Positions 1 to 64,000 of a DNA stretch of 64,000 bases are shown piece after piece. The stretch lies in contig NC_057730.1 in the NCBI RefSeq assembly GCF_004010195.1, positions 8,572,574 through 8,636,573 of the forward strand, read 5' to 3'. The notes under the pieces are model-generated. The model was given only the letters and a program-made list of their open reading frames with translations. It was not told where the DNA came from and searched no databases. Numbering within the stretch: position 1 is the stretch's first letter; each line of letters begins with the position of its first letter. This DNA comes from Chiloscyllium plagiosum (lineage: Eukaryota). A program made the translations under genes and the position numbers.

Positions 1-2024
1 CATGCTCAGTTTGCCCAATCTCTCTCCACCGGACAGTCCTGCCATCCTTGGACTAGTGAACCTTTGCATTCCGTCAATGGCAATAATACCTTTCCTGAAA
101 TATGACTACAGCTGCACGCAGTACTCGAGGTGCAGTCTGGCTGAGCTCCTGTACAAATGAAGCATGAGTTCTTTATTGTTTGTCCCACATCCATTAACCA
201 GGTGGCCAGTGTGTCTGACATCCTGTATTCCCATGGATCTGTGAGTGATTATACAGACTGTGTGCTCCATTCTTCTTTCTTTGAAACATCCTTAGTCACT
301 GTCAGCAAATGCCTCAGCAGCTCTTGGTCATGATGGCTTTATTTACTTGCTAAAATGACTGCTATCCAGTTTGGTCTAAATGTATGGGTGAGGAATATGT
401 CTGGCCACAAACCTTGTGGGGGTATACTGATTCACTGCCCTTCTGATGGATGGTGCAAACTTGTGGCAAATTTGTGCGTTAGTATTAACTGTTTATAGAG
501 GTGAGAGTTTTAAATACAATGGGGTTAAATATCTCGATACTTTGTGGGGTTACAACCACTTGCACTCATATTTCCATTGATATTGTTATTAATGGTGTCT
601 TAGTGCAATGTTATGGAGTTTCATTGACATTTTAAAAAGTCAAAACTCAAATATCTATTGAGTGAAATATGATCACTGAGTTAAGTAAAGGCTATAATTC
701 AATATTGGTAATCACATGACAACTGCAAACATTTTTAGCTTTCAGGATTCATGATGTACGCCTTCAGTTTGGGTTCAATGAGCATTCTCCAGTGTCTCTT
801 CCCCTGCACAAGTGGAAAACAGAGCAATTCTGAAAGTAGTAGCAACTCCACAACAGGAAGATGCTGCACGCTTCCCATTGTTGGGTGACCTGCCACTGTG
901 TGGCAACGGAGATCCCCTTTTTGGGTTAAGAGAGAAGGAGACTGTTCCCAGTTGATCAAGTCTGCTTATCTGATTTGTATGTAGTTGAGTGAAGATGGGA
1001 CACTAACTGATGGATATCACCAGCATCTGCATCTTGGCAGATTCTGTGACTGTTGCTATTCCCTCATTCCATCATCAGTGTTCAATAATTTCAACCGATT
1101 TTTCAGCCTGGAACAGGCGCATAATGTTATATGGCCTCCTCTCATTTCATATGTTTGTGTGGGTGCGTTATTTGAGAGGAGAAAGCGATTTTCTTTTTCC
1201 TTCTGTTGTTTAGTCTATTATATACATTGATTCACAGGATGGCATAATCAGATACAATGGTGCTTTTCACCCTTGCCACCACTGTGTGGCATTGCACCAC
1301 ATAAGACTATGAATTTAAAGTGAAAGCGTCGATAGGCCTGAAAGTCTATTCTGATGTAAGGGTGGATTAGTTTGAGCTGTAGGCTTTATATTATGGATGA
1401 AATTTGTATTTCTTGTCAGAGTTGGAAATGCAGCTCCTTTTGAAGGCTCAAACAAGTCAGCTGCAGAGTTGGTTGGGAGTAAGATGATGCTCATTGGACT
1501 TTAGTATTTAAAAGCAAAATTCTTTCCCTGTGGGGTGATTGGTTTCTGTACAGGGACATGTACATGAGGGAAAGTTGAAAATTTGTTTGTACCGTACTAT
1601 ATATATTTACAATCAAACCTATGTAATCTCAAAGTCTTTTACTGCCTAATTTAGCAGATGGATACCTGTGTGTGAAACATGGTAGCAAAGGATCAACTCC
1701 AATCTCTTTTGGGTGGGAAGATGAAGAAAGCAGAAGCAAATTCCATTTTCAGACAGAAGCAAAGTTCCTGATGTTTGTTTAAAGCAAACTGGTTGAGTCA
1801 CACTGTAGGATCACAAATTGATTATCTACTGGTGGTATCCAAATTGGAGCCATACAAGCAGTAGAGGAATGAGGTGGAGATATGGATTCTGGTCACTTCT
1901 CTTAAACAAGAAGCAAGATATTCTTTGACTTTATGCTTACCTGGATGGAGTAAAATTAGAAATAAAGAATTTTCAAAATCAAAATGTAACCAGGGATTTG
2001 AGGTATAGGGAGAGGCAGAATAGG

Positions 2025-2420
2025 CTGGTGCTATTTTCCCTAGAGCATCAGAGGTTGAGGGTTGACCTTATGAGGGACATGGATAGGGTGAATAGGCAAA
2101 GTCTTTTTCCCAAGGTGGGGTAGTCCAAAACTAGAGGGCATAGGTTTAAAGTGAGAGGGGTGAAGCTTTTTCAAGAGAACTGAAGGGCAACTTTTTCTCA
2201 GAGGGTGGTACGTGTATGGAATGAGCTGCCAGAGGAAGTAGTGGAGGCTGGTACAATTACAACATTTAAAAGGCGTCTGGATGGGTATTTGAATAGGAAG
2301 GGTTTAGAGGGATATGGGACAAATGCTGGCAAATGGGATTAGATTAATTCAGGATATCTGGTTGGCATGGAGGAGTTGGAGCGAAGGGTCTATTTCTGTG
2401 CTGTACAAGTCTGACTCTGT
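2025..2420 (+). mobile_element. CR1-clade LINE 3' fragment
   Basis: Homologous to 31030-31425 (TRGHRF..., WNELPEEVVEA, 3' tail tgtttctgtgctgtac...tgactct). Confidence 0.85.
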
Positions 2421-2817
2421 GACCAAAGAGAAATCTGAAATTCTCGTATGATTTATGGAAATTTTGACCATAAATCATATGAGAATCTCCAATTTCTCTT
2501 TGGAGGAAAAAGCGCAACTTGTTGGAAATCATTGCCAATATGTGCCACATTTAAGATGGATAATCAGTCTATGGAAGAATATATCATGCATTTGAGACAT
2601 TATATAAAAGAGTGAAGAAATTTGATCCCAAATTCAGTGATGGAGTTTAAACTATTAGATGGTGTGCACAAATCTCACAGACTGGCATTGGGTTTTAATG
2701 GGTGTTCAATCTCGCATTGACTTTTTGTTGCCCTTAAAAAGAAGTTTATCAGGACACAGTCTCTTCCTGCTTTATCACAGCTCACGTTGTGAGTTCTGCA
2801 GTGATACAGAAATTGGA

Positions 2818-2945
2818 AGATAAAAGCAAAATCACATTGCTGGTGGCAATCTCAACAAACACAGAAAACACTGGAGAAAACCAGTAGGTCTGGCAGCAGC
2901 TGTGGAGAGAGAAACAGTTAATGTTTTGAGTCCAATATGACTCTG
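2818..2945 (-). mobile_element. Degenerate PLE-derived terminal repeat fragment
   Basis: ctggagaaaaccagtaggtctggcagcagctgtggagagagaaacagttaatgttttgagtc resembles the other PLE termini in this window. Confidence 0.45.
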
Positions 2946-3194
2946 GGAGAGAATGAAATACTGTTTGCTGATTCTGCAAAGTCAAAGGAGGCCTAAATCC
3001 ACATTCTTCTATAGAAGATAAAATTTGTTGAATGACATTTTGAGGGGTATTGTCCCCGTTTTATAGACTTCTGAATCAAAGACAAATGCAGATAGCAAAC
3101 AATGAATGAATCCCAGGAACCCACAAGAAATAGTTAATAGATATTTCTGGTGTGACTCTAAATGTCACCATCATGAATCGTCCAATGAGGTGGA

Positions 3195-3545
3195 GTTGTT
3201 TTTTTTTTAAAAATTCGTTCATGGGATGTGAGCAGCTGGGCCAGCATTTATTGTCCATCTCTAATTACCTAGAAGGCAGTTAAGAGTCAGTTACCATGCC
3301 AGATATAGGCCAGACCAGTTGAGGATGGCAGATTTCCTTCCTCAAAGGACATTAGTGAACCAGATGGATTTTTTTTTCCGACAATTCATTCATGGTCACT
3401 ACTAGATACTTACTTCCAGTCACCCCTTTTCTATTTCATTCAAATTCCACCATCTGCCATGGCAGGACTTGAACCCAGGTTCCCAGAGCAGGTTGGTGTT
3501 CTGGATTTATAGTCCAGCGATAATACCACTAGGCTATCACCTTCC
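3195..3545 (-). mobile_element. SINE-like repeat (tRNA-like head at the right end)
   Basis: Shares blocks with 33865-34210 and 48985-49350. B-box-like gggttcaagtcc on the - strand. Confidence 0.55.
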
Positions 3546-4539
3546 CTAAGTATTTGAAGCAATTTATGAAACAGATAGTTCTGAGGGTAAATGAGGGTAA
3601 GGATGAGTGGCAAGAAAATATTAGTGACTGAAGATTGAAGTAAGTTCATGAGTATCTTAGTTGTTGATGCATTTAAGTCTGCCATATTACATAGTGACTC
3701 TATCTCCAGTATATAGCATCAATTAGCTGAACTGTTACTTAGAAACTCTGAACAAAACAGACAAAAATAGGGTCAAAGAATATGAAAGCTCTGTCTACTT
3801 TCAATTCGGGAATGTTTTTTTTGACTCCCTTTTAAGAATGGTTCATCCTGTGAAATTGCAGGGCTGTGACACTTCATGAGCACTGATGTCATTCAGTGAC
3901 TTACCATGATCATTGAGAGAGTCTTTGAAAATGCATTTAACCATGGAGAACAAACAAAACACTTATATTCAGTAAAGCCGTAAACCTGTAATTCGCAGGT
4001 TCAGGACGCTATTCTATTCCAATGAGGAAACCTAGAGTTTCTTTTCAAGAGGTCCAAGAAATATTATTGACCATGGGAAATAGGAGTCTGTTGGTCAGAA
4101 GAGGAATATTTGGAAACTGCAAAAACAGTTATACTCATTTGCCCTCTCCTCTTCAAAAATCAGGCAACTATTAAAGGGTCTTGGCATTGTGGGCAAAGAA
4201 TATGAACCCCAATGATCACATAGCAATGTAATATTGAAAGACAACACTACACCTGGTTGTAAGGGTTTATTTAGCCTGAAGCAGTAGGCATGGACCAGAA
4301 GATATTAGATAATGATTGGAATGTCTCTTTTTTTTTTCAATGCGGCAACTGATTTTAGCATACGCAATTTTCAACAATAGTGGACAAAGTCATTAAAAGC
4401 AGGTTGTTATAGGCCTTGATTACCCACAAAATACTTGATGGGAATAATGTAGGTGGCTTTGCAAATGACAAATTTCTAAATATTGAGACAAAGTTTGAAC
4501 CATTGATTGGCAGCAGGACAGGAAGAGAGATCCATTGGC

Positions 4540-5240
4540 ATAAATGATTTGGATGCGAGCATAAGAAGTACAGTTAGTAAGTTTGCAGATGACACCAAAA
4601 TTGGAGGTGTAGTGGACAGCGAAGAGGGTTACCTCAGATTACAACAGGATCTGGACCAGAAGGCCAGTGGGCTGAGAAGTGGCAGATGGAGTTTAATTCA
4701 GATAAATCCAAGGTGCTGCATTTTGGGAAAGCAAATCTTAGCAGGACTTATACACTTAATGGTANNNNNNNTGTGAAACTTGAAAGGGTTCAGAAAAGAT
4801 TTACAAGGATGTTGCCAGGGTTGGGGATTTGAGCTGTAGGAGATGCTGAACACGCTGGGGCTGTTTTCCCTGGAGCGTGGGAGGCTGAGTGGTGACCTTG
4901 TAGGTTTACAAAAATATGAGGGGCATGGATAGGATAAATAGGCAAAGTCTTTTTTCTGTATCGGGGAGTCCAGAACTAGAGGACATAGGCTTAGGTGAGA
5001 GGGGAAAGATATAAAAGAGACCTAAGGAGCAACTTTTTCACACAGAGTGTGATACGTGTATGGTATGAGCTGCCAGAGGATGTGGTGGAGGCTGGTATAA
5101 TTGCAACATTTAAGAGGCATTTGGATGGGTATATGAATAGGAAGGGTTTGGAGGGATATGGGCTGGGTGCTGGCAGGTGGGACTAGATTGGGTTGGGATA
5201 TCTGGTTGGCACGGACGGGTTGGACATCTCTATGACTCTG
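4540..5240 (+). mobile_element. CR1-clade LINE RT/3' fragment (7-N gap at 4765-4771)
   Basis: INDLDASIRSTVSKFADDTKIGG; near-identical to 30525-31425. Confidence 0.9.
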
Positions 5241-7049
5241 TGCTATGAGGGTGGAGAACTGGAACGCACACTTCCTGTACTGATTTGGAGAGTACATTTT
5301 TGGTGGAAACAGTCATATACAGTAAGAGGATTTCATGTAGACATCCTGATAGGAATATTCCAATAAGAATATTCATGCTCTCAGCATGAGCAAAGAGGTC
5401 AAGCCAATCGAGGCAACCAGTTAGTGGGGCTAATGGAGAGCATTCTTGGACAAGGGATTTAAGGTAGATGATCCCATGATTGAGGGGTGCTTGTGGCTTA
5501 CAGTGCAATGGGAGATAGTCTCTTTAATCATTCTAAACTAAGAATTACAGAACTGGAAAGAACTGAATGTATTCAGAGGCTGATCATTGAGGTCAATTGA
5601 CTTTGTCATACAGATGGAGTTATATGGAAAATGTCCTACCATATGGGACCTAAACGGCTAAGGCTGGGTCAGTAACTGAAGTGTTTGAGGAATGTAAGGG
5701 GGACAGATTTAGGGTGAGTACTCCTACAGTTGGGAAGTAATTTTAAATGTCTTTTTTGTTTTTGACAACCTTTCCTTGGAAGTGTAATTCTATAGATAGC
5801 AAGGTGACTTTCCTTCAGGGTAACCCGCTCAAGCGGGAAGTATCCTTTCAACCCCCAAAGGAAACATCAGGGATACAGCAGGAAGCTCTGGAAATTTCAC
5901 GAATGTATTTAAGGGTTAAATAATGTTCCTTGAGTCTGATATTTTTCAGTAAAGGCAGTTCAGTTAATGCTGGGGTGTTTGCAACTGAAAGTGGACATGG
6001 CAATGTTCTCTTGGCACGATAATCGAAAGATTTCAGGCATCTTTATGATACGTGAGAATGATTTTCTGTCAGGAGGGAAGGCACCAATGACTTTGAAGAA
6101 AAGATTATCAGTTGAGTTAGGAAAGGATCCAAAATTGGATGTCAGGCGGCTGGAGTTTCAAATATTTGGGATTGGAAATTAAGCGGGGTAGGTGAAATGT
6201 CATTCTACGCTAAAAGTTTTATTTGGAAAATGTAAATGCTATTGCAATTAGTCGTACTAGATTTGGTTTGAAAGATGAGGTTGCTACTTAGGATGAGATG
6301 GAACAGCTGAGTTGGACAGCTGAACTCGTTAGGTGCACAGACCAAACCTGATGAGATGCAAGTTTTGCTGTGTTGGAACTTAGTCTGGCAGTGAACAAAA
6401 AAAAGGTGGAAAATATCTTGTGAATTTAAAATCCTTTTAAGTTGTTGAAAATAGAGAAGGTTATGATCCAGTTTCTCTGCTTTGGTTGATCACAAAAATA
6501 TGAAATTATGGATTTCTCAAATGCAAATGTTGGTGATGGATTTTCCAGTTTTGGAGGATTTGTGATATCTCTTGTGGGAGAAAATTGGAAATGTTACCCC
6601 TTGACATGGGAGGTAGAGAAAATAAGAATGGTGAAGAGTTTGTTAGCTTCTGAATCTCTGGCTTTAAGTGATGTTGATGTGGAGTCCTATTTGTCTGAGC
6701 TTTTAGCAGAAATACTTTACATTAAAAAGAAGGTCTGAAAGAAGAATCCCAGTAGAATCTTACATTGATAGTATACATTCTATGAAACGTAAGTGAAAGT
6801 AGAGCCAGTTTAAAACAGGTACTAGAAAGAACCTCTGTTTAGGTGCGTAGACATTGGTATCGACTTTGTTTCTGTCAAGGCATTGCTCTTTGTTGATGAT
6901 CCTCGAAGAAGGATGTCTGACTCTGTCTAACAGTGGGAATATATCATTGTTTTTAAATCGATATAAATACAACTTTTTTTTTCCCTTAACTGAGGGAATC
7001 CAACAGAGTTGGCAATGCTAATCTCTTTGACACTCAAACAGACCAGCTC

Positions 7050-7500
7050 CAGAGTTGATTTAGTACAGGTAATGTTCATTGGACTTTTGTATTTAAGAAG
7101 TGAGTTTGGGTTCAAGTCCCACCTACTCCAGAGTTATGTAATAACATCACTGAACACTTTGATTAGAACAATAGGTTATGTAAAATAAAAATTAAGAGCG
7201 GAGTTCAAGTTTGGACTCTTATAGCACGGTGGTAGTATCCCTACCTCTACACCAGGAGGACTGGGTTCAAGGTTTGTTATAACATCCTTGATTTAAAAAA
7301 TCTCAGTGGAGTTCTTCCCTTGGTAAGCAATACTTGGGTAACTTGGTGGGTTTTTTCTAAAAAAAAACTGCTGAGTTCTTGAGGGTCTTGTGGCACAGTG
7401 GTAATGTCCTTATCTCCAGGCCAGTAGATCTGGGCTAAAATCTCACCTGCGCTGGAGGTGTGTCCGAATGCACTCAGGCAGTTTGACTTTAAAAATAACT
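7050..7500 (+). repeat. Cluster of about three short tRNA-like SINE heads
   Basis: Repeated tggcacagtggtaatgtcc...gggttcaagtcccacct...ccagag units; the same family recurs at 40218-40430. Confidence 0.5.
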
Positions 7501-7602
7501 CCAGCACTTATTTGTAATCACACTTGAGTTAACAACGCTGGAAAAATAGAACAGAGTTCTTCCCCAGTGGGGCGACTGATTTCTGAGCAGATGGAAGGAT
7601 CC

Positions 7603-7755
7603 AGAGAATCATAATCCTTATAGTGTGGAAGCAGGCCATTTGGCCCATTGAGTCCACACCAACCCCCTGAAGAGCTTACCCATCCCCTCCTCTATCCCCA
7701 TAAACCTGCATTCCCCATGGCCAATCCACTTAATTGATACATCTTTGGATGTAGG
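7603..7755 (-). mobile_element. HE1-type SINE 3' fragment
   Basis: Reverse complement of the 3' half of the SINE at 45177-45492. Confidence 0.65.
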
Positions 7756-8324
7756 AAAGATGAATACTTTAATATTTGTGCTAAACTATAGATTTACAAT
7801 AAAACCCTTTTCTGACTCTTTTTTTTAAAAGCCTTTTGCTGCTTAATTCGACACATGGATATCTCTATTATAAAACACTTGTTGTGGGAATTGGTCAATA
7901 TAAAGTTGATTTTTCTTTTCCCACCTGCAGCTCCTGTTGATGGAAAGTTTTTCTTTGTGCTCCTGGCAGGCAAGGGTTTGTGTCAAGGACAATCTTTTGG
8001 AAAAAGTTATCCTTGTGTATTGGCCTGAGAACAAACTGATTACAAGCAAAGAAAACTGTTTGACAATGTTGTGTAGTGTGTTTTCCTTTCCATATAGGGC
8101 ACTGTTCCAGTTAAGCTAATTAATTTTTCTTCAGCCAAAAGTTGAAATATTAGGTGACTGAAGTGCAATATGTAATGAAGCACTTGACTTTTCCTGGTTC
8201 ACGTGTTTGTGTTATCTAATTTTTGCTGACTTCTCACTCATTGCAAAAATAGAAATCTAGACTTGGACTTTTGGAGATAGGTGGGAAAAAAATCCTATGT
8301 GATAGATTTGGACAGATGTCAGAT

Positions 8325-8540
8325 GTAGTTTCTTTACTCCGAGTAGTATGGGCGTGGAATGCCCTGCCTGCAACAACAGGACACTGGCTAACTTTAAAGG
8401 CATTCAAATGGTCATTGGATAAACCTATGGATGAAAATGGAATAGTGTAGGTTAGATGGGCTTCAGATTGGTTTCACAGGTCAGCGCAACATCGAGAGCC
8501 GAAGGGCCTGTACTGCATTGTAATGTTCTATGTTCCATGA
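8325..8540 (+). mobile_element. CR1 LINE 3' end (ttctatg-tail subfamily)
   Basis: Homologous to 53085-53310. Confidence 0.7.
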
Positions 8541-8889
8541 GATATTAATTTATATAGTGCCATTCACAACCACAAGACACTCCAAAGTACTTCACAGTTA
8601 ATGAAGTAATTTTTGAAATAGAATCACTATGACATTTCCTACAATATAGTGCTGTAGGTGCTTTCAGTTCGAAATTTGAGTAATTGATGTATATTTAGCT
8701 TGGGCGAGTACCTATAGCTTGAATACTTTTTGGTTTCAGTTGAAATTATATTAAATGGAGGTTACAAACCAGTCTTGTTATCTTAAAAAGTGACCTGGTA
8801 AATGAAAAAATTAAAAACAAACTGCTGGAGAAACTCAGAAGATGTGGAAATATCTGGAGAAAGAAAGTGTTAGACAGTAAATGGGCAAG

Positions 8890-11800
8890 TTGTACCCCTC
8901 TGCAGAATCTCTACTTCCTTGACAACTTGCTTTCCTGTACCCATGTTAGTGTAATTGGCAAAATTAGCTACGTAACATTAGTAGTAAAATGATTAACCTG
9001 TTATTGACCTTCCTAGTATTGGATTCTAACCATTTTCCCAATGAAGGATGTTAGACTCCTTTTCGGTTTCCCTCCTTTCTTGAATAAAGTTGTTATATTG
9101 TTACTTTCCACTCCGTTAGGCCTCTTCCAAAATCTAAGATGTTTTGGAAAATTGTAACTCGTACCTTTTTAAGATTCAAAAATACAGACTATTTGATCCT
9201 GGAGACTTGTGAGCCTTTGGGTCTAATAGTTTTCCCAGCAACTTCTCCCTGCCTTGTTTTAAACTTCTCTCTTTCAGTCATGTTTTGATTTTCAAGTGTC
9301 TATGGAAGGTTTGCTAGTGAAGATATATGCAAAATACATTCTCAGCACTGCTGTTATTTCCTTGTTCTCCATTATCAACTCCTCACAACTCAATCTCTAG
9401 AGGACCAATACAATCCTTAGTTATTCCTTTGTATGCAGAAACTCCTCTTATCTGCTTTTGAAATACTAGCTGAATTTCTTTCATACTCTACCTTTTCGGT
9501 CCCTTTTGTCACCCTTCTTTCTGGTGCTTAGAATTTGCCCAATCTTCTGATCTGTGACTAATATTTATAGTTTGGTTCAATATTTGTTTCAGTTTGGTAC
9601 AATTCTTAACCATGGGTGATACATCCTTCTCAAATAGTCTTTCTTTCTCACTGGGATCCACCTTCGCTGAGGGTTAATAAATATCATCTTAAAAGCCTAT
9701 CAACGTGCTTCTACTGTTCTATCTTTTACCTCAATTTCTCAGTTCGCTTTAGCTCACTCTACCTTAATGTCCTTTTATAGTTCTTGCCATTTATGTTTAA
9801 AATGCTAGCTTTCGACCCAACTTGTTCCCTTCAAACTGAATGTGAAATGTTATGTTGTGCTTGCAATCACATGGAGGTTCCATTACTTTGAGGTTATTGA
9901 TTAAATCTGTCCCATTGGAAGTTGATAGGTTTAGATATTGTTCCAAATACAACTTGCAAACTCCTTTTCCAGGCTACCTTTGTCAATCTGATTTGTCATT
10001 CGTACTTATATCAATCCCTATATGTGCCCTTTTTAAAAAAAATTGCCTGTGTACTCTGACCCAATGGTGTAACTATTAGAGGGGCCTATAAACTACTCTC
10101 TCAATATAATTTTAACTTTTTCTATTTCTTATCACTTACCCAGACTGATTCCACATCTTGTAGAAAGTCAGGACTGCAGATGCTGGAGATTAGAGTCGAG
10201 AGTGTGGTGCTAAAAAAGCACAGCAGGTCAGGCAGCATCGAGGAGCAGGAGAATCGACATTTTGGGCATAAGCCCTTCATTAGGAATGAAGCTTGTTGGC
10301 CAGGGGTCTGATAAATGAGGGGGAGGGGGGGGGGGGGGGTTGGGGGGGACAGAATATGTTTTCTGCATTAAGAGACCATTCAGCATTCTGGAGAGACCAT
10401 TCCCTCTGTGACTCCCTCGCCAGGTCCACACCCCACACCATCCAACACACTCCATTCCCAGCACCTCCCCCAACCACCGCAGGAAGTGCAAAACCTGAGC
10501 CCACACCACTCCCCTCACCGCTGTCCAAGGCCTTCCACATCTGACAGAAATTTACCTGTACCTCCACCAATTCATCTACTGCAGCCTGTTGCTCCTAATG
10601 TGGTCTCCTCTACATCAGGGAGACAGGATGTCTCCTTGCAGATCAATTCAGAGAACATCTCTGGGATACCTGCACCAACCAACCCTACCGCCCCGTGGTT
10701 GAACACTTCACCTCCCCCTCCCACTCTGCCAAGGATATGCAGGTCCTGGACCTCCTCCATTGCCAAACCCTTACTACCCGATACCTGGAGGAAGAGCGAC
10801 TCATATTCCATCTTGGGACCCTGCAAATACATGGGATCAATGTGGATTTCAACAGTTGTCTCTTTTCCCCTCCCCCCCACATTATCCCAGTCCCCTTCCT
10901 CCAACTGCACACCACCCTCTTGACTGGTCCATCTATCCGCTCCACCCTCCTCTCCGAACTATCACCTTCTCCCTCACCTTCATCTATGTACTGCATTCTC
11001 AGTTACCTTCCCGGCTCACCCCATTCCCATTTATCTCTCAACACCCCTCGCCTCACAAGCCCCATTCCTGATGAAGGGCTTTTGCCTGAAACGTCGATTC
11101 TCCTGCTCCTCGGATGCTGCCTGACCTGATGTGCTTTTCAAGCATCAAACTCTCGATTCTGATTCCACATTTTGCTGTTTTTAGCTAAAATCATCTCCTG
11201 CTGCTGTACCAATATCATCCTTGATTAACAAAGCTACCTTGTTGTCACCATTTCCTATCTTCCTGTTGTTTTGAAATGGCAAGTACCTTTCAACATTCAG
11301 GTCACAGACTTGGTCACCTGGTACCCATGTCTCTGTAATGACAATCATGTTGTATGCATTTATTTCTACCATTGCTGACAGTTCATCATTTTGATACAAA
11401 TGTGTGCGTTAAGATGCAGACTTCTAATTTTTTTAACCATTTTTGCAATCTTTGGCCTTATCATCTGGTGTTTTCTTGTGTTTATACACTCTGGTTCCTT
11501 TCTGTCATACTGTGATGATTGTTGGCAGAATAGCTATTCTGGTCTATTACATTTTATAGACTCCCTTTTATTTTCCATGTTTCCTCTCACATGCTTTGTT
11601 CTCCCTGCTGTTTAGTTTAAAGCCCATTTCTACTGCCCTAGTTATTCCACTCCAGTGATGCAGCTCCCATTTTTTTTCCATGTCAGTGTTCCATGAATCA
11701 AAACCTATTTCTCCCACACTGCTATTTGCATCTTGCATTCAATTCTCTAATCTTATTTACATCAATTTGCTTGTGGCATATGTAAATAAAAGCAGATTGA

Positions 11801-11960
11801 GTGTCTGCTTTTTAATTTAAGCCCCTAACTGCACTTATTCCCTATATAAGTTCTCTTTCCTAATCCTACATATCTCGCTGACACCCACATGGACCACAAC
11901 AACTGGATCTTCCACTTCCCATACATCTTAAACCGGGGCACCAGACAGGCAACACAACCA
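8890..11960 (-). mobile_element. Old degenerate CR1 LINE (endonuclease region) interrupted by a PLE insertion
   Basis: APE-like NDELSAMVEINAYNMIVITETW (11181-11399). The frame QDVESVWV resumes at 10160 on the other side of the insertion. Confidence 0.7.
10161..11158 (+). mobile_element. Penelope-like element fragment with GIY-YIG remnant and inverted termini
   Basis: FTCTST...CGLLYIRETG...FREH...EHFTSPSHS...EERLIFHLGTLQ..GINVDF. Termini are inverted copies. TSD ctgattccacatYttg at 10145-10160 and 11159-11174. Confidence 0.85.
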
Positions 11961-12263
11961 TCTAGACTCTCAGTCTGAACTGTGGAAAATTATGTTCGTC
12001 CACTTAACTATACTGACCCCTAGTACTGCCGCATTCTTACTGACCCTCCCAGTTGACTAGATTCTTGTAGCATGGGGCTGTGATCGGTTCACTACTGCAG
12101 GCCCCTTTCTCTAATGTGTACAAGTTACAGAAACCTTAGAGTTGCAGAAGCAGAACCATTTTGTGATCTTGTTTAAAAGTGCTCCTGATGTTTGTTGATG
12201 CGGTGAGGTGCTGGAGAGTCTCTGTGCTTTTGAAAAACACATTGTTTTCTCATTATTTTGCAG

Positions 12264-12443
12264 GCAGTCAATGGACAAACCAAAGAACTGTGCCCTCGGT
12301 TGTGCTGCATGCAGAAGTGCCAAAATGGCTACGGTTTTAACCTTCACAGTGAGAAAGCAAAACCAGGGCAATACATCCGATCTGTCGATCCAGATTCCTG
12401 TGCTGCTAAAGCTGGCCTGCGGCCTCAGGACAGAGTTGTGGAG
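12264..12443 (+). CDS. NHERF2: NHERF2/SLC9A3R2 internal exon, first half of PDZ2
   Basis: ttttgcag|GCA...GAG|gtaact, 180 bp, phase 0/0. Translates [60 protein letters not shown], with the NHERF PDZ GYGF loop. Confidence 0.95.
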
Positions 12444-12574
12444 GTAACTATACCTTTTCCAAACTCTCTGTAATTTGGCATCGTTTATTATTGACTCTAC
12501 TGGCCCTTCTAAGATAGTTGAGATCTAACAGATGTTTCGTAAAAATCATGCATTTACCAGCTGCCTCTTTGCAG

Positions 12575-12728
12575 GTGAATGGTGTGAACATTGAAGGGAA
12601 GAAGCATAGTGAAGTTGTAGCTCATATCAAGGCCTGTGAGGAAGAGGCCAGGCTGTTGGTGGTGGATCCAGAAACCGATCAGTACTTCAAGAAACTTGGA
12701 ATAACTCCAACTGAATCACATTTGAAAG
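12575..12728 (+). CDS. NHERF2: NHERF2 internal exon, second half of PDZ2
   Basis: ctttgcag|GTG...AAAG|gtgaga, 154 bp. [51 protein letters not shown](G). Confidence 0.95.
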
Positions 12729-14146
12729 GTGAGAATCGCCACTAAACTTCACTCAGTCCTGTAAGAAGAAAATCGAATGCTTAATTCCGTGCAGCCCTAT
12801 TTCATTATTTGAAAGGGGTTACTCTTCACCTTCTGTTCCAGCTACCCTAGAAAACAACAACACCAGAATAAGGCCATTCAGCCCAATACATTTGTGCTGG
12901 CTCTTTGAAAGAACAATTATGCTTTGTCCAATGTCGTGTTCTTTCTTTTCATATCCCAGTATGTTCCATGGTCCCAGTTTCCCTTAAAAGCTTATTTATG
13001 GAAATCTGAACTGGTTCTGAAGTAGGGTAACTGTACCCAGAACATTAATAATGCAATCCCTTTATAGATGCTGTCTGAACTGCTGAGTTTTTCTGATTTC
13101 GTTGTTGAAGATCATTACTGCTGAGTAAAGATATTGATGTCCTTCCGAGTGTGAATTTCTTAATAGTTTATCCAGCCCTGACTCTGACCAGGCAGTTACA
13201 CAATCAGTCCTATCATTGAACTGTCTAATCAGTTGGAGTAAAACAAAACTGTGTAGATTTTGGCTGCACCCTTTTTATAAAAGGAACTGAACTAATCGGT
13301 AATAGAAGAGTTAGAGGGTGAAAGGCTTCCCAGAAATGCTAGTCTAACTGAATTTGCCATCTTGTAACTAGTGGGTCTGGAATTTATACATGTAAATTCA
13401 TAAATGGTACTTGTTGCCAAGAATGAAGATGAGACTGTCCAAGGTTGCATCGTTTTGATGCTTCCAGCCTGAAGGCAAAATAGATTTTAATCCTATGGAG
13501 GATTGGAAATGAAATCCCAAAGATGAAAACCGTAATTGGCATCAGCCCTTACCACACTACTTTACAATAAACTTGTTGAAAGAATTAAGATTTATGAGTA
13601 ATGTCTTTTTAAAAAAATATATTTTTAGTTAAACCAGTCACCACTTCAAACTAAATGTAGTTGTTCCTGAGCTCATTTCCATTGAATGTAAGACTTTGCA
13701 GTATTTGGATGCTGTATGCAGCTGGTGGAGTAATACAGTCTGTTTATAATGCATCAAATAGCGTCATGTCATTGTCAGGCGAACTGGTCATAAACAGTTA
13801 CTGATCTTGGATGAACCAATTAAATCAGCCCTTGGTGAGGCAATATTCAAGTCAGTTGTGCTATTAAAGTCTGCAGCTTCAAGACAGTTCCACAGCAGTG
13901 CTCCAGTGTCAACAATGTAGTGATTATGGCTGTGTTGGCAGGCCACAGCACATCAGAGAGGATTCAATTTCACGACTTGTCTTGGTGAAATTTGAACTTG
14001 CAGAGGTGACTTTTGTAGACATTGTCAGTTTCTCGGTAACAAAATGAAAATTGTCACAACTTCTGTCATTTAGCATAAGGAATACTTTGGAAGGCAATAT
14101 GAAAAGTGTTGTTCAGTTCCAACTTGCCGCCTTCTTCTCATTTCAG

Positions 14147-14190
14147 GGCCTTTGCCACAACCACTGGCAAATGGATCGCCGCGAACACAG
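14147..14190 (+). CDS. NHERF2: NHERF2 small exon (linker after PDZ2)
   Basis: ctcatttcag|GG...CAG|gtgagt, 44 bp, phase fits the previous exon. (G)PLPQPLANGSPRTQ resembles the mammalian GPLPSPVTNGTSPAQ exon. Confidence 0.88.
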
Positions 14191-17100
14191 GTGAGTAATG
14201 ATTCAGCGATGGCTGATGCCAGAAGCAAATGTAATTCTAATTCTACGAGGTGCATATTGAAAGTTATGGATTAAGAATTCTTGTGGTTCTGTCGGTCTCA
14301 TTGCAAAGCCCAGAAGATACTCTTATGTAGGGATTGCATAGGATTAGGCCATTCAGCCTAATTAGACCATGCCAGCATTTATGCTTAAGCGCTCTTCAAT
14401 CTTATTGACATAACTGTTCTCATCTTCCTATAAATACATCTATGCTACTCGCTTTGAAAATAGCCTGTGGCAGTGTGTTCCAAATTCTCACCACACTCTG
14501 GGTAAGAGAGAAGATCTAGCAGGTCAATGATTACTATTTTTACATAATGTACAGTAATGTCAATAACTGTAGAACCAGACTATGTGAAAGTCAGTGATCT
14601 TGTCGTAATGTAAGTGGTTAGTAATATTAATAAGCTTCAAGGCATCTATCTCCCCAAGAAGTTAGTCTTTATGATAATATTTTGGGAGTTAACATATGGA
14701 GTAACACTCAGATCACATCATACAGGCTGTGAAATTTGATTCATGAATCCAAGACATTCTGACAGTAATTAGGCACCAAACATTAATGGTAACAGCTAGT
14801 ACCATAAAAGATGGTATTGGAAGTGGAAATTTGAAGCATTTCACCCCCCGTAACAATAATTCCTCATCCTCTATCTACATTCGGAGGTGAAGTTACACCC
14901 ATAACCAAGACTAAAGTGCTAAAACCTTCACTGAAGCTCACTACCTCTTCGGTGCAAAAAGAATAGTGAATACTGTCTTTTTTTAAAAGTTTGAATGGGA
15001 GGCGATAGTCAATCTATTTGTTTTAGAAAGGGAGTTTTGCAAGTGTTGATGGACAGCTCAAACAAAGCAATCCTAGAACAAAGCACAGAAAAAAACACCA
15101 ACAACGTTTTTCATATTAATAAGGTCTTGCCAGATGTTGGTCGATCACATGACCTTGGTTTTCAGAAACATGCAAAAATAAGGCGTGCATGACATAACCT
15201 TTTTCTATTTAGCACAAATGCTACAGGCATTTAAAACAACAACAACAAGAGAAAAGGGGAACCAACAATCAACTATGAAAAACAAGGAAAAAATGCAGTA
15301 ATTATTTTATGCTGGCATCTTGAAAGCATAAAATGGAAAGCAAATATCTGAGCGTGGATTAGCACCCTGATGATATTCTAGTTATTTATTGAAGGAATCA
15401 ATCTTTACTTCTTGGAACAATGAATAGCTGGTAAAGAAAGATAGGCAAAAACATCCCATCTTGCATTGGGAATAGAAAGATTTATAGGATTACCTCTTAT
15501 TTCAGAACTTCTAATGGTCACATAGATTCTGACAAAATTTTCCACATTTCCAACTTAAATTCGAGTCAACCACAGGATTTAGAGGATTGAGTTCATTCTT
15601 CATTGACAACAGCTAGGTAAATCTGTTTGTAGACTGGTATTAACATATAGGTATGGAATGTGATTTTACTAAAATAGCTAGTCTGAGAATCATATGGAAG
15701 TGGTCATTGCTTTTACACTCATCAAATGCCCCAATTTTCTAAGAAAACCCGAAGTGCAACACGTGAAGGGGTGTCAACCAAGGAACAATGTCAACGATGT
15801 TTCCAAAATTCCATCCGTTGCATGCGATTACTTCAAGAACGATCGGCAATGACACAGTGTACAAACCCCAGTCAGTACAGGGGGCACTGTATGCGTCTGT
15901 CCCATTAAATTCCTGTCATAATGTTTGTTCTCCTACCCTCCTCTTGCCAGTGTTCTATTGTTCACTAATTGAATATCCATCAATTCTTAATTTTAACGAT
16001 TAATTATAGTCCAGACAATTATTGATTTGTACAAAAAAGAAGTTTGTAAATTTCTAATCCTTGTTAATATTTATCACCTTATAGGTGTTTGCCTCAGGCA
16101 AGAGAAACAATGTCCTATCTAGTCACACTGATGAGAAGATGGGTGTTTTAGTTCTACAGGGTATGCTTCTTTGTAAGGTCAGAACGGTCTCTACTACAGG
16201 AGTCCTCAGTCACTGATAGTATGCTGATATCTCAATTAAGTCCCGTCTGTAGTAATTAGAGCTACATACTCCAAACTCCTTGGGACATTTTACCACATTG
16301 TAGGTACTATATAACTACAAGATTTTTGATACCTTGATGCTGTAAATATTTTCAACCATGTTATTTCCTGTAAATATATTTTAATAACTTTTAACCTGCC
16401 AACTAATTGGAACATGTGGATCACATTGCAGTTTTGTTATATTAAGTGTCACTGATTCTGTTAGGTGACACCGGTGACATTGTAAATAGCTACACAGATT
16501 ATATTTTACTCTATACCAAAATTATCCAACGGTTTAGATTTTGTGAAATGTGGCATATTCAGTTTTGCACTGAAAGACATTTAGTGACGTGAAACTTGCA
16601 CAAATAATGAATATTGTCAGACTCCAACTCAGAGCAACGTAATTGTGACTGCTCTTCTTCAGCAATGCAAGTTTGCAGAAAGCTTATCATTTGAGTGGAT
16701 TTTGAGTGAGGAGAGCAAGTATCAAATGTGCATGCAGTGCACTAGCAGGGGCTAACAGATCAGGAAGTGCCTTGTTTGAAGATGAGACACTGAGGTAAAC
16801 TCTGACACAGCCTGCCAACAGCACCATCAATTTTTCTATGCTAATTGATCTAATTCAAAACAAATTCATTTCATGTGGCAAGCAGAGACAGAATATTGCC
16901 CTGTGAAAGGATTTTAGTTTTGCAGAAGGACAGGAGTTGCACTCTGCACTGCAATTAGTTGCATTAGACTATCCGCAGCCTCTGAGCATGCATAAATAAC
17001 TGATGCAGGTCACCAGCAATGGCACATGTATTGCATTAGGAACTTGCAAAGTATATCAGTTACAGATCATATCATTGGTTTAAAGTTTAATCCTGTTGCA

Positions 17101-18216
17101 CAGAATGTTCTGATTTGATTTAATCTCTTCCTTCAAAGATTAATGGAGAATCCCCTTACTATAATGAGTTAAAATATACAGGTTTTGACGTTATTTTCTT
17201 GATTTAGCAGTTAGTTGAAAGGAATTATTTTGAACTTTCCAGCACGGTGAGATACAGTGATGGCATATATTTCCTGAAACAAGACTATAATTAAAAGCCC
17301 AGTTCCCTGCAAATTAGAGTGAACTTAATTGCAGACTTGGTATTCTTCAGCTCTTTGAGGGTGTTTCATATTGTATAAAGAACAGTGATTATTTCTAAGA
17401 GTATCTTGCATTTTCTTCACGTGACTGCATCAAAAGGTCTAATCAGATGGTTAAGTGAAATTTGTTTAGTTAAATTATAGGAATTATGATCTAAGAAGAC
17501 ATTAATAATATGAATTGGATTGCAGAAACATCCAACTTAAAAACATAATGCTCTTGTGATATGAATACAGTTGGAGCAATGCCCTAGTTAAAGTTGTTTT
17601 GGAGAATTTTGCTTCTATGAATAGCATCACAATTATTAATCTGTATCATTGAACATTGTAAAACCCTAATCTGAAAGTAAGTTAATCAACTTTTATTATT
17701 CAGCCAAGTATGATATAGACCAGTTTGTATGCTGAAAATTGTAACTACTGTTTTGCTATTTATACTATAGATAAGATTTCCTCAACACCTCTTTGTCTCA
17801 CCCGATCAATGTATCCTAATTCTCATTCTTCTAACCCCTTGAATATATCTATGCTACACGTTTTCTGTGGTAATAAGTTCTGCATTCAAATAGATGTTCA
17901 AGGAAAATATATCACCTGAATTTCCAATTGGATTTATTATGAGCAACACCTGATTTTGGGAACTCTGCAAGCTGGGGACCCTGTTAGAGTGGATGTGTCA
18001 TTTACACCCAGCCAATGGATCCCCAATGTGGTTGTAATAGCCTCCTATTGGGCTTGCATCCCACAACCCCAAGTTCCTGCTTTCCACCTTTCACGTGCAC
18101 TCTTTATCCCTGCCCCCTTACCCACTCATGCCCACTACCTTTCCTTTCCCAATCACTTGAGCCAGTGATCTTTCTCTTGTGTATTTACTTATTCTTCCCT
18201 TTTCAAACCCATGCAG

Positions 18217-18375
18217 GTGAAAGAAGAGCTGGAGAATGACCCGTTTGTAGAGAGTGGATTGAATCTAAGTCCTACAGCAGCTGAAACCAGAGAGAAAGTG
18301 CAGGCTAAACGTAAGAACAAGAGGGCACCTCCAATGGACTGGAACAAGAAGCATGAAATTTTCAGCAACTTTTAA
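18217..18375 (+). CDS. NHERF2: NHERF2 last coding exon, ERM-binding C-terminal domain
   Basis: Polypyrimidine tract then catgcag|[55 protein letters not shown]. The FSNF terminus (NHERF1 ends FSNL) and position next to NTHL1/TSC2 indicate NHERF2. Confidence 0.95.
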
Positions 18376-20069
18376 ACTGGATGGATTGTCCTATTGAACA
18401 TTTCTGTACCCCTGACCTTCAAGCAGACTTAACATCATTCAACTTATTTTTTTTGCCCCTCTGTATCAGTTTGCTGGCCTGGTAGAAAAAAATGCCTGTT
18501 AATATGATCATTAAAAGACTGTGACCAAAACCTATTTATGCCAGCTGCTTATTTGCTTTGTGCTTGAGGTATATCTTGCATAAGATTTGTTGTAGCGCAG
18601 TTTTAATCATGCTAAATGACTGTTTTTCCATCAGGTTTGTTTTTTTTTGCTTAATTTTTTTTACAAGGGCTGGGTTCTGGTTATTGCAATTAGCCTTCAT
18701 TACAGGACAGAATAACTGGATTATTAGTCTTACTTTCTGAAGTAGAATGTCTTTTGTGACAGTTCAAGTATGATTTTATTTGTCTCGCCTAATAGCCTCC
18801 AGTCTGCCAATCCTTACACTCGAGCAACATGCTGGCCTTTCTGTTAAGTGTTTATAGAGCTGCCTGGTTAAGTGTCTTTGTTTACCTGGTCCTGTTTTTT
18901 AACACTGTGACAGGTTATAGTTTCACCAGATGGTGCTTGAAATGCAGTCTTTATTAGTTTTAAAGGAATTTACAAATCGTGAGGCAGGTAAGAGGGGGAG
19001 GCATGCGGCGTATTATATTCCTGAGCATTAAAGCCTTGATGTAATACACTAGATAGAGGAACCATTTACTGCACATAAGAAATGTCTCAACTCTTATTTT
19101 GTATACTAACTGCTGTTTTAGGCAGCATTGAAAATATTTTTTACATATTTTCCCCTGCAACATTTTCAGTCGATTTATAGTGATTGTAATCAGTCACTAA
19201 GCGAACTGAGTTATTTCAAGCAATGACAATTGAGTGCTAATAATAGCGATTAAACATTGTCTTAGCACGCACTAAAATATCATTGGATGGAGTTGGGGAG
19301 AGCGAGGTGCATTTAATACCATCACTAGTTGTCTATTAATAAGCACATGCCTCACAATAGGTTTTAGATTGATTTTTGTTCAGAAGTAAGATTCATTTGT
19401 GGGTTTTATCAACAAAATACAATGGTTGGAATTAACCAAACTAACTTGAAGTATTCATGTTGATCCCTGATTGAATACAGTAATAAAATCTATTTGAAAC
19501 ATGTATTCTAAGGATTCCTGCAGGTCGGTGCTCTAATGAGGTGAAAGTAGTTGAACGAATTGGTTTGAGATTGTCAAAAATGTATTTGCTGCATTGACTG
19601 AGAATTGCAAAGGGTGGGAGGTCAATACATTTTGGTGTTTTAGATTCTGGCCAGCTCTTCCTGTTTAGACTGCATTTTCCACTACGTTACCTTTTAAATG
19701 TTTTCTGAGAATAGAATAATTCACTTTGTGTGCCTGTGTGCTCTAGTTGCAAGCGAGACCCCCTTCTGCAGCTGGCTGCAATTCTTGGATAATTTTTTGT
19801 TGTTGCAATGCTCAGCTTTTAACTTTGGACTCTTGTGACACACCATGGCTGTCTATTTCCAACCTTGTATATTTTAATGACTCTTACTCACAAGGCCAAA
19901 ATCTAGGTGCCACATTTTGAATAGCTTCTACATATTCAAGATATAAAATAATGACAAACATTGCATAACACTGCTAATGGAGGAGTCTGTAACACTGTTT
20001 GGGATTTGCATGGATCTTGTAACTTTTTAGACTGAAACAACCACAAACATTCAACATATCTTTGTATAA

Positions 20070-20470
20070 AACCTGAAAATGTTGGAAAACTCAGCAACTC
20101 AGGAAGCATCTTTGGAGGGACAAAGCAGTGTTAATAATTCAGAAATACAAACATAGCCTTGGACAAACTAAACAAGATCAGCAGCAGCTGTGGAAAGAGA
20201 AACTGTTAAATTGGACTTGAAGCATCAAGTTTGTTTCTGTCCACGGATGCTGCCACACCTGCTGAGTTACTCCAGCACTTTATTTTTATTTCAGAATATC
20301 CAGCAACTGTAATATTTTGCATTTATTTTAGGGTTAATAGTTCAAGTTGATTACTATCACCATTAAAATCTTATAGTGGATCATTTGACCTGAAATATTT
20401 AATGCTCTGTATTTCTCTCTATAGATGCTAACTGATCATTTTTTTTGTTTCCGATTTCCAGCGTTCACAG
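20070..20470. mobile_element. Nested degenerate PLE-terminus fragments in both orientations
   Basis: aactcagca...gcatct..ggag and the complementary ctct..agatgctgcc..acctgctgagtt blocks each occur twice. Confidence 0.55.
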
Positions 20471-20852
20471 GATTTTTATTTTTATTTTATTTCAGTTTAA
20501 AATATTAGAAACAAAATGAGCTGGAAAAAGTGAAATGCTGATTAGGAAAATTAGATGGTTTGTGGACTGTCGTCAGCCTTGAGAGGTGGAAAGTATTAAT
20601 CGGCATGAAAACCATCTGTTATAGGAACTGAATAATCTTTGCTTTCTAGCTGAATACATTTCAGTCAATAATGCAAGATAAATGGCTACTTGAAGGAAAG
20701 CATGTAAACATTTATATAATCAGGCAGATTTCTGATACCAGTGATTTGTGCGGTCATTATGTCTTATACGTCTGGAAATCTAGTTTGAAAACCTCATAAG
20801 CACATTTCAGTAACTTGTATAATATGGTCTTCTGTGTATACTGTATATTGTC

Positions 20853-20858
20853 AATAAA
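20853..20858 (+). terminator. Candidate NHERF2 polyadenylation signal AATAAA (alternative at 19482-19487)
   Basis: AATAAA preceded by several TGTA elements (ttgtataat...tgtgtatactgtatattgtc-aataaa). No transcript evidence. Confidence 0.45.
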
Positions 20859-22204
20859 TGTATCTCAGCATGACAAACTGGCTGCTTTCAGTTCATTCAG
20901 TTGGAGTTTGGATAGCATTGCAATGCACATGCCTTTTAATTGTCTACAAATTGATGCCATCCATATCAGACTTTTCATTGATGTAGTGCCTGTAATGAAT
21001 TAAAACTTTCCCAGGCATTTCACAGATGTGACTAACTGATGGAATCCTTCTCTGAACCCCAAGAGGAGACATTGGAATGGGTGAGCTTTGGAGATGGTCC
21101 AATAGATAGGTTTTAGGAAGTACTTTGAAAGAAGAAGGCATTTTAGAGAGGTGGAGCTTGGGGGGTGGGGGGAGAGGCAGCTGAAGACTGGCCCATCAAT
21201 AATGGATTAATGTAGGAATCTGTGAGCAGCCAGAATTGGACAGGGCACAACGACCTGAAGGTGGGGGTCTGAGGAAAATTGGAGATTGGTTGGGTTCAGA
21301 TCATGCTGACTTTTCATTAGTGCTTTTATTACACTTCCTTTAACAGCCCGGCAAGAATGAAGGTCTTGAATGGGGTCTGAGTTGGGTGAATGAGTTAGAA
21401 AATCTTGTTCCTTAAAAGGAAACAGTTACTTCTGTGGTCTCAGCCTGATACTTGCAAGAATTTTCCAGTCTGTTCATTGATGGAAAATGTCATTTCAGCG
21501 TTTCCTTTATAAATATTACTGGAGTGAAGAGAATCAGTTCTCCATCCTGCATCTGCCTGAAGCATCTGTTACTTTTCTTCAACCCACTGGCCCTCCTTTC
21601 TTGATAACCGGCACTCCAAACCATTACCATTTTGGTATTTTCTGCTGCAATATTATTGCAAAGTAATTCCCCTAGTCAGATGCAGATGGGATATTTATTT
21701 CCATTTAATATTACAGCACAGAAAGAAACCATTCAGCCCATTGCGTCTGTGACAGCTCTTTGCAGTTAGTCCTACTCCTTTTCATGTAGCTTTGCCAATA
21801 TTCCTTCATTCTTAATTCACACATTGTGTGCTGCAATTGTTCTGTGATTATAATTTCAAACAATGCTAAACAAAACTCCTAGAAATCCACTTTAGGGAAA
21901 ATACTCAATTGTTAAATGGCAACTTTGATTTTTTTTGTATCCAACCATGTCAAAGCATCCTAGATACAGAGCTGTATTGGCACTCTGGTAATATTTAGGT
22001 TGGCAATCACCCACCAGTACGGCCAAGATCTCTCCCATGTTATGGTTCAGGAATGTTGGGGGTTTGCCAGTTTGTGGCTGGTTTACAGAAGACTTTGTTG
22101 GAGTACAATTAAGAATTTTTTTTTGCAATCTTTTGCTTTGGGATTACACTCTCACCCCCCCCCCCCCCCCCCCCTCCCAAAAAACCCATCGTTCTGTTTT
22201 CCTC

Positions 22205-22340
22205 TTGGCATCTGGATGGGTATATGAATGGGAGGTGTTTAGAGGGATATCTGCCAAATGCTGGCAAATGGGACTACATTAATTTAGAATATCTGGTTGG
22301 CATGGGCGAGTTGGACCAAAGGGTCTGTTTCTGCTGTACT
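22205..22340 (+). mobile_element. CR1 LINE extreme 3' fragment
   Basis: ggcatctggatgggtatatgaat...gggtctgtttctgctgtac. Confidence 0.75.
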
Positions 22341-24564
22341 TTTCCCAGGCACTCTGCAGTGCCATTGTGTGTAAAAACAGTTGAAATCATATTCTCTGGG
22401 CACAGGGTCATCCTTGTACTGATTAATCCAAACACTTAGTCTATCCTGTGGAAGAGTCATACTGGGTTGAATGTTAAAGCGCTTTGTTTTCTCAGATGTT
22501 ACTAGGTGTACAGTATTTCTCCAGCACTTTGTTTTGAAAGTTAGCTTTTTAAAAAAAAAAGTGGGGAAGGCAAGGTCAAAATACAGATGGAAGATTTTGT
22601 TTTGAATTTGAGGCAAATTTTATCTGCTCTGTTTGAACAAGATTTTGAAAGGAATGGATTCTTAAATTGTTAGCAAAAATCCAAACAGGAAGAAGAAATT
22701 CTTTTGTCAGATCTGATCTCTGAAATCTAGGGGATGAGCAAATAACAGTGATTGGCAGATTCAGCCTCAATTACAGTAATTCTAATCAACTGTGTTTACA
22801 TTTCCCCTTCATGAGCTTTTGAGCATGTCTGTGTGAGGACGAGCAGTCACAAAACATGTAATGACCTGGAAATGCGTCAGCTTGGAATTTTGTGCACGCT
22901 TTTTCCCCCAAGGATGCAGGTTTGAATAACTAAGTATAAAAGAAAATCATACTCCAAGTCTTTATGTAAGAGATTATTCTGTGTATTGTATTATATGTAG
23001 TGTAATCTAGTTCTCCTTGCAACGTCCAGTTTTTATTTTGGTGATATAATTGTGTCATCACAATGTTTTTAAGCCCTGTTGCTTCAAATGAAGCCCCACT
23101 GCATGGATTCTTACATGTTGTAGAATTTAAACCAAAACTTAGTCCCCTGTTGGTTCTGGCACTGTGGTTGTGAACTGAGGGGTTATAATTCTCAGGAAGC
23201 ACTGATCAGGCTGCAACTCTTTCCTCTCGCAGTGAACTAACAGGTCTTTTAGCCAAAGTTCATCAAGCAAAACCCCCTCGTAAGAGAAGATATTGATATA
23301 TGCAATGGAAGGGACCATGAGATTTGGTTATAATATGGAACGTGCTATCACAGTAGTTGAGGTGTACAGGAGAGAGATCTTTGAGGGGAAGCTAACCAAA
23401 TACAACTACTTGACTTATGTAGCTTCTTGTCCCTCATTCTGTTTTATGATTTGATGTTCACTGTGCTTTGCCTTTACACTACTTCTCAGCTACACTTTAA
23501 ATGGTGGCAAGTCAAATCAAAGAATTATTAGAATCCAGAAGGTCACAGGGAGAAAACGCTAATCATTTGCAACTAGGGCAGGCCATGGTGAACCTGTTTT
23601 AAAAATAAACTTGCTGAATTCAACTGTGTAAAGCAAGAAAATAGCAAAATTGAACCCATTCATAAAAGTCAGACCATAAAATCTTAGACTTTTTGGAAAA
23701 AAACAACTTATGACCATTCATGCTCATTGTACGCAACAGTTTTATTTCCATGCAAATAGTGGAATTTGTGTTTACATTGTACGTTCTAGTTGAGTTTAAA
23801 TAACATAGTAACAAAGCTTTCCCTCTCGGCATCCATAGCTCAGGGGAAGAGCTAAGTTACTGAACAGTATTGCCAACTGCATACATCCCATATCTCAGTA
23901 TTTGGGCTTGCAGGTACTTTCCTCACATCATCTGCTGTTTATTTTCCTGAACATACCTTGCAAGGCATGTGTTCAACAGGCTGAATAATCTTGCCTGTTC
24001 CGTTTTAGATATCCCAGCAAGCTTTGGCACATAAGCCACACTCCAATTTGGGTGCACCCTTAGATTGTTTTTGTTTTTCCTGATAACTTCTATATATTTA
24101 AAACAGTTTTCCCAAATACGTCAAATCTGTAAAATAAGAAGTTCTGTATTCGCCCATGAGACAGTTAAACTGCATGAAGAGAGACGAGTTCGTTATTTTA
24201 ACTTCTCTCAATACCCATAATACACTCTGGCTGTACATACTGCTGCTGATCATAAAAGACGCAAAATAAAGAAGGTAATATGCTACAAGTACAAAATCAG
24301 AATTATTGTATAAATGTAAAAAAATTCTGTAGAGTTGACAATGAGTTGCCCTAAAATTTCCACAGCATTTACCTCACACTGTTATACTAGAATTTTCTGA
24401 TGTTAATGTGTTTGAATTCTATGGTACTAAGGTTGGTTTTCACAAATCTGCACTGGATTAAACATAACTAGTGCCAGACTATACACAATTCAACCAGTTA
24501 TCAAAGCATAGCCTAGACATCTGTGCTGGTGATATTAGTGAAAGCACATTTTATATGTTTGAGA

Positions 24565-24853
24565 TTTGATTCGATTCCCTACAGTGTTGAAACAGGCCCT
24601 TTGGCCAAACCAGTCCACACTGACCCTCTGAAGAGTAACCCACCCAGACCCATTTCTCGCTGACTAATGCACCTAACACTATGGGCAATTTAGCATGACC
24701 AATTCACCTAACCTGCACATCTTTGGACTGTGGGAGGAAACGCAGACACGGGGAGAATGTGCAAGCGCCACACAGTCGCTTGAAGCTGGAATCGAACCTG
24801 GGACTCTAGTGCTATGAGGCAGCAGTGCTAACCACTGAGCCACCGTGACGCCC
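24565..24853 (-). mobile_element. HE1-type tRNA-derived SINE
   Basis: Reverse reads gggcgtcacggtggctcagtggttagcactgctgcctca...ggttcgattcc (A and B boxes), then the body and a CR1-like tail. Confidence 0.85.
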
Positions 24854-25758
24854 TGATGTTCCAGTCTTACATTTTAATGAATAAATTAATTATTGTGTGT
24901 TGAAATAACAAGCAAAGGAATTAAGAGGATGGGCAGTGGAACCATTACTTTGTCATAACCTTTGGCATTATAAATTGATTTGTTTCCTTGCAGCTTCCAA
25001 ACTTTCTATAACTCAGTGCTGTGTCTAGTTCACTTCTGGCCATTGGTCTTGCTGTACTTGTCTGCTGTAAGGAACAAGTCTTTGATGTTACTTTACAGTG
25101 TGGCAACTGGTAAGATCACAGGGCGGAAAGGAAAGTAAAGAAATTGCAGGGCTTGGCTAGTGCTAAATGGAAAAGGGTACAGTGAGAGAGTATTGAAATC
25201 CCAAAGTCATTATTATGCAGAGTGAAGCATCTCCGTCACCTGTATCAGACATACTCAGTCGATTAGGCAGCATTTGTGGAGGCAGAAAAAACAGGATTGA
25301 CATCCCAGGCTGACGGCCCTTCATTTAAAACTAATGAAACATTCTCTATTTGATGTCTGTTCTGTTTCTCTGTTAACCGTTGCTATCTAATTTAAAGTTG
25401 AGTATTTCCACGACTGTTCTGCTTTTATTTAGACTTGTATCTGGCATCTGTTGTATGAAATATTTATCCACCCATCCACTTGCATTAAGGCCATTCAAAA
25501 TAAAACAGTCCTATCAACTTTCAGATATAAATGCTTCTAACTTCCAATGAAATGAAATGAAACTGTAAAGTAATCTTAACCCATAAATAGGCTGATTAGA
25601 GTAGGACAGATGAGAGAATAAATGTCCTATTTTCCTGGTCTAGGGGATTTGGTGGGGTGGGGTGGGGAGGGGGGGGGGAGGCAATATAACGAAAATTCTT
25701 TGTTTTAAAAAAAGCATTCACCAAAAATAGATATGCCAAACAAGAGTACTACCACACT

Positions 25759-25764
25759 TTTATT
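25759..25764 (-). terminator. Candidate NTHL1 polyadenylation signal
   Basis: TTTATT on + (AATAAA on -) about 750 bp past the NTHL1 stop codon. Confidence 0.35.
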
Positions 25765-25949
25765 TACTTGCACAAAATGAACTCCAAACCACAGGTTAAT
25801 AAGGGATGCTAAGTAATCATTTAAGTTCTATTTTCAAAGCATTGGTTGGCAAGCTCAAGGAAAATTATTGCCCACACTGGTTCATGCTGTTTATCCAATG
25901 AAGCATGGAGGATATTAGAATTTAAAGCAAGTACCTTAACCAGCAGGCT

Positions 25950-26175
25950 AGAATCACAGAATCCCTACAGTGTGAGAGCAGGCCTTTTCGTCCATTGAGT
26001 CCACACCAACCCCATTAAGAACACCCCACCCAGACCCTGCATTTCCCATGGAAACCAACTTATCCATGCACATCTTTGGACTGTGGGAGGAAACTCATGC
26101 AGACAGCCGTCCAAGGGTGGACTCAAGCCTGGGTTCCTGGCGCTGTGAGGCAGCAGTACTAGCCACAGCACCCCC
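25950..26175 (-). mobile_element. HE1-type SINE, probably within the NTHL1 3' UTR
   Basis: Homologous to 24565-24853. Confidence 0.75.
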
Positions 26176-26516
26176 TGCTGTAGTGCTCAGTGGAATTTCA
26201 ATCATTTTGCTTACTAGTGATGCATCTGAATACCATGTAAAACTGCACATTCGTACAGGAGACTTGCCTGGCTTTCTAAGTATGTGGCACTTGCCACCAG
26301 GCTGCAATACTCAGTCCTGCTACTGATGCATCTTTACAAACTGCATGGTGTTCTCACTGGGAACATCATTATTCAGTTGAGTTCAATACTCCACTAGCAA
26401 CTGGAATTCACTGACAAGATCACAAACAGTTCTGTTTTAGTTAAGTTTGGGACAAACATCTCCCCAACCTTTGAATAATTTATACCGCGATCTAACATCT
26501 AAACACAAGGATTTAA

Positions 26517-26703
26517 TTATTGTTGCTGTTGGCAAGGCTGAAGCGGAGAGCTGGGAGGAAGCCTGGGATTTGTTTTCCGAAGATTGTTCTTGGCTGTGGG
26601 ACAGATATCTCTGTTGAGACATACAGTACAGCGAGGATTCACTGGCAGGCACATCTGCTGACCAAAGCCCACCAGCAGCCAATTGGTCTCGCTCCAGAGC
26701 TCC
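26517..26703 (-). CDS. NTHL1: NTHL1 last coding exon, 4Fe-4S cluster motif
   Basis: ttctctttcag|G GAG. (R)[63 protein letters not shown]6-C-X2-C-X5-C is intact. Confidence 0.95.
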
Positions 26704-27199
26704 CTGAAAGAGAAAGGAGGGGGAGGCATACATTTAAAAATATAGTTCTTTGTGGGATTTCCATAGGCTGATTCCACAAAAATCAAGTACATGAATTGTG
26801 AACACAAAGTGAGATGGATGCAGGGATCCAAGGTTGGAAAATATTTGCTGTAAAAGATGGGGGCAGAGGGAGAGGGGATTCTGTATGGATTTAGAGAGGA
26901 AACAAGAGGGAACTTTGAGTTTGTTGTGCAACCACATGATGGAAGGATGCCGCTAGATGCTGTCATGTTGGTAAATTAAATGGTTTAAGGAAGAAGAATT
27001 TTGATTTAATGTCAGTGATTAAATAAAACACCAGGGGCAATTTAGTGTGGGAAAAATAAAGCATTTACTGGTGTGTAAGAGCATTTCTGGATGTTAAACA
27101 AATAAAAAGTCATCAAGAGCATTCCATATTCAGCCTGCTGTATAGGAAGGCTTCAGGCAATCAATAGAAACATCTACATTCTGCAAAAGAATTAAATCA

Positions 27200-27947
27200 G
27201 GTCATAGAGATGTACAGCACTGAAACAGACCCTTCGGTCCAACTCGTTCATGCCAACCAGATGTCCCAACCAAATCTAGTTCCACTTACTGTCCCATATC
27301 CCTCCAAACCTTAGCTATTCATATACCCATCCAGATGCCTTTTAAATGTTGCAGTTGTACTAACCTCCACCACTACTTCTGACAGCTCATTCCATACACA
27401 TACCACCCTCTGTTTGAAAATGTTGCCCCTTTGGTCTCTTTTATATCTTTCCCCTCTCACCCTAAACCTATGCCCTCTAGTTCTGGACTCCCCCACTCCA
27501 GGGAAAAGACTTTGTCTATTCACCCTATCCGTGCCCCTGATGATTTTATAAACCTCTACAAGGTCACCCCTCAGCCTCCAATACTCCAGGGAAAAACAGT
27601 CCCAGCCTGTTCAGCCTCTCCCTATAGCTCAAATCCTCCAACCCTGGCAACAACATTGTAAATCTTTTCTGAACCCTTTCAAGTTTCACAACATCCTACC
27701 GATAGGAAGATGACCAGAATTGAACGCAACATTCCAAAAGTGGCCTAACCAATGTTCTGTACAGCTGCAACATGACCTCCCAAGTCCTATACTCAATACT
27801 CTGACCAATAAAGGAAAGCAAACCAAAAGCCTTCTGCACTATCCTATCTACCTGCGACTCTACTTTCAAGGAGCTATGAACCTGCACTCCAAGTTCATTT
27901 TTGTTCAGCAACCTTCCCTAGGACCTTACCATTAAGTGTATAGTCCT
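27200..27947 (-). mobile_element. CR1 LINE 3' portion
   Basis: YRTLVRPLLECCVQFWS and TRGHRFRVRGERYKRD; reverse complement of 30740-31425. Confidence 0.9.
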
Positions 27948-28128
27948 AAGTTAAAAATCACCCAACACCAGGTTATAATCCAACAGGTTTAATTGGAAGC
28001 ACACTAGCTTTCGGAGTGACGCTCCTTCATCAGGTGATAGTGGAGGGCTCAATCCTAACACACAGAATTCTGGTGTTGTGTCATTTTTAACTTTGTACAC
28101 CCCAGTCCAACACCGGCATCTCCAAATC
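27948..28128. mobile_element. PLE-derived mini-element (family B) with inverted ends and a hammerhead-like core
   Basis: 12-bp TSD gtgtatagtcct at 27936-27947 and 28129-28140. Core on the - strand at 28002-28036. Confidence 0.8.
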
Positions 28129-28262
28129 GTGTATAGTCCTGCTACTGAGTCAACTTCGCTCCCTGCAAGGTGTCAACCCATCTTCAATTATTGGTTGTCT
28201 GACTGTACTACGTGTACCATCACTTGGTTACATTTAGAGGTCTCCTCCCAAGCCCAGTTTAC

Positions 28263-28368
28263 CGTGGCATCCATTCTTCCAGCGCCAGTCTGCTTTCCTC
28301 TGGGGTTTTGGTCTCTTTTTTGACCCACTTCAGTCGATTTGTGATTCTATGCACATGGGTGTCAACAC
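28263..28368 (-). CDS. NTHL1: NTHL1 exon with the catalytic Asp (VDTH)
   Basis: ttttcattccag|GT...CCACG|gtaaac, 106 bp. (S)[34 protein letters not shown](R). Not in the ORF track; read manually. Confidence 0.95.
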
Positions 28369-29899
28369 CTGGAATGAAAAATTAAAACAGGCAAAAGGAG
28401 TTAATTGGGTGCTGAGGTGGATTAAGTGCTTGTGAAATGAATTTATCAAACCAAATCAGCAACACTATGTTACAAATTTTGGTTTGCATTAAATATCCTC
28501 TAGGATTAACTAGTGCTCTTGGGCAAACAAGAGGAGTTTGAGTGGAATATTGAGGGAGGTAATTTAAAACTAATTCATTGTTGGAAAATTGCACCCAAAA
28601 AGTGGTGAAGTTACAGTCCAAGTAAAAATCAAGTTCTATAATCACAATTGCAGAAGCTGCCATGAATCAATGCCACGGCCAACATACCAGAACATAACCA
28701 CTTATTTGTTTCTCTTTCTATACATTTAAGTCTTGGAGCCAGGGGGTTGCTATAGTAATACAGCTAAAAATAAGCTTATCACCAAAGAAAGCATTTTTAA
28801 TCAGGGTATCTAGTGCTTCACTTGTGAATAACCCAATTAAAAATCAGAGAAAATGAATTTTTAAAAAGTATACTTAACAATTTATACCTTTCACTGGTGA
28901 ACAGCAGTTGTTTCCTAGTAATTTTTTTGAAAAATGAAAAATTGTCTGGTCAACTTGCCTAAGAAAATGAATGCAATTTAAAGAGCCTTCCTTAATCATC
29001 ACACTTGGCGGAAACAGGTAACAGTCACCTGGGAACACGGACAGCTTTGACTGGGATAAAGCATGAACCTTGAACCAGTGGAAACTCAAGTGTAACTGGT
29101 TTTGGGTCAAGCTCACGTACACTTAAAATCCATATCATCTTTAAATGCCAATTCTGCCCAAACGGTATTGATATTACTGTTGATATTGACCCATAAATTA
29201 GATTTGTCCAGACTGTTCACTCAAGATGGAACAAACTTGGACACCAACATGTGAGACACCTTCATTTTGGGACTCTGGATCCCTGCACATAAGCAGTCTA
29301 TATGAGAGTAAAAGAATCTCGTAATAATTTAGCAAATGGGAGCTGGAGTGGATCATAAAGCTAAGTGAGCCTCCCATCATATTTTAAAATCGTTGTCCTA
29401 CACAATGTGTTGCACTAGTCTTTCTCACTTTCAAGACCTGTTTCATGAAGGCACCACAGTGCCAATGACATAATAAACTTATAACCTGAAAGCATCAATT
29501 TTGCAATTCTCAATCATTTCCGAAACCTTCCATTGCTTTCGCCTTCTTATCTCTATAACCTCCTCCAGCCCTATCACCTCCAAAATATCTGTACTCCAAT
29601 TCTGGACTCTTGAACATTCTGATTTTAATAGGTGCAACGTTAACAGATGTACATTAAGCTTATTGGACCCTAAGCCCTTTATTTTTTCCCTTAAATCTCT
29701 CCGCCTCTCTCTCTCTTCCATTAAGATGTCCCTTACAATCAATGTTTTTGGACCAAGCTTTTGGTCAAAGTGCCCTAACATTTTTTTTTTGAGTAGCTTG
29801 CTGCCAAATTCTGCTTTCTGTTCCACAAAATACTATGGGATGTTCAATTGCATTAAGAACACTGTCTAAATGCAAACTGATCTTCTGTGGTATTGCAAA

Positions 29900-30135
29900 A
29901 GCTCCCAGGTTTGATTCCCACCTCAGGCGGCTGTCTGTGTGGAGTGTGCACATTCTCCCCGTGTCTGCGTGGGTTTCCTCTGGGTGCTCCGGTTTCCTTC
30001 CACAATCCAAACATGTGCACATTAGGTGAATTGGCCATGCTAAATTGCCCATAGTGCTTTGGGTGGGCTACTCTTGAGAGGGTCAGTGTAACTTGTCGGG
30101 CTGAAGGGCCTGTTTCCATACAGTAGGGATTGTAT
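29900..30135 (+). mobile_element. HE1-type SINE, 5'-truncated
   Basis: gcacattctccccgtgtctgcgtgggtttcctc...gggcctgtttcca. Confidence 0.8.
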
Positions 30136-30188
30136 GATTCAACTTCAAACCTCTGGTCAAAACTAAGGGGGAGGGAGGGGAAGAGGAG

Positions 30189-30191
<3 letters not shown>

Positions 30192-30232
<41 letters not shown>
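30192..30232. repeat. (GA)n microsatellite
   Basis: Direct observation. Confidence 0.95.
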
Positions 30233-30244
<12 letters not shown>

Positions 30245-30404
30245 CACACAGACAGACAGAGAAAAGCAAGTTTACTGGTTGCTCTCCAGTGACCGATGTC
30301 ATCTGGAGTATTTCCATGGAGGACAATTATGTATTGTGTTAACAATTGCTTATTTTCTGCTGACAAAACAGTTTGTTTGGAGCCGGTTCTCTCTCTTTAG
30401 TGCA

Positions 30405-31425
30405 GATATGGCTCAAAGGTAGAAGACAGAGGGTGGTGGTGGAGGGTTGTTTTTCAGACTGGAGGCCTGTGACCAGTGGAGTGCCACAAGAATCGGTGCT
30501 GGGTCCTCTACTTTTTGTCATTTACATAAATGATTTGGATGTGAGCATAAGAGGTACAGTTAGTAAGTTTGCAGATGACACCAAAATTGGAGGTGTAGTG
30601 GACAGCGAAGAGGGTTACCACAGATTACAACAGGATCTGGACCAGATGGACCAATGGGCTGAGAAGTGGCGGATGGAGTTTAATTCAAATAAATGCGAGG
30701 TGCTGCATTTTGGGAAAGCAAATCTTAGCAGGACTTATACACTTAATGGTAAGGTCCTCGGAAGTGTTGCTGAACAAAGAGACCTTAGAGTGTAGGTTCA
30801 TAGTTCCTTGAAAGTGGAGTCGCAGGTAGATGGGATAGTGAAGAAGGCGTTTGGTATGCTTTCCTTTATTGGTCAGAGTATTGAGTACAGGAGTTGGGAG
30901 GTCATGTTGCGGCTGTACAGGACATTGGTTAGGGCACTTTTGGAATAGTGTGTGCAATTCTGGTCTCCTTCCTATCGGTAGGATGTTGTGAAACTTGAAA
31001 GGGTTCAGAAAAGATTTACAAGGATGTTGCTGTTTTCCCTGAAGCATCGGAGGCTGAGGGGTGACCTTATAGAGGTTTACAAAATTATGAGGGGCATGGA
31101 TAGGATAAATAGACAACGTCTTTTCTCTGGGGTTGGGGAGTCCAGAACTAGAGGGCATAGGTTTAGGGTGAGAGGGGAAAGATATAAAAGAGACTTAAGG
31201 GGTAACTTTTTCACGCAGAGGGTGGAACGTGTATGGAATGAGCTGCAAAAGGATGTGGTGGAGGCTGGTACAATTGCAACATTTAAGAGGCTTTTGGATG
31301 GATATATGAATAGGAAGGGTTTGGAGGGATATGGGCTGGGTGCTGGCAGGTGGGACTAGATTTGGTTGGGATACCTGGTTGGACCGAAGGGTCTGTTTCC
31401 ATGCTGTACATCTCTATGACTCTAT
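30405..31425 (+). mobile_element. CR1-clade LINE RT plus 3' end (young, few disruptions)
   Basis: WRPVTSGVPQESVLGPLLFVIYINDLD...KFADDTK; tail ctctatgactctat. Confidence 0.95.
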
Positions 31426-32099
31426 ATGCACTGTCCTCTGTTTATCTCCAGCATGGAGAATTCTTGGAATGGTACAATCAGAACAGTCTATTGTGATTGC
31501 TGCTGCAAATGTGACTACTCAAAGTATTTCTTTGGCTATGAAGTGCTTTCAAGTGATCAGAAGTCACAAAAGGTGCTATATTAATGGAAGTTCACTGTTT
31601 GTCCCTTTTCCATCAGTCATAAATTACTGCTGCACATTGCTCAATACAGGAATTTTGTATGTGTGTTTGAGCTTGTGACAACTTGGCATGATCATCTTGG
31701 GCCTCACCTCCATTTCCTGTGCATGCACCAACCCCCCTGCCCCCCACAACTTCCTCAGAGTCCAATATCCCTCTTTTCCAGTCTTAAATACTTTCAACAA
31801 TGATGAAGCTTTCATAACCCTTGTGTGGGGCAAAGAATTTCACAGGTTGAGTAATTTTTCTTCAGCTCAGTCCCAAATGATTGTCCTCTTATTTGGGACT
31901 GTTCACCTGTGTTTAGTTTTGACAACCAGCAGAAACACAGTCTCTCAGCACCAACCTCGAGAATCCTGGCAGTCAGTCAATCTCACACCCCCATTCTAAG
32001 TGATTAAAGACTTAACAGCAATCTAAGTTTGTTCAATATATTGCATCAGTTCTATGATACTTGAATACTTTAAATTCTGTGTCCTATGACTCTGCCCCA

Positions 32100-32228
32100 C
32101 TAGCCACCTAATGAAGGAGCAGCACTCCAAAAGCTTGTACTTTCAAATAAACTTGTTGGACTATAACTTGGTGTTGTGTGATTTTTAACTCTGTCCACCC
32201 CAGTCCAACACTGGCACCTCCACACCAC
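32100..32228 (+). mobile_element. PLE-derived terminus (family B), degenerate hammerhead-like core
   Basis: cacctaatgaaggagcagcactccaaaagctt...ttggactataacttggtgttgtgtgatttttaac. Confidence 0.75.
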
Positions 32229-33634
32229 ACAGAAGACATGGTGCACACTTTAATGTTTAACAGTTAATGAACAGAGCTGTGTAAATAATGGAGGAGCAAG
32301 CATGGGAATAAAACAACTGAAAATTTACAAACTTTTCACATGTCATGCTCTCACACCAAGTAGTGCATTCAAGTAGCCGCTCTGGACATACACAATCTAG
32401 GCCAACAGAACCAATGCAGCATTAAGGAGGTGTTGCATCGTCCAAAGTGCTTTTGAATAAAACGTTACCCCAACGTCCCAGTTGGCCTCTCAGGTGCATC
32501 TGAAAAGATTATTCTAAAGGACTAGGAAGCTTTTTTGGCCTAGGCCAACTTCACTAAAATAGGTCATCGGTTGGCTATCACACTTCTATTTGTGGCAGTT
32601 TGTTTTGTACAAATTGGTTGTGGGGTTTCCTTCCTTTTAGCAGTGGATTCACTTTGAAAGAACTGAAATAATCATGATGTCCTGTGCTTATGAAAGGTGC
32701 CATACAAATCCAAGCCTTTTTGTTTTCATTGCTACAGATTAGCTATCGAGATTGTCATAAATTCAGTCCTCAATAATTCAGTACTGCACTGTACAGGTCT
32801 GGGAGGTCAATCTGACAGACACTAAGCCTACATGGTCTAAGGTCATCTTCTAGACATGAAACACAAAGCCAAATGCTCAAAGGCAAGCAAAGGAAGGAAT
32901 GCATTTATACAACAGCTTTCATAGCCTCAAGACATCCCAACGCCTTTGCATCATTTCATCAGTTCTGCATTGGAGTGTGCTCAAGTCATATTTGCTAGTC
33001 CTCCAATTTACTCAATAGCTGTATTGACTTCCAAGAACCATAAGAATTAAAAAAAAATTGACATATTCAGTTTCAAATACTTATGGGGTTTATTTCCTGA
33101 TCTGACTCTACACAATGGATGTTTTAAGCATTGGCATAGAGTTTCCAACAAATTGCTTCTGTTCCACCCAGCATCCAGAAAAGTATCAACTTGGATCTCT
33201 GCTGTGTAAGCAGTTTGCATCATTATGTATATTTCAAACACTTGTCACCAAGAGAATTGTTAAATTTTAAAGAGCATTGAGAGAACACCGAAAGCTTTTC
33301 CTTCAAACTCACCTCTTCAAGCATTAAAAAGAGCTTCCTGACTACTTCACCCATTAGTGCAGGTAGATATAGTCGATGATTTGTACCAGGAGTCCACTAG
33401 ATTAATATTGAATACAAGAGTTCATGCTGCACTGCAGCACCATCAAGTGGCAGGGACTGAACACACACCATTGTTGCCAGAATAATGCTCTTGCAGCAGG
33501 AAGTCTGGTATTTTCCTACAGTGCGACTGCTCTCAGACTTTGTCATGACAGTAATGCCCGTATAATGGCAGATAGCTGATCTGTCTAAGTTGACTCCTTG
33601 ATTTCATTATGTTACTGGTGCCTGTGGTACTTAC

Positions 33635-33794
33635 TGATGCCAGACACGTTATTCCAGGCTAGCTTCATGATGAGATGAGCCATCTTCGGTCCCACTCCTG
33701 GAAGTTTCAGAAGCTCGCTGACACTGCTGGGAATGTCACCATTGTACTGCTCCTTCAAGATTGCTGTGGTCTGCTTGATGTATTTCACTTTACT
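33635..33794 (-). CDS. NTHL1: NTHL1 exon with the helix-hairpin-helix motif and catalytic Lys
   Basis: atgcag|AGT...ATCA|gtaagt, 160 bp. [53 protein letters not shown]. Confidence 0.95.
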
Positions 33795-34397
33795 CTGCAT
33801 AGGTACATCATATAATGGATAAGGTGTAAAGATAATAACAATCTATCAATTCTGTCTTTCAGTTGCGCCAGCAGTAATCTAGTGGTTATGTCATTGGACA
33901 GGAATGATCCAGAAATAGGTGTTCAAATCCCCCCATAACAGCCAAATGATTTAATCTCAATTAGTTAAATAAAATCAGTCATCATGTTAATAATTGTAAT
34001 TGGATTATTGTAGATCCTAAGCCAGTTCATTGATGTCCTTTTCCATAGGGAAAATAATCCTCCACCCTTACCCAGCATTTGTTGTCGATTCCTAATTGCC
34101 CTTGAGAAGATGGTGAGCCACCTTCTTGAAATGCTGCAGTAGGTACTCCCATAATGCTGTTACTAAGGGAAAGCCATGATATTGATTCAGAGACAGTGAA
34201 GGCATGGCAATACTGTTTCAAGTCAGAAAGGTGGTTGGTTAAGAGGAGTCTTAGAGATGTACAGCAATGAAACAGACCCTTTGGTCCAACTCGTCCAAGG
34301 GGAATTGTTTCTGCTGCCCTTGTTCTTCTAGGTGGTGATGGTTGCAGGTTTGGAAACTGCTGTTGAAAGACACTTATTTAGAGACAAAAAAAAATTA

Positions 34398-34558
34398 GAC
34401 AAGCAGGAGGTTGTAAGAACACAAGTCAGGCAACATCAGGCGATGGAGAAGTCAATGTTTCAGGTGTAAGCCTTCTTCCGAGTTATAACCAAAACAATTG
34501 ATCTCTCCACTTGATGCTGCTGCCTGGCTTGCTGTGTTCTTCTAGCCTCCTGCTTGTC
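34398..34558. repeat. Fold-back (inverted) PLE-terminus-like element
   Basis: gacaagcaggagg...aagaacaca pairs with tgtgttctt...cctcctgcttgtc. Confidence 0.6.
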
Positions 34559-34569
34559 AATGTTGAAAG

Positions 34570-35350
34570 GGACTTGGCAAACTGCCACAGTGCTACTCTG
34601 ATGATACACAAAGCTGCCACTATGTGTCAGTGGAAGCGGGATTGAATAATTACGCTGGTAATGCCTATCAAGTGGATTGCTGGATCTTGGAATTTTTGAG
34701 CTCCTTAAGTGGTGCTAGAGTCACACAGAATATATAAGGCTGAACTGATTAAATTTCTGGTTGATGATAACTCCCAAAATGTTGATTGTTAGGTATTCAG
34801 CAATAGTAATGATTATGAATGTCAAGAGGAGATAGTTAGATTCCCGCTAGTTGGAGATTGCCATTGCCTGGTACTCAGGTGGTATATAAATGTTACTTAC
34901 CACTTACCAGCTCAGACCTGAAAGTTGTCCATACTTTGGAATGTGGGAATGGCATTCAGTGTCTGAGGAATCTTGAATGGCAATTTGCAATCATCAACTA
35001 ATCTCTCCACTTCTGATCTTACGATGGAGGGAATATCATTGATGAAGCAGGTGAAGATGGGTGGACCGAAGACAACACTGGGAGGAACTCTTGCAGTGAT
35101 ATCCTCAGACTAGGAAGATTGACTTCCAAATAAACTGATTGGACTATAACCTGAAGTGTGATTTTTAACTTTGTTGATAACCAGAACCATTTTCCTTGGT
35201 TCTATGATTGACTTCAACTGGTAAGAGTCTTGCTCCTCATTCTCAACATTTTTAGGGTTCCTTGATGCCACACATTGTCAAATACTACCCTGATGTCCAG
35301 GATAGTCAATTCAACTCTGAAGTTTGGCTTCATTGTTCATGTTTGAATCA
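34570..35350 (-). mobile_element. Old non-LTR retrotransposon RT remnant
   Basis: The - strand reads ...VPPSVVFGPPIFTCFINDIPSIVRSEV..DDC, a degraded GVPQGSVLGP/FADD region. Confidence 0.6.
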
Positions 35351-35574
35351 AGATTGTAATGGGATTAAGAATCAAGAGTGCTAACTGACCTTTGACCTAA
35401 CAAATCAGTTAACACAAAAACAATAAATGCCAGTCTTGCATGTAGTAGATGAATTTCAAAAAAAATCAAGTGAAAAGGAGATGAGATGCAGCATGTGCGA
35501 AAGGAAGTGAGTAGAAGGGAAGGGTTTCTTATTGATACCACGAGGTTTCTGAAACTACCATCATTCTCACAATT

Positions 35575-35990
35575 GTTAGAGACATAAGTAGGTCATTCAA
35601 CCTTGAGCGTCTTCCACCATTCAATGAAATTATGGCTGATCTGTGGCCTAACTCCATATACCTGCCTTTGGCCATATCCCTTAATACTTCAGCTTAACAA
35701 AAAAATTACTATTTCAGATTTAAAATTAATAACATACCCAGCATCCACTATTGTTTATGGAAGAGAGTTCCAAACATCTACCACCCTTTGTAGAAGTGCT
35801 TCCTAAGATCTCTCCTGAATGGTCTGGCCCCAATTCTCAGACTATGCCCCCTAGTTGTAAAATCCTCAGCTAGTGGAAATAGCTTATCTTTATATATCCA
35901 GTCTTTACCTATTAATATCTTGAAGACTTCAATCAGATCATCCCTCAACCTTCTAAATTCTAGAGAAAGCAGGTCTAATTTGCAGTAACT
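35575..35990 (-). mobile_element. CR1 LINE 3' fragment
   Basis: LEFRRLRDDLIEVFKIL...TRGHSLRI. Confidence 0.8.
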
Positions 35991-36639
35991 CAGATTCACA
36001 TTGAATAGTGCAACAAGCAGCCTTGAATAAAACTGACCACTGCATTGCAAATGTCTTTGATATTTAAAAAGCCAACTAGCCCACTGAATAATGAATCTGC
36101 ATGTAAGGAAGTGATTGACAGACAGAATAACTGATCACTTGTTAGATGGTTTGGAATGTACACATGTTGCACAGAGTAAACATCGGTACTGTACTGGCAA
36201 CAGGAATTTAAATATTAAAATGTAATAAGTGAAAATTTTCCTCATGATATCACATGCAAATTGTACCCTTTGGCAAACATTGATAGGAAACCGCAAAGCG
36301 AAACATTAACACTAAAATGATCAAAAGTTAACATTAAAATTCAGGCATGATTTATGATCTTCCCTTTCATATCGTAAAACTTCCTGAGCTGTTTCATGGT
36401 AGAGAACAAATTTCGATACCTACCAGCTTTAGGACAGTGACCAAAACCTTGGTCAAAGGGGTAAGTTTGATGGACCTATGTAAAGAAGCAGAGAGTCAGC
36501 GAGATTAAGGAAGGGAACTGCAGAGCTGAGGGCCCAAGTAGCTGAATTCTATTATCAATGGTAGAGCGATGAGCATTGGGATAGTACATTTGAGGAGATG
36601 CTCAGTTGTAAGATAGTGATTCAGTAAATGTGCACTAAC

Positions 36640-36810
36640 CCTCCAGAATCCAACTGGATAGATAAGCTCTCCCAGTGTCTTATCATCCATCTTGAGGATG
36701 TTGTCCACAGTCAAGCCATGGTCCCTTAGCTGCTTCATTGCTGCAAATGTCACCTGATCCCTGGTTTGGCTGGACAGCATGAGCGACAAAAGCACTTGAT
36801 ACCTCATGAC
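36640..36810 (-). CDS. NTHL1: NTHL1 exon (HhH-GPD domain N-terminal part)
   Basis: ttctgcag|GTC...AGG|gttagt, 171 bp. [57 protein letters not shown]. Confidence 0.95.
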
Positions 36811-37147
36811 CTGCAGAATTCCAATAAAGACATATCAAAATAGTCAGTGGCAACATTCAGCTGAGGCAGACACATTCCTATTTTAACTTTGATCTTAACT
36901 TCAAGTATGCCTTTAAGTATTAAGAATGAAGGACACTTGTGGGGCATTTCTTTCCTGCTCTCCTTTCTCTCCAGTGGGGGTCGCCCAACATCTGCTATCC
37001 TTATCTCAATCCAAATGGCAAGTGTGGAAAGGACACAGACAAGGTGTGTCAGTTTTGTAGCACCCTCATTTCTGCATCAGGAGGTTGTGGGTTCAAGCCC
37101 TTCTCAAGGCTCTGTGGCTTTTTCTCAGGTGGCTCAGTTAGCTAGAT

Positions 37148-37352
37148 CGAGAAAGTGAGGACTGCAGATGCTGGAGATCCGAGCTGAAAAATGTGTTGCT
37201 GGAAAAGCGCAGCAGGTCAGGCAGCATCCAAGGAGCAGGAGAATCGACATTTCGGGAATGCCTGAAGAAGGGCTTATGCCCGAAACGTCGATTCTCCTGC
37301 TCCTTGGATGCTGCCTGACCTGCTGCGCTTTTCCAGCAACACATTTTTCAGC
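37148..37352. mobile_element. Palindromic PLE-derived mini-element (family A)
   Basis: 74-bp arms at 37183-37256 and 37279-37352 with one mismatch. TSD cagttagctagat at 37135-37147 and 37352-37364. Confidence 0.85.
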
Positions 37353-37564
37353 AGTTAGCTAGATGATTGATTTATGATGCAGAGTATACCAACAGCATGG
37401 GTTCAATTCCCATGCTCACTGATGGAGATTCTGCCTTCTTGCCACTCACTTGAGGTGTGGTGAAGCTCAGGCTAAACATTCACCATCACTACTCTGTCTC
37501 GCCTCAAAAAGCCTCTGGACCCAGAGATAATAGCAACATTACTATAAGATCTTAGAAAAGAGAA

Positions 37565-38118
37565 TGATGAAGGGCTCCTGCCTGAAATGTCGCTTTTCCT
37601 GTATTCTGCATTTAAATTTCACCTTCCAAAGTGAACGACTTCACATTTTTCCCAGGTTGGACTCCATCTGTCTCTTATCAGCCTAGTTCTGCTTCCTGTC
37701 ATGTCTTGTTGCAACTTACAACAACTTTCCACACTGTCCACAGCTCCACCAACCTTTGTGTCATCGACAAATTTACTAACCCACTCTTCCACTTCCTCAT
37801 CCAGATTTGTAAAAATCACAGAGCAGAAGTTCCAGAACCAACCCCTGCGGAACAAATTGGTCATGGACTCCAGGCTGAATACTTTCCATCTACCACCAAA
37901 CTCTATCTTCCGTGGGCCAGCCAATTCTGTATCCAGGTTTCCCAGTATCCCATTCCTCCTTTTTTAAATGAATGAGCCTACCATGGGGAACCTTATCAAA
38001 CTGAGAAGGTAAGGGCGCCCTCAACGTCGATTTTCCTGCTCCTCGGATGCTGCGCTTTTCCAGCACCACTCTAATCTTGACTCTGATCTCTAGCATCTGC
38101 AGTCCTCACTTTCGCCTA
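37565..38118. mobile_element. Composite element: CR1 RT fragment (-) flanked by family A PLE termini in direct orientation
   Basis: tgatgaagggctcctgcctgaaatgtcg at 37565; SKFVDDTKVGG on the - strand; PLE tail 38003-38118. Confidence 0.7.
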
Positions 38119-38333
38119 GGATAGTTTCCTTGTCAATCCATATACCTCAACGAACAAATAATTACTTATTTCATTGCTGTTTGTGAAAGCTTTTTATATA
38201 CAAACTGGTTACCATCTCCAGATACTGCACATAGTTGACTCTGAAGCACTTTGTGTCTTCTTGGGAGTCAGGAAAGTCGCTATACAAGTGCAAGTTTCAG
38301 TTTAGCTACAGGATCTGGGTTCTATCAAATTAC

Positions 38334-38774
38334 CTCGGGGGCTGCAGTTTTGTCGAAGCATTGTTCAGCGCCCATGTGATCCACGGGCGCATCCCTGCCC
38401 TCCCTCATCTTTCTGATGTTATCCAACTGCTCCCTCCAGTCCTTGGGCTCCCATTTAGAGTTTGTGTCCTTTTCTGGGGAAGCAGACTGCGGCCGGCTAA
38501 GCTTTCGGCCCGAACCGCCAGCAGTCCGCAAGGATTCCCTTTTCTGTCTCCGTGCATTTCCGCGTATAGGAGAGCTGCCAGGCCGGATCGATGAGGCAGC
38601 TCCGACCGCGTCTGCTTGAATCTGGAGGCCGGGCTGGCCCACTGCCGGCCTGCCAACGGCAGGGCTCTTTGCTAAGTTGGAGCCGGGGTGATGATCCCGC
38701 TCCCTGGCCACCCACACCCGTCGGCTCATGTTCCGAGTCAGTACGCCTGATGTAAAATAAGGCGAGGTAGCCAT
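38334..38774 (-). CDS. NTHL1: NTHL1 first coding exon (endonuclease III-like protein 1); an in-frame upstream ATG lies at 38840
   Basis: MATSPYF...[41 protein letters not shown]|gtaatt. The 3' part matches the NTHL1 WEP..W..QL.NIR.MR...DAPVD.MG motif. The donor is firm; the start codon choice is inferred. Confidence 0.88.
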
Positions 38775-38799
38775 AATGCCCACTTTTTGTGAGATGAGA

Positions 38800-38905
38800 G
38801 CTGAGGGTCGCGGTCCCTTTAAATCTCGCGCTGCTAACATGTATCAATCCGGGGGAATGTCACAACATTCGATTCTGGGGCGGGGCTTCGCCTTGGCGCG
38901 GTCTG
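38800..38905 (-). promoter_or_regulatory. Putative NTHL1 CpG-rich promoter
   Basis: CpG-rich 38480-38905. GC box GGGGCGGGGC 38877-38886, E2F-like TTGGCGCG 38893-38900, TTTAAA 38818-38823 followed by TCTCGCG. Confidence 0.5.
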
Positions 38906-39094
38906 AGTTTACTTTAACTCCATGGTCCTGTTCACTGAATCCCAACCAAGGCTGGGAATAAGCCTGTAAGGAGAGAATGGTCCTTTCCCGGTCCCAATCT
39001 TCCCTGATTTCCATGGGAATACTACTCCTGATACTTTGGGCCCAACAATATCCTTGTACATGCTGCAGAGAATGGGATTTACCCTGTTGCCTTT

Positions 39095-40210
39095 CAGGAC
39101 GCCTGACATCAGTAATGGGAAATTTGTTACAATCAGTTGTAGAGGATGCGATTAATGTATATTTGGATAATAATGACCTGATTGGGTCAAATCAGCATGT
39201 ATTTGCAAATGGTAAATCGTGTTCGACGAACTTGGCGTTTTTTGAGGTTGTCTCTGACAAAGTTGATAATACGGCGCTGGTGGACATAATAAACTTGGTT
39301 TATCAGAAGTCTTATGATAAAAGCGCCCAGAGGAAGTTGCTTAACAAAATCAAAAGGCATGAGACAGTGGATAAAGAACCAGCATGGATTAAGGCTTGAC
39401 TATCAGACAGATTTTGGGGGTGCTGGTGTTGAACTGGGTTGGACACGGTCAAAAATCACACAACACCAGATTATAATCAAATCGGTTTATTTGAAAACAT
39501 GAACTTTCAGAGCGCTGCTCCTTCATCAGGTGCTCGAGACCTCACTAGAGACCACTTACAGACACTCATAATCCCCGCTCCCTGCCCAACGCAAACCCAA
39601 ACACGTACACATATAAGTTTGTGGAGTGAGTTTGTTCTTGCAGAATTACATTTTACTTTTTTTGAAAAGTGCCTGAATCCATGTAAGATTCTGTAAATCT
39701 GTTTTTTAGATTAGAATCAGTCTGAACATTGTGGCACAGTCTCACACAGTGCAGCTCACACCTTAAATACATTATCTGGGCCCACATGACACCAATTGTT
39801 AAAGATCACTTGAGAATGTAACTTTTAAAAAGGTTTTGCGATTTAAATATGAAAGAACTGAAACCAACATGTTCATTCTAAAAGATGAGAGACTTAACAA
39901 ACAATCCAGGTCTTTTTCAATATATACAATTTCAGTTACATCACACTGTAAACGTTTGCTATAAATTCTGTGCGTTACGATCTTATACTCCACTCCTGAT
40001 GAAGGAGCAGCGCTCCAGAAGCTAATGTTTTCAAATAAACCCGTTGGACTATAACTTTGTGTTGTGTGATGTTTGACCTTATCAGACAGAAAATAGTTGG
40101 AGCACTGGTATGACCGGAGAACAGTCATTCTCCATTTGGCAGACTGCAACTAGTGGGGTACTGGAAGGATAATTCTCCAGCCCCAAGCACTCACAATATA
40201 TAACAATGAT
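39095..40210 (+). mobile_element. Degenerate CR1 RT fragment interrupted by a PLE insertion
   Basis: LTSVMGNLLQSVV...NQHVFANGKSCSTNL...; continues at 40090 with WQTATSGVLEG. Confidence 0.75.
39412..40079 (+). mobile_element. PLE-derived element (family B) with inverted termini
   Basis: 11-bp TSD tatcagacaga at 39401-39411 and 40080-40090. ctgatgaaggagcagcgctc cores near 39530 (-) and 39996 (+). Confidence 0.8.
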
Positions 40211-40529
40211 TGTATATGGGGACTTGTGGTGCAACAGTAGTGTGCCTACCCCCTGGACCCGGAGGCATAAGTTCACGTTCAACCTGCTCCAAACGTTTGT
40301 ATGAGGGGACTAGGACTCTGGTAGCATAGTGTTTGTATCCCTCGCTCTGAGACAGTAGGCCAGGGTTTAAGTCCCACCTGCTCCAGAGATGTGTTATAAC
40401 ATCTCTGAGCAGGTTGATTAGGAAAATATGTGAATGTGGAGACTAAGTGTATCATTTCCAAGTTCCTGATGACATAGGTAGTGAGGTGTGCTGCATTAAG
40501 CATTTAAGAAGCTCAGTAACTAGTGAAGA

Positions 40530-40900
40530 ACATAGAGTTATGGAATTACCTAGTACTGAAACAGACTCTTCAGTCCAATTTTTCCATGTTGAACAGACAT
40601 TCCAATCTGATCTAGCCCCCATTTGCCAGCATTTGCTTCATATCCCTCTAAACCCTTCCCATTCATGTACCTGTCCAGATGCCTTTTAAATGTTGTAATT
40701 GTACCAGCCTCCACCACTTCCTCTGGCAGCTCATTCCATACACGCACCACCGTTTGCATTAAAACGTTGCCCCTCAGGTCCTTTATAGATCTTTCCCCCC
40801 TTACCTTAAACCTATGTCGTCTAATTTTAGACTCCCTCTCCTAGGAAAAACACCTAGGATGTTAACTTTATTCATGCCCGGCATGATTTTATAAACATGG
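40530..40900 (-). mobile_element. CR1 LINE 3' fragment
   Basis: VRVWNELPEEVVEAGTITTFKRHLDRYM. Confidence 0.85.
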
Positions 40901-40904
40901 CAAA

Positions 40905-41250
40905 CAGAAAGGACCTGAAGACTAATATGTAGGCAAATAGGAAGGCTAATGGGATGTTAGCCTTTGTCACAAGAGATTTGTGTACAGGATTAATGAATTC
41001 TTGCTTCAATTGTATAGAACTTTGGTTAGATAACGCCAGGAGTTTAGTGTGCTTAGGAAGATTATTTAGAGGCCGTGCAACAAAGGTTTACTAAACTGGC
41101 TCCTGGTATGGTGGGACTACCCAAGAAGAGAGATTTGGAAAACTGGGCCAGTATTCTTGAGTATCTTGAAGACTGAGATGTGATTTTATTGAAACCTACA
41201 AAATACTTAAAGGAGTTGACAGAGTAAGTGCAGGGAAGATGTTACTTCTA
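40905..41250 (+). mobile_element. Older CR1 fragment
   Basis: Degenerate KANGMLAFV...LYRTLVR...DFIETYKILKGVDRV. Confidence 0.6.
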
Positions 41251-41334
41251 TTTGTGCTCCCTCACTCCACTGTCAGAATTTTCAGTATGGATTTTGTGCT
41301 CAAGTCACTGGAATGGGATTTAAACTTACTAGCT

Positions 41335-41791
41335 CAAAGTTTGTGAGAAGATTTGTAGCTCGGGTGCTCGTTGCTGTGGTTCTGTTCGCCGAGCTGGAAG
41401 TTTTTGTTGCAAACGTTTCGTCCCCTGTCTAGGTGACATCCTCAGTGCTTGGGAGCCTCCTGTGAAGCGCTTCTGTGGTGTTTCCTCCAGCATTTATAGT
41501 GGCCTGTCCCTGCCACTTCCGGTTGTCAGTTTCAGCTGTCCGCTGTAATGGCCTCTTCCTGTTTGTCCTATGTAGTGTTTTGTGCAGTCCTTGCATGTGA
41601 TTTTGTACACTACATTAGTTTTGCTCATGCTGGGTATCAGGTCCTTCGTTCTGGTGAGTTGTTGTCTGAGTGTGGCTGTTGGTTTGTGTGCTGTTATAAG
41701 TCCTAGTGGTCGCAGTAGTCTGCCTGTCAGTTCAGAGATGTTCTTGATGTATGGTAGTGTGGCTAGTCCTTTGGGTTGCGGCATGTCATCG
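41335..41791 (-). mobile_element. Penelope-like element 3' fragment (family C) with GIY-YIG start
   Basis: LPYIKNISE...TNVVYKITCKDCTKHYIGQTGR. 10-bp TSD cttactagct at 41325-41334 and 41792-41801. Confidence 0.88.
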
Positions 41792-43429
41792 CTTACTAGC
41801 TGCCAACATAGAGCATAGTGATTACAGCTGACAATATTAAGGTCACAACATTTCCCATCATCTGAACTGTATCATGGGGCATTGAAGTAAATAGGAGTTG
41901 ATTGAGTAGGTGTTAAGGATTCTTCTCGGTGGAAGAGATATAGCAAGGGAGAGATCCCATCAATGTATCCACCAAACTGATAAACTTAGCATCAGTGATA
42001 GAATCGAGGGAGTGGACAATGAGGAGGAGGCTAGTGTTGTAGACCAGATATTCAAAGTGTGAATATAAGTTCAGAAGATTTTGCAGAGTGTACAACGAAT
42101 CCATGGAGGATGTGGATTAACCTAAGCATTTTGAAAGTCAAATGGTGAACCAGTGGAAGTTGATGAGGAGAGTGGATGATTAATAAGTCGACCTTAGAAT
42201 GAAACTGAGTGAAGGAAACAAACTCTAGGTGAACCGCAACCCTTACTCAGTAATAATTTTATTGAATCATGGAGCAGGTTTACAGGAATAAAAGGGCTAC
42301 TTGTTGCTTATGTTTCCTATGGAAATCATATTAGAGTTCAAAAGTACACTTATGAGCACTGTGGGGAAGCCAGATATACAGATGAAGAAGTCGTAGATGA
42401 TTATTTCAGCAGTAGCTGGGGTGATGTAGAAAAGGAAATGATTGACACTTTTTGTGTAATCTTGAAGAACTGAGTTTGAAGAACTGAGTGGCCCTTTTTA
42501 TATTGATTTACCATTTACATTGTTCTCGTGATCTATTTGTCTATTTTTGCTTTACAAAATAGACACATCTTCTCCAGGGTCAGTTTTCTAAGTGTACTCT
42601 CTGAATATGAAATCCTACCTGTCAGAAGCACACATCTCGCAATGGAACATGTGCTCACCGTCATCTTCCATCTACAAATTGAAATGCACTGAACAGCATG
42701 TGAGGTAAGAATCAACATTTCTATTTCACTTCAATGACACCCCAAAGCATTTTAACACCAACTAAATTTTTTGAAGTCTGAACATTTTTGTAACATAGCA
42801 AAACACAATTTCTTGATGTACACTCATAGTTGAGGAGGTGACACGAAGTTCACATTCATGTAGTGCAATCTTCTTTTTTGTTGAATATAGAAATGTCATT
42901 CTTCATATTTCCCCCAAGTTATATTTGAAATGACAGCTTATTATCTCACTGGAGTAGTTTATGCAATGAAGGTCACCTCCTGATAGCCATGAGTGACTTA
43001 CATTGAAACCCTGGAAGGCTGATCAGTTGGAGGAGTTTGCATTTTAGAACATGCACCATGTACTGTTCCTTGAAAATATTTCAATAGCTTAGCTTCAAAT
43101 GAAACCTCAACCTAAATGTTTCTTACTAATCAATGCTTCATCATTATATCCTAGCTGATTTGTACATTATCCACGCACATTTTAATGATGCTATATTTTA
43201 ATTCTGAAAAGTGACACCTTTTAAATTAATCAGCAACCAGCATATGCTCTAACAAAGAGTAATCCTTCTTTTGGTTTTAGATGTATTCAGTCAAAAGTAC
43301 TGATTTCACTGCTTATAAGTCAATTTTCTACTCAGCTTGACCTAATATTTCAGTTCAATTTTAGCTTTTTGGAACATTCGAATTTTCTATTTCTATGCAT
43401 GAACTTGTCTATGTTTTTGCGAACAGTAG

Positions 43430-43885
43430 CACCCCTACAGTGAGCAAACAGGTCATCCAGGCCATCGAGTCTTCCCTCCCAAGATAATCCCACCCAGACT
43501 CACCCCACTATCCCTGTAACGCTGCATTTCTCATGCTGAATCCACTTAGTCTGATTTGGAGGTGTCGGTGTTGGATGGGTGTTAAAAGTTAAAAATCACA
43601 CAACACCAAGTTATAGTCCAACAGGTTTATTTGGAAGCACTAGCTTTCGGAGTGTTGCCAATCACCTGATGAAGGAGCAGCGCTTCGAAAGCTAGTGCTT
43701 CCAAATAAACCTGTTGGTCTATCACCTCTGCACACCACTGGACACTATGGGGCAATTTAGAATTGTCAGTCCATCTGAGCTACACATCTTTGAAACCCAC
43801 GCAGACACGGGGAGAATGTGCAAACTCCACACAGACACCTGAGGGGTGGGAATTTAATCCCCCTTTGTGAGGCAGCAACCGTGCC
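43430..43885 (-). mobile_element. HE1-type SINE interrupted by a PLE hairpin
   Basis: SINE body acccacgcagacacggggagaatgtgcaaactccacacagac on the right and tail on the left, split at 43552-43722. Confidence 0.7.
43552..43722. mobile_element. Palindromic PLE-derived mini-element (family B)
   Basis: Arms at 43613-43649 and 43686-43722; intact hammerhead-like core at 43663-43697. Confidence 0.8.
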
Positions 43886-44029
43886 GACCAGGAACAATAA
43901 AATATTAGTTGTCATTTATCAAGGCTGAGAACTTATTAAGGATCTTCGGGGGCTTGGGGGGGTCAATAATCACTGGTCCTTTGCGGAATATTTGACAATC
44001 CAGGAATGAATGAAAATAACGTCTGCCCC

Positions 44030-44115
44030 AAAACTACAGCCTGCCTACAATTCCCGGCAGGCATTGCGGGCGGCCGCCTGCCGAAACGGAAGTACCTGTG
44101 CGTGTGACGTCTGTT
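44030..44115 (+). promoter_or_regulatory. Putative TSC2 CpG-island promoter
   Basis: ZNF143/SBS-type CTACAATTCCCGGCAGGCATTGCG 44045-44068 (second ACTACA at 44033), ETS/GABP CGGAAGT 44087-44093, CRE-like TGACGT 44105-44110. Confidence 0.7.
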
Positions 44116-44197
44116 CCTGGAAGGCTGGGCCTGTAGCGGGAGCCAGGAGCTGGTGCAATGGGTGATTGAGGCGGCCGAGCGCGGCTCAGACGGCACG
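44100..44197 (+). other. TSC2: Putative non-coding first exon of TSC2 (start approximate)
   Basis: Strong donor CACG|gtgagt at 44197/44198 just downstream of the promoter motifs. Mammalian TSC2 also has a non-coding exon 1. Confidence 0.6.
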
Positions 44198-45176
44198 GTG
44201 AGTGGCAACTGGCGATTAGGATTAATGGGGGAGGGACTGCATTCGGGCAGCCCGGGAGAGGCAGTGAGGCCGAGCCTGGATCCGCCAAAATGGGGGAGGC
44301 CGCTGCAGTAAACAGCTCCTGGCCACTGTGGGGGCGGGGCATGAGAAGGTAAGGGAGGGGGGCGTGAACCACTGGGGAGGAGGGTGTATGGGGGGGGGGG
44401 AGAGACACACCATGGTAGGGAGGGCACCCCCTGGGGTGGGGGGGCACCATGGTGGAGAGTTCCCCCGTGGAGAAAGGGAGAGGAGGGTCCTTCCATAGAG
44501 GAGATTAGGAGAGGGGCGACCCCCTCCCAATTGAGGAGAGGAGCAGGGCTACCCCCATGGAAGAAGAGGGGGAGGGGGAGGCGGTTGTGTGGTCTGATGT
44601 GGAGGGGGTTCCCATGGAGGGGAGGGATGTCACAGTGTCTGGATGGAGTGGAACAGGAAGGATAGTATAAACATGGGGGTGGGAGCAGTCATGCAAAAAC
44701 ATGGAGTGGGGAAGGGGTGAGGGCGGATTGTTTGCAAGTTTGGAGGGGGAGGGGGAATGGGAATCCATGGAGGAGGAAGGGAGGACGTATGTGAACCTAT
44801 AGGGCTGTGGCAAGGGATGTGCATAAACCCTTGGAGAAGTTCATGCTGGGGACAGAGAGGTGCTTAAACCCAGAAGAAGTTGCTCAGGAAATTGAACTTT
44901 CTTCTGGGTAAAGCCTCCTCTTGGAACCCCAAAGTCTCCAATTTAAATGGAGACTTTTGAAGGGTTCTCATGAAATTAAGTAATATGCTCAGGAAAAACC
45001 TGAACCATTTAAGGGCATAGTATAACTCCTGAGTATTTAACAGACTCCACACATACATCTCACACTTTGTACGGCACCCCTCTTCTGACGTTACCCTGAT
45101 GTTTGCTGCTCAATAAATGACAACCCTCCTCATGAGTGGCGAAACATAAACTGATCCCAGACCCACTGGAGCCACT

Positions 45177-45492
45177 GGGCAGCACGGTGGCACAGTGGTT
45201 AGCACTGTTGCCTCACAGCGCCAGAGACCCGGGTTCAATTCCCGACTCAGGCGACTGACTGTGTGGAGTTTGCACATTCTCCCCGTGTCTGCGTGGGTTT
45301 CCTCCGGGTGCTCCGGTTTCCTCCCACAGTCCAAAGATGTGCAGGTCAGGTGAATTGGCCATGCTAAATTGCCCGTAGTGTTAGGGAAGGGGTAAATGTA
45401 GGGGTATGGGTGGGTTGCGCTTCGGCGGGTCGGTGTGGACTTGTTGGGTCGAAGGGCCTGTTTCCACACTGTAAGTAATCTAATCTAATCTA
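45177..45492 (+). mobile_element. Full-length HE1-type tRNA-derived SINE
   Basis: A box tggcacagtgg, B box ggttcaattcc, central domain, CR1-like tail ending in (tctaa)n. CpGs are retained, so the copy is probably young. Confidence 0.9.
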
Positions 45493-45814
45493 ACCCACTC
45501 CCATGCTGCCAGGCTCCAAAAAACCCTACCTGCCAGATCTAACCCGAGACCTTTGCCTCCACTAGACTCAAACCCTGTAGACTTGATGCTACACTCCCAT
45601 ACCCCCTGCCCAACTTATTCTTCCACTGATCCTGACCTACCCAACAGGCTGCATCGCCTACCTTGCCAGCTAACACCTTATCTCCTTCACATTTGTCATC
45701 TTACCCTAGTTCCATATCCCGTCCCCAGCCGTCACTAATTTGAGAGACTGCCACTTCACAGAATCTGGCCCATTGTGTTGGTTGACTTTGTTTGCAAATA
45801 ATCATTGTTCTCTT

Positions 45815-46700
45815 ATAGAGTCATAGAGATGTACAGCATGGAAACAGACCCTTTGCTCCAACTCGTCCATGGTGACCAAATATCCTAATCTAATCTAGTC
45901 CCATTTGCCAGCACTTGGCCTATATCCCTCTAAAATCTTCCTATTTATTTATCCATTCAGATGCCTTTTAAATAATGTAATTGTACCAGCCTCCATCACT
46001 TCCTCTGACAGCTCATTCCATATGCGCACCACCCTCTGGGTGAAAATGTTGCCCCTTAGGTCTCTCTCAAATTTTTCTCCTCTCACCCCAAAAATCTGCC
46101 CTCTAGTTCTGGACTCTTTTCCCCCCCCCCCAAGGGAAAAGACCTAATTTATTTATCGTATCCGTGCCCCTCATGATTTTATAAACCTCTATAAGGTCAC
46201 CCCTCAGCCTCCGACACTCCAGGGAAAACAGCCCTAGCCTATTCAGCTTATCCCTGTAGCTCAAATCATCCAACTCTGGCAACATCCTTGTAAATCTTTT
46301 CTGAACCCTTTCAAGTTTTAACATCATCCGACTGATAGGAGGGTGATCAGAGTTGTACACAATATTCCAAAAGTGGCCTAACCAATGTTCTGTACAGCAG
46401 CAACATAACCTCCCAAGTCCAACAAAGAAAAGCATATCAAATGCCACCTTCAGTATCCTACATACCTGCGACTCAACTCTCAAGGAACTATGAACCAGTG
46501 CTCCAAGGTCTCTTTGTTCAGCAACTTCCCTAGGACCTTCCCATTAAGTCTATAAGAACTGCTCTTATTTGCTTTTCCAAAATGTAGCACCTCACATTTA
46601 TCTAAATTAAACTCCATCTGCCACTCCTTAGCCCATTGGCCCATCTGATCAAGATCAGTTGTACTCTGAGGTAATCTTCATCACTGTCCACTACACCTCC
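45815..46700 (-). mobile_element. CR1 LINE 3' portion
   Basis: KLERVQKRFTRMLPELDDLSYRDKLNRLGLFSLECRRLRGDLIEVYKIM. Confidence 0.9.
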
Positions 46701-47124
46701 TTTTAATGAACCTTGCTCGTTTTAATGCAAGTCATGTTGTTCGTTTGTGTCTTTGACGGTAGCAGTTATTATTTTAGATCTTGCATTGAGCATTTAGCCA
46801 GTGCTAAGGTATGTATCTTTTATATGCCAGAGATCAGTTTGTTATCGGAAAAGGTGATAGATTTAGACTTTGAGTCACAAGTACCAAGTTTTTCACACCA
46901 TTTCATTCAGTGGGTTTTGGCTTTACTGAAAATTTTCCCTGCCCTGCAGTGTCCTGATGTGTTTGTGCAACAGTACTTTTCACATAAACAGACTGCTGCA
47001 GTTAATATACATGGTTTCTAGCAATTATTTAATGATCTCCTTTTGCGTTGGGATTTGGTGTCTTTTGCATCCTTGAAGTGCTTTGGGTATTTTATTACAT
47101 TTAAAGGCTTTAGGCTTGAAGCAT

Positions 47125-48365
47125 TATAGAGTCATAGAGATGTTCAGCACGGAAACAGACCCTTCGGTCCAACCTATCCATGCCAACCAGATATCCCAAC
47201 CCAATCTAGTCCCACCTGCCAGCACCCGGCCCATATCCCTCCAAACCCTTCCTCTTCATATAACCATCCAAATGCCTCATAAATGTTGCAATTGTATCAG
47301 CCTCCACCACTTCCTCTGGCAGCTCATTCCATACACGTACCACACTCTGCGTGAAAATGTTGCCCCTTAGATCTCTTTTATATCTTTCCCCTCCCACCCT
47401 AAACCTATGCCCTCTAGTTCTGGACTCCCTGACCCCAGGGGAAAGACTTTGCCTATTTATCCTATCCATGCCCTCATAATTTTGTAAACTTCTATAAGGT
47501 CACCCCTCAGCCTCCAATGCTTTGGGGAAAACGGCCCCAGCCTATTCAGCCTCTCTCTAAAGCTCAGATCCTCCAACCCTGGCAACATCCTTGTAAGTCT
47601 TTTCTGAACCCTTTCAAGTTTCACAACATCTTTCCGATAGGAGGGAGACCAGAATTACACGCAATATTCCAACAGTGGCNNNNNNNNNNNNNNNNNNNNN
47701 NNNNNNNNNNNNNNNNNNNNNNNNNNNNNNNNNNNNNNNNNNNNNNNNNNNNNNNNNNNNNNNNNNNNNNNNNNNNNNNNNNNNNNNNNNNNNNNNNNNN
47801 NNNNNNNNNNNNNNNNNNNNNNNNNNNNNNNNNNNNNNNNNNNNNNNNNNNNNNNNNNNNNNNNNNNNNNNNNNNNNNNNNNNNNNNNNNNNNNNNNNNN
47901 NNNNNNNNNNNNNNNNNNNNNNNNNNNNNNNNNNNNNNNNNNNNNNNNNNNNNNNNNNNNNNNNNNNNNNNNNNNNACTGAAGTCCATATAGATCACATC
48001 AACTGCTCTGCCCTCATCAATCCTCTTTGTTACTACTTCAAAAAACTCAATCAAGTTTGTGAGACATGATTTCTCATGCACAAAGCCATGTTGACTATCC
48101 CTAATCAGTCCTTGCCTTTCCAAATAAATGTACATCCTGTCCCTCAGGATTCCCTCCAACAACTTGCACACTACCAAGTTCAGGCTCAACGGTCTATAGT
48201 TTCCTGGCTTGTCTTTACAGCCCTCCTTAAACAGTGGCACCACGTTTGCCAACCTCCAGTCTTCGGGCACCTCACCTGTGACTATCGATGATACAAATAT
48301 CTAAGCAAGAGGCTCAGCAGTCACTTCTCTGACTTCCCACAGAGTTCCCGGGTACACGTGATCAG
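47125..48365 (-). mobile_element. CR1 LINE RT plus 3' end spanning an assembly gap
   Basis: PEDWRLANVVPLFKEGCKDKPGNYRP...SQHGFVHEKSCLTNLIEFF...VDVIYMDFS. Confidence 0.9.
47680..47976. other. Assembly gap (297 N)
   Basis: Run of N. Confidence 0.99.
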
Positions 48366-50473
48366 GTGTATTAGCTTGCTCTTTCTCTGTGGATGCTGTC
48401 TGAGTCGCTGTGATCTCCAGCATTTGTTGTTTTCAGTACAGATTCCCGCATTTGCAGTTTTTTGCTCCGTATTGTCTTCTGTGCTTGTTTTTAAATCTGC
48501 TGTTATTCTGTGATGAAAGGTGACTTGTGGTTATTCCGATCTGGGTGCTATTATGTGTGTTGATTGTCAGTGAGGTCCCGAGAGTAGTTTGAAGGGACAG
48601 CAACCCTGTGTGGTATTTTTAGCAGCTACTTCAGTGACAGCTGCTGGTATAAATTAATATTTTTGTAGGAGAACTTGGCAGAGCCTTGATATGGCTGCTA
48701 GTTTGTTGTTCGAATCTATGTGTTCCTCAAACTCTGGGTGTCATATTGAAATCTCACCTCCTACCAATTGAATGAGTCCTACTGATGGAAGCTTGCCTTT
48801 TGAACTTGAGTAGAGCCGTCTTTGGGTGCTGTTGAATTGGTGTAAAAGAGTGAGGTATTAGCGCATGAAGTAGTTACAGGTGCAACCTGCATCTAAAACT
48901 CTTCTATCTTTTGAGAGACTCGACTTGCCTGTGTTTGGTGTCATATAATCACTTTGGACTGAAGCATTGTGGCAATTTCTTTTTCTTGTTCATGAGAACT
49001 GCACGTCACTGGCAAGGCTAATATTTACTGCTCATCCTTAATTGGCCAGAGAGCGCTTAAAAGTCAACCACATTGCTGTGGTTCCAGAGTCACATGTAGA
49101 CCAGACTAGATAAAGATTGCCAGTTTCCTTGCTTAAAAGGATATAAGTGAACAAGATGTGTTTTTTTTTTACAACAATCAGTACTGGCTACATGGTCACC
49201 ATTAGTTTACCTTGCTATTAATATTCTAGATCTTGGTTGAATTCACATTCCCCCCTCAAGCACAATATGGTTCAACCTCATGTTGTCAGTACATTAACCT
49301 GAGGTTGTGGATTACGAACCTAGAGACATTAGCACTATGCCACTACCTCCCCAATTTATTTACAGTAAGTACAAATCTGTCATCTAAGTCTAGACTGCAA
49401 ATTGCATCCAGCTGTCCAATTGGGGGAGTTGTATGGGATAATATTGGGGCTTGATGATTTGCCAGTCATGATAGTGGATGGAGAAATCTGCAGCAAATAT
49501 ATTTTGCACATTATATAGGCCAATATTTCGGTGTGATTTCTGTTTTCTTTAGCATTTTGGAAACTGATCTGCAAACTAAATTTTGTGCCAGTTCTCAACT
49601 GAGTATACTTTCTGGGTAGCAGAACTGTCGGAATGCTTGAAGCTGGAAGAACAATTGGCATGTTACTGGAGATAAATGTTGCTTATTTTCGGACTGTAGC
49701 AGTGATGGAACTTACATTCACAGCCAGAATTGCTACTTACTCTGTGTGCCTAACCAAGGTCATTTGTGGAAGCGGTGGCTGTTGTCTCCCAAACTCAAGT
49801 GACTAATGGGAACCACAAGTGCTGAATGTCTCTGACATATTTGACTGAGCTTGGAGTTGTTTGTGTACTGGAGTGTTGTGTTGACAGTTGAATTAATGAG
49901 CTTGTTGATAGAATCTTCTGTTGCACTTCTTCAATGCACAGTATGTTGTGGCTTCCCTGAAATTTCGGAACATGGTTATTCTTGTCTGAAACTGACAAGA
50001 TACATCATTGGCTGTACTCCATGTCAAACATCCTCCGTGCTACCTGAAGAAGAAAGTAATATAGTAACAGATGCCTTGTAACTGATTTGAGTAGGAGACA
50101 GCCCTTTCAGTCCTTGTATTTTTCCTGTTAATACCAATTTATACCATAATTCGATCTCTCTCTTTGACTTATTGCATTGCGTTGTGTTGCAGATGATGGG
50201 CTATTATTTGTATTTGGCTTGTGCATTCTGGAACTTTTAAGTTAAACAAGCCTGACTTGAATTTTCCATCCATATTGCTTTGTCATAAGGAAGTTGAGTG
50301 TTTGACTTAATTTTGTCTCTTTGGCATGAAAATATAAATTTGCAAAAGCAGAACTGACTGAGGCGTTTGAGCAATAGATGTGGTGATACTGAGTATATGT
50401 CACACATAGCAGTAAGTGGCCTTTGCATGAAGGTGATGTGGGTTTGTAGCCTTGGCTTGATATTAGGTAGTTG

Positions 50474-51190
50474 AGTTACAACATGAGGTAAACCCCTCTT
50501 CGAATTTAAACTGTACACACAGAAGTTCACCTCGCATCGTAATGTGTTAAATTTCGAGAGGTAAAGAACTATCCCATAGGTCACTATTTAAAGTAAAAAT
50601 TAACAATTTTATTCTTTAAGTCCCAAAAGAGAAAATTAGACAACTATTTATAACTCCTTTCTCTTAAACCTATCTTTTACCTCTCGCTTTACAATACTGG
50701 TCCAATAAATTCCCTCTTAAATTTACAGCTAATCACTTTCAAACCCCAGTTGTTGTCTTCGGATGTCAAACTTTCTCTGTAGATTTCTTTTGGTAGTCTT
50801 CAGGGGTCTGCTGCACAAATCTCTTATGGACAGGTACCTTTCAGAGAGCTATTCAGCTGGCAGTCTGTACTTGATGGTGCTCTTGGCAGTTCTCCCCCTA
50901 AATGTTCACACTGTCTGGTTTTATACTCCAAAACATTGCATCATTTCATTGGTTTGATGTCATCCCAAACAGTAAAATTCAAATTCAATTGGGTTTTGGT
51001 ATCTGGGGTACAATTTAAATTGGTTGGCCGAATTTGAATTTGTTCTTGTTCCATGGCAATGCAACTCCAGCCAAATGTTACATTTTTAAATTGTTCAGCA
51101 CACACTGTGCTTTCAGTCAATCCTTGCTAGCTCTCTCTCTCTCTCTCTCTCTCCCTCCAAGATACAGTACACCTCTACACCTTCATAACA
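50474..51190 (-). mobile_element. Probable solo LTR
   Basis: Starts agttacaac (degenerate TGTTA) and ends cataaca, with flanking 4-bp direct repeat gttg (50470-50473, 51191-51194). TATA- and AATAAA-like signals lie on the - strand; (CT)n at 51131-51153. Confidence 0.5.
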
Positions 51191-51724
51191 GTTGCAAACA
51201 GATTTGAACAACATGAGATGTCTGTGAAGAATGATGGAGTCAGTGGCAAGAATATAGAGCTTGTTTAACTGAGATAAATTATGGTTCATCCAATGCTCAA
51301 ATGTTTTGTGTTCCTACAGTTTGCTCCTTTATCTCAGGCCAAGGTATGGCTCCAGAAGTTTTGTTTTGCACCAGTTTGTCTGTGGACAAATACAGAAGGT
51401 GTTCCATTCACATTTACTGTATTAAAACTCAAGCCAAATTTCACCTTCATCCAATCCACATACATGACAGATAAATGGTGTAAATCAGTCTTGATCTAAT
51501 TGAAAAGGCAGTACAGAACTGAGGGACTGAATGGCCCCTCATAAGTAATCAGATTTGGAATTTTGACCTTCTCCGGCCTAAGAGGCCAGTAGTAGCATTT
51601 GTATTACTATTCAAGACCAGGTTTGGCACTCACTGGGGGACCTGCATTGTGGTTCCATTTTGTACAGTTCATTCACAGGAGTTAATTTATTTCTTGATTG
51701 AGCTGAAGGACAACTATTCAAGCT

Positions 51725-51847
51725 TCATCCTTTCCTGATGAAGGGCTTTTGCCCGAAACATCGATTTTCCTGCTCCTCTGATGTTGCCTGACTTGCTGTG
51801 CCTTTCCAGCACCACACTCTTGACTCTAACCTCCAGCATTTGCAGAC
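51725..51847 (+). mobile_element. PLE terminus (family A) with an intact hammerhead-like core
   Basis: ctgatga-a-gggc-tttt-gccc-gaaac-atc at 51735-51762. Confidence 0.8.
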
Positions 51848-52016
51848 CTGTTCGAGGTTCTGTCCAACTGCTCCTGGATAGGCAAGCTTTGCTTTGTGCA
51901 TCCACTAAGATTATCACTGATAGATGTACAGATTCACTTGCAGGTCTGCAGAGCTGATTCCTGATTTAATCATTTATTTACTTCAGTTTAGGGAAGGTTG
52001 AACATCCCCCTTGATC

Positions 52017-52151
52017 ATGTCCAAACCCACAAGCAAAGATCCGTCCTTCCGTGAGCGATTCAAAAGCCTTCTGGGAATTGGCCCTCGTATTAACACCAAG
52101 CAAACGGAATGTAAGCCAGCAGAATTCATCATAACGAGTGAAATACTAAAG
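52017..52151 (+). CDS. TSC2: TSC2 (tuberin) first coding exon
   Basis: atcATGTCC...AAG|gtactg. MSKPTSKDPSFRERFKSLLGIGPRINTKQTECKPAEFIITSEILK matches the tuberin N-terminus. Acceptor near 51986-51991. Confidence 0.95.
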
Positions 52152-52263
52152 GTACTGTGCTCAATATGAAATGAGAAATGTATTCTCTTTATGTTTGCAG
52201 AAATGTTTTGTCTATTTTGTGTGGAACACTGTCATTGAGAGTATATTTTTTCTATTGCTTCAG

Positions 52264-52350
52264 GATCTGAACATAGAGTGTGGACTTTACAATAGAATAA
52301 AAACCATTGGCCATGTTTGTGACCTAGCCAGGACCAGGAAGTTTGAAGAG
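52264..52350 (+). CDS. TSC2: TSC2 coding exon 2
   Basis: ttgcttcag|GAT...GAG|gtaata, 87 bp. DLNIECGLYNRIKTIGHVCDLARTRKFEE. Confidence 0.95.
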
Positions 52351-52820
52351 GTAATAAGCATGTTTAGCACTCTTTTAGTGATGTGCTCCTCCAGTTGTAG
52401 GAACCATGGTTTTTACAGGTTAAGACAATGATGGTACAATTTAGACAATCAGTTATTGCTGAAATAGTTTTATCACCTCCAATATTTTAGTTTTATCTCG
52501 ATAGTTGTGTTCCAGACTGTGCTACTTTTAAAAAGAGGTAGAAACATACAATGGTAATGCTCAGAGGAGTTGATGCATGCCTCAAAAAGAAAAACATTAC
52601 TGGGTTACAAGAAAGAGCAAGAGGAGTGGACTGATTAATTAACTCATTCAGCTTAGGTGCAATGGGCTGAATGTCCTTCTATGCTTCATTTACAGCACCA
52701 AGCTCTTTCGGAGTTCATTTAACTTAGATTTCTGCAAGTCATTTCCTCCCATTTTTGGAATGTGTGTTTCTATCTGTTTAATGTAAATTTTCCCCTTTTG
52801 TTTCTTTTGTGTATTTAAAG

Positions 52821-52928
52821 CATGCAGTGGAAGCTGTGTGGCAGGCTGTGGATGACTTGATTTCTGATGAACACTCAGAGGCTAGGCATGCAGTATTGCA
52901 ACTGATGAAGGCTATTATTCAGGGACAG
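52821..52928 (+). CDS. TSC2: TSC2 coding exon 3
   Basis: tttaaag|CAT...CAG|gtgagc, 108 bp. [36 protein letters not shown]. Confidence 0.95.
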
Positions 52929-53084
52929 GTGAGCAAAACAGTAGTTTTTTCCTGGTTCGAACTGTACTTCCATGATCCTTTCATTTCTTCTGTTATCGCA
53001 GTAACAGTCTTATGAATTGAGTTTATTCCCTTTAAAAATATTACTGATTTAATTCCTCAGTATTCCCTATTCGATAACGACGTT

Positions 53085-53310
53085 AGGACTGATGTTAGGG
53101 GTAGGTTCTTCACTCAGCGAGTCGTTAGTTCATGGAATGCCCTGCCAGTAACAGTGGTGGACTCTCCCTCTTTATGGGCATTTAAGAGGGCATTGGATAG
53201 GTATATGGAGGATAGTGGGTTAGTGTAGTTTAGGTGGGCTTGGATCGGTGCAACATCGAGGGCCCAAGGGCCTGTACTGCGCTGTATTCTTCTATGTTCT
53301 ATGTTCTATG
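53085..53310 (+). mobile_element. CR1 LINE 3' end with (ttctatg)3 tail
   Basis: FFTQRVVSSWNALP; tail ttctatgttctatgttctatg. Confidence 0.85.
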
Positions 53311-53778
53311 ACGTCAATCTCTCTCAGCACATCTGCTGAAATTCTCATCCATGCCTTTCTGGCCTCTATATTTGACTATTCTAATGCTTTCCTGACTGGC
53401 CTATTGTCCACATTGCATAAGCTTGAGTTATTGCAACTCTGCTCTATCCTATTTTTTTCCTAGCCCCATTCATTATTGTTTCCTAGCCTAGCAAGGCCTC
53501 CATTTTAAAATTCTCATCATCATCATCACCAATTCACTCTGTGGCTTCACACATCCCTTTTTCTGCCAAATTGTAATAAAGTAACCTTTAGGAATGAATG
53601 TCCACAATATCATAGAATTTTACGACATGTTTAAAAGTTACGCATGTCATCAGATATGGCGGGCGCAAAGTTCTCAAATTCTCTATACTTGTAAGCTGCC
53701 AACCAGCCTGATTTGGAAATCTACTGCCAATTCTTCACCATTGCTTTGAACTGCATTAACAATTGTGTATGTACCTGT

Positions 53779-54764
53779 AGTTATGACTAGACCCCAGGTG
53801 AGCCCAAATTATTATGGTTCCAAACAGGCACCCCAAATTGTTCAGCTCCTGAATGAAGACAGGTGAACTGGTTCTCCTCCTTTATTAACCCTCACTATGG
53901 CTGGTCGCAATGAGAAAAGTCCCCTCCTTTGTGGATATCTTTCTTCCAGATTACATGAATTAATGTTCTAAAATGAGCCAACTTAACCAGGTTTTCTTGA
54001 GTTAGAAAGTTGTGAACTTATTCGCTCTCAAATGCAAAAATTATTAACAGCACAATGCAAATATGCACAGATTAGGAATAAGCCACGAGTCCAAAAAGAT
54101 AAAGGTTCAAAGATATGCAGATCGGTCTTTGAGAAGAAAAATAATGGAACTTTGATAGGTGAACAGTTCATTTTGGGTTGTTTTACTTTTGCTGATTTGC
54201 TAACAGTACTAAGAACACTCAGAGTTCTTCTTGACCTGTTCCTTTTTGACTGGCTTGCTGGCTAGTAATGGTCCAGCACTCAGATGAGAATGCTTATATC
54301 TGCAAAATGAGGGGTGGCTATTGGTGATTCTTTGACTGTGAATTTCACAGAATTTCAGCACCCGAACCCAGACTAGGGTACGTGAATACTTCTGTTCACA
54401 GGCACATCTGATAGCTCTCCTTCAGCTAACACACAGAGACCAGAGTTGCTCTCTGTCTTTAACTCTTTTTACATATTCCTGGAAAGGTGAAACAGAAAAA
54501 AATGTCTTAAACAAGTGGCTGTCTGCTGAAAGCCTGGGGTGATGGGGAGCGATATTCAGCCCCCTTTGTTATGTGTTTCCCTAACACTCTCTTCAGGTGT
54601 GATATTCACATGTCCCCTGCAGGACTTTGCCAGCCAGCCTAAAATTTTCATTTGTACTTTTTGTATTGTTGTTATTTGCAGCAGCCCTCTTTAAAAATAG
54701 CTTTTGGAATTAAATGCTGAAAAGTGTCCATACCAATTTGGGATTCTGGTCTGTTGCCATGACA
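53779..54764. mobile_element. Possible solo LTR-like insertion
   Basis: Termini (a)gttatgac and ccatgaca resemble those of 50474-51190. No clean TSD. Confidence 0.3.
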
Positions 54765-54967
54765 CTACACCATGCAGTTTGTTCCTTCAATGAGACTAAC
54801 CTTTTGCAGGAGCAAGTCACTGGTTGGAAATAGTTATAAAAATGTTATGAAAGTCTCTTTGTCTTGAGAAGGCAAATGGATTGAGTATACCAATAGCCTG
54901 GAGTGATTAAGGCAAGTTTGGATATTTTACTATTTTAATTGCACTTACGTAAAGGTACGTTGTTATA

Positions 54968-55300
54968 CAGGTAGACAACACTTTATCTGGAATCTGAAAA
55001 GCTCCAAAGTCCAAAGGTTTTTTTTTTGTGAAGTTTTTTTTCTCATTAACAATGTTGTTTGGTGTGCAGTTAACCCAAGTCCACACCTATTTGATGCCCT
55101 GTCACTCAGATGCGACGTGTGGGCATGGCCCAGCACTGGCAGGCTTCAAATCTGTTTCGGGGCCTGTTTTACTCACCGTAAGTCTGTTGTTTGGGAAGAT
55201 TTTTTAAAATTACGCCATCAAACTGTCACTTATCCTGAAATTCGAAAAATTCTGAAAACCAGCTGGTTTAGAACATTTCGGATAAAGGATTGTGCACCTG
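54968..55300. mobile_element. Tc1/mariner-pogo (Tigger-like) MITE
   Basis: TIRs caggtagacaacactttatctggaat and atttcggataaaggattgtgcacctg, with TA on both sides. Confidence 0.8.
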
Positions 55301-55361
55301 TACTATGAAATCCCTCCTCCAGTTTATTTAACAAACTGACTGAGTACATTCATTTAATTAG

Positions 55362-55506
55362 GGAGAAAGACTCGGGCCAATCCGTGCACACTTCTTCCTC
55401 ATCATCAAGGATTACCCAGTGAATGGTGACCTGCTTGAGAGACTTGACGTCTTCAAAGCGCTAACAGAAAATGGAAAAGACATCACCTACTTGGAGGAAG
55501 ATCTGT
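55362..55506 (+). CDS. TSC2: TSC2 coding exon 4
   Basis: ttaattag|GGA...CTGT|gtatgt, 145 bp. [48 protein letters not shown]. Confidence 0.95.
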
Positions 55507-55591
55507 GTATGTGTGTGACGTATTTAGAAAGGTCTTTGAATGGCTAGGCTGATGCTGAAGTTTTTGTTGAAACTCAAACTTAAGTTTTGTT

Positions 55592-55775
55592 CAAAGTTAA
55601 AAATCACACAACACCAGGTTATAGTCCAGTGGGTTTAATTGGAAGCACTAGCTTTCAGAGCACCGCTCCTTCATCAGGAAGCTAGTGCTTCCAATTAAAC
55701 CTGTTGGACTATAACCTGATGTTGTGATTTTTAACTTTGTACATCCCAGTCCAACACCGGCATCTCCAAATCATG
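55592..55775. mobile_element. Palindromic PLE-derived mini-element (family B)
   Basis: Arms at about 55592-55654 and 55679-55739 around a core on the - strand. Confidence 0.8.
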
Positions 55776-56989
55776 ACTAGCATCGACACCGTTAAAATTT
55801 GTAGATCTGGTTTTGAAATCATAGTGCTAATAATAAAATTTTGCTAATTGCAGTAATGGCATTAAAATAATTAGGAAAAGGAATGCATGCACACACTTCT
55901 TTCCCTCAAAATTCAACACCATTTGTATTAATACCTGTCTGGTGCCATGCATTAAAGCAAATCATCCTTTAGAAATGTCTTCAGAATAGATATTGAACAT
56001 TTAACTTTTTTCCAAGTGTTTTCTATGCCATTTGACATATTGCTTTAACATAAATGCCGAGAAATGATCTTGCAGACAGCTAAACGGTGAATTTATAGTT
56101 CTTATAAGGGTAACAAACAATTACAATTTTCTTAAGGCTGCATGTAGTGACACCATTATTCTCAGCCAGACTGGGTGATAATTTGCTAATTTCCTCCAAA
56201 CAGTTACATTGGAGACGTCCCTGCTGTAAACAACTAAAACTGATTTTGTGCAGCTAATTTACCAGATGTAGCTATCCTTCACTCATTTAATTTTGCTGGA
56301 AAGAGTATCCTGCTATTATTAGGAGACTTCTCTTGTCCTCTTTACTGTAGTTTGCTGAGGCTTTTTAAATAGACCCTGGTGTAAAATAGATTGTTTACTA
56401 TGTGCCTGACCCAAGTCCCATCCCAACAATAAAAATGATGGTGCCAGAATTCACTTTGTACCATGGAGTGCATAGACATGAATTCTTATTTTTCACACAA
56501 TGTACTGTTTTCTTTTGAAAATATTCCTGCATTCTTCTATCTGTCTCCATTTGGATATTTCTGCACCATGGAGCCTGTCCAGCTAATAGGGTATTTGACC
56601 ACCTGCCAGACCTTCTCTTAAGGCCTGACACTGACTATTTGGAGAGCAATCAAAAGTAAAGTGAGATGACTCCTTCCCTTCATTTTTTTTGTGAATGTAT
56701 TTTAACAAAGGTTAAGTTCATAAGAATACACATAGAAGGAGAGCAGCGTGTGAACCTGCATCTCCCAACTGTGTGATATTTTTTGATCCCTGAAATGCTT
56801 TGCTGCATTTTGAGCTTTCAACTTTAACTGGTTGAATTATTGGCTGTTCAAGACTTGAATACCAATAAATGGATGTATTTTTATTATTTGACAATTAAGT
56901 CAGTGCTGTTTAAGAATGAGACTGTTGCTTTGTAGGCAATATATGATCTTGCCTGTGTGTCTGTGTGTTTTTCTTTTTTTGTGTTAAAG

Positions 56990-57107
56990 CCTCTTTTGTC
57001 CTCAAGTGGTTGGATATTGGTCTCACTGCGGAGTTTCTGGAGGTGCTAGTCAATCTTGTCAAATTCAACAGCTGCTACCTGGATCTGATTGTGGCTCAGA
57101 TAGTCCA
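56990..57107 (+). CDS. TSC2: TSC2 coding exon 5
   Basis: gttaaag|CC...GTCCA|gtgagt, 118 bp. (S)[38 protein letters not shown](H). Confidence 0.95.
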
Positions 57108-57407
57108 GTGAGTATGTATGGGTGTTTAATTAAATTTGCTGTTAAAAAGTATGGGTGATGGTTGGAATTATCTAAATTGCTTATCAATGCATAAGTACTC
57201 TTAACCATGTGAAGCTAAAGCCTGTGATAGCCTCTGATAGCCCGATGTAGGCGCTTGACATGTACAAGCCCTGAGTTGATTTTTGCAGATCTAATAAATG
57301 GCGCTTATCATAAACTAAAAGTAACATTTGACTTTGGTTCTCCCTGTGTGTTCCCTGTACCTCCATCCCTTGTCCAGTTTTTCTTTTATGAAGAACTTAT
57401 TACAGCA

Positions 57408-58413
57408 TGTAAGTTAGCTCGCAGAGCTGGAGGTTTTTTCAGACGTTTCGCCCCATGATTAGGTAACATTATCAGTGAGAGTCTCCAGAGAAGCTCTGCA
57501 GGTATGTCCCACCTCTCTCTTTATAGGTCTTATGTTTCTTAAGATGGGTGATGTCATTTCTGGTTTTGTTTTCAAGGGAAGGTAGATGGGACCTAAGTCG
57601 ATGTGTTTATTGATGGAGTTCTGGTTAGAATGCCATGCCTCTAAGAATTCTCATGCGTGTCTTTGTTTTGCCTGTCCTAGAATGTGTTTATTGTCCCAGT
57701 CAAAATGGTGTCCTTCTTTGTCTGTATGTATGGAAACTAGTGATAGTGGATCGTGTCTTTTGGTGTCCAGTTGGCGTTCATGTATCGTGGTAGCAGGTTT
57801 CCTGCTTGTTTGTCCGATGTAGTGTTTTATTTTTACAGTTTTTGCATAGTGTTTTGTAAGTGGTGTTAGTTTTGCTGGTAGTATCTAATGGATCCTTTAG
57901 GTTCATTAGTCACTGTTTTAATGTGTTGGTAGGTTTGTGGGCTACCATGATGCCAAGTAGTCTGGAAGTCTTTTCTGATATGTCTTTGATGTAAGGTAAT
58001 GTGGCTATAGTTTTTGGTTGCGTTGTGTCTGCTGTTTAGGTTTGTTTCTGAGGAATCAGCAGATTGTGCTTATTGGGTAACAGTTTTTCTTAAAAACATT
58101 GTATAGGTATTTTTCTTCTGTTTGCAGTTCTTGGGTGCTGTAGTGTGATGTAGCTCGTTGGATAATGTCTTGATGCAACTGTTTGTGGGTGTTGGGATGA
58201 TTGCTTCTGAAGTTAAGTATTTGGTCCGTGTGTGTTGTTTATCTGTAGACGCTGGTTTGAAGCTCTCCGTTAACTGTACGTTCAACTGTCTCGTCTAGGA
58301 ATGAGAGTCTGTTGATGTTCTCCTTTTTTGTGAATTTTATGCATGTCAGGATATAGTTGACGGTGCTGTATGTTTCCTCTAATTTGAGATGACAAAGGTG
58401 TCATCCATGTAGA
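57408..58413 (-). mobile_element. Penelope-like element, inverted 3' copy (family C)
   Basis: Reverse complement of about 59165-60190 (YMDDTF...LPYIKDIS...GIY-YIG...3' UTR). Confidence 0.9.
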
Positions 58414-58414
58414 C

Positions 58415-60235
58415 TTAAAAAAAGATAAAAACATTGTAATAATTCCTGCAGATAAGGGTTACATGACAGTCTGGTTTGTTTAAAATAACAATCTTAAAAA
58501 GGCAAATGCTCTGCTTGCAGACACTGACATTTACCAGCAGGTGGCGATAGACCTGACCTCACAACGACTAAACAGAATCTCATCCTTTCTAACAAGACTT
58601 TAAAAAATCAGGAGAATTAAACAGGGCAGACTTTAAAAATATGAAACCAGATGGATCCAACGCCACGCTTCTACGGATTACCAAATATACATAAATTTGG
58701 GGCCCCCTCAGACCCATAGTCTCTCTACCTGGCACACCAACATACAGACTAGCCAAGGAACTCCACCAAAAACTAAAACATCTAATTGAAGATTCATGTC
58801 ACTCTATTCACTCCGCCCAAAAATTCCTGTACACCATCAAAGACACCAAGGTAGAAGGGGACGAAATAATGGTCTCCTTTGACACTACAGCCCTTATCAC
58901 ATCAATTAACATCGACCTGGCCAAAGAAACACTGACATCACTACTAGGAAAACCAAGACCACAAACACCAGACAGCACCAACTTCATCAGCAAAGACACC
59001 ATTCTCAAGCTAGTGCCTCACCACCCACTTCACATTCAATAAAATAAACTTACAAACAAGTCAACGGCACATCCGTGGGATCACCAATATCAGGGCTCGT
59101 AGCAGATGCAGTAATGCAGAGACTTGAACAAGTTGCCGTCCCATCTATCCAACCCAAATATGGGTCCGCTACAGGAATGACACCTTTGTCATCACAAAAT
59201 GGAGCAAATTAGAGAAAACATACAGTATCATCCTGACGCTCATAAAATTCACAAAAAGAGGAGAACATCAACAGACTCTCATTCCTAGATGAGACAATTG
59301 AACATACATTTAACAGAGAGCTTCAAACGAGCGTCTACAGAAAAACAACACACACCGGCCAAATACAAAACTTCAGAAGCAATCATTCCAACACCCACAA
59401 ACGGAGTTGCATCAAGACATTATTCCAACGAGTTACATCACACCACAGCACCCAAGAACTGCAAACAGCAGAAGAAAAATATCTATACAACGTTTTCAAG
59501 AAAAACAGTTACCCAATAAACACAATCCGTCGATTCCTCAGAAACAAACCCAAATAGCAGACACAACGCAACCAAGAACTATAGCCACATTACCTTACAT
59601 TAAAGACATATCAGAAATGACTTCCAGATGACTCAGACCCCTTGGCATCATGGTAGCCCATAAACCTTATCAACACACTTAAACAGCAACTAATGAACCA
59701 TTAGATACTACCAGCAAAACTAACGCCATTTACAAAATACCATGCAAGAACTGTAAAACAAAAAACACTACATCGGACAAACAAGCAGGAAACTTGCTAC
59801 CAGGATATATGAACACCAACTGGCCACCAAAGACACGGCCCACTATCACTAGTTTCCATACATACAGACAAAGAAGGACACCACTTTGACTGGGACAATA
59901 CACACATTCTCGGACAGGCAAAACAAAGACACGCATGAGAATTCTTAGAGGCATGGCATTCTAACCAGAACTCCATCAATAATCACATCGACTTAGGTCC
60001 CATCTACCTTCCCTTTTGGGAAAAAAAAAGAACCGGAAACGATATCACTCACCTTAAGGAACCAAGACCTATAAATAGAGAGGTGGGACATACCCGAGCA
60101 CTTCACCAGAGACACTCGCTAATGATGTTACCTAGTCATGGTGACGAAATGTTGAAAACAAACCTTCCAGCTCAGCAAGCTAATTTATACCCATATCATC
60201 AACCTGAACTACAAATCTTCTCAAAAATCACTAAC
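58415..60235 (+). mobile_element. Penelope-like element RT plus GIY-YIG, 5'-truncated and frameshifted
   Basis: IVIIPADKG, FYGLP..HK..APLRPIVS, MVSFDTTAL.TSI, GTSVGSPISG, YKIPCKNC...YIGQTSR..ATRIYEH. Confidence 0.92.
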
Positions 60236-60289
60236 TTTATTGTAGCCCCAATAATGTAGCTTGCTGCTACTGTCTAAAAACCAATACTT

Positions 60290-63040
60290 ACAGAACATAG
60301 AACAGTGCAGCACAATGCAGGCCCTTCGGCCCTCGATGCTGTGCCTGCCTTCTATCCTACTCTAACATCAGACTAACCTACATACCCTTCATTTTACTAT
60401 CCTCCATGTGCCTACCCCAGAGTCGCTTAAATGTCCCTAATGTATCTGACTCTACTACCACTGCTGGCAGTGCATTCCACGCACCCACCACTCTAAGTAA
60501 AGAACCTAACTCCAATTACTTTAAAAATATGCCCCCTCATGATAGACCTTTCCATGGGAAGAAGTCTCTGGATATCCACACTCTGCCTCTCAACAACCTA
60601 TAGACCTCTGCCAAATCACCTCTCATCCTTCTTCACTCCAATTAGAAAAGCCCTAGCTCTGTCAACCTTTCTTCAAAAGACATGCCCTCCAGTCCAGACA
60701 GCATCCTGATAAGTTTCCTCTCCACCCTCTCTAAAGCTGCCATATCTTTCCTATAATGAGGCAACCAGAACTGATCTCAATATTTCAAGAGTGCTCTAAC
60801 CAGGGCTTTATAGAGCTTGCAGCATAACCTTGTGGTCTTAAACTCAACTCCCCTGCTAATACACTATGTGCCGCCTTAACAAATCTATCAACCTGGATGG
60901 CAATTTTGAGAGATCTGTGCACATGGATTCCAAGATCCCTCTGTTCCTCCACGCTGCCAAGAATCCTGCCTTTAACCCTGGATTCTGCATTCAAATTTGA
61001 CCTACCAAAGTGAATGACTTCACATTTTTCCAGGTTGAACTCCATCTGCCACTTATCAGCCCAGTTCTGCATCCTGTCAATGTCTCGTTGCAACCTACTA
61101 CACCCTTCCACATTGTCCACAGCTCCACCAGCCTTCGTGTCATTGGCAAACTGACTAATCCAACCTTCAACTTCCTCATCCAGATTTCTAAAAGTCACAG
61201 AGCAGAGGTCCCAGAACTGATCCATACGGAACAAACTGGTCACCAAACGCCAGGCTGAATACTTTCCATCTACCACCACACTCTATCTTCCATGGGCCAA
61301 CCAATTCTGTATTCAGACAGATAGGTTTCCCAGTATCCCATTCCTCCTTTTTTTTCCTGAATGAGCCTACCATGGGGAACCGTATCAAACCGATAAGGGC
61401 TTATGCCCCAAACATCGATTTTCCTGCTTCTCAGATGCTGCCTGACCTGCTTTGCTTTTCCAGCACCACACTCTTGAACCTGGTCAAATGCCTTGCCAAA
61501 ATCCATGTACACCACATCCACTGCTTTACCTTCATTAACGTATTTTGTCACATCCTTAAAGAATTCAGTAAGGTTTCTGAGGTATGACCTGCCCCTCTGA
61601 AAGCCATGCTGACTATCTCTAATCAAATGATTTTCCAAGTAATCATAAATCCTGTCTCTCGGAATCCTCTCCAGTACTTTGCCCACCACTGAGGTAAGAC
61701 TGACTGGTCTGTAATTCCCAGGATAATTCCTATTCCCTTTCTTAAAGAAAGGAATAGCATTTGCCACCCTCCAATCATCTGGCACTACTCCTGTGGACAG
61801 TCAGAATGCAAAGATCATCACCAAAGGTGCAGCAATCTCTTTTTCCTTGCTTACTGTGGTATCCTTGGGTATATCCTGGCTGGTCCAGGTGATTTATCTA
61901 TCCTTGTGTTTTTCAAAATTTTCAGCACATCCTCCTTCCTAACATGAATCTGTTCCAGCATATTAGTCTGTTTCATGCTGTCCTCAGAAACCTCAAACTC
62001 CCTCTCGGTAGTGAATACTGAAGCAAAGTATTCATTAAGGACTTGCCCTACTTCCTCCGACTCCAGGTTCAAGTTCCCACTACTATCCCTGATCGGCTCT
62101 ACACTTGCTCTGGCCATCCTCTTGTTCATCTCATTACTGTAGAACACCTTAGGGTTTTCCTTAATCCTACTTGCTAAAGCTTTTTGATGCCCCCTTCTAG
62201 CTCTCCTAACTCCATTCTTCAGTTCCTTCCTGGCTGCCTTGCAACCCTCTAAAGCCCTAACTTATCCTCCCCTCCTCAATGTTAAGTAAGCTTCCTTCTT
62301 AGTGTTGACTAGATGTTCCACATCCCTTGTCACCCAAGGTTCTTTAACCCACCATCCCTTCCTTCCCTCAGTGGGACAAACCTGTCCAGCACTATCAGCA
62401 GGTGGTTCTTAAACAACCTCCCAATAAAGTGACTGCTCTTTTCCTGTTTATGACCTACAACCATACTGGATCTGTAGACAAACCCATACTGACTCTGTAG
62501 ACAAACCCTCCTTGACTATCTCCCTTACTGCAGCTGTCATACTATCCCTGATTAGCAATGCCACTCCTCCACCTCTTTTTAACTCCCTCCCCGACTATTC
62601 CTTTTGATACAGCTAAATGCTGGAATACCTAACAACCAATCCTGACCCTGTGATATCCAAGTCTCCATAATGGCCACCATATCATATTTCCAAGTACTAA
62701 TCCATGGTCTGAGTTTGTCATCCTTATTCCTGATATCTCTTGCATTAAAATAGACACATTTCATCCCATCACACTGACTGCACCTTTTCCCTGTCAAGTG
62801 CCTATCCCTCCTCACAAGTCTCTGCACGCTGTGTCTGGCCATTCACTACCTACTCCATCATCTGATCCGTAGCTCAGGTTCCCACCCCCCTGCCAATCTA
62901 GTTTAAACCTTCCTGAAGAGCTCTAGCAAACCTTTCGCCCAGGATATTGGTGCCCCTCCAGGTCAGGTGCAACCGGTCCTTTTTGTACAGTGTCACGCTC
63001 CCCAGAAGGTATCCCAATGATCCACATATCTGAAAGCCAC
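60290..63040 (-). mobile_element. Long internally deleted CR1 LINE (end of ORF1, endonuclease, RT, 3' tail)
   Basis: KCVYFNARDIRNK...VAIMETW, DKSPGP..IYPR, PDDWRVAN.IPFFKKG...NYRPVSLTSVVGK, QFANDTK. Confidence 0.92.
61391..61476 (+). mobile_element. Family A PLE terminus inserted within the CR1 RT
   Basis: gataagggcttatgccccaaacatcgattttcctgc...; flanked by the imperfect duplication gaaccgtatcaaa / gaacctggtcaaa. Confidence 0.7.
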
Positions 63041-63520
63041 AGCAGCCAGGTTTCTGGCTCTGTGGCTGAGAAGGGAAGGGGGAAGAATTGTGATAAAGCT
63101 ATGTGGCCTATTGTAACTGGTTTAGGCTGTAGCTTGATTTACATGCAGTAACAGTTTGTCATACAAGAACTTGGTATACTCATGTCTGTTTCTGTTGATT
63201 TCAACATATTTCATGTCTGTTGTATTGGCAGACATACTGTAGCACCAACTGTTCCACACCTCATACTGTTATTATCCATTTGGCCTCCTTTCAGAATAAC
63301 AACAAAATTATTTCCGAATTGTCTAAAACCTCTTTAAAATACACAATCATATAATGTTACAATAATAAAACAGCTGTGAGTAGTTTTGAACTTTTCTATT
63401 TTTATTTTAAGGTTTGTGATTGTTCAATTTAATTTGCTGATTTATCAATTTTTTTTTCTCTTATCGTGATACAGTAATGTATAGACTTAACGAGTTATGT
63501 ATTGCTTTGTTCTCTTGCAG

Positions 63521-63569
63521 TAAAATCTGTGTTCTTTGTAATCTGACCACAGTGCCAACAGATATAGAG
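63521..63569 (+). CDS. TSC2: TSC2 coding exon 6 (gene continues beyond the window)
   Basis: tctcttgcag|T...GAG|gttagt, 49 bp, phase fits. KICVLCNLTTVPTDIE. Confidence 0.9.
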
Positions 63570-64000
63570 GTTAGTGTCTGGTATTCAGTATGTACACAGC
63601 CTTATGTTACAATGGAGATTTTCAGTACTTGCCAGTTTTCAGCAGAGTATTTTAAATGATTTAGAAAGCTCCTTTAACTGCAAACATAAATCTGTGTAGT
63701 ATGCTATGTATTATTGTTTCATGTAAAACCTTCTGGGTAAATATAATGTACCTGTAAGTGTTTCTTTGGCAATTGAATCAGAATCTTAAATTAGATGAGT
63801 TGTTTACATTTCTGTGATTTTTTTTCATGTAGGCACTGTGAAGATATGAATTGATGTGAACTTGATTTCTGTTCCTTAAAATTGATACTTTTAGAGTAGT
63901 TAGCTTGCGTGATGAAGATGTGACTGTTTACATGTAACATTTTAATGTCACACTAGTAGAAGATGGAAACACAGGCTGCCAAGTGAGAATGTGTAATAGA

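Follow-up and report, generated by a model that had tools for sequence, protein, structure and literature searches.

What is the hammerhead-like core that lies in a palindromic fold-back beside the TSC2 gene of the shark Chiloscyllium plagiosum, and can it still act as a ribozyme? The original prediction, made from the letters of the DNA, had assigned it to a high-copy, retrozyme-like and protein-free derivative of Penelope-like elements (PLEs) that may still self-cleave. Having analysed the window, by which we mean the whole stretch of 64,000 nucleotides around the locus, we conclude that the fold-back is very probably a dead, one-step insertion of an endonuclease-bearing (EN-bearing), likely Neptune-type, PLE, consisting of two 5′-truncated terminal repeats joined head to head and holding a hammerhead that is predicted not to fold. 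The ribozyme and the insertion pattern are both of an already published PLE kind. The only fresh element is that a poly(A) site past the hammerhead is in use, as seen in one RNA run from a related organism, with priority unproven.

The hammerhead motif within the fold-back

The letters and stems that had been reported for 43663–43697 (+) agreed with our read-out of the sequence. The core C3–A9 occupies 43666–43672, with A43673 as an additional nucleotide behind it; CAC/GUG form the 3 bp of stem I, stem II (43674–78/43682–86) has five pairs, including one G-U, with a 3-nt loop, and GAAA (43687–90), a palindromic AGCU (43690–93) and a CUA triplet (43692–94) complete the motif. It satisfies CUGANGA ... 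GAAA ... UH in type I order, the conserved core of minimal hammerhead ribozymes (min-HHRs), with A43673 unpaired between 9 and 10.1 and with G43674-C43686 as the G10.1-C11.1 pair, while the loopless helix III is palindromic at 15.2-16.2, pairing at 15.1-16.1 and 15.2-16.2 in all eight rows of the alignment described below. Core, extra nucleotide and G10.1-C11.1 pair bear out the class that had been proposed, namely the minimal type I hammerhead of PLEs, in which helix III is palindromic. With a strict min-hammerhead descriptor, as had been suggested for a check, we found two matches in the window (43666 + and 28033 −), compared with a mean of 0.003 and a maximum of 1 in 300 Markov-shuffled windows, and the motif is therefore not a chance match. 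The loose pattern CTGATGA..GAAA alone was weak (6 found vs 2.35 expected in the window). No Rfam hammerhead model matched the focal sequence at the gathering threshold, nor at E≤10, which weakens only its status as a canonical Rfam member; the sub-threshold Rfam matches of the fold-back were weak ones to generic pre-miRNA models and reflect its hairpin shape.

The fold-back itself spans 171 bp (43552..43722) and is made of two opposed end pieces of a repeat that we call family B (Table 1). The 37-bp arms ascribed to it were recovered as 37 pairs when allowing one mismatch, with 32 perfect pairs (43618–43649 with 43717–43686), and pairing continues inward through G-U pairs, giving a minimum free energy of −94.2 kcal/mol (z −13.4) on folding. 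When stems I and II were forced in the focal copy, the cost was 38.3 kcal/mol compared with the hairpin, with pair probabilities of 0.0000, so that this hammerhead is predicted to be unable to fold and would not be expected to cleave; continued self-cleavage of the focal copy, as earlier considered, is hence unlikely according to the folding model. Dimer co-folding of the hammerhead led to strand-swapped folds. The left arm runs outward across poly(A) signal, GU-rich tract and tail. The fold-back splits an older repeat, which we take to be a SINE, into pieces at 43435–43551 and 43723–43870. As a separate observation, the end of the right arm (43722) and the start of the right arm of the 28k pair (28070) both fall near the poly(A) cleavage position, a coincidence that may be due to chance or to microhomology with the target.

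Table 1. Features of the window discussed in the text, with positions counted from its first nucleotide.
Feature	Position	Strand	Remarks
Family-A pair enclosing decayed GIY-YIG C-terminus	10145..11174	.	Single-ended tail; target duplication of 16 bp, one position mismatched
Family-A copies	11062-11160, 37150-37354, 37561-37601, 38017-38113, 51729-51850, 61383-61481, 10162-10307		Head-to-head, one-tail, target-duplication layout
Family-B head-to-head pair	27936..28140	.	Intact core on minus strand; tail confined to right end; target duplication of 12 bp
Single family-B copy with upstream sequence and tail	31992..32226	+	Core mutated at G5 and G12
Short family-B fragment	35115..35175	+	Without core or tail
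Family-B head-to-head pair	39401..40090	.	About 460 nt of upstream sequence between cores; tail at left end only; 11-bp target duplication
Related family-C end	41350-41790	−	
Older dispersed SINE-like repeat split by the fold-back	43435..43870	+	Aligned with five other window copies
Left arm, 5′-truncated family-B terminal repeat	43552..43658	−	Starts within hammerhead stem II, without CUGAUGA
Optional tail, left end only	43552..43584	−	About 32 nt, by alignment; tail as defined in excerpts of PMC8557442 and PMC11167929
AATAAA (43626-43631) followed by GU/U-rich tract	43591..43631	−	Candidate poly(A) site with intact consensus, oriented as NTHL1
Right arm, no tail	43659..43722	+	Starts 7 nt ahead of hammerhead core; stops short near poly(A) site
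Minimal type I hammerhead motif	43663..43697	+	Predicted scissile bond 43694/43695
AATAAA of right arm	43704..43709	+	GU-rich downstream tract absent
GC-rich stretch	44000..44600	.	CpG-rich at 44.0-44.2k, by composition
Family-B head-to-head pair	55588..55775	.	Tail at right end only; no target duplication found
Family-C inverted PLE	57410..60230	.	Decayed remnants of RT and GIY-YIG; a degenerate hammerhead at either end

Loci and architecture of family B

Family B has six loci with ten arms in the window, or about one locus per 11 kb. All five related cores that had been pointed out, at 28002–28036 (−), 32104–32135, about 39505–39532 (−), 39995–40025 and 55650–55678 (−), were present at these places, but only two of the six family-B cores (43.6k and 28.0k) passed the strict descriptor. 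The description of the family as a high-copy repeat was supported by 14,041 and 15,711 contig records matching one unit at 80% likeness in two DNA runs, which are numbers of records and not copy numbers, and parts of the unit were present in indexed sequencing runs of four organisms, with no RNA run listed among them.

Four of the loci (28k, 39–40k, 43.6k and 55.6k) are head-to-head pairs and two are single, and the centres differ in all four pairs. At 28k, a copy starting about 38 nt ahead of the core is joined to one starting just past the poly(A) site; at 39–40k, about 460 nt separate the two cores; at 43.6k, a copy cut within stem II meets one starting 7 nt ahead of the core; and at 55.6k, a copy starting 1 nt ahead of the core is joined to one starting at the GAAA region. 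Four fold-backs with four different centres speak against a palindromic element copied as a unit, as had been envisaged. The family furthermore has two 3′ ends, about 34 nt apart, with the longer end on one side per pair. This tail of about 34 nt occurs in 5 of the 10 arms and was single-ended in all three complete pairs; the 43.6k pair is also single-tailed, with its opposite end eroded. Target duplications were found in two of the four pairs (12 and 11 bp), and none at 55.6k or, as a significant one, around the 43.6k pair. Because inverted truncated pairs, varied centres, single-ended tails and target duplications match published PLE signatures, we read family B as the product of an EN-bearing PLE.

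The view first taken of this locus, that of a protein-free and retrozyme-like palindrome, would have the element transcribed, self-cleaving as a dimer and spreading via small (circular) RNAs, and could draw upon the high copy number and the intact core in two of the six copies. By definition, however, retrozymes consist of head-to-tail tandem units that all hold a hammerhead, and the window contained no such array of the family-B unit; its ends instead bear PLE tails and target duplications, the pair centres vary as described, and the hammerhead is buried by the hairpin. Also considering the transcript data given below, we judge that view to be very unlikely.

Sister families and homologues in PLE context

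Two further hammerhead-bearing families in the window retain coding remnants. Family A has a related hammerhead, with a 4-bp stem II, an ACGU palindrome and a GUC triplet, and both of its complete pairs carry a single-ended tail and a target duplication (16 bp with 1 mismatch, and 13 bp); its GIY-YIG remnant at 10.1–11.2k matched the protein P0001, the relatives of which carry reverse transcriptase (RT) and GIY-YIG, at E 7e-36. No AATAAA directly followed the core in the family-A copies examined. The best protein relative of a window repeat fragment was from Chiloscyllium punctatum, at 76% identity. Family C has Poseidon-like ends in which the core is followed by one additional U and preceded by TATA words, 49–53 nt upstream; its RT and GIY-YIG pieces were found at 41.4k and 57.4–60.2k, and the 57–60k copy is a long inverted insertion within a TSC2 intron. 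Family B appears Neptune-like and family C Poseidon-like, labels assigned by motif and not by a tree, with family B being without a shark protein. The window also holds a fourth, decayed hammerhead-like end (34440–34550, −), the downstream part of which is family-A-like, as well as several LINE-type RT remnants (Pfam RVT_1) and shared 3′ ends at 27201–27900, 30364–31426, 45813–46650, 47124–48300 and 60788–62260.

Using a relaxed core pattern in metagenomes, we obtained six matches, three of which (L002, L004 and L005, comprising two families) lie in PLE context, further favouring the PLE reading. L005, from a marine metagenome like L004, carries a CxxxxCxxC linker and a GIY-YIG end (E 9e-13 to P0001), followed after about 750 nt by the hammerhead and AATAAA; its linker conforms to the CX2-5CxxC linker that precedes GIY-YIG in both Neptune and Nematis. 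L002 has the same end as L005, inverted against an RT (Pfam RVT_1 E 1.2e-5), and in L004 a GIY-YIG C-terminus (E 7e-9) is followed after about 210 nt by the hammerhead. The Pfam GIY-YIG model gave no direct match to L005 or to the window fragment, and P0001 itself fell below its cut-off (E 0.005). Outside of the searched pattern, L004 and family B were identical at 20 of 21 nt (score 35, compared with 27 for the best of 2000 shuffles), whereas L005 was not significantly similar to family B 3′ of the core (1154 of 2000 shuffles as good), such that L005 may be said to share the hammerhead type and layout with family B, with common descent not proven. In L004, which is a marine contig, prokaryote- or virus-like coding sequence (1–520 and 1000–1663) flanks the PLE end, and this contig is probably a chimeric assembly, or else holds an insertion. 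Exact family-B downstream patterns gave no matches in the viral, prokaryote-genome and metagenome collections. Eight viral-contig matches to the relaxed core pattern were rejected as chance, none having PLE homology or similarity to the window, and a search of the viral contigs with P0001 yielded no locus.

An open reading frame (ORF) context of RT plus C-terminal GIY-YIG was thus seen for L002, L004, L005 and families A and C, and not for shark family B. None of its six window loci is adjoined by an ORF, the upstream sequence at 39.5–40.0k contains no PLE reading frame, and protein searches of family B gave no link, with a tail-frame query against longer proteins, which is a weak test, being likewise empty; its translation was also absent from the N-termini of 151 PLE-like proteins. 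Family B could therefore be a non-autonomous, ORF-less derivative of about 500–600 nt including the upstream part, using the protein of an autonomous PLE and leaving the short pairs as truncated products. Non-autonomous PLE derivatives are published (in the available portions of PMC8557442 and of preprint 10.64898/2026.07.22.740005), and read depth drops almost to nothing around 39600, where the shared upstream part ends in the reference. That drop may, however, only mark where the reference copy is truncated or diverged, and a missing ORF is expected since all window copies are 5′-truncated; moreover, homologous modules directly follow the GIY-YIG end, and families A and C with the same layout do have ORF remnants. 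We consider such a derivative decidedly unlikely. By homology, the modules lying directly 3′ of the GIY-YIG ORF ends in L004 and L005 also argue against the family being protein-free, as do the PLE ORF remnants flanked by families A and C in the window.

The tails of both families A and B contain letters resembling a branch point and an AG acceptor (e.g. 55730–55775 and 51815–51850), and an ATG is found after the B tail at 55.77k as well as at the end of L005. A spliceosomal 5′-UTR intron ending in the tail is possible.

Conservation and decay of the hammerhead

For covariation we aligned eight rows, being the six window cores, L004 and L005; L001, L003 and L006, without stem I and significant PLE context, were left out, as was L002, which duplicates the L005 hammerhead. 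Pairing cells amounted to 87.5% over the eight rows, with 1 of 500 shuffles as good. In stem I three pairs showed both-sides changes, a count matched in 89 of 500 shuffles over eight rows of which two were selected by pattern, and in stem II no both-sides change was seen, either among the shark copies or over all eight rows. Since the metagenome search pattern dictated the greater part of the core and of stem II, pairing there follows by construction in the two outside rows, for which stem I alone gives independent evidence. In these rows stem I has 5 bp, both in L004 and in L005, with a both-sides change at pair 2.2-1.2, and the A-U to U-A change next to the core in L004 is the clean one of the three. 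Families A and C have different stem II letters and the ACGU palindrome, and these differing letters agree with a structure conserved across families A, B and C.

Among the shark copies, the CpG spanning C11.1-G12 is mutated in four of the six window cores, and G12 was found in 47% and 52% of the depth in two DNA runs, values biased by the reference having A at that position. The two arms of the 43.6k pair carry independent decay changes. The shark family-B copies look as if they decay like neutral DNA after insertion.

Transcripts and a poly(A) site in use past the hammerhead

We examined family-B transcripts in one run (X21) of raw poly(A) single-cell RNA from a related organism (organism B), of which about 2% was read, with 2,097 reads aligned to the right unit of the 39401..40090 pair as reference. 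Strand was assigned by the stranded-library rule and by the runs of A lying on the plus strand. Reads in the hammerhead sense dominated by about 5:1 at the core. Sense depth went from 668 at 40018 to 636 at 40025, immediately behind the predicted cut, and from there to 509 at 40042 and to 28 at 40056, with 139, 132, 101 and 67 in the opposite direction over the same positions; the loose ends that were listed included runs of A at 40051 (160 reads) and 40054 (189 reads), and the depth of the DNA runs showed no fall in that region. The RNAs are hence polyadenylated 29–30 nt beyond the hammerhead cleavage site, which is crossed uncut, at a position 14–15 nt past AATAAA and ahead of the GU-rich tract, that is not A-rich. 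All nine arms spanning this site retain AATAAA (six) or ATTAAA (three) before the GU-rich tract. Several upstream indel variants among those listed show that more than one locus contributes RNA, and these RNAs may be either element mRNAs or host 3′ UTRs.

An expressed, sense-biased family RNA could also be expected for the retrozyme-like palindrome discussed above. The reads nevertheless spanned the CUA cleavage site with no pile-up of molecule ends, in a poly(A)-selected library that favours uncut RNA and would not reveal cleaved products, and no 'go back' joint was found among the 15 joints listed, with 61 more beyond these.

Nine of the ten arms extend past the poly(A) site and none of these then has an A-tract, so that the template for insertion must be read-through RNA. 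At the other end, both B copies of sufficient length have a TATA-like word 36–39 nt ahead of the core (TATAAA at 39960, within the reference pair, and TTTAAA at 32069), which would place the start site a few bases ahead of stem I. Heterogeneous loose ends before 39995 were seen in 238 and 251 contig records and derive in part from an indel in the reference.

Our literature searches, with several older PLE papers lying outside their coverage, found no description of a PLE poly(A) site behind a hammerhead, and term look-ups in PMC2377424 and PMC8557442, within the text they returned, likewise gave none; poly(A) tails on a Chlamys PLE transcript are mentioned in the latter.

The NTHL1/TSC2 context

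Tuberin (TSC2) exons were found on the plus strand at 52.8k and 55.4k, and NTHL1 exons on the minus strand at 38.4k, 36.5k and 33.6k. From composition and gene identities we infer that the GC-rich stretch between them is a bidirectional promoter of the two head-to-head genes; the TSC2 promoter, next to which the fold-back had been placed, would thereby be located from about 44.0k as one common with NTHL1. About 350 bp separate the CpG-rich stretch from the fold-back, which stands on the NTHL1 side. Because of a donor-like minus-strand site near 44096 and an exon-like segment at 42619–42671, the fold-back is likely within NTHL1 intron 1, in which case the hammerhead would be antisense to NTHL1. 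Sites resembling splice donors occur on both strands within 44085–44215, at a spacing of about 100 nt, and suggest that the first exons of NTHL1 and TSC2 overlap or nearly touch. The poly(A) consensus of the left arm (43591–43631, −), partly within the hairpin, is a candidate premature termination site in the putative first intron of NTHL1. A PDZ-domain exon at 12234–12470 (+) may, to judge from synteny, belong to NHERF2/SLC9A3R2 beside NTHL1.

Could this copy have been retained for a host role at the promoter, serving as an intronic poly(A) site of NTHL1 or as a double-stranded RNA hairpin? Its distance to the CpG-rich stretch, its likely intronic position, the intact signal with GU-rich tract in NTHL1 sense and the weak pre-miRNA scores of the hairpin would all be compatible with such a role. 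With one family-B locus per approximately 11 kb, however, proximity to a promoter is expected by chance, and the arms have acquired independent decay changes, making us regard a host role as extremely unlikely.

Discussion

The reading that we favour, of a dead EN-bearing PLE insertion, can be cast as a mechanism. The family-B terminal repeat would comprise, from 5′ to 3′, the TATA-like box seen about 36–39 nt before the core, with a putative promoter function; the minimal hammerhead, the cleavage of which may depend on dimers or protein to judge from the literature; the poly(A) signal with GU-rich tract, used in the RNA run of the related organism; and the optional tail of about 34 nt, which by analogy with an anole element may lie between two start points of reverse transcription. 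The protein of the element would nick the target on both strands, copying would be primed inside read-through, uncleaved RNA at either start point and would stop early, and the two short copies would join at their truncated ends. Such two-ended copying could yield pairs with variable centres, a single-ended tail and a target duplication, with the inserted copies then decaying like neutral DNA. If the start site lies a few bases before stem I, many of the short copies may be run-off copies of the RNA 5′ end, and no separate protein-free element would be needed for explaining them.

The hammerheads that PLEs keep were slow in vitro and dispensable for insertion according to sections of PMC4209133 and PMC11167929. 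With polyadenylation occurring just past the scissile bond, cleavage might be expected to strip the tail from the element mRNA, and RNA serving as a template for transposition must evade 3′ processing. We tentatively raise the idea, with a minor chance of being correct, that the family-B pseudo-LTR is a compact LTR-like cassette combining a TATA box and start site with the hammerhead, a functional poly(A) site and an RT-start tail, in which the ribozyme, 29–30 nt before the poly(A) site, would be a conditional switch removing the mRNA tail, only read-through RNA would be copied, and dispersed ends would give shark transcripts their 3′ ends. If true, the PLE hammerhead gains a testable job besides that of making the transposition template. 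Shark genes might also acquire cryptic poly(A) sites from the abundant family-B ends.

Comparison with known systems

In one terminal repeat, family B unites TATA box, AATAAA and GT-rich tract, as does the R/U5 region of LTRs (portions of PMC3601003), a comparison of how the parts work only. In contrast to LTR retroelements, family B showed neither an integrase nor a primer-binding site nor TG..CA ends, and its hammerhead separates the TATA box from the poly(A) signal.

Metazoan non-LTR retrozymes (Cervera & De la Pena 2020; PMC7229834) are, from what is given there and in the preprint of Li et al. 2026, head-to-tail tandem units of about 150–450 bp giving rise to circular RNAs. Family B resembles them in being non-coding, having a type I HHR and deriving from PLE pseudo-LTRs (pLTRs), and such elements are reported by the preprint in a chondrichthyan genome; it differs in its single or head-to-head copies, in its PLE tails and in the lack of arrays in the window.

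Minimal type I hammerheads in pLTRs of metazoan PLEs were described by Cervera & De la Pena (2014; PMC4209133), in the parts considered here, for Xena, Poseidon and Neptune of fish and for coelacanth, frog and reptiles, mostly as single or opposite-strand copies of several families per genome, with opposite-strand pairs 100–700 bp apart. Family B shares with these the type I order, the unpaired nucleotide 9/10.1, G10.1-C11.1, the palindromic 15.2-16.2, the absence of loop 3 and the short helix I, while its helices II and I, of 5 and 3 bp, fall short of the lengths seen in schistosome min-HHRs. That text names no sharks and mentions no poly(A) site. Given these min-HHRs, and with preprint 10.64898/2026.07.22.740005, in its accessible part, covering one chondrichthyan genome, the novelty in sharks that had earlier been suggested for the element is not supported; the chondrichthyan families of that preprint may include family B. 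Cleavage of minimal hammerheads as dimers is covered in a review (PMC6765202, in extract) and in PMC4209133.

For the Poseidon element PAc of Anolis carolinensis (Frangieh et al. 2024; PMC11167929, in part), the tail lies between two internal RT start sites, the protein cuts and extends both strands using uncleaved RNA, the HHR is dispensable for insertion and RNA-seq ends are absent at the HHR site. The ORF of PAc begins in stem II, whereas the AUG in the family-B core meets a stop after 8 codons.

EN-bearing PLEs, finally, are known from passages of Craig et al. 2021 (PMC8557442) with an inverted 5′-truncated copy and a tail of 30–40 bp at one end, and from those of Arkhipova et al. 2013 (PMC3846280) with inverted pLTRs, target duplications of 8–10 bp and a 31-bp tail. 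The halves of family B are mostly cut to 60–125 nt with no ORF remaining, unlike in those insertions. They nonetheless share 5′ truncation, the head-to-head inverted copy, the single-ended tail and duplications of about 8–16 bp with these elements, and the homologue L005 carries the linker of Neptune and Nematis.
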